Part shown: positions 1-40,596 of the stretch, in pieces
Layout of the letters: every line of letters starts with the position of its first letter
How positions within the stretch are numbered: the first letter of the stretch is position 1
NCBI GenBank assembly: GCA_018819165.1
Contig: JAHJQP010000173.1
Coordinates: forward strand, 1 to 40,596
Direction of reading: 5' to 3'
Source: Pseudomonadota bacterium
GTDB taxonomy: Bacteria; Desulfobacterota; Syntrophia; Syntrophales; UBA5619
DNA length: 40,596 nucleotides
Translations under genes and position numbers: made by a program
Notes under the pieces: generated by a model
Databases searched by the model: none
What the model was told of the DNA's origin: nothing
What the model saw: only the letters and a program-made list of their open reading frames with translations

Positions 1-1311
1 ATAAGTGAGATGATCATTCCGGCAGGGAAGGAGGGAATTGTTCTGGAAAAGGGGCTCCTCAGCGATAGGGTAGGGCGAGGAAGCCACCGCTTCATCCCAC
101 AAATCAGTTCCCGGTATGGGAGAATATTCGGCAATAATTGGACGCGCCCCACAGGACCGGACAAAACGGATGCTCTCCCTTACCTCTTCCGCGGTTTGTC
201 CGGGGAGACCGCAGAGAAGATATATCCCGATGTCTTGATCCCGATAACCGGCGCGCCTCAAACAGATGAGGGCTTCTGTAAATTCTTCATTGCAGACTTT
301 GCCGCCAGTCATTATCTGCCGGGCGGCGTCTGATGATTCCAAGCCAAAACGCAGAGTTTTAAAGCCCGCCTTAAATATGAGCGTGCTGAGCTCTGAGGAA
401 ATGTCACGCAGATGAAGGCCGTTCGGACAGTGAAACTGAATCGGCAATTTCCTCCGGATGATCTCTTTCAGAAGCCGAATCGCCATATCCCGGGGATCCA
501 CAAAAAGGGCGTCGTCATAAAATGAAAAATGTTTGATTCCTATATGCGTATGCCAGAATTCGATTTCATCGGCGACCCGGACCGGATCCCGCCTGCGAAA
601 CCGGTCGTAGAGAAGCCTGGATGCGCAATAGCTGCAGCGGTAAGGACAGCCTCTTGAGGTCATAACAGGAAGCTGATCAGGGTGACGGATGAGATCAAAG
701 GCAGGGTAGGGGTAAGAATCGAGATCATTATTGTCAGGAAGGAAGATCATCTCATGGTTGAAGAGATCCTTCAGCAGAGCAGGAATAGATGCTTCCGCAG
801 GGCCGGGCAAACAGAAATCAGCCCCGGACCTTGATGCATGGCGCGGACAGAGGGTGACATAATTTCCTCCCAGGACGACAGGTACGCCTGGAAACATCGT
901 ACGCACGATAGTGATGATGTCGAATACCGCCGGATACCAATATGTCATCATTGAAGTAATCATGATGAGCTCCGGTCTGGGCATCGAATTCAGACACTTC
1001 AGAAAGATTCCCGGTGTGATGCCGTATCGGTTGTAATTTCGGGGAAAGCGCTTCAGAGGGTCCGGTTTAGGAATTCGCGCCTTCGCATATGTTCCCTCTC
1101 CGGATGTTTTTCTTTTTGGCATTCGGATAAGAGATGCCTCGGCAGACATACCCGGATGATGCGGGTCAAGACAATCCAGAAAAATGACATCCGCCCCATT
1201 CATTCTGAGTAATGAAGCCAGAGAGAGTAGTCCTATCGGTATATTCCAGAAATCATAGGCTGCAAAATCATAGATCCAGGGATTGATGAGAAGTATTATT
1301 CTCCGCTTCAT
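1..1311 (-). CDS. B12-binding-domain radical SAM protein (start complete, C-terminus runs off the window edge)
   Basis: Absent from the ORF track because it has no stop inside the window. My translation of the reverse strand from ATG 1311..1309 gives MKRRIILLINPWIYDFAAYDFWNIPIGLLSLASLLRMNGADVIFLD..., a cobalamin-binding-type N-domain. This is followed by ...LPVMTSRGCPYRCSYCAS..., a CxxxCxxC radical SAM motif. The frame stays open for 437 codons down to position 1. Confidence 0.8.
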   Translation of the reverse strand, partial: MKRRIILLINPWIYDFAAYDFWNIPIGLLSLASLLRMNGADVIFLDCLDPHHPGMSAEASLIRMPKRKTSGEGTYAKARIPKPDPLKRFPRNYNRYGITPGIFLKCLNSMPRPELIMITSMMTYWYPAVFDIITIVRTMFPGVPVVLGGNYVTLCPRHASRSGADFCLPGPAEASIPALLKDLFNHEMIFLPDNNDLDSYPYPAFDLIRHPDQLPVMTSRGCPYRCSYCASRLLYDRFRRRDPVRVADEIEFWHTHIGIKHFSFYDDALFVDPRDMAIRLLKEIIRRKLPIQFHCPNGLHLRDISSELSTLIFKAGFKTLRFGLESSDAARQIMTGGKVCNEEFTEALICLRRAGYRDQDIGIYLLCGLPGQTAEEVRESIRFVRSCGARPIIAEYSPIPGTDLWDEAVASSPYPIAEEPLFQNNSLLPCRNDHLTY

Positions 1312-1518
1312 AAATAAATCAATAGCACATATTCTTTATTCCGACAATTTCTGCAGAAAAAATTATATATGGTAATGCATGTAATAATATTATATTGTCC
1401 ATTTTATTGTAATTATTTAATAATCAAGACAAGCTGTAACCTGTTAGACATTACAATAATACAGTATAAATATTTCTTGACAAATCGCTATGAAGCATAT
1501 AAACAGAAACCGAAATAT

Positions 1519-1547
1519 CTGTCACCGTCATATATTATTGATATAAT
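1519..1547 (+). promoter_or_regulatory. candidate sigma-70 promoter for the HTH-cyclase gene (CTGTCA-17 nt-TATAAT)
   Basis: Perfect -10 TATAAT at 1542..1547. The -35 is 4/6 (CTGTCA, 1519..1524) with a 17-nt spacer, about 45 nt upstream of ATG 1590. A TTGACA at 1478..1483 has only a 15-nt spacer to TATAAA. Confidence 0.35.
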
Positions 1548-1576
1548 GAATGGATAATAGACTGTTCAATATAGTA

Positions 1577-1585
1577 GGGGGGGGG
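1577..1585 (+). repeat. G9 homopolymer tract in the ribosome-binding region of the HTH-cyclase gene
   Basis: The sequence reads ...atagtaGGGGGGGGGtattATG. There are nine consecutive G, ending 4 nt before ATG 1590. Confidence 0.95.
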
Positions 1586-1589
1586 TATT

Positions 1590-3188
1590 ATGGCTGAACT
1601 TGAAAGAACGAAAAACGGTTTGATCAGCAGCATCGATATCCTTGACAGAACCGGGCTTTCCCGAGCCACCTTGAACAATTATATCAAAATGGGAATAATT
1701 CCCCGTCCAATCGTCCGAAAACCTGAGAAGGCTTCGATCAAGGCAAGACAGATCGGCTATTTTCCCGGCTCTGTATTGGACACTATAAATAAAATTAAAC
1801 AGTATAAATCGGAGGGGCATTCCATGGACGAGATATGCGATCACATGAGGGTGAAAGCAAATGATTCGTCTATAACCACCGATTCTGTAACCTCTGATGC
1901 CGATGAACAAGGCAGAGATGACGGTCTGATACCGGACGAGGAACGCAGGACAGATCAGGAAACAAGCCAGGAAATGAGTGACATAATGATAGCCGTTAAA
2001 ACGAATGAAGTGAAATTGACGATTAATGATCTCCAATACCCTGCATATCTGATTGGTAACAATTTCGAAATTGACTGGATCAATACAGAGGCGGAGGAAG
2101 CTATTTTTGGTCAAAACATACATTCGATAACAATAGCGGAATCCAGGAATATATTCAGACTGTTTATCGGTATGGGTCTCATGCAGTCGGTCGAGTCCCG
2201 TCATTCGATCCTCGATTTCCACATGTCGCTGTTTAAGCAGAGATCTTCAAAAGAGGAGCTGGAAAAACTCTTTCCGGGCATCACAAAGAGAGATGTCAAA
2301 ATGCTGTCAGACATCTATGATATTATAGACGTTACTTCTTCTCCAGTCCTTCCTGAGACATATCTGAACCTGAATTTCCACCAAGATTCTGAAATGGTTT
2401 ATCGAGTGAACAAAATCAAATTCCGGGAAGGGATTTTATGTGTATACGTCCCGGCAGACAAGATGATGCAGGGAATTGTCGAGCTGCTGTCCAGAAGAGG
2501 TAGAATCATTCAGGATCTTCTCAAACAACGCATGCCGACACTGGTATCTTTCTCCGTTCTGGTTGCAGATCTTCAAGACTCGATCAGGATTTGTGCCGAA
2601 CTCCCTCCGGAAGAATATTTCCGGCTGATCAATGAGATCTGGAAGTGCATGGAAGGTTCATTCAAAAAATATTACGGCACATACGGAAAACATGCCGGTG
2701 ACGGCATGGTCTATTACTTCCTCAGGGAGCGCGATTCCAATTATCTTATGAATGCCATTCTCTGTTCGCTTGAGTTGAGGGAAAGCATGAAAAATTTGAG
2801 TAATAAGTGGAAAATGACCAAGGGATGGTTTAACGAGCTCTATTTGAACGTTGGAATCAACGAAGGCCAGGAATATTTCGGAACGATTCCGGCATCGCCG
2901 ACAATCGAATTTACGGCACTCGGCGATTCGGTCAATTATGCGGGCCGATTATCTGACTTTGCCCGTTACGGTTCAATCTGGACGACAAAGAATCTTATGA
3001 ACCGGTTAAGCGATGAGGAAAGAAAACAAATTTGCTACGGCATCAGAAAGAAGGAGCAGAACCGTGATGTCATGATTAAAAATATCTTTTCACGCGTGGT
3101 CGACCTTATGCCTCCGGACAGTCCCAAATACAGTAAATACATGGATATTGCAAACTTAGCCGTGACAGAAATCCACGACATCCGCTGA
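1590..3188 (+). CDS. MerR/excisionase-type HTH + PAS-like region + class III adenylate/guanylate cyclase domain protein
   Basis: The N-terminus has an HTH: ILDRTGLSRATLNNYIKMGIIPRP. The middle has a PAS-like segment: YPAYLIGNNFEIDWINTEAEEAIFG. The C-terminus has cyclase homology motifs: FSVLVADLQDS (metal Asp), YGKHAGDGMVYYF (Lys + second metal Asp) and FTALGDSVNYAGRL (Asn/Arg transition-state pair). Confidence 0.8.
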   Translation: MAELERTKNGLISSIDILDRTGLSRATLNNYIKMGIIPRPIVRKPEKASIKARQIGYFPGSVLDTINKIKQYKSEGHSMDEICDHMRVKANDSSITTDSVTSDADEQGRDDGLIPDEERRTDQETSQEMSDIMIAVKTNEVKLTINDLQYPAYLIGNNFEIDWINTEAEEAIFGQNIHSITIAESRNIFRLFIGMGLMQSVESRHSILDFHMSLFKQRSSKEELEKLFPGITKRDVKMLSDIYDIIDVTSSPVLPETYLNLNFHQDSEMVYRVNKIKFREGILCVYVPADKMMQGIVELLSRRGRIIQDLLKQRMPTLVSFSVLVADLQDSIRICAELPPEEYFRLINEIWKCMEGSFKKYYGTYGKHAGDGMVYYFLRERDSNYLMNAILCSLELRESMKNLSNKWKMTKGWFNELYLNVGINEGQEYFGTIPASPTIEFTALGDSVNYAGRLSDFARYGSIWTTKNLMNRLSDEERKQICYGIRKKEQNRDVMIKNIFSRVVDLMPPDSPKYSKYMDIANLAVTEIHDIR

Positions 3189-3390
3189 TGGATCCTTATG
3201 CAGAGCCTTGAAGAGTTGGAGATTAGAGGCGCAATCTAATATTCTTTCTTGCCGGGATGCTCTGCCCTGCCGGCGGGGAGCTTCCCCGTATAAACGTCCG
3301 AACTGCCTGCCTTCGTAGAATAAACACCAGAAAAGACTTGAAGCAAAAGGTGTTTGTTGCTAACATCAGCAGTTATAAAAGGTGTATGTA

Positions 3391-3840
3391 ATGCGTTCGG
3401 TGGTGCAGAGGGTTGATAGAGCCGACATCCGTATCGGCGACAGGTGTATTGCCAGCATAGAAAGGGGTGTTCTCGTATTTCTCGGGATCGAACAGGGTGA
3501 TCGGGAAAGCGACGCCGATTATCTGTCCAATAAGATCATCAATCTCAGGATCTTTGAGGATGAGGCTGGAAAGATGAATCTCTCCCTTCTTGATATACAG
3601 GGGGAGATGCTTGTTGTTTCCCAATTCACTCTTCTGGGCGATTGCCGGAAAGGCAGAAGACCTTCTTTCACGGGGGCAGAAGATCCAGATGACGCACGAA
3701 AGCTTTACGATCACTTCCTCAGTCTGGTAAAGAAAAAAGTAAAGCATGTGGCTCAGGGTTATTTTCAGACCATGATGTTGATCGAACTTGTCAATAATGG
3801 ACCAGTCACGATGCTTTTGGACAGCCGAAGAAACTTTTAA
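3391..3840 (+). CDS. dtd: D-aminoacyl-tRNA deacylase
   Basis: Motifs MRSVVQRV..., SQFTLLGD and GRRPSF are typical Dtd signatures. I prefer ATG 3391 (AAAGGTG 8 nt upstream) over the track's GTG 3382. Confidence 0.9.
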   Translation: MRSVVQRVDRADIRIGDRCIASIERGVLVFLGIEQGDRESDADYLSNKIINLRIFEDEAGKMNLSLLDIQGEMLVVSQFTLLGDCRKGRRPSFTGAEDPDDARKLYDHFLSLVKKKVKHVAQGYFQTMMLIELVNNGPVTMLLDSRRNF

Positions 3841-4011
3841 GGAAAGCGCGTTATGCCGTCACAGGATGATCAAATCGAGATCCGGATACACAAGGAAAGG
3901 AAGAAGGGGCGCCTGTTCTGCAAATTTCTGGATTATGCTCCCCAGAAAAATCATCATCGCATCAGATTAAAATATCGTTCTTATATCATTGAAAACGATC
4001 ATAAATCGTAA

Positions 4012-5487
<1,476 letters not shown>

Positions 5488-5490
5488 ATT

Positions 5491-8400
5491 ATGAAACACG
5501 CCGATTTTGTTCATCTTCACGTTCATACCCAGTACAGCCTCCTCGATGGCACCATTCGTCTCGATGACCTTTTTCAGAAGGCAAAAGCATATCAGATGCC
5601 TGCCGTTGCGATGACGGATCACGGCAATCTTTACGGGACGATTGATTTTTATAAGCATGCCTATAAATACGGAATCAAGCCCATTATCGGCTGCGAAATG
5701 TATGTCGCCCCCAAAAGCCGCTTTGACAAGGCGGGATACGGAATCGGCGAGACGGCAAACCATCTCGTTCTCCTTGCCCGGAATAAACAAGGATACAAGA
5801 ATCTTATTAAATTATCGACCGCAGGCTTTCTGGACGGCTTTTACTACCGGCCGCGCATCGACAAGGAGATCCTCGCCCAGTATCACGAGGGACTGATCGG
5901 AATGAGCGGCTGTCTCCATGGTGAGATCTCCGGGCATCTACTCCGGGGAAATCCCGATGAAGCCATCCGTGCTGCAAATCAATACCAGGAGATTTTTGGG
6001 GAAGGAAATTTTTTCATCGAAATCATGGAAAACGGCCTGCCCGAACAGAAGGCGGCCAATCAGGCGTTGATCGAACTGAGTCGCCGGCATGACTTTCCGC
6101 TGGTCGCTACCAACGATTGCCATTACCTGAATCAGGATGATGCCGAGGCCCATGAGGTTCTTCTCTGTATTCAAACCGGGAAAACAATGGAGGATTCCGA
6201 GCGGATGAAATTTGGAACCGATCAATTTTATTTCCGCTCTCCCGAAGAAATGAAACGCTTGTTTTCCCATTGCCCGGAAGCGATCGACAATACGATCAAT
6301 ATTGCTGAAAAGTGCAATCTCACCTTTGAGTTCGGCAGCATTCTCCTGCCCCACTTCGAGATCAATCCTGATGAAACACTGGATGAACGCCTGAAACGGG
6401 AGGCAACAGAAGGGCTTGCGGCTCTTTTACCTAAAATTTTGAAAGGTGAGAATGGAAATCTTCAGGAACAGTATGTAAAAAGGCTCCGGCACGAACTGGA
6501 AATAATCCGGTCCATGGGTTTTGCCGGATATTTTCTCATCGTTTCCGACTTCATCAATTATGCCAAGAAAAAGAATATCCCGGTAGGACCGGGAAGGGGT
6601 TCCGCCGCCGGCAGTCTTGTGGCCTATGCCACAGGGATTACCAATATCGATCCCATCCGGTACAACCTCTTCTTTGAAAGATTTCTCAATCCTGACCGGA
6701 TCAGCATGCCGGATATCGATACAGACTTCTGCCCGGAGGGGAGGGAGGAGATCATCCGCTATGTGACGGAAAAATACGGGAGCGACAAGGTATCCCAGAT
6801 CATCACCTTCGGAAAAATGCAGGCAAGGGCCGTCATTCGCGATGTGGGACGGGCGCTGAATATTTCCTATGGCGAGGTGGATCGCATCGCCAAGTTGATT
6901 CCCAATGTACTCAACATCAAATTGGATGATGCCATTAAGCGGGAACCCCGGCTTCAGGAAGAGGCGAAGAACAATCCACGGATCAAGAAACTCCTTGACC
7001 TGTCACGGGCGCTGGAAGGTCTGAACCGCCATTCGTCGACGCACGCGGCGGGCGTCGTGATCTCTGATCTGCCGCTGGTGGAGAGGATTCCGCTGTGCAA
7101 GAGTCCCAAGGATGACGTCGTGACGCAATTTTCCATGAATGATATCCAGGAGGTGGGGTTGACGAAATTCGATTTTCTCGGATTGAAGACCCTGACCGTC
7201 ATCAAGAATACCCTCAGATTTATCCGCGAAGGGCGGGGAGTTGAGGTTGACATCGATTCCCTGCCCCTCGATGACCGACCGGCCTACGAATTGCTTATGA
7301 GGAGCAACACCGACGGAATCTTCCAGTTGGAAAGCGCGGGCATGAAGGATATCTTGGTGCGAATGAAACCGGATTGCATCGAGGATGTAATCGCTCTGAT
7401 CGCCCTTTATCGTCCCGGCCCCATGGAGAATGTTCCCGAATTCATTTCGAGAAAACAGGGCAAAACAAAGATTGTCTATGAAATCCCAGAATTGCAGGCG
7501 ATCCTGAAGGAGACTTACGGGATCATCGTCTATCAGGAACAGGTCATGCAGATCGCCGTGGCCATCGGCAACTATACTCTGTCCGAAGCCGATACCCTCC
7601 GCAAGGTCATGAGCAAGAAGAAATCTGAGGAGATGGAGAGCAAGGAGAAACCGAAGTTTCTCGAAGGGGCGCGGAAAAAGAAGATCCCTGAAGCCAAGGC
7701 CGCAAGAATATGGGAAAAGATGGAAACCTTCGGAAAATATGGCTTCAACAAATCTCACAGTACCGCTTATGCGGTCATTTCCTACCAGACGGCCTATCTA
7801 AAGGCCCACTATCCTGCCGAATTCATGGCCGCACTGCTGACCAGCGAAAAGGACAACCGGGACAAAATCATCAGCCATATCACCAGCTGCAGAGAGATGG
7901 GGATCAATGTGCTTCCGCCCGATATCAATGAGTCCAAGAGTGATTTCAGCGTAGTGGGCGAGAATATCCGTTTTGGGCTTGCCGCAGTAAAAAATGTAGG
8001 CGTCGGCGCGATTGATTCGATCATATCGGTGCGGGAGGAGGGGGGACGATTCGTTTCCCTTCTGGATTTTTGCGATCGCGTCGATCAGCGGAAGGTCAAC
8101 AAAAGGGTTATCGAAAGTCTGATCAAGTGCGGTGCGTTCGATTCTACGGGCAACAACCGGTGTCAGTTGATGGCCTGTTACGAAGATATCATGGATCAGG
8201 CCCAGAGACGCCAGCGCGAACGATCCAGCGGCCAGGTCAACATTTTCGAAAATCATGGTGGCAAACCGCTCTTGGATACGGGTGATTCGCATCTACCTGA
8301 TTTTCCCGAGTGGGATCATAAGGAGTTATTAGCTAACGAGAAAGAGACCATCGGATTTTATATTACCGGCCACCCGCTTTCCCGATTTTCCGATCGCCTG

Positions 8401-8946
8401 GGCATGATCGCGAATGCCGATTCTTCTACCATTTCCAGGAAATCAGATCGCGAAACGGTGGCAGTGGCAGGCGTTGTCAGCAACATCCGCGAGGTGATCA
8501 CCAAGCGAAAAGAGACCATGGCTTATGTTACGCTTGAGGATCTGAAGGGGTCCGTTACCGTCATCTTTTTTTCCGATGTCTATCGGTCCGCGTACGATTT
8601 ACTGCATGGCGACGATCCTCTGCTGATCAGGGGAACTCTCGATATTGCGGAAGACAGCATCAAGGTCATCGCAACGGAGGCAACGCTCCTGGCGTCTGCG
8701 GCTGAAAAACCATATCAGACCGCATATTTTACGATCGACGTGAAGAAAACATCCGCAGAGGATATCGAACTTCTAAGACGAAGCCTGAAGCAGTTTCCCG
8801 GAACGCAGGACGGATTCATCAGGCTTATGGAAGAGAGGTGCGAAACGGTCATCTACCTTGGAGAGGATATGAAACTGGATCTTTCGTGGCCGCTGAAAAA
8901 GGAGGCTGAACGGATTATCGGAAGCGGAGCGGCCCAGTTTTTGTAA
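5491..8946 (+). CDS. dnaE: DNA polymerase III alpha subunit
   Basis: 1151 aa. PHP domain start is FVHLHVHTQYSLLDG. It also has the polymerase core (GPGRGSAAGSLVAY, PDIDTDF) and a C-terminal OB region. Confidence 0.95.
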   Translation: MKHADFVHLHVHTQYSLLDGTIRLDDLFQKAKAYQMPAVAMTDHGNLYGTIDFYKHAYKYGIKPIIGCEMYVAPKSRFDKAGYGIGETANHLVLLARNKQGYKNLIKLSTAGFLDGFYYRPRIDKEILAQYHEGLIGMSGCLHGEISGHLLRGNPDEAIRAANQYQEIFGEGNFFIEIMENGLPEQKAANQALIELSRRHDFPLVATNDCHYLNQDDAEAHEVLLCIQTGKTMEDSERMKFGTDQFYFRSPEEMKRLFSHCPEAIDNTINIAEKCNLTFEFGSILLPHFEINPDETLDERLKREATEGLAALLPKILKGENGNLQEQYVKRLRHELEIIRSMGFAGYFLIVSDFINYAKKKNIPVGPGRGSAAGSLVAYATGITNIDPIRYNLFFERFLNPDRISMPDIDTDFCPEGREEIIRYVTEKYGSDKVSQIITFGKMQARAVIRDVGRALNISYGEVDRIAKLIPNVLNIKLDDAIKREPRLQEEAKNNPRIKKLLDLSRALEGLNRHSSTHAAGVVISDLPLVERIPLCKSPKDDVVTQFSMNDIQEVGLTKFDFLGLKTLTVIKNTLRFIREGRGVEVDIDSLPLDDRPAYELLMRSNTDGIFQLESAGMKDILVRMKPDCIEDVIALIALYRPGPMENVPEFISRKQGKTKIVYEIPELQAILKETYGIIVYQEQVMQIAVAIGNYTLSEADTLRKVMSKKKSEEMESKEKPKFLEGARKKKIPEAKAARIWEKMETFGKYGFNKSHSTAYAVISYQTAYLKAHYPAEFMAALLTSEKDNRDKIISHITSCREMGINVLPPDINESKSDFSVVGENIRFGLAAVKNVGVGAIDSIISVREEGGRFVSLLDFCDRVDQRKVNKRVIESLIKCGAFDSTGNNRCQLMACYEDIMDQAQRRQRERSSGQVNIFENHGGKPLLDTGDSHLPDFPEWDHKELLANEKETIGFYITGHPLSRFSDRLGMIANADSSTISRKSDRETVAVAGVVSNIREVITKRKETMAYVTLEDLKGSVTVIFFSDVYRSAYDLLHGDDPLLIRGTLDIAEDSIKVIATEATLLASAAEKPYQTAYFTIDVKKTSAEDIELLRRSLKQFPGTQDGFIRLMEERCETVIYLGEDMKLDLSWPLKKEAERIIGSGAAQFL

Positions 8947-9097
8947 ACCGGGGGTTGTTTTGATAATATGGGACATGGGACCGAATCCAGGAGATTATTC
9001 CGAGAGGACCTACGGGGAGAGAATATTAAAAAGACCATACATGTAAGTTTACATAACATATCTTATGAGACAATGACTCAGCGTCCGCGGACCTTTT

Positions 9098-10045
9098 CTA
9101 AATGCCCTCATCGGCCAGTTTTTTGATTAACTGCAGCTGTTTATCCGTGATTTTACGCGGGACCGCAATGCTGATCTTCACATACTGGTCCCCCTTCGCG
9201 GTGCCGGAACCTTTCATCGCGGGGACGCCGTAACCCTTCATCCGGATTTTGGTATTGTTCTGCGTTCCGGCGGGAATTTTAATCCTCTTGATCGTCCCGT
9301 CCAGGGTCGAGACATCGATACTGGTCCCCAGTACGGCTTGCGTGAAGGAGATTGATTTCTCAATATAGATGTCGTTTCCGTCCCTGGCGAAGACCGGATG
9401 GGACTGGACGATGATGTTCAGATAGAGATCGCCTCCGGGACCTCCGCGGGGTCCAGTATTTCCCTTGCCTGACAATCGTAGTTTCTTCCCGGTATTGATC
9501 CCCGCGGGGATCTTGACGCTGATCTCATCAACCTGCTGATCGCGCTGGAGCGCCAGCTTCTTGTCCACTCCGAAAACGGACTCCTCCAGGGTAATGGAAA
9601 GATTGTAATGCAGATCCTCCCCCTTCTGGGGCATCTGGTAGTACTCCTGACGCCTCTGGCCGAAGAGGTCCGCGAAGGGATCGCCGCCGCGGAATGTATA
9701 GGTTCCTTGTCTGCCGGCGCCGCGAAACCGTGGATCATCCTTTCCCGGGCCGCCGAATCCAAGGTCGCGGAGGATCTGGCTGAAGTCGACGTTTCGGAAG
9801 ATCTCCTCTTGGCTGAAACGCTGGCTGAACTGATCCGAGCCGAAACTGTCGTACTGTTTTCGTTTCTCCGAATCGCTCAGAACGGCATAGGCCTCGCTGA
9901 TTTTCTTGAACTTCTCTTCTGCTTCCCGGTTGTTCGGGTTGCGGTCGGGATGATATTTCAGGGCCAGCTTCCGGTAGGCCTTCTTGATATCCTCTGGACC
10001 GGCGCCTTTTTCCACTCCCAGGATCTGATAGTAATCCTCAGCCAT
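9098..10045 (-). CDS. cbpA: DnaJ-class co-chaperone without zinc finger (CbpA-like)
   Basis: The J domain reads DYYQILGV...[14 protein letters not shown] (HPD motif). There is a G/F-like linker and C-terminal substrate-binding domains. No CxxCxGxG repeats are present. Confidence 0.8.
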
Positions 10046-10118
10046 AAATCGCCCGATCGTATTTAGATTAAATCAACGATACCTTATGCACTGAATGCCA
10101 TTTGTCAATGGGAAGTCA

Positions 10119-10691
10119 TCAGACAGCCCTTCCCAATTGGAAGGCTTTAAGATTTGCTTCGAGAAGTTTCGGTGAGAAGGCGTTCCTCAGCACCGTTTCC
10201 CAGAGTTCAAGCGGCAGTGGCAGACATGATGAGAGTGTGCCCAGCAGGACCGTATTGACGGCCCGGATATTGCCGGCCCTGACTGCAAGACCCGTGGCGT
10301 CGACCACCTTGACAATCCCGAACAGCTGCCTTACGGACTCGATTATATCCTCCGGATATACCGCATCGCCGAGATTAACGTCCGGCGGATAGAGTTCCTC
10401 CGTGTTGATGATGATCGTTCCTTCCGGTTTCAGAAAGTCCAAATAACGCAAGGTATCCATTTTTTCAAAAGAAACGAGGATATCCACGTCATTTTTTCTG
10501 GCAATCGGCGAATAGACCTTCTGTCCGTAACGGACATGGCTCGTGACGCAGCCCCCCCGTTGGGCCATTCCGTGCACCTCGCTTTTCTTTACATCAAGGT
10601 CTGCGGCCATCATGACCCGGCAGAGGATGTCGCTGGCAAGGAGGATACCCTGCCCGCCAACGCCAGCGATCAATATTCCCTTGGTATCCAT
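10119..10691 (-). CDS. iorB: indolepyruvate:ferredoxin oxidoreductase beta subunit
   Basis: MDTKGILIAGVGGQGILLASDIL...HGMAQRGG; about 190 aa, directly downstream of iorA. Start trimmed to ATG 10691. Confidence 0.8.
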   Translation of the reverse strand: MDTKGILIAGVGGQGILLASDILCRVMMAADLDVKKSEVHGMAQRGGCVTSHVRYGQKVYSPIARKNDVDILVSFEKMDTLRYLDFLKPEGTIIINTEELYPPDVNLGDAVYPEDIIESVRQLFGIVKVVDATGLAVRAGNIRAVNTVLLGTLSSCLPLPLELWETVLRNAFSPKLLEANLKAFQLGRAV

Positions 10692-10695
10692 AGAT

Positions 10696-12510
10696 CTACA
10701 TCTGCTCCACAATCGCGCCGGATTTGCATAACTGCTGGCAGAGGCCGCAGCCGCTACAGATATTCAGGTCAATGACGGCGATCCCCTGCTGTTTTTTCCC
10801 CTCTTTCTTCTGATCACCTGAGGGATCAACGAGTTTCTTCCAAGCGATGGGAGGACAGCCAAGACCGAGGCAGAGCCTGCATCCGGTGCACTTCTCCGGA
10901 TCGACCCGAAGCGGTTTCCCCGGCGGCAATTTCTCCCTTTTGAACAGGACACAGGCGCGTCTGGAGATCACCACGGAGGGACCGGGTTTGGCCAGTTCCT
11001 CTTTCAGTACGGTTCGGGTTTTCTTCAGATCGTAGGGGTCAACCAGGCGGACGCTTTTGATTCCAAGAGCCCTGACCAGTTTGGCCAGATCAACCCCCAT
11101 CGTCTTTTCCCCCTGGAGGGTGAAACCGGTGGCGGGGTGTTCCTGCATGCCCGTCATGGCGGTGGTCAGGTTGTCGCAGATGACGATAAGCGCGTCGCTA
11201 TGATTATAGGCCATATTGAGCAGGGGCGTAATCCCCGAATGGAGAAAAGTCGAATCGCCGATCACACCGACCACCTTTCCCCTCCCCTTTTCTCCCAGGG
11301 CCTTGCTCATCCCGTGGGCCATGCCGATACTGGCCCCCATGCAGATGCAGGAATGGAGACCATCGAGAGGCTTCATAAAGGAGAGGGTATAGCAGCCGAT
11401 GTCTCCGGAAATGAAAACTTTCAGGCGGCCGAGGACGTAAAAGAGGCCGCGGTGCGGGCAGCCGGGGCAGAGATTGGGCGGACGCAGGGGAAGCTGGCGT
11501 TCCGGAAGAGCCCGCAAAATCTTGTCGTGACCGATAATCGCCCGTTCGACGATTCCCGGATCGAACTCGTTTGTGTAGGGAAAAATCGCCTTGCCGGTCA
11601 CCTCGATCCCCAGGGCGCGAACCTGTTCCTCGATGAAGGGGTCCAGTTCTTCAAGCGCATAGAGTTTCCTGACGCGTGAGGCGAACTCCCTGATCAGGCC
11701 GACAGGCAGGGGGTGTACCATCCCCAGTTTCACGTAAGAGTAGTTAGGAAAGACATCTTTGGCGTAATGGTAGGGCATCCCCGCCGTGATGATACCTACT
11801 TCCGGATCATTGATCTCCATGCGATTTTCGGGAAAGCTTTCGGCGAAGGCCTCCAACAGGCGCATCCGCTTTTCGACTTCGACCCGGCGCTTGCGGGCAT
11901 TCATCGGGACCATGACATATTTCTCCGCGTCGAAACGGATCGCGGTGCGGTCTTCCATAGTTTTAGGCGCTTCAAGCGTCACGACCGATTTTGAATGAGA
12001 CACGCGCGTGGTCGAACGGAGAAAGACGGGGGTATCGAACCTCTCGCTGATTTCGAAAGCGAGCTTGATAAATTCCTTTGCTTCCTGGCTATCGGATGGT
12101 TCGAGCATGGGGATCTTCATAAATTTGGCATAGTTGCGATTGTCCTGTTCGTTCTGGGAACTGTGCAGCGAAGGGTCGTCGGCGCTGACGACGACAAGGG
12201 CTCCGCTGATTCCGGTATAGCTTACTGTAAACAGGGGGTCCGCGGCGACATTGACCCCCACGTGTTTCATGACCACCATCACCCGGGCGCCCGCCAGAGC
12301 AGCGCCGATTCCGACCTCCATCGCCACCTTTTCATTGGGCGCCCATTCCGCATAGACCCCTTCGTAGGTGGCAAAAGCCTCCATGATTTCCGTACTCGGG
12401 GTCCCGGGATAGCCGGCGGCGAATCTCACCCCGCATTCATAAGCGCCGCGGGCGATCGCCTCATTTCCTGACAGCAATTCTTTCAAAAAACACCCCTTCT
12501 TTTTATCCAT
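10696..12510 (-). CDS. iorA: indolepyruvate:ferredoxin oxidoreductase alpha subunit
   Basis: N-terminus is LLSGNEAIARGAYECGVRFAAGYPGTPSTEI. It has a TPP region and two ferredoxin-type clusters (CTGCRLCLGLGCP, CSGCGLCQQLC). The track start 12516 is TTG, so I use ATG 12510. Confidence 0.85.
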   Translation of the reverse strand: MDKKKGCFLKELLSGNEAIARGAYECGVRFAAGYPGTPSTEIMEAFATYEGVYAEWAPNEKVAMEVGIGAALAGARVMVVMKHVGVNVAADPLFTVSYTGISGALVVVSADDPSLHSSQNEQDNRNYAKFMKIPMLEPSDSQEAKEFIKLAFEISERFDTPVFLRSTTRVSHSKSVVTLEAPKTMEDRTAIRFDAEKYVMVPMNARKRRVEVEKRMRLLEAFAESFPENRMEINDPEVGIITAGMPYHYAKDVFPNYSYVKLGMVHPLPVGLIREFASRVRKLYALEELDPFIEEQVRALGIEVTGKAIFPYTNEFDPGIVERAIIGHDKILRALPERQLPLRPPNLCPGCPHRGLFYVLGRLKVFISGDIGCYTLSFMKPLDGLHSCICMGASIGMAHGMSKALGEKGRGKVVGVIGDSTFLHSGITPLLNMAYNHSDALIVICDNLTTAMTGMQEHPATGFTLQGEKTMGVDLAKLVRALGIKSVRLVDPYDLKKTRTVLKEELAKPGPSVVISRRACVLFKREKLPPGKPLRVDPEKCTGCRLCLGLGCPPIAWKKLVDPSGDQKKEGKKQQGIAVIDLNICSGCGLCQQLCKSGAIVEQM

Positions 12511-12541
12511 CCCCAATCGTGTATGCAGAATCTCAATTTAA

Positions 12542-13219
12542 TCAACCCAGCAGGGAGATCTTCCTCTTCAGGTAAAGCGTCATCAGGGGATCAGTTGTCT
12601 TTTCCAGCGCCTTTCGGTAATATTCTGCGGCTTTGGCCGCATTGTTCATGGCCTCATAGACCCTGGCGATATTGCGGTAGTTGAGCAGCTCAAACGAGAG
12701 CGCCGTTTTTGTTTTCATCGCCTTTTCATACGAATCCAGCGCTTTATTAAAGTCATATTTCAGTTCATAACAAGACCCCAGGCTGTTATAGGCCAGGGTA
12801 ACGAGATCACTTCCCTCCCCCGCCCTGTCCAGAAAATCCTGATAGGCACTGATCGCCGCATCAACCTCCTGACGGTCGAAATAGAGATTTCCGAGCCGAT
12901 AGTAGGCTGTGATCGCTGCCCGGCTCCGCGGATACCGGGCGATAAGATCCTTACACCCCTTGATCGTTTCCGCATCACCCGCAGGAGAGCCGGCCTTCAT
13001 AGCGCTTTCAAAAACACGGGCGTAGGTATTGCCTGCGCTGCTTTCATAATTGAGCCGGTAGAGGTACCATCCGCTGGCAACCACGACAATCAGGAGGAAA
13101 AGCCCTGCCCCAGCGTAGATCCGGTTCCTGTTTTTTTTTGCAAACATCCGGACGCGGTAGAAAAAAAGTTGCAGCTTGTCCGGCTCCGTGAGCTCTTTCT
13201 TATCGATCTTTGCCGCCAT
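12542..13219 (-). CDS. membrane-anchored tetratricopeptide-repeat protein
   Basis: One TM segment (IYAGAGLFLLIVVVASGWYL) is followed by TPR-like repeats (AITAYYRLGNLYF, LAYNSLGSCYE, YRNIARVYEAM). ATG 13219 has GAGGG 6 nt upstream. The upstream part of the track ORF is Arg/Ser-rich and looks non-coding. Confidence 0.7.
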   Translation of the reverse strand: MAAKIDKKELTEPDKLQLFFYRVRMFAKKNRNRIYAGAGLFLLIVVVASGWYLYRLNYESSAGNTYARVFESAMKAGSPAGDAETIKGCKDLIARYPRSRAAITAYYRLGNLYFDRQEVDAAISAYQDFLDRAGEGSDLVTLAYNSLGSCYELKYDFNKALDSYEKAMKTKTALSFELLNYRNIARVYEAMNNAAKAAEYYRKALEKTTDPLMTLYLKRKISLLG

Positions 13220-13649
13220 TGGTTTCCCTCTGCTCCTTAGATTTTCTGATAAATTGATTGATCTTATCTGCCGTTGTCGCCGGGATGCGAAGGACCTTTC
13301 CGTTCCTGTCGGTACAGGCATGCACGGTGTACCCTTCCGTGAGGAGATTTTGCCGGTTTTCGTCCCAGATGCGATAAGTGAACTTAATGCTGGCCCGCTT
13401 CAGATAGTTGATATCCGTTTCAACCAGAACGATATCATCGTAGTACGCCGGAAGAAAATAGTGGCAGTACGCCTGTGTGAGGGGAAGATTGAAACCGGAA
13501 GCCTCCATCTCCGTATAGAGGATTTCCATCTCCCGGAAAAGCTCGGTGCGTCCGATCTCGAACCAGCGGATATAATTGGTGTGATAGACGATGCCCATGG
13601 CATCGGTATCCGCATAGATGACCCTGATCTTAACGGGGGTTCTTTTCAA
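13200..13649 (-). CDS. acyl-CoA thioesterase, 4HBT/YbgC hotdog family
   Basis: IRVIYADTDAMGIVYHTNYIRWFEIGR is the YbgC-type motif. The only in-frame start is TTG 13649, with GGAGG 7 nt upstream. Confidence 0.8.
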   Translation of the reverse strand: MKRTPVKIRVIYADTDAMGIVYHTNYIRWFEIGRTELFREMEILYTEMEASGFNLPLTQAYCHYFLPAYYDDIVLVETDINYLKRASIKFTYRIWDENRQNLLTEGYTVHACTDRNGKVLRIPATTADKINQFIRKSKEQRETNGGKDR

Positions 13650-14859
13650 GGAAGCCCCTCCAGTTGCCGATGAAAGTTTCCATGAAAAGATATCCCGGCG
13701 AAATGAGATTGCCTGTCAGGCCCGCCTCCCTTTCCCCGAAGGCGATCCCCCTGGCCTGGTTCTCCCCGGCCGAAGATGACAGGACGGCAAAGGGACTGGG
13801 ATCCCCGGTGTGTGTTTTGAGGCTGATTGGAGTGGGATGATCGCTTAAAACGACCACCCGGAAGTCCCCGAGACTTCCTATGCCCGCCAGGACCGTTCCG
13901 ACGACCTTTTCGTCGAAATCCTCGATGGCCTTTATCTTTCCTTCCACATTTCCCTCATGGCCCATCTCGTCGGGGGCCTCGACATGGACAAAAACCAGAT
14001 CGAGCTCCTTCAGGGCAGAAAGTGCCTTTTCGGCCTTTCCCAAATAGTTGGTGTCCGTGTATCCTGTGGCCCCCTCGACACTGAGGATGTCCAGTCCGGC
14101 GTAGACGCCGATGCCGTTGAGGAGGTCCACGGCCGAGATCATGCCGCCGCGGAGGCGATGCCGCTCCGTAAGCCTTTGCAGGTGCGGTGCCCTTCCCTGT
14201 CCCCACAGCCAGATGGAGGTCGCCTGCTTCAAGCCCCTGTCCCTCCTTTCCCGGTTGACCGGATGATGGGCAAGGAATTCCCGTGCGAGCCGCATCAGTT
14301 GCTTGATCTGTTCGGCCCCCTCACCCTGCGGAAGATACGGACCGACGGCCTTGCAGGTAATATCATGGGGCGGTATCGTGGCCAGATCCGCTTTCCCCCC
14401 TTTCCAAACCAGCAGATGGCGATAGCCGACCCCGGGGTAAAAGCGGAATGTTTCCGATCCGATCTTTTTATCGAGATCGCAGATGATCCTTTTTGCCTCG
14501 GCGGACGAGATATGACCGGCCGTAAAGTCGTCCATGACCGGATCGGTGCCGTCGCCGAGCGTCACGAGATTGCAGCGGAAAGCGACGTCCTCCGGCATAA
14601 GGGCGATCCCCATATTGGCGGCCTCCAGGGGGCCCCTTCCCGTGTAGCAGACGCGGGGATCGTAACCGAGAACCGCGAGGTTGGCCACGTCGCTTCCTGG
14701 CTGGAGACCGTGGGGAATGGTGTCGATCAGCCCCAGGGTTCCCCGGGAGGCCATCCGGTCCATATGGGGGGTCCGGGCATACTCCAGGGGGGTTTCCCCT
14801 CCGAGGAGGTCGAGCGGATAATCGGCCATCCCGTCGCCAAGCAAGACCACGTATTTCAT
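13630..14859 (-). CDS. cofactor-independent phosphoglycerate mutase homologue (ApgM type); candidate alternative homoserine kinase
   Basis: N-terminus MKYVVLLGDGMADYPL...TPLEYARTPHMDRMA and the metal-site region FVHVEAPDEMGHEG place it in the alkaline-phosphatase superfamily, ApgM type. It sits immediately downstream of hom. Confidence 0.75.
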   Translation of the reverse strand: MKYVVLLGDGMADYPLDLLGGETPLEYARTPHMDRMASRGTLGLIDTIPHGLQPGSDVANLAVLGYDPRVCYTGRGPLEAANMGIALMPEDVAFRCNLVTLGDGTDPVMDDFTAGHISSAEAKRIICDLDKKIGSETFRFYPGVGYRHLLVWKGGKADLATIPPHDITCKAVGPYLPQGEGAEQIKQLMRLAREFLAHHPVNRERRDRGLKQATSIWLWGQGRAPHLQRLTERHRLRGGMISAVDLLNGIGVYAGLDILSVEGATGYTDTNYLGKAEKALSALKELDLVFVHVEAPDEMGHEGNVEGKIKAIEDFDEKVVGTVLAGIGSLGDFRVVVLSDHPTPISLKTHTGDPSPFAVLSSSAGENQARGIAFGEREAGLTGNLISPGYLFMETFIGNWRGFLEKNPR

Positions 14860-14910
14860 CAGAGCTGGTTTCCTCGTAAAAAATTTCTTAAATCATGATA
14901 TCCGGAGCCG

Positions 14911-16221
14911 TCAGAGTTTATCGTCCTCGATTCGTATCAGCATAGTTTTGCCCATGACCACATCGAGCCGGTCGATATCCTCCATGGCCCTGCGGACGTC
15001 CAGTTCCCGGGCTTTGTAGGTGGTCATGACAACGGGAACGGCGCCACCCTGTTTCCGCCCCTTCTGAATGACGGCGGCGATACTGATGTTGTTTTCACCA
15101 AGGATGCCGGAGATCCTGGAAAGGACGCCGGGGCGGTCGACTGCGGAGAAACGGAAATAATAATTCGTCCTGATCTGATCGAAAGGCAGCAGCCTGATAT
15201 CCTCGATAATCTCTTCATGGAGTACCCGCGGGGGAATGCGACCGGAGATCCCTTTGAGTACATCGCGTGCAATATCGACGATATCAGAGACCACGGCGCT
15301 GGCCGTGGGCATCATGCCCGCGCCCTGGCCATAGAGGAACACCGAATCCGCTGCGTCGCCGATGATGTGAAAGGCGTTGAAATTCCCGTTGACATTGGCA
15401 AGCAGGTGATCGAAGGGGATCATCGTCGGGTGAAGCCGCGCTTCGACCTCCTGGTCTCTTTGGATCGCGATGGCCAGAAGTTTGATCCGATAGCCTAGTT
15501 CATGTGCAAATTCGATATCCTGTTCGCTGATCCTGGTGATTCCCTCCCGGTAAAGATCTTCCAGACGTACTTTTTTCCCGTAGGCTAAGGAGAGGAGAAT
15601 CGCCAGTTTATGTGCCGCGTCGATCCCTTCGACGTCGTAAGCGGGATCGGCTTCGGCAAAACCAAGGGCCTGGGCCTCCTTCAAAACCACGGCGAATGCC
15701 TTCCCCTCGTCAGTCATTTTAGTGAGAATAAAATTGGCGGTTCCATTCATGATGGCGGAGATGGACAGAATTCGATTGGCGATCAGGCTCTCCTTTACGG
15801 TCTTGATGATGGGGATGGTCCCGCCGACGCTGGCCTCGAAGCCGATATTGACCCCGTGGCGCACAGCGCTCTGAAAGATCTCGTCCCCATGGGTTGCGAG
15901 CAGGGCCTTGTTTGCCGTGACCACGTGCTTTCCCTGACTCAGGGCTGCAAGGATGAAGGTGCGGGCCGGTTCGTAACCGCCCATGAGTTCAACGACGATA
16001 TCGATCCCCGGATCATTCAGGATGTCGCCGGCATCCGTCGTGAGCAGCGCGGTATCCACCGGTATCCCTCGCGATCTCCGGATATCGATATCCGCAATCC
16101 TTTTCAGATCGATCTTGGCGCCGAGTCGTCCGGCGATGAGCTCTCCATTTTCCTGAAGGAGCTTGACGAGCCCTGTGCCGATCGTTCCGAAACCGATGAG
16201 TCCTAAAGATATCTTTTTCAT
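14911..16221 (-). CDS. hom: homoserine dehydrogenase with C-terminal ACT domain
   Basis: MKKISLGLIGFGTIGTG is the NAD-binding region. The central homoserine dehydrogenase domain is followed by an ACT-like tail (YYFRFSAVDRPGVLSRISGILGENNISI). The track start 16245 is TTG, so I use ATG 16221. Confidence 0.9.
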   Translation of the reverse strand: MKKISLGLIGFGTIGTGLVKLLQENGELIAGRLGAKIDLKRIADIDIRRSRGIPVDTALLTTDAGDILNDPGIDIVVELMGGYEPARTFILAALSQGKHVVTANKALLATHGDEIFQSAVRHGVNIGFEASVGGTIPIIKTVKESLIANRILSISAIMNGTANFILTKMTDEGKAFAVVLKEAQALGFAEADPAYDVEGIDAAHKLAILLSLAYGKKVRLEDLYREGITRISEQDIEFAHELGYRIKLLAIAIQRDQEVEARLHPTMIPFDHLLANVNGNFNAFHIIGDAADSVFLYGQGAGMMPTASAVVSDIVDIARDVLKGISGRIPPRVLHEEIIEDIRLLPFDQIRTNYYFRFSAVDRPGVLSRISGILGENNISIAAVIQKGRKQGGAVPVVMTTYKARELDVRRAMEDIDRLDVVMGKTMLIRIEDDKL

Positions 16222-16285
16222 GGTCTTTATTACCTGGAGTTGCAATTTATCGCCTGTGCTGCCATTTCCGAAAAGACTGCCAGTT

Positions 16286-16313
16286 TCTATATCAATTTGT
16301 CAGGCTTTGTCAA
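16286..16313 (-). promoter_or_regulatory. candidate sigma-70 promoter for hom (TTGACA-16 nt-TATAGA)
   Basis: Read on the minus strand in the 81-nt recG-hom gap. The -35 is a perfect TTGACA (16313..16308) and the -10 is TATAGA (16291..16286). Confidence 0.4.
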
Positions 16314-16326
16314 AAGAATTCATCCG

Positions 16327-18780
16327 TCATCCGATCTTGGCCAGCTCCAGCCTGCCGCCCCATCTTCTCAGAAGCGCCTCCCGGAGCGGGATATGATCGG
16401 ACATTTCCAATCGCGGATCTTCATCCACAAGAGCAAAGGCGTCCGCTTTGGCCTCGCTAAGGATACGGCCGTCGCGGAGGATATTGGCCACCCGGAAATC
16501 AGGCAACCCGGATTGTCTCGTCCCCATAAATTCTCCCGGGCCCCGGATGGCAAGATCCTCTTCGGCAATCCGGAAACCGTCGGTCGTTTCCTCCATGATT
16601 CGCAGGCGTTTTCGCGCATCTTCCGAGCGGCTGTACTGCGTCAGGAGAATACAGAAGGAAGGGATGTCGCTCCGCCCCACCCTGCCCCTTAACTGATGAA
16701 GCTGCGAAAGACCGAAGCGCTCCGCATGTTCGATGACCATCAGCGACGCCTCCGGGATATCAATGCCGACCTCGATGACCGTCGTTGAAACGAGGATCTG
16801 TATTTCCTTTGCGATAAAATCAGCCATAACCCGATCTTTCTCTGCCCCTTTCATCCGCCCGTGGACGAGACCGATCCGGCAGTCAGGAAAGATTTCCTCC
16901 CGCAGATGCTGTGCCATTCGCGTGGCATCCTTGAGGTCGAGGTTTTCTGACTCTTCGACGAGCGGGTAGACGATGAATATCTGATTTTCCTTCTGCACCT
17001 CGCGGCGGATAATTTCGTAGACACGGTTTCGCTGGGCCTCTGAAAAGATCTTCGTCCGGACCGGCTTCTTGCCTGGCGGCATTTCGTCGATGAGGGAGAC
17101 ATCGAGATCCCCGTATACGGTCATGGCCAGGGTCCTCGGAATCGGGGTTGCGGTCATGACGAGAACATCCGGGATAGCGCCCTTTTTCCTCAGTGCCGCC
17201 CTCTGAACTACTCCGAAGCGATGCTGCTCGTCGATCACGGCCAGCCCCAGGCGGTGGAAGGCCACCTCCTCCTGGATCAGGGCATGGGTCCCGACGGCGA
17301 TATCGCTCTCCCCGTTCTCCAGGCGTGCCTGGAGTTCCCTTTTTTCCGCCGTTTTCAGGCCTCCGGTCAGGAGTTCGATCTTCAGTCCGAGTTTGTCCGA
17401 CCAGGTCTTCAGATTTCGGTAGTGCTGTTCCGCGAGGATTTCCGTCGGCGCCATCATCGCGGACTGATATCCGTTTTCGCAGGCGATGATCATGGCGGCC
17501 ATGGATACAACCGTTTTCCCGGAACCTACGTCTCCCTGAAGCAGGCGATTCATTACCCGAACCGCGGTCATGTCCCGTTCGATTTCCGCGATGACCCGGC
17601 GCTGCGCCGACGTCAGCGCAAATGGAAGCAGGGTGTAGAATCTCTGCAGCATCTCCCCGCCCGCACGGAAGGCTATCCCATGCTCTAAGACGTCCCCTCT
17701 CTTCCTCAGGGCCATGCCGAGCTGGAAATAAAAGAATTCATCATAAATGAGCCTTCTGTGGGCTTCAGTCCTCATCTCCTGGCAGGCCTCCATCTCCTGA
17801 TCTGCCGTAGGAAAATGGACCTGACGGACGGCGTCACTGATCTCCATGAGCCCGCGTTTCCGGCATATCCTTCCCGGAATGGGACTCCACATGATATGGG
17901 CAAAATCCCGCACTACCTGCCACATGATTCTTCTGATGGTTTTCTGGTGCAGACCTTCCGTTTCAGAATAGACGGGAACGATTCTTTTGAAATGCAGCAG
18001 CTGATCCTCGTGCTCATCGAGAATTTCAAAATCGGGGTGGATCATCTCCCTCTCGAAGGGAAATCCAGTGATCTCCCCGGCCAGGATGAAGCGCCGTCCC
18101 GGTTTGAAGGTCCTTCTCAGAAAGGCCTCGCGCCCCTTGAACCATTTGGCCTTGAGAATGCCGTGGCCGTCATCGAACGTCACTTCAAAGATCCTTCTTC
18201 TGCCGTAAAAACGCATATCCGCCAGGGTGATCCTGCCCACGACGGTTTGTCTGATCCCGGGAACTGTCTCCGAGATCCGGCAAACCGTTCGGCGATCATC
18301 ATACCGACGCGGCAGAAAATATAGCAAGTCTTCGACGGTGGAGAGGTTTTTTCTGGTGAGGAGTTCGGCAACCCGGGGACCGACTCCCCGGACGGACTGG
18401 ACCGGCAGGGAAAGAAAATTAAGGGCGCTTCCCCCCTCTTCAGGCGCGGAGAGCCCGCCGCCTTCCCCCGCCGGCAGGTTCTGCTGGATCGACTTCAATA
18501 CTGAGAGATGATGGATGGCCTCCGCAAGACGATCCCTTTTGAGTTCGGTGAGCAGGCTGTCGTATCCGTCGAACAGATTCAGCAGCGCGACGGCAATCCT
18601 CTCGAGTTCACCCTTCTGTGTTTCGGGCGCTTCACGGTTTATGCCATCCTGCAGCTGTCGTGCGAGGGAGGTCATGACGGCCTCCAGATTCTTGACCAGC
18701 GAGATGCGGTCGAAGGAGTCCCCTGCGGCAAACGAAAGAGGCGCCTCCATCTTTTCCAGTATTTTCCCCAGTGATTCCAT
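16327..18780 (-). CDS. recG: ATP-dependent DNA helicase RecG (with about 125-aa N-terminal extension)
   Basis: Wedge region is VRGVGPRVAELLTRKNLSTVEDLLYFLPRRY. Helicase motifs are GDVGSGKT, DEQHRFGV and TATPIPRT, with QLHQLRGRVGR at the C-terminus. Confidence 0.9.
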   Translation of the reverse strand: MESLGKILEKMEAPLSFAAGDSFDRISLVKNLEAVMTSLARQLQDGINREAPETQKGELERIAVALLNLFDGYDSLLTELKRDRLAEAIHHLSVLKSIQQNLPAGEGGGLSAPEEGGSALNFLSLPVQSVRGVGPRVAELLTRKNLSTVEDLLYFLPRRYDDRRTVCRISETVPGIRQTVVGRITLADMRFYGRRRIFEVTFDDGHGILKAKWFKGREAFLRRTFKPGRRFILAGEITGFPFEREMIHPDFEILDEHEDQLLHFKRIVPVYSETEGLHQKTIRRIMWQVVRDFAHIMWSPIPGRICRKRGLMEISDAVRQVHFPTADQEMEACQEMRTEAHRRLIYDEFFYFQLGMALRKRGDVLEHGIAFRAGGEMLQRFYTLLPFALTSAQRRVIAEIERDMTAVRVMNRLLQGDVGSGKTVVSMAAMIIACENGYQSAMMAPTEILAEQHYRNLKTWSDKLGLKIELLTGGLKTAEKRELQARLENGESDIAVGTHALIQEEVAFHRLGLAVIDEQHRFGVVQRAALRKKGAIPDVLVMTATPIPRTLAMTVYGDLDVSLIDEMPPGKKPVRTKIFSEAQRNRVYEIIRREVQKENQIFIVYPLVEESENLDLKDATRMAQHLREEIFPDCRIGLVHGRMKGAEKDRVMADFIAKEIQILVSTTVIEVGIDIPEASLMVIEHAERFGLSQLHQLRGRVGRSDIPSFCILLTQYSRSEDARKRLRIMEETTDGFRIAEEDLAIRGPGEFMGTRQSGLPDFRVANILRDGRILSEAKADAFALVDEDPRLEMSDHIPLREALLRRWGGRLELAKIG

Positions 18781-19004
18781 GCCTCATCCCATTCGGTTAT
18801 TGAGATGAATCCATTATGATATCGAACAGAAAGCGATCGTGCTGTTAGCAGATATTCCTTCTTTTCGCAAGGAAAGAATTGACTTTCAAGAGTATTTCAG
18901 TTAGATGAAAAAACCGCTTCTGAAATGGAGCGGATATGCCTTGCATCGCCGATTGATGTTTTTCCTTCTGTCCGGACGCAGGCGCAGAAAACACGGGAGT
19001 TCTT

Positions 19005-20048
19005 ATGCAGGAAAAGATGACATACAGTGCAGCGGGTGTTGATATCGACCGGGCTAATTCTTTTGTCGAAAGGATAAAACCCCTGATCAAGGGGGCTTCG
19101 CGCCGCGAAGTGATGAGCGGCATCGGCGGGTTCGGAGGTCTCTTTCATCTGGATATCGGCAAAAACAGGGATCCTATCTTGGTTTCCTCAACCGACGGCG
19201 TGGGCACCAAGCTCAAAATTGCCCAGATGATGGACAAACACGATACGGTGGGGATAGACCTCGTGGCCATGTCCGTAAACGACGTCATCGTGCAGGGGGC
19301 GGAGCCGCTCTTCTTTCTGGACTATATCGCCACGGGCAAGATCCATATAGAAACGACCGTTCAGATCGTGGAGGGTGTCGTCAGGGGGTGTCAGGAAGCC
19401 GGGTGTGCACTTATCGGGGGAGAAACGGCGGAGATGCCCGGGTTTTACCCGGCCGGTGAGTATGATCTGGCCGGTTTCTGCGTCGGAGTGGTTGATGCGG
19501 ATAAATTGATCGACGGTTCCGATATTCGCGTCGGAGACCGGATCGTCGGTATTGCCTCTTCGGGTCTTCACAGCAACGGTTTTTCTCTGGCCAGGCGGGT
19601 CCTTTTTGACGAAGGAAAGCTCCATCCCAACGATCGGGTGGATGGTCTCGAACAGCCCCTCGGACTGGAACTTCTCAAGCCCACGAAAATCTACGTGAAA
19701 CCGATTTTGAACCTCATAAAGAACTTTAACATCCTGGGACTCGTGCACATTACCGGCGGCGGTTTCCTGGACAATATTCCGCGAATTGTACCCGGCCCTT
19801 GTCGGGCCGTCATTAGGAGGGGAACATGGCCGGTGTCGCCCGTTTTCGATCTGATCCGCAAAACGGGGAATATTGAGGAGATGGAAATGCTCCGGGTCTT
19901 CAACATGGGGATCGGCATGATCCTCATCGCAGCCGAGAAGGACGAGGCGGAAATCTTAGAGAGGCTGGAAATGTTAGGCGAAAAGGCTTATGCTATCGGT
20001 ATGATCGAAAAGAGGGAAAACGATCAGTTAGCGGTCTCTTTCGTGTAG
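19005..20048 (+). CDS. purM: phosphoribosylformylglycinamidine cyclo-ligase (AIR synthetase)
   Basis: Motifs MTYSAAGVDIDRAN..., GGFGGLF, DGVGTKL, DLVAMSVNDV and SSGLHSNGFSL. GGGAG lies 5 nt upstream of ATG 19005. Confidence 0.9.
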   Translation: MQEKMTYSAAGVDIDRANSFVERIKPLIKGASRREVMSGIGGFGGLFHLDIGKNRDPILVSSTDGVGTKLKIAQMMDKHDTVGIDLVAMSVNDVIVQGAEPLFFLDYIATGKIHIETTVQIVEGVVRGCQEAGCALIGGETAEMPGFYPAGEYDLAGFCVGVVDADKLIDGSDIRVGDRIVGIASSGLHSNGFSLARRVLFDEGKLHPNDRVDGLEQPLGLELLKPTKIYVKPILNLIKNFNILGLVHITGGGFLDNIPRIVPGPCRAVIRRGTWPVSPVFDLIRKTGNIEEMEMLRVFNMGIGMILIAAEKDEAEILERLEMLGEKAYAIGMIEKRENDQLAVSFV

Positions 20049-20109
20049 AGGAGATGATTTTTCAATCTGGCGGCAATTACGTTGACGTTTTGAACGCAGG
20101 AACCATGTC

Positions 20110-20775
20110 ATGCTGCAGAAAATAGGTATCGGGGTTCTCGTTTCGGGAAGCGGCTCCAATCTGCAGTCCATTATCGATCATATCGAAGACGGGACACTCG
20201 ATGCGGAAATCAGGGTAGTCCTCAGCAACAACCCGGAGGCCTATGCCTTAGAGCGATGCAGAAAGCATCGGATCCCGGCGACCGTGGTCGATCATCGCCA
20301 GTTCAGCTCCCGCGAGGAATTTGACCGCAGAGTGATCGAAATACTGAAAACGTCCGGCGTTGATCTTGTGGTGATGGCCGGTTTCATGCGGATCCTCTCT
20401 CCTGAATTCTTCCGGGCGTTTCCCCGGAAGATCCTGAACATCCACCCGGCGTTGCTCCCCGCTTTTCCCGGCACCCACGTACAGCAGAAGGCTGTGGAAT
20501 ACGGAGTCAAATTTTCGGGTTGTACGGTCCATTTTGCCGATGAAGGGGTCGATACGGGGCCCATAATCATCCAGGCCGTTGTCCCGGTTCGCGAAGATGA
20601 TACCGCTGACGACCTTGCTGCAAGGATCTTGAAAGAAGAACACAGGATTTACCCCCAGGCCATCCAGTATTACGCGGAGGGAAGAATCGAGATCGAGGGC
20701 CGGAAGGTCCGCATCAGAAGCAACCGCCGGATGAAGGAAATTGCGCTGCACAATCCTCCTTTGACCCGGTTTTGA
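20110..20775 (+). CDS. purN: phosphoribosylglycinamide formyltransferase
   Basis: Motifs VLVSGSGSNLQSI, LVVMAGFMRIL, NIHPALLPAFPG and SGCTVHFADEGVDTGPII. Confidence 0.9.
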   Translation: MLQKIGIGVLVSGSGSNLQSIIDHIEDGTLDAEIRVVLSNNPEAYALERCRKHRIPATVVDHRQFSSREEFDRRVIEILKTSGVDLVVMAGFMRILSPEFFRAFPRKILNIHPALLPAFPGTHVQQKAVEYGVKFSGCTVHFADEGVDTGPIIIQAVVPVREDDTADDLAARILKEEHRIYPQAIQYYAEGRIEIEGRKVRIRSNRRMKEIALHNPPLTRF

Positions 20776-20835
20776 TTTCTTCCCCATCGGTCGGACAGGT
20801 GTTTTTTCCGTCACACATCTCTTGGATTCATTCAT

Positions 20836-22287
20836 ATGTACGATGCAATTGTCATAGGCCGGGATTTGAGCTCGTTGATCGCCGCCCTGACTGCGGTCCG
20901 GAGCGGATTGAAAACGGTCCTGGTCGCGGAGGACTCACTGGAGGCAGAACATCGGGAAGCGGGATATGCCTTTCCGATCGACCCGACTCCTCTGTCCGGT
21001 TTTGGACAGGAACAGATTATCTCACGGCTTCTGGCGGAACTGCACCTGACGCAAGAAGGTGCTCCCCCGGTTATGCTTTTGGACCCCGCCTTGCAGGTGA
21101 TCCTCCCCGGACACCGGGTGGACATTTTTCAAGACCGGGAGCGGTTGATCGCTGAGATGATCCGCGAATTTCCTGAAATGGCACGTGAGATAATGCGTTT
21201 TCACCATGCCGTCGCAAGAGCCGGCGCGCTCGTGGAGAGGTGGATCGGCGAAGATTTCCCCGGCGGCAGGCGGGATTTCAGAGGGCTTCTCCGCCGGCTT
21301 GGTCGCCTTCCCGCCGCCATCACTGGCCGTTCTTCCCTTGCCTTCCGGGGAAATGAAAAGGTCAACTCATTCAGGAGGGTTATTGAAGCCCAGATGACTA
21401 TCCTTTCCCATCTCGATATCAACGGCCACCTTCCCCTCTCTGCTGCGTATCTCCTTTTCCTGCCCGCAAGGGGCCTTTTCTACCCGTGCGCAGGCCCGAA
21501 CGCCTGGCTGAAGTGGTTGTGCAAGGGGTTTACCGATAGCGGGGGAATTCTGCAAGAGGGGTGTTCCGTCATTCGAATCGACACAGAGCCGGAAATCATG
21601 GTCGATCTGGAAAGCGCAGGGACATCGTCAACCCTTAGCGGCAAAAAGCTCATCGTCAGCACAAAGTGGGAAAAACTCAATCTTCTGCTGCTTGAGCAGA
21701 AGCCATTCCGTCGGCTGGTTCGCCGGTTCGGTGCAATCCGTCCGGCTGCTTATCTCTTTTGCCTTCATATGGGCGTTCATGAAGGGGGGCTTCCGGAGAG
21801 GATGGCGCCTTATGCCGTGGTGGTCCCGGATGAAAATCGCCCCGTAACAGAGGGTAATCTCGTTTTTCTCGAAGCCAGTTTCCCGGGTGAGACGGGCCGG
21901 GCGCCCGAAGGACGTCGCGCAATCACTGCCACTGTTTTTCTGAAGGATTCACCGCTAAGGCTCAATGATCGTGAACTGAAGGAGTATGCCACAGGCATTA
22001 TCGATTCCCTGGAGGGATTCCTCCCGTTTCTTCGGGAGAGTATCGATTATATTCATGTTGAAAAATCCATTGCCCTATCGAGGCAATGCCAGGAATTGGT
22101 CAACCAGAAATACCGGACCCGGAAGCGCCCCTTTTTCGGGATCAGTATCTTCTCGCCGGAAACACCCGTTCGCGATGTATTCTTGACGGGGGGGATGTTG
22201 CTGGCAGGGCAAGGTTTCGAAGGGGAGATTCTCTCCGGGATAAATGCCGCCTTCTTGGCGGGAAGCGAGGTTAGAAAACATGGATAA
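20836..22287 (+). CDS. phytoene-desaturase-family (CrtI-like) oxidoreductase homologue with degenerate dinucleotide-binding motif
   Basis: N-terminus is YDAIVIGRDLSSLIAALTAVRSGLKTVLVAED, where the GxGxxG position reads G-R-D-L-S-S. The C-terminus FLTGGMLLAGQGFEGEILSGINAA resembles the CrtI-type FAD-binding tail. Confidence 0.55.
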   Translation: MYDAIVIGRDLSSLIAALTAVRSGLKTVLVAEDSLEAEHREAGYAFPIDPTPLSGFGQEQIISRLLAELHLTQEGAPPVMLLDPALQVILPGHRVDIFQDRERLIAEMIREFPEMAREIMRFHHAVARAGALVERWIGEDFPGGRRDFRGLLRRLGRLPAAITGRSSLAFRGNEKVNSFRRVIEAQMTILSHLDINGHLPLSAAYLLFLPARGLFYPCAGPNAWLKWLCKGFTDSGGILQEGCSVIRIDTEPEIMVDLESAGTSSTLSGKKLIVSTKWEKLNLLLLEQKPFRRLVRRFGAIRPAAYLFCLHMGVHEGGLPERMAPYAVVVPDENRPVTEGNLVFLEASFPGETGRAPEGRRAITATVFLKDSPLRLNDRELKEYATGIIDSLEGFLPFLRESIDYIHVEKSIALSRQCQELVNQKYRTRKRPFFGISIFSPETPVRDVFLTGGMLLAGQGFEGEILSGINAAFLAGSEVRKHG

Positions 22288-23593
22288 GAATTTTCCGTAC
22301 GATTTTACCATTCAGAACCTGGGGGAATGCACCATTCCTTCTCCCGTAAACGTCAGTTATTTCACTACGGATGCCAAGAAAGTCCTGTTCAACATCTACC
22401 TCGATCAGTACGACCGCCTCAAGTCTCCTGACGGTATGCCCCTTGCCGTCGAGGTGGCCGGGCCACGGGAGAAGATCTTCTTCGATTCTTCTAAGACCAA
22501 GGCGGCCATCGTCACCTGTGGCGGACTCTGCCCGGGTATCAACGACGTCATCAGGGCGCTGGTCATGGAGCTTCATCACCGGTATGGAGTCCGGAATATC
22601 GTCGGGATAAAATACGGGTTTCAGGGACTGATCCCTAAATACGGTCATCCAGTCATTCAGCTTACCACGGATATCGTGAAGGATATCCATACGATCGGGG
22701 GCAGCATCCTTTCGTCTTCACGGGGACGTCAGGATACCGGGGAGATGGTGGATGCGCTCAAGCGGATGAATGTGGATCTCCTGTTCTGCGTGGGCGGAGA
22801 CGGGACTATGAGGGCCACGGAATGGATCACTGAGGAAATCACACGGCGGGATCAGAATATCGGCGTGATCGGCATCCCGAAGACGATCGACAATGATCTG
22901 AACCTGATCCAGAAGACCTTCGGATTCGATACGGCCATTTCCGAGTCGGTCAAGGTGATCCAATGCGCCCATATCGAAGCCAGGGGTGGCCCCAACGGTA
23001 TTGGTCTGGTCAAGATCATGGGTCGACAGTCGGGGCATATAGCGGCCGGCGCCGCCCTGGCACAGTCCGATGTCAACTTCGTCCTGATTCCGGAGGTTCC
23101 CTTTGACCTGGAGGGGGAAAAGGGTTTATTAAAGGCCGTCGAGAAACGTCTTCGTGACCAGGCGCACTGCGTGATCCTTGTAGCCGAGGGGGCCGGACAG
23201 GAATACCTCCGGCAGGATGGTCATCCTGTGGACACGGATGCCTCGGGCAATCTACGTCTGCTCGATATCGGCATCTTCCTGAAGACCACCCTGGAGGGAT
23301 ATTTTAGGAAGATCGGCATGGAGGTCAACCTCAAGTACATAGACCCGAGCTACATCATCCGCAGTGTTCATGCAAATGCCAGCGACAGCATGTACTGCGG
23401 AGCGCTCGGCCAGTATGCGGTCCATGCCGGCATGGCCGGAAAGACAGGCATGCTCGTCGGACTGATGAAGGACGAATATGTCCATATACCTTTGAAAATG
23501 GTTAGTTCCGGCACCAAAGTCGATCCGGTTGGAAATGTCTGGATGCGGGTCCTCGAAGCGACGGGCCAGCCCCCACTGATGAAAAACGTTTGA
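22280..23593 (+). CDS. pfk: 6-phosphofructokinase (long PfkA-family form)
   Basis: Motifs AIVTCGGLCPGINDVIR, FCVGGDGTMR, GIPKTIDNDL and MGRQSGHIA. I chose ATG 22280 (MDKNFPYDF...), which overlaps the upstream stop by 8 nt. Confidence 0.85.
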   Translation: MDKNFPYDFTIQNLGECTIPSPVNVSYFTTDAKKVLFNIYLDQYDRLKSPDGMPLAVEVAGPREKIFFDSSKTKAAIVTCGGLCPGINDVIRALVMELHHRYGVRNIVGIKYGFQGLIPKYGHPVIQLTTDIVKDIHTIGGSILSSSRGRQDTGEMVDALKRMNVDLLFCVGGDGTMRATEWITEEITRRDQNIGVIGIPKTIDNDLNLIQKTFGFDTAISESVKVIQCAHIEARGGPNGIGLVKIMGRQSGHIAAGAALAQSDVNFVLIPEVPFDLEGEKGLLKAVEKRLRDQAHCVILVAEGAGQEYLRQDGHPVDTDASGNLRLLDIGIFLKTTLEGYFRKIGMEVNLKYIDPSYIIRSVHANASDSMYCGALGQYAVHAGMAGKTGMLVGLMKDEYVHIPLKMVSSGTKVDPVGNVWMRVLEATGQPPLMKNV

Positions 23594-23672
23594 AATATTT
23601 TATCATATCGGGACCGGCTCTGGGGAAAGCGCAAAGCAGCATACGGACTTTTTAAAAGCCGTTAAAAAATGC

Positions 23673-23701
23673 TTGCATTCTGGAGAGATTTGGTTTACTA
23701 A
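23673..23701 (+). promoter_or_regulatory. candidate sigma-70 promoter for rpmB (TTGCAT-17 nt-TACTAA)
   Basis: Hexamers lie at 23673..23678 and 23696..23701, about 30 nt upstream of ATG 23731. SD GAGAGGAG follows. Confidence 0.35.
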
Positions 23702-23730
23702 CCGGCAGCATTTCAGAGAGGAGCCTGCGT

Positions 23731-23928
23731 ATGTCGAGAATCTGTGAAGTATGCGGTAAAAAACCGGTGGCGGGTCACAAGGTCAGCCATGCAAACAACA
23801 AAAGCAAAAAGATCTGGTACCCCAATCTTCAGAAGATACGCTGTATCGACGCCAAGACGGGGACGGTGAAGCGCGTGAAGTCCTGCACCCGGTGCATCCG
23901 TTCGGGTTTTCTTAGAAAGGCCGTCTGA
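23731..23928 (+). CDS. rpmB: 50S ribosomal protein L28
   Basis: [34 protein letters not shown]... is the canonical L28 N-terminus. Confidence 0.95.
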
Positions 23929-23953
23929 AAAGAATTGCAACAAAGGGATTACG

Positions 23954-23995
23954 GGCCGGAACAGCTGAGCGATGCTGTCCCGGCCTTTGTGATTT
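23954..23995. terminator. hairpin terminator between convergent rpmB and the exported-protein gene
   Basis: GGCCGGAACAGC (23954..23965) pairs with GCTGTCCCGGCC (23974..23985) to form a 12-bp stem with one mismatch. It is followed by TTTGTGATTT on the + strand. Confidence 0.6.
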
Positions 23996-23999
23996 CATC

Positions 24000-24425
24000 T
24001 CACCTCTGTGGAGCGTCTGATATCACGAGCTTTTTAATATCCTGCAGTTTGATCTGGAAGGTGCCGTACCTGGTCCGGCCGTACAAATTCCTGCTTTTAT
24101 TCAGCGTCAACTCGGACGATCCCCCGTCGCGCAGTTTTACTATGCCGGTCAATCTGTCCGCATTAATGCGGAACAGAATCTGCTCAATGTTGTCAAAGGA
24201 GATGGTGTAGTTCCCCTCCCCGCGCTTCCCTTCCAGGAAGGTCTCCCCTTCAATGCTTACGTCACTGCACTGAGCGACCACATCCATCTGATCCAGGATG
24301 GTAGCGGCATACTTCTTGACCGGTACGGGAATCTTTTCCGGAGAGGCCGGTCCCTGAAGGGAGCCCATCCCCAGGAGGATAGACATAACTGTCATCAGAA
24401 CAAGGAACAATAGGAATCTTTTCAT
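24000..24425 (-). CDS. small exported protein of unknown function
   Basis: The N-terminal signal-peptide-like segment is MKRFLLFLVLMTVMSILLGMGSLQG, with no lipobox Cys. SD GGAGG lies upstream of ATG 24425. I recognise no family. Confidence 0.6.
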   Translation of the reverse strand: MKRFLLFLVLMTVMSILLGMGSLQGPASPEKIPVPVKKYAATILDQMDVVAQCSDVSIEGETFLEGKRGEGNYTISFDNIEQILFRINADRLTGIVKLRDGGSSELTLNKSRNLYGRTRYGTFQIKLQDIKKLVISDAPQR

Positions 24426-24570
24426 GAGGCCTCCAATCGTTGTAGTAACCTGTGTGCAAAAGTGGCGATTTCAGCGGACAGATCTGCATCTCACAACGAT
24501 TGCTGACTATCATGCTCCCAGGGAAATTTCAAGATTAAAAGAGAGGGAAAAATAGAAAGGAATTCTCTCC

Positions 24571-24598
24571 TTGACATCAAGGCCCACCTTGATATGAT
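24571..24598 (+). promoter_or_regulatory. candidate sigma-70 promoter for recJ (TTGACA-16 nt-TATGAT) with embedded inverted repeat
   Basis: TTGACA lies at 24571..24576 and TATGAT at 24593..24598. The spacer contains ATCAAGG-CCCA-CCTTGAT, a perfect 7-bp inverted repeat. Confidence 0.45.
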
Positions 24599-24650
24599 AA
24601 AATTATTCTAGAGCCGGATGTGACGGCATGACAGGGAGTCAAACTGGGAA

Positions 24651-26396
24651 GTGGCTATCTCGGCAGCAAGACTGCCCACCACCCGCTGGCGTTTGCGGGA
24701 GGGCAACAACGATATCCAGGATCGGCTGGTCAGGGAACTGGGCCTCAGCCCGATCATATCCCGGATTCTCATGAGTCGCGATATCGTCGATCATGATGAT
24801 GCCCTCCGGTACCTCTCCCCTTCCCTTCGCGACCTCCACAATCCTTTTCTGATGCAGGATATGAAAAAAGCGGCGGATCGTCTTATCCGCGCCATCTACA
24901 ATCAAGAGAAGGTAGTCATCTACGGGGATTATGATGCGGACGGCATCACTTCCGTTGCCGTTCTTATCCAATTTCTGCGACAGATCCATCGGGGGGTGAC
25001 CTTCTATATCCCTGACCGTATCACGGAGGGTTATGGACTGAACCGGGAGGCGGTGGAACGACTGAGATCCGAGGGGGTCGGTCTGATCATCACCGTAGAT
25101 TGCGGCATATCCGATCATGAACCGATCGCCTATGCACGACAGCTGGGCATGGACACGATTATCCTGGACCATCATGAGCTCTCCGACACCCTTCCGGAGG
25201 CGTTCGCCGCTGTCAATCCTCATCGCACGGATTGTAGATTTCCCTTCAAACATCTCGCCGCCGTCGGTATTGTATTCAACTTTCTTATTGCCCTCCGCGG
25301 CGCCCTGAGGCGGGAAGGATTCTGGAAGAATGATGCCTATCCCAATCTCAGGGAATACCTTGATCTTGTGGCGCTCGGGACCATCGGCGATATCGCGCCG
25401 CTTGTGGATGAAAATCGCATATTTGCCAAAATAGGGCTCGAACTGATGACCGAGAGCAAGAGGGTCGGTCTGAGCGCTCTGAAGTTGGTTTCTGGAATCG
25501 ATCACCAGGTGATCGATTCCAACAGGGCCTCCTTTTCTCTGATCCCCAGGATCAACGCTGCCGGAAGAATTGATTCGGCAAAGGAGGCCGTAGAGCTCCT
25601 CTTGACGGAAAATCCTGTGCAGGCCGAAGAACTGGCCAGGAAGTTGGACGGGTTCAACCGGAAACGGCAGGCTTTGGAAAAGGTGATTTTCAATGAGGTT
25701 ATCGAACAGGTCGGTGACCAGTTAGAATCCGGAGAGATCGGGCCGCTGGTATTTTCCTCCCCCAAATGGCACCCCGGAGTCATCGGCATCGTCGCATCGA
25801 GGCTGGTGGATCGTTTCGGAAGACCGGCCATTCTGATCAGCCTGAAGGACGGCATCGGCAAAGGATCGGGACGGAGCATCGCCGATTTCAATATTTATCA
25901 GGGGCTGAAACGCTGCGAGTCCCTTCTGTTATCCTACGGAGGCCACCGCTATGCCGCAGGCATTTCCATCCGCGAGGAGGACATCGATAGATTTTCGGCG
26001 CTGCTCAGGAATGTGATCCAGGAAAATGGTCAGGAAACCGATTTCACGGTCTGTACGACCATCGATTCGCAGTGCAGCCTTTCGGACATCAATCATGAGC
26101 TCCTGTCTCAGTTTGACCGCCTGGCCCCCTTCGGGAGCAGGAACCCAGAACCGGTTCTCTGCGTCAGAAACGTCAGTGTCGCTTCTCCGAGCATTGTCGG
26201 GAACAACCACCTGAAGATGCGCGTAAGCGGTGACGGGGTGTCCAGGAATTCTATCTGGTTCAGCAGGGGACAGTTCCTTCCGGAGCTCTCTGCGGCGGTT
26301 TTGGATATTGTTTTCACGCCGCAGATCAATTACTGGAACGGTTCGGCGGATATCCAACTGAAGATGAGAGATGTTGCCGTTCAGGCGAATTCCTGA
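24651..26396 (+). CDS. recJ: single-stranded-DNA-specific exonuclease RecJ
   Basis: DHH motifs are VVIYGDYDADGITS, ITVDCG and ILDHHE. DHHA1 region is GGHRYAAG. The start is GTG 24651. Confidence 0.9.
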   Translation: MAISAARLPTTRWRLREGNNDIQDRLVRELGLSPIISRILMSRDIVDHDDALRYLSPSLRDLHNPFLMQDMKKAADRLIRAIYNQEKVVIYGDYDADGITSVAVLIQFLRQIHRGVTFYIPDRITEGYGLNREAVERLRSEGVGLIITVDCGISDHEPIAYARQLGMDTIILDHHELSDTLPEAFAAVNPHRTDCRFPFKHLAAVGIVFNFLIALRGALRREGFWKNDAYPNLREYLDLVALGTIGDIAPLVDENRIFAKIGLELMTESKRVGLSALKLVSGIDHQVIDSNRASFSLIPRINAAGRIDSAKEAVELLLTENPVQAEELARKLDGFNRKRQALEKVIFNEVIEQVGDQLESGEIGPLVFSSPKWHPGVIGIVASRLVDRFGRPAILISLKDGIGKGSGRSIADFNIYQGLKRCESLLLSYGGHRYAAGISIREEDIDRFSALLRNVIQENGQETDFTVCTTIDSQCSLSDINHELLSQFDRLAPFGSRNPEPVLCVRNVSVASPSIVGNNHLKMRVSGDGVSRNSIWFSRGQFLPELSAAVLDIVFTPQINYWNGSADIQLKMRDVAVQANS

Positions 26397-26401
26397 ATTG
26401 A

Positions 26402-27313
26402 TCAGCGCAGGACCAGGCTGTATGACTTGATACGGAAAACCGGGTTGTAGGACTGCTTCGATTTCGCCAGATTGGGAACGTTCATGTCGCTTTCTTTATT
26501 GATATACAGGAATTCACTAAAGAGTCTTTTCGCGCATTCATTGTCGAGGAATTGATAGAGGCCCTTGAATTCGGAAAAAGCCTTTTCGAAATTGAGCGTC
26601 GCGGTAGTTCTGTTCAGGCGCGACCCGATCCCGAAAGCGGAGACTTCGCCGTCGATTCGGATCAGAATCCCCTTTGACTCAAGTCGATCCATATTTTTCA
26701 GGGTGGTGATCAAGGCGTTTTTTTCACAGGCCAGGCTGCTTTCCTGGTCCTCGCCGCAGGCGTATTGCTCGCACCAGATCTCCAGAAACTTCAGACATTC
26801 ATCGGTATATTCCGGGCGGATGGTCTGGACCTCCACGCGGTCCTTGCTCAGGTAATCCCGCGTAAACTGGTGGATGAGATTACGCTTCTTGGCGAACCTG
26901 TTTCCCCGGAGGCGAATCATGTCTTCTGCAAGATAGACGTAATCGGTGAATTCCTTCTGCTCCTCCACGGTAAAGTAGGAGTCGAGCTCTGAACGGTCCA
27001 GTTTTTCCAGGTAATCCCCCGGTGCATACCAGTACCCGTCGAATCCGAGCTTCCGGGCAAAATGGTGAAGTTCGGAAGGCGAAGGATACGCTTTTGAGGA
27101 AAGGGGAAGAATGAGATGCCTGTCGTTCGGATGATTTTCCTCTTCACCGGCGATGAAAAGGGTGCCGTCCGAGATGGTGTAAAGGGCCCTGTGCATCCGG
27201 CTGCTCCAGGCGATTAGGGATGCCAAAGAATAGATGCACAGGCTGTAGGGTTGTTCCTTAAAGAACACTTTCAGGATATCGTAATCGGAAACGTCAAGCT
27301 GTTTAAAGTTCAT
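26402..27313 (-). CDS. stand-alone DUF2156 / MprF C-terminal (lysyl-PG synthase-like, tandem GNAT fold) domain protein
   Basis: About 300 aa, soluble. N-terminus is FKEQPYSLCIYSLASLIAWS and the central segment is RGNRFAKKRNLIHQF, as I recall for this family. ATG 27313 overlaps the upstream stop (ATGA). Confidence 0.65.
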   Translation of the reverse strand: MNFKQLDVSDYDILKVFFKEQPYSLCIYSLASLIAWSSRMHRALYTISDGTLFIAGEEENHPNDRHLILPLSSKAYPSPSELHHFARKLGFDGYWYAPGDYLEKLDRSELDSYFTVEEQKEFTDYVYLAEDMIRLRGNRFAKKRNLIHQFTRDYLSKDRVEVQTIRPEYTDECLKFLEIWCEQYACGEDQESSLACEKNALITTLKNMDRLESKGILIRIDGEVSAFGIGSRLNRTTATLNFEKAFSEFKGLYQFLDNECAKRLFSEFLYINKESDMNVPNLAKSKQSYNPVFRIKSYSLVLR

Positions 27314-27798
27314 GGCTTCTTGATCAAAAGCATGGGAACCCAGGCGGTCATTTCTTGGAAACCGCTAAGGCGATAGAGGTTACAGGAGCCCGGTTCGGCG
27401 ATGAGCCCGATCCAGCTCAGGCCGTCGGCCTCCAGGCGTTCAAGGAGCGCCTGGAGAATAATCTTTCCGATCCCCTGTTTCCTGCGGGTGCTGAGGACAG
27501 CCAGATCCTGGATATAGGCATCGCTGATGCCGTCACTGATTGCCCTTCCCATCCCTATGATCTGGTCTCCCTCTGCGGCAACCACGAAACAGTGACTGCC
27601 CGAGATCAGCCGCGGGATCAGCTGCTGTCTGACTTCATCGGATGGGTTCCACCACCCCTGCGCTCGGTAGAGCTCGACGATCTGCCCGATCTGTTGTTCG
27701 GTGGGCGTCTGGAGAAAAATGCACTTTACCGTGCCGTCATTACTTAATGTCATGTCCCTTCGTCCGCAAGGTGTCTCCTGTTCTTTGCGGTCATGCAA
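27310..27798 (-). CDS. GNAT family N-acetyltransferase
   Basis: The acetyl-CoA-binding region is LAVLSTRRKQGIGKIILQALLERL (Q/RxxGxG/A type). The start is uncertain: either TTG 27798 (GGGAG 8 nt upstream) or ATG 27753. Confidence 0.75.
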   Translation of the reverse strand: MHDRKEQETPCGRRDMTLSNDGTVKCIFLQTPTEQQIGQIVELYRAQGWWNPSDEVRQQLIPRLISGSHCFVVAAEGDQIIGMGRAISDGISDAYIQDLAVLSTRRKQGIGKIILQALLERLEADGLSWIGLIAEPGSCNLYRLSGFQEMTAWVPMLLIKKP

Positions 27799-27860
27799 AG
27801 TGCATGCTCCCGAAATAAACCAGTAGGGCCTCTTCTCGAAGGTTCGAATACCGGGTGATG

Positions 27861-27889
27861 CTTATAAGCGCTGAAAGGTCCGGTGTCAA
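27861..27889 (-). promoter_or_regulatory. candidate sigma-70 promoter for the GNAT-DUF2156 pair (TTGACA-17 nt-TATAAG)
   Basis: Read on the minus strand: TTGACA at 27889..27884, a 17-nt spacer, then TATAAG at 27866..27861. It lies between the livF-like stop and the GNAT start. Confidence 0.5.
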
Positions 27890-27934
27890 GGATATTGTGT
27901 TAGCCGAACGATTCAAGACTTGCGCAAAATGCTC

Positions 27935-28735
27935 CTACAGCCACCGTTTCCGGCGACGGTAGGATTTGACCTCTGTATACGATTTGAGATTTCCCGCTGC
28001 CGACATGCCGAGGTAAAATTCCCGGATATCCGGGTTTTCACAGAGATCATCCGCAGACCCCTCCATGACGATCTTTCCGTTCTCCATCACGTATCCGTAA
28101 TGGGCGATCTGGAGGGCCATTCGGGCGTTCTGTTCGACGAGAACGATCGTGGTCCCCTCCTCTTCGTTGATCTGGCGGATGATCCGGAATATCTCCTTGA
28201 CGACCAGGGGCGCGAGCCCCAGGGACGGCTCGTCAAGGAGCAGCAGCTCGGGATGGGCCATCAGGGCGCGTCCCATGACCAGCATCTGGAGTTCACCGCC
28301 GCTGCAGTAACCGGCCAGCCCCCGGCGCCGCTCCCAGAGGGCGGGAAAGTAATGGTAGACCCTCTCCAGATCCTGCCGGTAGGGCTTTCCCCATCTCGTT
28401 GCCGTGCCGACGCGGAGATTCTCTTCAATCGTAAGGTACTTGAACGGCTGACGCCCTTCCAGGACCTGGATGATCCCATGCCGGGTGATCGTTTCCGGCG
28501 ACTGATTCTGGATCTCGCTTCCCTGATAGAGGATCGTCCCGTCCGTCACCTTGCCGTTTTCCGGCTTCAGGAGTCCGGACACCGCCTTGAGGGTCGTGGT
28601 CTTTCCCGCTCCGTTGCTTCCCAAGAGCGAGACGATGCGGTTCTTCTCAACGGAAAGCGAAACGCCCTTCAGCACCTGGATGACATCTGAATAGACGACG
28701 GAAATATTGTTCAATTGCAGGAGAATCCGGTCCAT
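27935..28735 (-). CDS. livF: HAAT-family ABC transporter ATP-binding protein (LivF-like)
   Basis: From ATG 28735 it reads MDRILLQLNNISVVYSD.... Walker A is GSNGAGKTT, the signature is CSGGELQML, and Walker B is LLLLDEPSLGLAP. Confidence 0.85.
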   Translation of the reverse strand: MDRILLQLNNISVVYSDVIQVLKGVSLSVEKNRIVSLLGSNGAGKTTTLKAVSGLLKPENGKVTDGTILYQGSEIQNQSPETITRHGIIQVLEGRQPFKYLTIEENLRVGTATRWGKPYRQDLERVYHYFPALWERRRGLAGYCSGGELQMLVMGRALMAHPELLLLDEPSLGLAPLVVKEIFRIIRQINEEEGTTIVLVEQNARMALQIAHYGYVMENGKIVMEGSADDLCENPDIREFYLGMSAAGNLKSYTEVKSYRRRKRWL

Positions 28736-28748
28736 AAAAAGAAACCCT

Positions 28749-29819
28749 TTAATAAGAGAACGGCCAGAGGCGGAAGTTCGAACGGATAATCCGCCATAAC
28801 TCCGCCAATCCGCGGGGCTCCAGGAGGATGAACAGGACGATGGCCAGTCCGAACACAAATTCCCTGAGGGGGGCTATGTTCAGCTCCGATGTCGAGAATA
28901 GGTCTGAATTCATCAGGAGGCCGGTCATGAAGCGCAGCGCTTCGTTGAGGAGCGTGATGAAAACGGCGCCGAAAATGGAACCGGAGATGCTTCCCAGCCC
29001 GCCGATGATGACCATGGCGATGTACTCCACGGAAAGGCCGAGATTGAAGGGCTCCGCCGTGATGCTGCCCATGTAGAATGCCCACAGGGCGCCAGCGAAG
29101 CCGGCGTAGAAGGAACTGATTCCGAAGGAGAGGAGCTTGTAGCGGAAGATCGGGATCCCCATCCCTTCCGCGGCTCTGTCGTTATCCCGGATGGCGATAA
29201 AGGCGCGTCCGTAACGGGTGCGAATCAGATTCACCGCTATCCAGACCATCCCGGCCAGGGAAATGAAAATGAGATAATAAAAACCGAGGTCGCCCCGGAG
29301 GGATAAGCCCAGAAGGCTGGCCGGCGGAAGCGTGATCCCCATGGTTCCTTTCGTGAGGGATTCCCAGTGGATCAGGACATACTCGATGATGAACTGGCCC
29401 GCCAGGGTCGCGATCGTCAGATAAAGTCCCTTCAGGCGGCCGGAAGGGATGCCGAAGATCATGCCGACCAGGGCGGTCGTCAGCCCGGCTGCCGGGATGC
29501 AGAGGAGCATCGGCAGATGGAGGGCGGTGGAGAAGATAGCCCCCGCATAGGCGCCGACACCGAAGAAGGCGCCGTGGCCAAGGGAGATCTGGCCGGTGAA
29601 ACCGATCAGGATGTTGAGGCCGATCACGGCAATGGCGGTAATGCCGATCATATTGAAGATATAGAGCATGTAGGGGCTTGCCGACAGGGGGACGAGCGTA
29701 ATGAGGAGCAGAATGCCGATCCCGGTCCAGATGCGCCCGAAATCGGTCGTAAAGACTGAAAGTTCCTGCTGATACCGTTCGCGGAAATTTCCGCAGGGAT
29801 GCATTTGGAGTTTTCTCAT
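28749..29819 (-). CDS. livM: HAAT-family ABC transporter permease (LivM-like)
   Basis: Polytopic membrane protein containing GQISLGHGAFFGVGAYA, which is typical of LivM. Confidence 0.85.
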   Translation of the reverse strand: MRKLQMHPCGNFRERYQQELSVFTTDFGRIWTGIGILLLITLVPLSASPYMLYIFNMIGITAIAVIGLNILIGFTGQISLGHGAFFGVGAYAGAIFSTALHLPMLLCIPAAGLTTALVGMIFGIPSGRLKGLYLTIATLAGQFIIEYVLIHWESLTKGTMGITLPPASLLGLSLRGDLGFYYLIFISLAGMVWIAVNLIRTRYGRAFIAIRDNDRAAEGMGIPIFRYKLLSFGISSFYAGFAGALWAFYMGSITAEPFNLGLSVEYIAMVIIGGLGSISGSIFGAVFITLLNEALRFMTGLLMNSDLFSTSELNIAPLREFVFGLAIVLFILLEPRGLAELWRIIRSNFRLWPFSY

Positions 29820-29822
29820 ATA

Positions 29823-30701
29823 TCAGACCCGTTCAATCTCCTTCAGTCCGAACAGACCGTAAGGTTTCAACAGCAGAATCAGTACCAGCACGATGTAGGG
29901 GACGACGTCGCGTAATGAAGGCGAAATATATCCGCCGGTGAATGTTTCCAGAAGCCCGATGATGATCCCGCCGATGATGGCGCCGCCGATACTGTCCAGT
30001 CCGCCGAGGATGACGACGGGGAAGACCTTGAGGCCGATCCCGGAGAGATCGTGGACGTTTACCCCGTTGATAATTCCCAGGACCATGCCGCTCATCCCGG
30101 CGACCAGCGCCGCGATCGCCCAGGAGAGGGCAAAGACCCGCTTGACGTGAACCCCGAGCGACAGAGCGGCTCTCTGGTTGTCCGCGACAGAGCGCATGTA
30201 GATCCCCTGGGAGGAGAATTTGAAGAACAGTCCAAAGAGGATCAGAAAAAGCGTTCCGATGATCAGTGTCGCCCCGTAGACCGGCGGGATTCTGATTATC
30301 TTCCAATCGATGCCCAGGGCTTTCGGCAGGAAATCGGGATAGGTGAAAAGATTGCCGCCCCAGATAAACAGGATCAGTCCCTTGAACATCGCTGCCAGGC
30401 CGACGGTCAGCATGACGACGAAGATCAGAGGTTCGCCGATAAGCGGCCGCAGGAAAATCCTCTCGATCAAGATCCCGAGCAGAAAGCAGCCGGCAAGCGC
30501 GAGAAGAAAGGAGAGGAGAATAGGAATCTTCGCCCAGGTCACGAAGGCCAGAAAGAAATAAGCCCCTATCGCGATGAGCTCTCCGTGGGCAAAGTTCAGC
30601 ACACTCGATGATTTGAAGATCATCACAAATCCCATCGCCGAGAGTCCATACAGGAAACCGACAGAGAGCCCACCGACCAAAAGCTGGATGAAAAAATCCA
30701 T
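29823..30701 (-). CDS. livH: HAAT-family ABC transporter permease (LivH-like)
   Basis: MDFFIQLLVGGLSVGFLYGLSAMGFVMIF...NFAHGEL is a typical LivH start. AAGGAAAGGG lies upstream of ATG 30701. Confidence 0.85.
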   Translation of the reverse strand: MDFFIQLLVGGLSVGFLYGLSAMGFVMIFKSSSVLNFAHGELIAIGAYFFLAFVTWAKIPILLSFLLALAGCFLLGILIERIFLRPLIGEPLIFVVMLTVGLAAMFKGLILFIWGGNLFTYPDFLPKALGIDWKIIRIPPVYGATLIIGTLFLILFGLFFKFSSQGIYMRSVADNQRAALSLGVHVKRVFALSWAIAALVAGMSGMVLGIINGVNVHDLSGIGLKVFPVVILGGLDSIGGAIIGGIIIGLLETFTGGYISPSLRDVVPYIVLVLILLLKPYGLFGLKEIERV

Positions 30702-30714
30702 GGATACCCTTTCC

Positions 30715-32643
30715 TTATAAAACCTCAATGACGCGAACGAGGGTATCGATCTCCCCGATCTGTCCGTCCCGATAGCGGATCTTGCCCTTTACACGGACCT
30801 CTTTCTCTGCGGTGTACATAGTCTCGATGAGCTTGAGGTAAAGGCCGTAGACAAAACGCCGGCGCACCTTGCCCGTCCTTGTCAATTCCTCGTCATCAGC
30901 GTCCAGAAGCTTGTAGAGCATGATAAATTTATGGATCTTCATCACCTCCGGAAGCTGTTCATTGACCTTCCGGACCTCTTTGAGGATCAGTTCCTCCACC
31001 GCCGTCTGCTGGGAGAGATCCATATAGGTCGTATAGGGAATCATTCTCTCTTCCGCCCAGCTTCCGGTATTGCCGAAATCGATGTTGATCATGGCGGTCA
31101 GGAAGGACCGTCCCTCTCCGAAGATGACCGCCTCCTTGATGAACGGGCTGAATTTCAGTCGGGTTTCGATGAAATCAGGGGAAAAGGCATCTCCGCTCTT
31201 GTTGCGGATGATCTCCTCCTTGCGGCCGATGATCATCAGATGGCCGTCCGGGTCGAGATACCCTGCATCGCCTGTCCTCAGCCAGCCCTGGGTGAATGCC
31301 GCCTCGGTAGCCTGATAATCCTGGTAATACCCCTGGAAGACGGCATGGCTGGAGACCAGCACTTCCTGGTCTTCCGAGATCCGGACCTGAACGCCGGGTA
31401 GAGGCGTTCCGACCGTTTCCGGCTTGACTTCCTCGTCCGGCTGGATCTGGAAGATTCCCCCTCCTTCGGTCAGCCCGTAACACTGCTTCAGGTTCAGACC
31501 GATCGCCCGGAAGAAACTGATCACGTCGGGACTGATGGGATGGCCTCCCGTGTAGGCGCTCAGGAAGTTCGCACAGCCGATCCGGTCGAGCAGGGGGCGA
31601 TATATAATCATGGCGGCCAGATGATGAAGCCCTCTGATGAGCGGCGGCGTCGGTTCCTTGCGAACCTGCCGGGACAGGACCGCCCGTCCGATGCGCTCGG
31701 CTTCGGTGAAGAGACGACGTTTGACCCAGCCCGCATCCCCCATCCGGACCCGGATCCGGGAAGCCAGTTCCTCCCAGAAACGGGACGAGGTGATGATCCG
31801 CGAGGGGCCGATATCCCGGAAGTCCTCCAGAACCGTTTCCGGTGTTTCCGGAAAGTTCATCGTCATCCCAGCGAAGAGCGCCACGCCCAAACCCCACATC
31901 TGATCGACAATCCAGGCCGGCGGCGAAATGGAAATCCAGTTCTCTCCTGCTTGAATGGAGACGGCCCTGATCCAGCTTTCCCCAATGGAGGTCAGGTTCC
32001 GGTGCGACAGCATGGCCAGTTTCGGCATACCCGTCGTGCCGGAGGTCTGGATCATCATGGCCGTTTCCTCGGGTTTTCCCCGGTTCAATTCGGTCGAAAA
32101 GAGATCGGGCCGATCGCAATCGAGTGCCTCCCCCCCGGAGAGCAGATCGCGGAAGGAAACCAGCCAGGGATCGTCTCCGCTGAAGCTCATTCCCGTCGGG
32201 TCGATATAGATGACGTTACGCACATGGCTGAGTTTCCCGCGGGCGGCGATCATCTTATCGACCTGCTCCTGGTCCTGGACAATGACAAAGGTTGCGCGGA
32301 TGCGGTTCAGAGAGGCCGACAGCTCCTCAACGACGGCCGACGTGAAGAGGTTCAGGGTGACGCCCCCAACCGCCTGAACTCCCAGTTCCGAAAAAAGCCA
32401 TTCGGGGTGATTGTCGGTGATCAATCCCACGGCTTCCCCGCGCCGGAAACCGAGGGCAACGAGCCCCAGACCGACTTGTCTTACGTAACGCAGATAGTCC
32501 TGCCAGTTATAGGTCTGCCAGATGCCGTAAGCCTTCTCCCGGATCGCTGCCCCGTTAGTGCCGAAGCGAGCCGCCTGAGCAGTTAGAATCTGGGGCAGCG
32601 TGCCCGTTAAGAAGGGAAGCTGTTTTTCTTTCTCCGCGTCCAA
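30715..32643 (-). CDS. AMP-forming acyl-CoA synthetase (long FadD-like form) embedded in the ABC operon
   Basis: The AMP-binding motif is MMIQTSGTTGMPKLAM, and the core also has YGLTEGGG and GWLRTGDAGYLD. The start is TTG 32643, with no nearby ATG. Confidence 0.8.
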   Translation of the reverse strand: MDAEKEKQLPFLTGTLPQILTAQAARFGTNGAAIREKAYGIWQTYNWQDYLRYVRQVGLGLVALGFRRGEAVGLITDNHPEWLFSELGVQAVGGVTLNLFTSAVVEELSASLNRIRATFVIVQDQEQVDKMIAARGKLSHVRNVIYIDPTGMSFSGDDPWLVSFRDLLSGGEALDCDRPDLFSTELNRGKPEETAMMIQTSGTTGMPKLAMLSHRNLTSIGESWIRAVSIQAGENWISISPPAWIVDQMWGLGVALFAGMTMNFPETPETVLEDFRDIGPSRIITSSRFWEELASRIRVRMGDAGWVKRRLFTEAERIGRAVLSRQVRKEPTPPLIRGLHHLAAMIIYRPLLDRIGCANFLSAYTGGHPISPDVISFFRAIGLNLKQCYGLTEGGGIFQIQPDEEVKPETVGTPLPGVQVRISEDQEVLVSSHAVFQGYYQDYQATEAAFTQGWLRTGDAGYLDPDGHLMIIGRKEEIIRNKSGDAFSPDFIETRLKFSPFIKEAVIFGEGRSFLTAMINIDFGNTGSWAEERMIPYTTYMDLSQQTAVEELILKEVRKVNEQLPEVMKIHKFIMLYKLLDADDEELTRTGKVRRRFVYGLYLKLIETMYTAEKEVRVKGKIRYRDGQIGEIDTLVRVIEVL

Positions 32644-32742
32644 AAAATGCCGTTTCCTTTCTTAGATCTCGGCGGTTGCACATAAAATGCGACTTTGTGA
32701 AGACCCCGCCAGCAAGGCAGAGCCGGCGGGTTGAGTCCCCGG

Positions 32743-33570
32743 TTAAATGGGATCCGCATCGCCGAGATAAGCCTTGACCACCTCCGGATGGCGGATGATC
32801 TCTTCCGGGGTTCCTTCCGTCAGTTTTACACCGAAATTCAGCACGACAATCCGCCGGGCGATGCTCATCACGATCGACATGTCGTGCTCAACGAGGATCA
32901 TCGTCTGCCCCCACGCCCGGTTCAGTTCCAGCAGAAAACGGACCATGTCTTCCTTCTCTTCGAGGTTCATGCCGGCGAAGGGTTCGTCAAGGACGAGAAG
33001 CGCCGGTTCAAGAGCAAGGGCGCGTCCCAGTTCCACCCGCTTCATCATCCCGTAAGGGAGGGAGCTTACCGGCTTGTTACGGAGGGACTGTATCTCGAGA
33101 AAGTCGATGATTTCCTCCAGGATCCGACGATGGCGTATCTCCTCTCTGCGGACGGACGGTCCAAAAAGACAGGCAAGCCCCAGCCCGTAACGGCAATGGA
33201 TATGGCGGGCAAGAAACAAGTTGGAAAGAACGGTCATCCCCGGAAAGAGCTCAATATTCTGGAATGTCCGGCCGATTCCGATCCGGACCAACTCATGCGG
33301 GTGGCGATGGGTGATATCCTCCCCGTTGAAAAGGATCTTTCCCTCCTGAGATCGATAGAATCCCGTGATGCAGTTGAGCAGACTGGTCTTCCCGGCGCCG
33401 TTGGGACCGATAACCGCGAGCAGTTCGCCGGTCCTGACCGAAAAATGAACATCGTCCAGGGCTATGACCCCGCCGAAACGGAGAGAAACCCCCCGAACTT
33501 CCAGTTCAGCCTGCTTTGCGTCCATATCGATTCGTTCGTATATGGACGGTTTCCCCCGGAACGCCTTCAT
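32743..33570 (-). CDS. livG: HAAT-family ABC transporter ATP-binding protein (LivG-like)
   Basis: From ATG 33570 (GAGGA 6 nt upstream) it reads ...LEVRGVSLRFGG. Walker A is GPNGAGKTS, and Walker B is LLVLDEPFAGMN. Confidence 0.85.
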   Translation of the reverse strand: MKAFRGKPSIYERIDMDAKQAELEVRGVSLRFGGVIALDDVHFSVRTGELLAVIGPNGAGKTSLLNCITGFYRSQEGKILFNGEDITHRHPHELVRIGIGRTFQNIELFPGMTVLSNLFLARHIHCRYGLGLACLFGPSVRREEIRHRRILEEIIDFLEIQSLRNKPVSSLPYGMMKRVELGRALALEPALLVLDEPFAGMNLEEKEDMVRFLLELNRAWGQTMILVEHDMSIVMSIARRIVVLNFGVKLTEGTPEEIIRHPEVVKAYLGDADPI

Positions 33571-33602
33571 GCCTTTTCCTCGTCCTTCCGCGCCCGATGC
33601 TG

Positions 33603-33629
33603 AAAGCCCCGCCCATCGGGCGGGGCTTT
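33603..33629 (-). terminator. intra-operon GC-rich hairpin just after the substrate-binding-protein gene
   Basis: AAAGCCCCGCCC-ATC-GGGCGGGGCTTT forms a 12-bp perfect stem with a 3-nt loop, about 18 nt past the SBP stop. On the minus strand only UUUCA follows, so it is a weak terminator or a 3'-end stabiliser. Confidence 0.5.
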
Positions 33630-33646
33630 TCGAAAAGAATTGTTTG

Positions 33647-34846
33647 TTACTTCTGGAGGCTGATCTTTTCCTTCCCGGGGACATAGAAATTGGTCAGAGG
33701 GATATAGGAACCATCCTCCTTCACTTGGACGATCCGCGCCTTGAAAGAGGCGCCGTGATCCGTCGGGGTATAGGTTACGGCGGGGACCAGACCGCCGAAA
33801 TCCTCCTCGCGGAAGGATTCCATGGCGCGGTTGATCGTTTCCCGATTGACCTCCTTGAATTTTTCTTGGGCGCGGATCATCGCCCTCTCCATGATCATCC
33901 CCACGACGACCCCCTCCCAGTAGGAGGCATCGAATGTATCGACGGTTTTATAGCGTGTCCACAATTCCTGCATCACTTTCATTCCCGGATTCTTGTCGGC
34001 GGGAAGACCGCCTGGAAACTGAATGCGGAGACGATCCCGGATCAGCCCCTGCCCCATCTTGAAGAAATCGGGATCGGTCGAAGTCCAGGTCCCTAAAAAC
34101 GGTGGATCGTAACCGATCCGGTCCGCGCTTCGGAAAGCGCTAATGATCGCGGCTGGTAGAATCTGCATGAATATGTACTCGGCGCCGCTTTTCTGGAGAC
34201 GGAGAAGCTCCGTGGTCAGATCGACTGTTTTCGTAGGAAATTCCTCAATCGCAACAATGTTGATGTTATTTTTCGCCGCATAATCCTGGCTCGGTTTATG
34301 GATGGAGCGCCCGTAAGCGTTGTTGTAGGTCAGAAGCCCCACCTTCGGTGGCTCTTTGCCTTTGTGAATGGCGAGGATATAGTCGAGGACGGCTTCGCAA
34401 TCCAACCGGTAACTTCCGAAAGGGAGATACATGTATTCGAACGGCGGCTCCAGGATCTCCCAGCTGGTGGAATAGTTAATCGTCGGGATCTTATATTGCT
34501 GGATGATCGGCTTGGCTGCCAGCCCCTCGCCGGCGCTCCAGGTGGCAATCATGTCCACCTCGTCCTGAACCGCGAATTTCCGGACGGCGGCGACCGCTTC
34601 GGGGACCTTGTAGGCGGTATCGACAAGTATCATTTCGATCTTCTGTCCGGCCACACCGCCTTTGACTTCATTCACATACTGGAAATAGTCACGCTGCCCC
34701 TTGGCATGGAACTGTCCCCAGGTCGATGCAGGACCTGTCATGTTGATGGCAGATCCAACCTTGATGTTCTTTGCCATTCCCGCATTCGTCCAGGCCAGGA
34801 CGAAGGCCGCTGCTGCCAAAAGGATGATTCTGTTTAGTCTGCGCAT
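33647..34846 (-). CDS. HAAT-family periplasmic substrate-binding protein (LivK/LivJ-like)
   Basis: The signal peptide is MRRLNRIILLAAAAFVLAWTNAGMA. It is followed by a type I periplasmic binding fold of about 375 aa. SD AAAGGAGGGG lies upstream of ATG 34846. Confidence 0.85.
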   Translation of the reverse strand: MRRLNRIILLAAAAFVLAWTNAGMAKNIKVGSAINMTGPASTWGQFHAKGQRDYFQYVNEVKGGVAGQKIEMILVDTAYKVPEAVAAVRKFAVQDEVDMIATWSAGEGLAAKPIIQQYKIPTINYSTSWEILEPPFEYMYLPFGSYRLDCEAVLDYILAIHKGKEPPKVGLLTYNNAYGRSIHKPSQDYAAKNNINIVAIEEFPTKTVDLTTELLRLQKSGAEYIFMQILPAAIISAFRSADRIGYDPPFLGTWTSTDPDFFKMGQGLIRDRLRIQFPGGLPADKNPGMKVMQELWTRYKTVDTFDASYWEGVVVGMIMERAMIRAQEKFKEVNRETINRAMESFREEDFGGLVPAVTYTPTDHGASFKARIVQVKEDGSYIPLTNFYVPGKEKISLQK

Positions 34847-34860
34847 TTTTCCCCTCCTTT

Positions 34861-34891
34861 AAAATAAAAAAACCGTGAAAACATTCCACGG
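34861..34891 (-). terminator. second, weaker terminator-like hairpin directly upstream of the SBP ribosome-binding site
   Basis: Minus strand: CCGUG-GAAUGUUUU-CACGG followed by UUUUUUUAUUUU. It has the same CCGTGG...CACGGTTTTTT flanks as the first hairpin. Confidence 0.4.
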
Positions 34892-34898
34892 CTTCCAT

Positions 34899-34933
34899 AA
34901 AAAACCGTGGGCGACGATAAGGTCTGCCCACGG
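34899..34933 (-). terminator. rho-independent terminator inside the leader of the ABC/CoA-ligase operon
   Basis: Minus strand: CCGUGGGC (34933..34926) pairs with GCCCACGG (34912..34905). Three further inner pairs are possible (GAC/GUC). UUUUUU follows at 34904..34899. Confidence 0.65.
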
Positions 34934-35013
34934 CCGATGACCCATACGGGTTAAAAGAACGGCGGGCAGACCCCGATAAAATAGCTAAAAAAGCCGCTAA
35001 AACCGCCCCGCCG
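34921..35013 (-). promoter_or_regulatory. candidate antiterminator / anti-antiterminator helices of an attenuator
   Basis: GGUCUGCCCGC (34972..34962) can pair with GUGGGCAGACC (34931..34921): 11 bp including one G-U. That helix consumes the 5' arm of the terminator. CGGCGGG (35013..35007) can instead pair with CCCGCCG (34966..34960), giving 7 G-C pairs. Confidence 0.45.
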
Positions 35014-35058
35014 AAAATACCCCATCTCCCGCTTGTCCACCATTTGCCATATCTCCAT
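34951..35058 (-). CDS. candidate Phe-rich leader peptide (35 aa)
   Basis: My translation is MEIWQMVDKREMGYFRRGGFSGFFSYFIGVCPPFF*. It has 7 Phe (6 TTT + 1 TTC), 2 Tyr and 1 Trp. It is too short for the ORF track. There is no clear SD, and the ATG lies 7 nt after the candidate -10 (possibly leaderless). Confidence 0.35.
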   Translation of the reverse strand: MEIWQMVDKREMGYFRRGGFSGFFSYFIGVCPPFF

Positions 35059-35065
35059 GGCCCGG

Positions 35066-35095
35066 CCTATAAAACAGCCGCCGTTGAAATGTCAA
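35066..35095 (-). promoter_or_regulatory. candidate sigma-70 promoter of the leader/ABC operon (TTGACA-18 nt-TATAGG)
   Basis: Minus strand: TTGACA at 35095..35090 and TATAGG at 35071..35066. Confidence 0.4.
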
Positions 35096-35178
35096 GCGAA
35101 TTATTTGGCGGTTTGGTGAAAAATCAAGGACCTCTCCGCATGTTGCGCCTGATCTTGCGGGAAAAGCGGGTTTCCCGA

Positions 35179-36546
35179 TCAGGAGCGGATTCCCAGCTTC
35201 TCGCTCCGGTAATGAAGAGAATCATAATTGATTCCGAGTAGTTCGGCGGCCCTGGTTTTTGAGCCCTCTGCCTTTTTGAGAGCCTTCTCGATCAGGCTCT
35301 TTTCGGTTCTTGCGAGCTCGTCACTGAGGTTGATCCCGGAATCCGGAAAATCGGGAATGGGTATGGCCTCGGTTTTTTTCACATTTTCGGACAGAATAAG
35401 ATTTTCCGGAAGGATGATGTTTGAGGTCTCCAGGGCGATGCTCCGTTCAATGATGTTCTCTAACTCACGGATATTACCGGGAAAAGGATACTGCATCAGC
35501 AATTCCAGGGCATAAGCTGATATCATCTTTATTTCCTTACCGAATTCAAGAGAATACTTTTCTATAAAATACTTAGTCAGGATCGGGATGTCTTCCTTGC
35601 GCTCCCGGAGGGGCGGCAGTTGAATGGGGATGACGTTGAGTCGGTAATAGAGGTCTTCCCTGAACGATCCGGATTTTACATTATCCGCCAGATTCTGATT
35701 TGTTGCGGAGATGATGCGGACGTCGACCTGGATATCTTTCGCTCCGCCGACGCGACGGAAGGTCTTCTCTTGGACAACCCGAAGAAGCTTGACCTGAAGA
35801 AGGGGAGGGAGTTCTGCAATTTCATCCAAAAAAACGGTTCCCCCGCGAGCTGCCTTGAAAAGTCCGGCCTTGTCTGAATAGGCTCCGGTGAAAGCCCCTT
35901 TGATGTAACCGAAAAGCTCGCTTTCCAGGAGATTCTCTGAAATACCGCCGCAGTTGATGACCAAAAAAGGTCTCTCTCTCCGAGAACTGTTTTCATGAAT
36001 CGCCCTGGCCACCAGCTCCTTGCCTGTTCCGCTCTCGCCAAGGATCAGGACATTGGCCGGAGTATTCGCCACCTTTTTGATGGTCGCATACACCTTGAGC
36101 ATCTCACGACTGTTGCCGATCATGTTCCCGAAACGGACCGTCTCCCCCACCTCTTTGAGAAATAGCGATTCGTCCCGCTTCACCCCTTTTTTGGTCAGGG
36201 CGTTTTGGATTATCCGCTTGAGATCTTCGATTGCGAAATCCTTTTCGATATAATCGTAAGCCCCCTCCTTCATGGCTGTTAGGGCCGTTTCCCCGGACGC
36301 ATAGGCCGTAATCAGAATGACCATGGTTTCGGGAGAAATATCCTTGATTTCCCGGAGGAAACCGATCCCGTCCATCTTAGGCATCCTGAGATCCGTTATG
36401 ACCAAATCGATCTTTTCCTTTCGACACTGGTTGAGGGCTTTTCCGCCATCGCCGACGGTGGTGACCCTGTATCCCTCCCGGGTCAGCATGATCTCTAGAA
36501 ATTCCCTCATCCCCTGGTCGTCATCAACCACGAGGATCCTGGCCAT
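35179..36546 (-). CDS. sigma-54-dependent response regulator (NtrC/PilR class)
   Basis: REC domain (ILVVDDD..., DLVITDLRMPKMDG). The AAA+ domain has Walker A GESGTGKE and the sigma-54 contact motif GAFTGA. The C-terminal Fis-type HTH is TRAAELLGINYDSLHYR. Confidence 0.9.
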   Translation of the reverse strand: MARILVVDDDQGMREFLEIMLTREGYRVTTVGDGGKALNQCRKEKIDLVITDLRMPKMDGIGFLREIKDISPETMVILITAYASGETALTAMKEGAYDYIEKDFAIEDLKRIIQNALTKKGVKRDESLFLKEVGETVRFGNMIGNSREMLKVYATIKKVANTPANVLILGESGTGKELVARAIHENSSRRERPFLVINCGGISENLLESELFGYIKGAFTGAYSDKAGLFKAARGGTVFLDEIAELPPLLQVKLLRVVQEKTFRRVGGAKDIQVDVRIISATNQNLADNVKSGSFREDLYYRLNVIPIQLPPLRERKEDIPILTKYFIEKYSLEFGKEIKMISAYALELLMQYPFPGNIRELENIIERSIALETSNIILPENLILSENVKKTEAIPIPDFPDSGINLSDELARTEKSLIEKALKKAEGSKTRAAELLGINYDSLHYRSEKLGIRS

Positions 36547-36564
36547 GATTCTTCTTCCTTTCCT

Positions 36565-38262
36565 CTAAGCAGCAACCGTTTCCGCAGGGCTAACCCGGCA
36601 GGGAAACCATATCCGGCAGATGGTTCCTTCCGCTGATTTGCTTTGAACATCGATTTTCCCCTCGTATCCTTCAACGAGCCGGCTGACCACCGCCAACCCC
36701 AGCCCTGTCCCAGTTTCCCGGGTCGTATAAAAAGGTTCGAAGATCTTTGTGAGATCCTGCCTGTCGATGCCGCAGCCCGTATCGATGATCCTGATTTCGA
36801 CGCCTTCTGTTTCATTGATCTTTGCGGGACGCGCTTTAATCGTCAGAACGCCTCCTTGAGGCATTGCCTGAACCGCATTGAGAACCAGATTCCAGATGAC
36901 CTGTCTGATTTCTGTCTTATTGGCATTGATGGAAAGCGGCGTGTCCGGCAGACGCATGACGACTTCCAGAAATTCATGCCAAGCCTTAATGCAGCGAAGG
37001 GACTCTACTACTTCCCTGATCGTACTGATGACGTCGACTTCCTCACGGATGCCGGGGGCGGGTCTCGCCATAAGGAGAAAATCCTTCAGGAAGTTTTCCA
37101 GCTGATCCTTCCCCCGGAGGATGATCTGCATCAGTTTTTCATTGGTGTCCTTGTGGGAAGGATCCTGCATGAGCATCTGAATCGAGCCGCTGATGGAGGA
37201 AAGCGGATTCCGGATCTCATGCGCAAGACCGGCTGCCACCTCGCCGATGAAGGCAAGCCTCCGGCTCTTTTCAAGGGATTCCCTCATTTCGCTGATTTCC
37301 GTCAAATCCTGGAAGATAACGATGTTCCCGATCTCGACGTTTTCATGATCCCGGAGGGGAGAGACGGAGCAACTCAGGAGCAGGCTCCTGCCATCACCAG
37401 TGTGAAATGGGGTTTCGAAATGGGTTTTCGCAACCGGTCTGTACTCAGCGGCGTTCTGTTTTCCCCTGAGGACGGGAAAGTCCGGGAAAACATCGGAGAA
37501 ATATTGGTTTATGACCTTACTGAAAGAGAAACCGGTGATTTCGGCGGCCGCGCGGTTGAGGGACTTGATCTTCCCATCCTTATTGACGGTCAGGATGCCT
37601 GTGTCCACCGACTCGATGATGCTCCGGTGCAGAAGATTGAGTTGATCGAAGTCGCTCTGCTTCCTGGCCAGAAGGGTTCTGGTCTGCTTCTCCTTTTCTA
37701 CGGCGAAGCTCGTTAGAAAGGCAATCAGATAGAAGGAAAGGACGTGGGTGGAGATCCTGGTGATAAAATAGCCGGTGTCCAGAAGCTTGTCATATACGGG
37801 AATCGAATGGAGGGGATAAATCACCCCGTAGAACTCCAGGTTTGCAAAAAGACCATATAAGATGGCGGCGGCGGAGGCGATGACCAGTCCTCCCCTTCTC
37901 CCGAGAAAGAGGACCGAATAGATGATGACGAGCGGATAAAAGGCCGAATAAATGCTGCGGATGCCGCCCGTGGCATATACCATGCCGGTGATTAGAAGGA
38001 CATCGCAGAGACTCTGAGTGTAGATATTCAACGAAAGGTTCCGTACATATTTCAAAAGGAGAAGGTAGAGGATAAAGAGAATATAGGTCAGAATGATCGT
38101 CCTGAATAATGCGGTTGCCGAGATCGCCGAAAAGGGCTCCATCCCCTTGATGTCGATAAACGCGGCAATCCCCAGAAGGAAGGTTACGATGGCCACTCGC
38201 GCAAGCATCAGCAAGCGGAGGCGGGATGTCGTGTTTTCCGGAAGCATGGACTTATCGGTCAT
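36565..38262 (-). CDS. polytopic sensor histidine kinase (multi-TM N-domain + PAS + HisKA + HATPase; PilS-like architecture)
   Basis: About 6 hydrophobic segments occupy the first ~190 aa. A PAS-like segment follows (IIESVDTGILTVNKDGKIKSLNRAAAEITG). The H-box is GLAHEIRNPLSSI, the N-box is NLVLNAVQAM, and the G-boxes are DTGCGI and GTGLGLAV. ATG 38262 is preferred over GTG 38271. Confidence 0.85.
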   Translation of the reverse strand: MTDKSMLPENTTSRLRLLMLARVAIVTFLLGIAAFIDIKGMEPFSAISATALFRTIILTYILFILYLLLLKYVRNLSLNIYTQSLCDVLLITGMVYATGGIRSIYSAFYPLVIIYSVLFLGRRGGLVIASAAAILYGLFANLEFYGVIYPLHSIPVYDKLLDTGYFITRISTHVLSFYLIAFLTSFAVEKEKQTRTLLARKQSDFDQLNLLHRSIIESVDTGILTVNKDGKIKSLNRAAAEITGFSFSKVINQYFSDVFPDFPVLRGKQNAAEYRPVAKTHFETPFHTGDGRSLLLSCSVSPLRDHENVEIGNIVIFQDLTEISEMRESLEKSRRLAFIGEVAAGLAHEIRNPLSSISGSIQMLMQDPSHKDTNEKLMQIILRGKDQLENFLKDFLLMARPAPGIREEVDVISTIREVVESLRCIKAWHEFLEVVMRLPDTPLSINANKTEIRQVIWNLVLNAVQAMPQGGVLTIKARPAKINETEGVEIRIIDTGCGIDRQDLTKIFEPFYTTRETGTGLGLAVVSRLVEGYEGKIDVQSKSAEGTICRIWFPCRVSPAETVAA

Positions 38263-38437
38263 TTTTCTCACTGACTCAGGGGGCGGCAGGTATCAAAGAA
38301 TGGTTGCCTGCCGGATTAACCCCCAAGTTACTTTCAGTGCCGCGAAAAGTCAACATCGTTGATGGAAAAGAATGATCTCCTAATACATAACCCCGCGACC
38401 TCCTCTCCGCAAGGTTTCCGCCGACAGAAGAGTTGTT

Positions 38438-38466
38438 GTTGACATTCCGGCGATTTCTCTCTATGA
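38438..38466 (+). promoter_or_regulatory. candidate sigma-70 promoter for comEC (TTGACA-17 nt-TATGAT)
   Basis: TTGACA at 38438..38443, a 17-nt spacer, then TATGAT at 38461..38466, about 70 nt upstream of ATG 38536. Confidence 0.5.
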
Positions 38467-38535
38467 TTCCAGTAAAATGCATCTCTCTCTTTTCATTTTC
38501 CGGCCTGCGTAAAAACCTGATACGGTGGTCGTGCA

Positions 38536-40596
38536 ATGCCAAGACCATTCCTCCCTCTACTGATTGCGCTCATCGCGGGAATCGCGTTCTCCAGTAATTT
38601 CGCGCTTCAAGACTTCCCAGTTCAGATCGGCTTGGTTGGGGGGCTGCTCCTGATCCTCCTGTCGCGCGGCCGGAAATGGGACCGGCTTTATTACCCCTCC
38701 CTGTTCATTTCCCTGTTTCTTCTCGGCATCCTCGACATGAATCTGTACCTTCATCCCCACATCGCGGGAAACCATATCCGCCATTTTGCGGGAGATGAAA
38801 AAATCCATGCAGAAGGGATGATCTGCGAGAACCCTCAAGTATCGCCTGAGAAGACGGAGCTGGTCGTCTCGGCCTTCCGAATCATCCGCAACGGGCAATA
38901 TGTACCGGTCTCGGGGCGTGTCCTCCTGAAAATCCGCGAGCCCTACCCCCTCCACTACGGGGATTTCATCCGTTTCCATACCCGACTCAGGGCGCCGCAC
39001 AATTTCAACAATCCCGGCGGCTTCGATTACGAAAGATATCTGCTTTTCCGCGGTATTCTCGTGCGTGGAAACATTAATGACGCCTCGGGATTTATCGTTC
39101 TGCGCCGGGAAAGGGGAAATCCAGTCCGGACGAGGCTCGAGCATTTCCGTGACTGGATCCGGGAGACCATTATGCAAGCGGCGCCGGGAACAGAGGGAAG
39201 GATCATTCAGGCGCTGATCCTCGGCGACCAGAAGGAGATCCCGAGAGAGGTCATGGAAAAGTTCAACCGGACGGGCACCACCCACATCATTGCCATCTCC
39301 GGGTTCCATGTCGGCATCGTTGCGGTATTTGCCCTCTTTCTGGCGCGCTTGTGCCTGAAAACGGAGTATCTGCTCCTGAGATGGAACATGGCCAAAATCT
39401 CGATGCTTTTTGCGATCCTCGTCGTCATCATTTACACTTTCATTGCCGGAGCGGGCATCTCGGTCGTCCGGGCCTCCATCATGGTGACGACCTTCATGTG
39501 CGCCATCCTCCTCAACCGTGAAGGCGATCTTTACAACACCCTGGCCCTGGCCGCTTTTTTCATTCTGATCATCACACCCTATTCGCTTTTCGATGTCTCC
39601 TTTCAGCTCTCCTTTATCGCCGTGGCATCGCTTCTTTTCCTGACGCCGAAACTTGTCGCCCTGTTGCCTCCGATTCCTCCTGACGGACACTCGAATTCGC
39701 TGAAGGAACCGTTTCTTCGTCATATTAAGAAAGCCGTCCGTGGCGTCGCGATCTTTTTCTTCGTTTCCCTGAGCGCCACGCTCGGCACTCTGCCTTTGAT
39801 CCTCCTCTACTACAACCGGCTTTCACTTATCACCCTCGCGGCGAACCTCCTCGTCGTTCCCCTGCTCGGCGTCCTCACGATTCCCCTTTGCCTGCTGATC
39901 ATCCTTGCAGTGCCGATCTCCGCGGCGCTGGCCGCTTTCATCATCCGGATTGCCGAACTGCCCGTCGGACTCGCCCTTTTTTTCATAGACCGGCTTGCGG
40001 CCCTGTCCTTTGCGGCGGTATTTGTCCCCACCCCCACCCTTCCGGAAATCGTGGCCTTCTATCTCCTGCTGATCTCGGCCGGTTTCTTCCTTGACCGGTT
40101 GAGCGCCAGGGGAGAGAAAGCGCCCTCACGAAAAATGTTCCTCCTGGGGAAAGTCCTTCCCGCGCTTCTGATCTTTTTTTTCATCAGCGACGGAATCCAC
40201 TTTTATCGGCAGGGACTACAGCGGGGAAGACTCACCCTGACCGCCGTGGATGTCGGCCAGGGGAGCGCCGTTCTGATCCGTTTCCCCGGCGGGAAGCGGA
40301 TGCTCGTAGATGGCGGCGGATTCTACGATGACACCTTCGATGTCGGCAAGTATGTCCTGGCCCCGTACCTCTGGCATGAACGGATCACCCGGATCGATAC
40401 GGTGGTCCTGACGCACCCCGATCGGGATCACTTGCAGGGGCTCTTGTTCATTCTTGAAAATTTTCACGTGCGCGAGGCGTGGATTAACGGGGAAACATCC
40501 GACACGGAGCTATATCTTTCCTTCCTCCGGATCATCCGGGAGAAGGGGATTGTCCTGCGGACCCTATCGTCCAGGACCCCCGAGACGGAGATTTCC
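38536..40596 (+). CDS. comEC: DNA internalisation-related competence protein ComEC/Rec2 (3' end beyond the window)
   Basis: Absent from the ORF track because it has no stop inside the window. My translation from ATG 38536 stays open for 687 codons. It reads MPRPFLPLLIALIAGIAF..., then YERYLLFRGI, NRTGTTHIIAISGFHVG (competence domain), then the metallo-beta-lactamase part LTAVDVGQGSAVLIRFPGGKRMLVDGGG...VLTHPDRDHLQG. Confidence 0.85.
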   Translation, partial: MPRPFLPLLIALIAGIAFSSNFALQDFPVQIGLVGGLLLILLSRGRKWDRLYYPSLFISLFLLGILDMNLYLHPHIAGNHIRHFAGDEKIHAEGMICENPQVSPEKTELVVSAFRIIRNGQYVPVSGRVLLKIREPYPLHYGDFIRFHTRLRAPHNFNNPGGFDYERYLLFRGILVRGNINDASGFIVLRRERGNPVRTRLEHFRDWIRETIMQAAPGTEGRIIQALILGDQKEIPREVMEKFNRTGTTHIIAISGFHVGIVAVFALFLARLCLKTEYLLLRWNMAKISMLFAILVVIIYTFIAGAGISVVRASIMVTTFMCAILLNREGDLYNTLALAAFFILIITPYSLFDVSFQLSFIAVASLLFLTPKLVALLPPIPPDGHSNSLKEPFLRHIKKAVRGVAIFFFVSLSATLGTLPLILLYYNRLSLITLAANLLVVPLLGVLTIPLCLLIILAVPISAALAAFIIRIAELPVGLALFFIDRLAALSFAAVFVPTPTLPEIVAFYLLLISAGFFLDRLSARGEKAPSRKMFLLGKVLPALLIFFFISDGIHFYRQGLQRGRLTLTAVDVGQGSAVLIRFPGGKRMLVDGGGFYDDTFDVGKYVLAPYLWHERITRIDTVVLTHPDRDHLQGLLFILENFHVREAWINGETSDTELYLSFLRIIREKGIVLRTLSSRTPETEIS

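Follow-up and report, generated by a model that had tools for sequence, protein, structure and literature searches.

What is the 332-nt gap for that separates the end of a sigma-54-type response regulator gene from the gene of a HAAT-family substrate-binding protein in a Syntrophales bacterium of the Syntrophaceae/Smithella type? The locus lies on the minus strand of a 40,596-nt contig (JAHJQP010000173.1, assembly GCA_018819165.1), the whole of which we call the window, and the binding-protein gene opens an operon for a Liv-type ABC transporter and an acyl-CoA ligase (Table 1). A first-pass annotation had read the gap as a trp/phe-type attenuator. This reading is supported by the conservation of a short upstream ORF (uORF) and its Phe codons, by covariation in both the antiterminator (2:3) and the terminator (3:4) helix, by folding with a masked ribosome, and by sister elements in front of other operons. 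On these in silico grounds, we consider it very probable that translation of a leader peptide controls transcription attenuation here, with the availability of charged tRNA-Phe as the signal read by the ribosome.

Table 1. Leader elements and operon genes in the window, in the order of transcription.
Feature	Positions	Strand	Basis or remark
-35 hexamer TTGACA	35090..35095	-	Sequence reading; leader promoter
-10 hexamer TATAGG	35066..35071	-	18-nt spacer from -35; TATAG/TATAT kept in alignment A1
Shine-Dalgarno GGAG of leader ORF	35052..35055	-	9 nt upstream of ATG 35043; homology
Leader ORF (uORF) MVDKREMGYFRRGGFSGFFSYFIGVCPPFF and stop; 30 codons, 7 Phe	34951..35043	-	Homology and public gene call
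Core Phe codons F15 (35001-34999), F18-F19 (34992-34987), F22 (34980-34978)	34978..35001	-	Codon alignment
Other Phe codons of the uORF	F10 35016-35014; F29-F30 34959-34954	-	Sequence reading
uORF stop TAA	34953-34951	-	Sequence reading
Segment 1 CGGCGGG	35007..35013	-	Partner of the 3' part of segment 2; proposed anti-antiterminator role
Segment 2 GGUCUGCCCGCCG	34960..34972	-	Codes V-C-P-P of the leader; pairs with segment 1 or segment 3
Segment 2' GGUCUGCCCGC	34972-34962	-	Sequence reading
Small hairpin ACCC-GUAU-GGGU	34940..34951	-	Inside the 2:3 helix; predicted by folding
Segment 3 CCGUGGGCAGACC	34921..34933	-	5' arm of terminator 1 and antiterminator partner of segment 2
Segment 3 core GUGGGCAGACC	34931-34921	-	Sequence reading
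Terminator 1 CCGUGGGC/GCCCACGG	34933-34905, U6 at 34904-34899	-	Sequence reading and folding
Terminator 1 loop, then segment 4 GUC-GCCCACGG (34915-34905), then U6	34899..34920	-	Folding
Terminator 2 (segments 5 and 6), GGAAGCCGUGGAA-UGU-UUUCACGGUUUUU and U run (U7)	34866..34896	-	Terminator scan and folding
Shine-Dalgarno AGGAGG of binding-protein gene	34853..34858	-	Sequence reading
Operon	27935..34846	-	Pfam and NCBIfam scans
HAAT-family substrate-binding protein	33647-34846	-	Pfam/NCBIfam
LivG-like ATPase	32743-33684	-	Pfam/NCBIfam
FadD-like acyl-CoA ligase, 642 aa	30715-32643	-	Pfam/NCBIfam
LivH-like permease	29823-30728	-	Pfam/NCBIfam
LivM-like permease	28749-29819	-	Pfam/NCBIfam
LivF-like ATPase	27935-28858	-	Pfam/NCBIfam

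Every sequence element proposed earlier was recovered at its stated position. The promoter TTGACA-18-TATAGG is present, and segments 1, 2, 2', 3 and 4 with the U6 tract were all read from the minus strand where the annotation had placed them. A promoter-like site, TTGAYN-N16-19-TAnAnn, was found 5' of the uORF in 65/73 orthologous leaders by a pattern scan, and from the promoter's position transcription is predicted to start near 35058-35060. The uORF itself required a correction. It had been taken to run for 35 codons from ATG 35058; the ORF and its TAA are there, but we move the true start to ATG 35043 in the same frame, because relatives place the Shine-Dalgarno (SD) sequence at GGAG 35055-35052. 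The position of ATG 35058 is about that of the expected transcription start. In the leader alignment, relatives carry GGAG, AGAGG or AAGGAG 6-12 nt 5' of the leader ATG, and the SD and start codon are equivalent to the window's in 62 of the 64 aligned leaders. Furthermore, the public gene call in a near-identical contig (L204) chose the same 30-aa ORF.

The main reason for excluding a chance origin is that the arrangement is conserved. Of 80 orthologous loci in Syntrophales, about 75 have the full leader in front of the binding-protein gene; in this comparison, the element was missing at a Syntrophus aciditrophicus MAG locus (L038). The family is made up of a sigma-70-type promoter, an SD with a Phe-run uORF, a segment 2 (GGUCUGCC) with two possible partners, namely segment 1 upstream of it and the 5' arm of the terminator, and the strong intrinsic terminator CCGUGGGCAGA...GCCCACGG-Un. 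We also considered a repeat or MITE origin and rejected it, since the window contains a single copy of the segment-3 motif and gives a single match to R1, our covariance model of the leader.

Within the uORF, the Phe codons are the conserved part. Given that Phe makes up 4.4% of residues in the window, the binomial P for seven Phe in 30 codons is 2.5e-4, and none of 20,000 composition-matched shuffles produced seven or more in-frame Phe codons. The orthologous leaders hold uORFs of 17-32 codons, each with an SD and 4-8 Phe, around a family core F-F-x-F-F-S-F in which TTT and TTC vary synonymously. The peptide and codon alignment contains five near-invariant Phe columns, with 3-8 synonymous TTC codons per column and no CTT or TCT; in the Syntrophales leaders, Phe codons change at the third position and never at positions 1 or 2. 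The conservation of the short ORF and its Phe codons, on which the annotation had staked its interpretation, is therefore borne out, with TTT/TTC synonymous changes only. The flanks and the length of the peptide are free to vary, and its N-terminal half is variable. Two types are found, a long one of 27-32 aa and a short one of 17-18 aa that reads ...NFFFFG before the stop, with short variants ending in FFFF(F); they have the Phe run alone in common.

In long-uORF leaders the stop codon invariably lies four codons past V-C, in short-uORF leaders directly 5' of segment 2, and in the Trp-type leaders described below directly 3' of V-C-P; in all three types, a terminating ribosome would cover segment 2. 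The UCUGCC of segment 2 is nearly invariant in the leader alignments. A Tyr-type relative, L138, translates this segment in another frame, and hence we attribute the conservation of V-C to a constraint on the RNA.

The calculated energies of the helices in the window are -28.1 (2:3), -21.6 (3:4), -19.1 (1:2), -13.5 (4:5) and -13.3 kcal/mol (5:6). Both terminator hairpins dominate the minimum-free-energy (MFE) and centroid folds. Because the MFE structure of the whole leader displays the terminated state only, and because its z-score is a modest -2.3, the single-sequence fold is not decisive on its own. Similarly, RNAalifold on the long alignment gave the terminator alone, and the alternative helices were for this reason tested explicitly. 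Terminator 1 is paired in 97.3% of cells across 75 leaders, with 39 cells changed on both sides and compensatory changes at 5/10 pairs (AU/GC, GC/AU and CG/UA types). The antiterminator is paired in 82.8% of cells overall and in 89% in its core, compared with 29-41% for slid controls; the inner helix that it encloses, the counterpart of the window's small hairpin, is paired in 73% of cells in the relatives, where 6/7 pairs have changed on both sides. The annotation had claimed that 2:3 and 3:4 are genuine alternatives, and both show covariation: for each of the two helices, the score was reached by 0/500 shuffles. Indeed, GC/GU/AU changes in the antiterminator fall at a column that covaries in the terminator too, and three-way compensatory changes across segments 2, 3 and 4 are seen in L026/L031/L042/L072 and in L067/L079. 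The remaining helix of the original scheme, 1:2, fared less well. Its energy is favorable and 65% of its cells are paired in alignment A1 (slid controls 29-46%), with compensatory changes at five pairs; on the other hand, pairing is lacking in many cells, and the alignment slips out of register in places. Support for 1:2 is thus moderate, and weaker than for 2:3 and 3:4.

To model the effect of translation, the ribosome footprint was masked before folding, both in transcripts ended before segment 4 (62 leaders) and in a full-length equilibrium model. In the shortened transcripts, 2:3 formed in 54/62 leaders with a ribosome stalled at the first Phe and in 45/62 with a stall at the middle Phe, and in none of the 62 with a ribosome at the stop codon. 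For the window's full-length leader, the probability of the terminator was 0.70 in the free RNA; it fell to 0.03-0.06 when the ribosome was stalled on the first or middle Phe of the core, and rose to 0.98-0.99 when it stood at the last Phe or the stop. The models thereby agree with the claim that full translation gives the terminator. The companion claim, that stalling at the Phe codons frees 2:3, holds for early and middle codons across the family and needs narrowing for the window: examined codon by codon at full-length equilibrium, stalls at F10 and F18 favor 2:3, while the terminator persists with stalls at F15, F19 and F22. In these models, the footprint of the ribosome determines which of the Phe codons can act. 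Equilibrium folding of the Smithella-clade leaders invariably yields the terminator, and the switch appears there only in the co-transcriptional, shortened-transcript model.

A mechanism of the following kind would account for these data. The sigma-70-type promoter would give rise to a leader transcript of roughly 160-190 nt, on which a ribosome translates the 30-codon uORF as RNA polymerase proceeds. When Phe-tRNA is ample, the ribosome would pass the Phe codons and move onto segment 2 (GUC UGC CCG CCG), with the stop 7 nt further on. Segment 2 would then be covered, or be taken by segment 1 after ribosome release, so that segment 3 is left to segment 4 as a partner and the polymerase terminates at the U6 tract, with terminator 2 as a back-up. 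When Phe-tRNA is scarce, the ribosome would stall in the Phe run 5' of segment 2, covering segment 1 and leaving segment 2 free to pair with segment 3 once this is made. The resulting antiterminator, of about -28 kcal/mol, would prevent terminator 1 from forming. The freed segment 4 may in turn pair with segment 5 and so disable terminator 2, allowing read-through into the transporter and ligase genes. We infer the responsiveness to Phe, the actual termination and read-through, and this last 4:5 'domino' step.

The second hairpin deserves separate comment. The annotation had noted it, with its U7 tract, before the SD of the binding-protein gene, and it is there (hairpin proper 34896-34868, U7 next); it is a clade-specific tandem terminator, however, and not a universal part of the leader. 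Thus, it occurs in 20-27 of 77 leaders, namely in the window's clade and some neighboring clades, and is absent from the Smithella clade in the same comparison. A terminator scan detected terminator 2, and otherwise returned a 4:5 pairing (34910-34886) in place of terminator 1. Segment 5 has segment 4 as an alternative partner. At equilibrium the 'domino' model is only partly supported: terminator 2 stays formed in most modeled states of the window (P = 0.67-0.99), and 5:6 is more stable than 4:5 by 4-6 kcal/mol in several clades.

That the leader senses an amino acid is strongly argued by its sister elements, because one scaffold (segment 2 GUCUGCC, segment 3 CCGUGGGCAG) recurs in combination with Trp, Tyr, Phe or Phe/Tyr runs before matching genes. 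In related bacteria, Trp runs precede iorA-iorB-livHMGF-PaaK-type ligase(s)-SBP operons, and a Trp run precedes a trpD-like gene, these Trp-type sisters carrying 3-5 Trp codons; a Phe/Tyr run stands before DAHP synthase, prephenate dehydrogenase (tyrA) and prephenate dehydratase (pheA) genes. A paralogous HAAT transporter is preceded by a Tyr run, and a 514-aa acyl-CoA ligase by a Phe run. Some of the encoded peptides include WWWW or YYYY. A loose pattern scan of metagenomes gave at least 120 stretches, and a pattern filter identified the full scaffold in 10 among the matches listed; R1 recovered one further scaffold locus, L191. This re-equipping of one scaffold with Phe, Tyr or Trp codons amounts to a natural 'codon swap' experiment that backs the mechanism.

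Other readings of the same features must be weighed. If the ribosome is made to stall by something other than uncharged tRNA, the RNA switch would work just as well, and the uORF could then encode an arrest peptide that, like TnaC or ErmCL, senses a ligand and stalls on a small molecule, for instance free Phe or the aryl acid taken up by the transporter. Pro-Pro is a known ribosome pause motif, and in the window's clade (VCPP) it falls on segment 2. We nevertheless regard an arrest peptide as very improbable. In the leader alignments only the Phe run and V-C are conserved, whereas a sensor of the TnaC, SecM or ErmCL type would be expected to conserve a peptide that acts in the exit tunnel whatever its codons; the long and short uORFs share the Phe run only, and V-C is held by the RNA, as the frame of L138 indicates. 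Moreover, Trp and Tyr runs on the same scaffold before Trp and aromatic genes are the signature of codon or tRNA sensing. The same variability of the N-terminal half and of length (17-32 aa), together with the WWWW and YYYY peptides, makes it most unlikely that the uORF product is a small hydrophobic protein with a function of its own, such as a membrane peptide that accompanies the transporter, and that the overlap with the hairpins is incidental, even though the product is hydrophobic and aromatic-rich and is annotated as a gene in one assembly.

Two further explanations dispense with translation. The hairpins are good intrinsic terminators and lie just past a sigma-54-type regulator gene, so they might be tandem terminators of the upstream pilS/pilR-like two-component operon, or belong to an sRNA, with the transporter operon transcribed from a separate start that is unregulated or sigma-54-dependent; an attenuated leader may indeed act as an sRNA, as does rnTrpL in Sinorhizobium (PMC6614838). 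However, in loci that lack the regulator gene or have it at a distance of 2.4 kb, the leader is still found beside the binding-protein gene. Terminator 2 is separated from the start codon by about 20 nt, which leaves no space for a promoter, and a conserved sigma-70-like promoter precedes the uORF. No sigma-54 -24/-12 element (TGGCAC-N5-TTGCW) with three or fewer mismatches was found in 34847-35178, and for want of a sigma-54 promoter in the gap we no longer interpret the inverted repeats as enhancer or UAS sites of an NtrC-type regulator. Since this account also leaves the conservation of the uORF and of 2:3 unexplained, we give it very little weight. Least credible of all is that the T-runs are phased A/T tracts of bent DNA, or protein-binding enhancer repeats, and the ORF a by-product of U-rich sequence. 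T-tracts do occur at 35017, 35002, 34992 and 34981, spaced by 10-15 nt, and each of the other two frames of the uORF region also holds 3-4 TTT/TTC triplets. Yet T-to-C changes fall at third positions of the Phe frame only; the frame, the start with its SD and the position of the stop are all conserved; in relatives the scaffold carries TGG or TAT/TAC runs in place of the T-runs; and the shuffles described above failed to generate the Phe run.

How does the proposed attenuator compare with known systems? The Rfam covariance models, including Phe_leader, other leader, riboswitch and T-box families, gave no match at the gathering score in the whole window, and at E <= 10 the region 34700-35300 gave chance-level matches to unrelated families only and no leader family. 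The closest parallel in logic is the pheA/pheST control of E. coli (pheL; Rfam Phe_leader), which likewise has a Phe-run uORF, mutually exclusive 2:3 and 3:4 pairings along with a 1:2 pairing (for which support is moderate in the window's family), a terminator before the first gene, and stalling that leads to antitermination. By the Rfam search, however, the window's leader has no sequence or structure similarity to pheL. Its type of peptide is longer (27-32 aa as opposed to 14-15) with Phe codons interspersed and less densely packed; it belongs to Syntrophales and not to Gammaproteobacteria; its target is an ABC transporter with an acyl-CoA ligase instead of pheA or pheST; and part of its family has a second, tandem terminator. 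The trpL leaders of E. coli and Sinorhizobium are also codon-run, ribosome-mediated attenuators, comparable to the Trp-type sisters, but in the window's lineage one scaffold serves for Phe, Tyr and Trp. In enterobacteria, to our knowledge, individual attenuators are not recognizably related in sequence. The T-box leaders of Firmicutes resemble the element in that a shortage of charged tRNA brings about antitermination before amino-acid supply genes, including transporters; their sensor is a tRNA-binding leader RNA, whereas here it would be the ribosome translating the uORF. The mgtA and mgtCBR leaders of Salmonella (PMC3641672) use a short ORF with critical codons to choose between stem-loops, target a transporter and show tandem control; their signals are Mg2+, proline or ATP, none of which is an aromatic amino acid, and they are not homologous.

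Leader-peptide attenuation is textbook knowledge and is, as far as we know, documented almost entirely in biosynthetic and tRNA-synthetase operons of well-studied phyla. The mechanism is classical, while there seems to be no earlier description of the RNA family, of such control in this lineage or of these genes as its targets: the literature searched yielded no account of this element or of attenuation in Syntrophales. We therefore regard the leader as a well-supported new attenuator family, absent from Rfam, in uncultured syntrophic Deltaproteobacteria. It provides a regulatory handle on operons that are poorly annotated as 'branched-chain amino-acid transporter plus long-chain acyl-CoA ligase'.

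A leader with Phe codons suggests that the window's operon contributes to the supply of phenylalanine. One possible route, which we put forward tentatively and by analogy, is that the operon imports an aryl acid such as phenylacetate and converts it to the CoA thioester, which an indolepyruvate/arylpyruvate ferredoxin oxidoreductase (IOR) would then carboxylate reductively. Uptake of Phe itself is the simpler alternative. PMC4162585, citing Porat et al., names aryl acids as substrates of a second pathway by which aromatic amino acids are made with the help of IOR, and rumen microbes can make Phe from phenylacetate (PMC7356843). The iorAB and PaaK-type enzymes are, according to PMC4162585 and PMC7356843, those needed to turn aryl acids into arylpyruvates, and in the route as found in Methanococcus maripaludis and rumen bacteria they correspond to the iorA-iorB, ABC transporter and PaaK-type ligase genes that the Trp-type sisters control. 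The window's ligase, in contrast, is FadD-like and not PaaK-like, and its own operon contains no IOR genes, so that the link is one of analogy.

On a wider scale, we can envisage, with somewhat more doubt than conviction, a regulon in Syntrophales, and probably in related Thermodesulfobacteriota, in which attenuators built on the one reusable scaffold with Phe, Tyr or Trp runs control shikimate and trp genes along with the salvage of phenylacetate, 4-hydroxyphenylacetate and indoleacetate through HAAT import, acyl-CoA ligation and IOR carboxylation. The window's operon would be its Phe-specific uptake and activation module, switched on at Phe-tRNA shortage. Its Phe control and the Trp-controlled iorAB-transporter-PaaK operons, taken as a whole, suggest that aryl-acid assimilation is regulated in methanogenic consortia. 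In practical terms, the codon run of the leader offers a cheap annotation rule for such operons and a testable prediction of substrate specificity.

As for the proteins themselves, the closest solved relative of the binding protein in a PDB search is 3LKB, annotated as a branched-chain amino-acid binding protein, and the ligase matches only generic fatty-acid-CoA ligase models of NCBIfam, with scores below their cut-offs. These PDB and NCBIfam matches are uninformative on the transporter's substrate. The gene order of the operon is the same in relatives, and the orthologous operon at L134 ends with a PaaK-family gene.

All elements described in the first-pass annotation are present on the minus strand of the 332-nt gap between the regulator gene and the binding-protein gene, as shown by a reading of the sequence: the promoter, the ORF in the frame of ATG 35058, the pairing segments and two hairpins with U-tracts (table). 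The two hairpins dominate both the MFE and the centroid predictions. A terminator scan reported the second of them and otherwise gave a pairing of segment 4 with segment 5 (4:5, 34910-34886) instead of terminator 1 (3:4). The start of the short Phe-rich leader ORF (uORF), however, had been set too far upstream. Homology gives ATG 35043, opening the 30-codon peptide MVDKREMGYFRRGGFSGFFSYFIGVCPPFF, and a public gene call on a near-identical contig chose the identical ORF; ATG 35058 overlaps the SD and sits near the expected transcription start. Seven of the 30 codons are Phe (P = 2.5e-4 at the local Phe frequency), and none of 20,000 composition-matched shuffles was as rich.

Coordinates of features in the window and at related loci
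Feature	Position	Strand	Details
PilS-like histidine kinase gene	36565-38271	minus	6TM_PilS + PAS; first in order
NtrC-type sigma-54 response regulator gene	35179-36546	minus	next to PilS-like kinase gene
Promoter	35095-35090, 35071-35066	minus	TTGACA, 18-nt spacer, TATAGG
SD	35055-35052	minus	GGAG
uORF stop	34953-34951	minus	TAA
Segment 1	35013-35007	minus	CGGCGGG
Segment 2	34972-34960	minus	GGUCUGCCCGCCG
Segment 3	34933-34921	minus	CCGUGGGCAGACC
Segment 4	34912-34905	minus	GCCCACGG, then U6
Second hairpin	34896-34868	minus	then U7
HAAT-family periplasmic binding protein gene	33647-34846	minus	first operon gene
Remaining operon genes		minus	LivG-like ATPase, 642-aa FadD-like AMP-forming acyl-CoA ligase, LivH-like and LivM-like permeases, LivF-like ATPase
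GNAT/LPG_synthase_C gene pair	26402-27798	minus	3' of transporter operon
388-aa ORF	38557-39723	minus	
L038, promoter without attenuator	2755-3001		S. aciditrophicus MAG
L205, Trp-run leader	5690-5960		
L206, Trp-run leader	5790-5960		
L162, Trp-run leader	3990-4132		
L191, first element	20-250		Trp run
L191, second element	1560-1760		Phe/Tyr run
L138, Tyr-run leader	~4440-4620	minus	

A binding-protein search with one genome per species gave 80 loci, all from Syntrophales, Syntrophaceae, Smithella or 'Deltaproteobacteria' MAGs, and the leader is recognisable at about 75 of them. The promoter site (TTGAYN-N16-19-TAnAnn) occurs in 65 of 73 leaders, and 62 of the 64 aligned leaders carry 3' of it an SD and a short ORF of 19-32 codons (27-32 save two) with 4-8 Phe. 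In the codon alignment, five Phe columns are near-invariant, each with 3-8 TTC amid TTT and practically without changes at codon positions 1 or 2; the peptide's N-terminal half is free to vary. At distant loci the uORF is shorter and stops right behind four or five Phe codons (e.g. MAIELINRNSINFFFFG, MAHYVSLTISSSFFFFFG). Thus, the conserved feature is the Phe codon run, not the peptide. A MAG of Syntrophus aciditrophicus (L038) has retained promoter and gene order, with neither Phe uORF nor terminator. The attenuator seems degenerate or lost there, and its apparent loss in this model species may explain why the element has gone unnoticed.

Pairing was counted on a 75-sequence core alignment (A2). 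In terminator 1, 97.3% of cells are paired, compared with 27-49% in controls with a slid partner strand, and compensatory changes are seen at 5 of the 10 pairs (AU/GC, GC/AU, CG/UA, UA/CG). The antiterminator, consisting of 2:3 and a small enclosed hairpin, is paired in 82.8% of all its cells and in 89% of those of the 2:3 core (slid controls, 29-41%). Neither helix had its covariation score matched in any of 500 shuffles. In addition, the three segments change together: segments 3, 4 and 2 read CCGUAGGUAGACC, CCUACCUACGG and GGUCUGCCUAC at four loci (L026/L031/L042/L072), and GGUCUACC, GGGUAGACC and UCUACCCGCGG at two others (L067/L079), which is expected only if segment 3 is obliged to pair with both segments 2 and 4. 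Support for the putative anti-antiterminator 1:2 is moderate, with 65% of cells paired versus 29-46% in slid controls and compensatory changes including C-G/U-A, G-C/A-U and G-C/U-A (CGGCGGG:CCCGCCG in the window's clade versus UAUCAGG:CCUGAUA in Smithella). Folding energies in the window are -28.1 (2:3), -21.6 (3:4) and -19.1 kcal/mol (1:2).

The ribosome geometry was modelled by folding 62 leaders with a 28-nt footprint held unpairable, each transcript being cut right before segment 4, its state at decision time. With the stalled ribosome's A site on the first core Phe codon, 2:3 forms in 54/62 leaders; the number falls to 45 at the middle and 8 at the last core Phe codon, and to 0 with the ribosome on the stop codon. 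For the full-length window leader, P(terminator 1) is 0.70 ribosome-free. A stall on either the first or the middle core Phe lowers it to 0.03-0.06, and with the ribosome on the last Phe or on the stop codon it is 0.98-0.99. A finer equilibrium scan over its Phe codons, numbered from ATG 35043, released 2:3 at F10 and F18 and not at F15, F19 or F22. In the Smithella clade the terminator wins at equilibrium in every case, so the switch there would be kinetic. Long-type leaders have their stop four codons past V-C. In short-type leaders it abuts segment 2 on the 5' side, and in Trp-type leaders it follows V-C-P without a gap; segment 2 would be covered by a terminating ribosome in each of these variants. 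Leaders of the window's clade contain a Pro-Pro motif (V-C-P-P) coded exactly by segment 2 (34960-34966, minus); the Smithella counterpart reads V-C-L. Translation is known to pause at Pro-Pro, and the motif might keep the ribosome on segment 2.

About 20-27 of 77 leaders, belonging to the window's clade and to some of its neighbours, have the second hairpin, terminator 2 (5:6); Smithella lacks it. The CCGUGG/CCACGG core of terminator 1 recurs in the stem of terminator 2, so that segment 4 with its U-tract is able to pair with segment 5; this 4:5 hairpin has 11 bp and -13.5 kcal/mol, and the 5:6 terminator -13.3 kcal/mol. A 'domino' step is inferred, in which segment 4, freed by formation of 2:3, could capture segment 5 ahead of the synthesis of segment 6. 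P(terminator 2) at equilibrium is still 0.67-0.99, and 5:6 is clearly stabler than 4:5 in several clades. Smithella-clade leaders without terminator 2 (L030, L036, L049, L055, L063 and others) have instead a small conserved hairpin, GCCAUUAUUAUGGC, directly 3' of the U9 tract of terminator 1.

The segment 2/3/4 scaffold recurs with other aromatic codon runs, at sister loci obtained from a pattern scan of metagenome contigs (mostly chance matches, then filtered), a covariance model from A2 and look-ups of IorA homologues. Trp runs such as MGKNKLTFWGWWWWKNQGGEVCP and MGSRILNLWWWWWGKKRGGVCP (WGWWWW, WWWWW) occur at L162, L184/L207 (one contig), L205 and L206, one of them a Syntrophaceae MAG, in front of iorA, iorB, livH, livM, livG, livF, one or two PaaK-type ligases and a binding protein (L184 iorA: TIGR03336, 648 bits). 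This arrangement resembles an operon for indoleacetate salvage under Trp control. One metagenome contig, L191, has two attenuators of the family, MAMIDENGLYWWWGKRGRGLPDV before an anthranilate phosphoribosyltransferase-type (trpD-like) gene and MGVMVKTFGKAFYLFFYYFAAMVCPFGWG before genes for DAHP synthase, prephenate dehydrogenase and prephenate dehydratase. At L138, a Tyr run (LYYYYGY) with segment 2 in another frame and tandem terminators precedes a paralogous HAAT transporter, with a distant binding protein (23% identity) and permeases. Further cases are a Phe run before a 514-aa acyl-CoA ligase (L185) and a Trp run before a 3-hydroxyacyl-CoA-dehydrogenase-like gene cluster (L168). In the biosynthetic cases the codon run agrees with the pathway. 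This agreement is, short of experiment, the strongest available evidence that the elements would sense aminoacyl-tRNA supply through translation.

Ribosome-mediated Phe attenuation, as first proposed with the more upstream start codon, is supported by the modelling and comparative data as a highly probable mechanism. The element is predicted to work in the manner of the enterobacterial pheA/pheST and trp attenuators, and has the structural features of their class that an in-silico test can address, the 1:2 helix with moderate support. The rival view that the hairpins terminate the upstream two-component operon, the transporter operon having a separate promoter, is excluded: there is too little space for such a promoter, no -24/-12 site for a sigma-54 promoter was found in the gap, the promoter 5' of the uORF is kept, and the leader stays with the binding-protein gene where the regulator gene is distant. 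Were the T-runs bent DNA or protein-binding sites, variation specific to codon position and the Trp/Tyr swaps would not fit, and this reading is contradicted. A functional small protein or ligand-sensing arrest peptide is disfavoured, the codon run being the sole conserved feature. The Rfam scan placed the attenuator in no curated RNA family, and in the open literature we found neither this element nor attenuation in Syntrophales described. Three traits are unusual: a single scaffold serves three amino acids, the targets are transporter/ligase/IOR operons, and the first of the tandem terminators can capture, with its 3' arm, the 5' arm of the second.

A Phe-starvation switch suggests that the operon helps to supply Phe. 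An aryl acid, e.g. phenylacetate, might be taken up and activated to its CoA form, and then converted to phenylpyruvate by IOR-dependent reductive carboxylation, a route known from methanogens (PMC4162585) and rumen bacteria (PMC7356843). This reading draws on the combination of binding protein, ABC transporter and acyl-CoA ligase, on the Trp-type transporter/PaaK/IOR operons, on L185, and on the Smithella-like locus L134 (minus), where a 417-aa PaaK-family (phenylacetate-CoA-ligase-like) gene, placed directly after the LivF-like gene, is the last of the Phe-leader operon; the window has no PaaK-family gene at that position. Against it, IOR genes are lacking in the window, only generic fatty-acid-CoA ligase models match the ligase, and the closest binding protein of solved structure carries an annotation for branched-chain amino-acid binding. 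We give aryl-acid-based Phe supply slightly less than an even chance; direct Phe uptake by the operon is a simple alternative.

The 388-aa ORF has no Pfam or NCBIfam match. The neighbourhood of the PilS-like kinase and NtrC-type regulator genes, which adjoin the gap, is kept in many relatives; since the gap lacks a -24/-12 promoter, the target of this pair may lie elsewhere. On the other side of the transporter operon, a GNAT acetyltransferase gene is paired with a stand-alone LPG_synthase_C (DUF2156, MprF C-terminal-like) gene.
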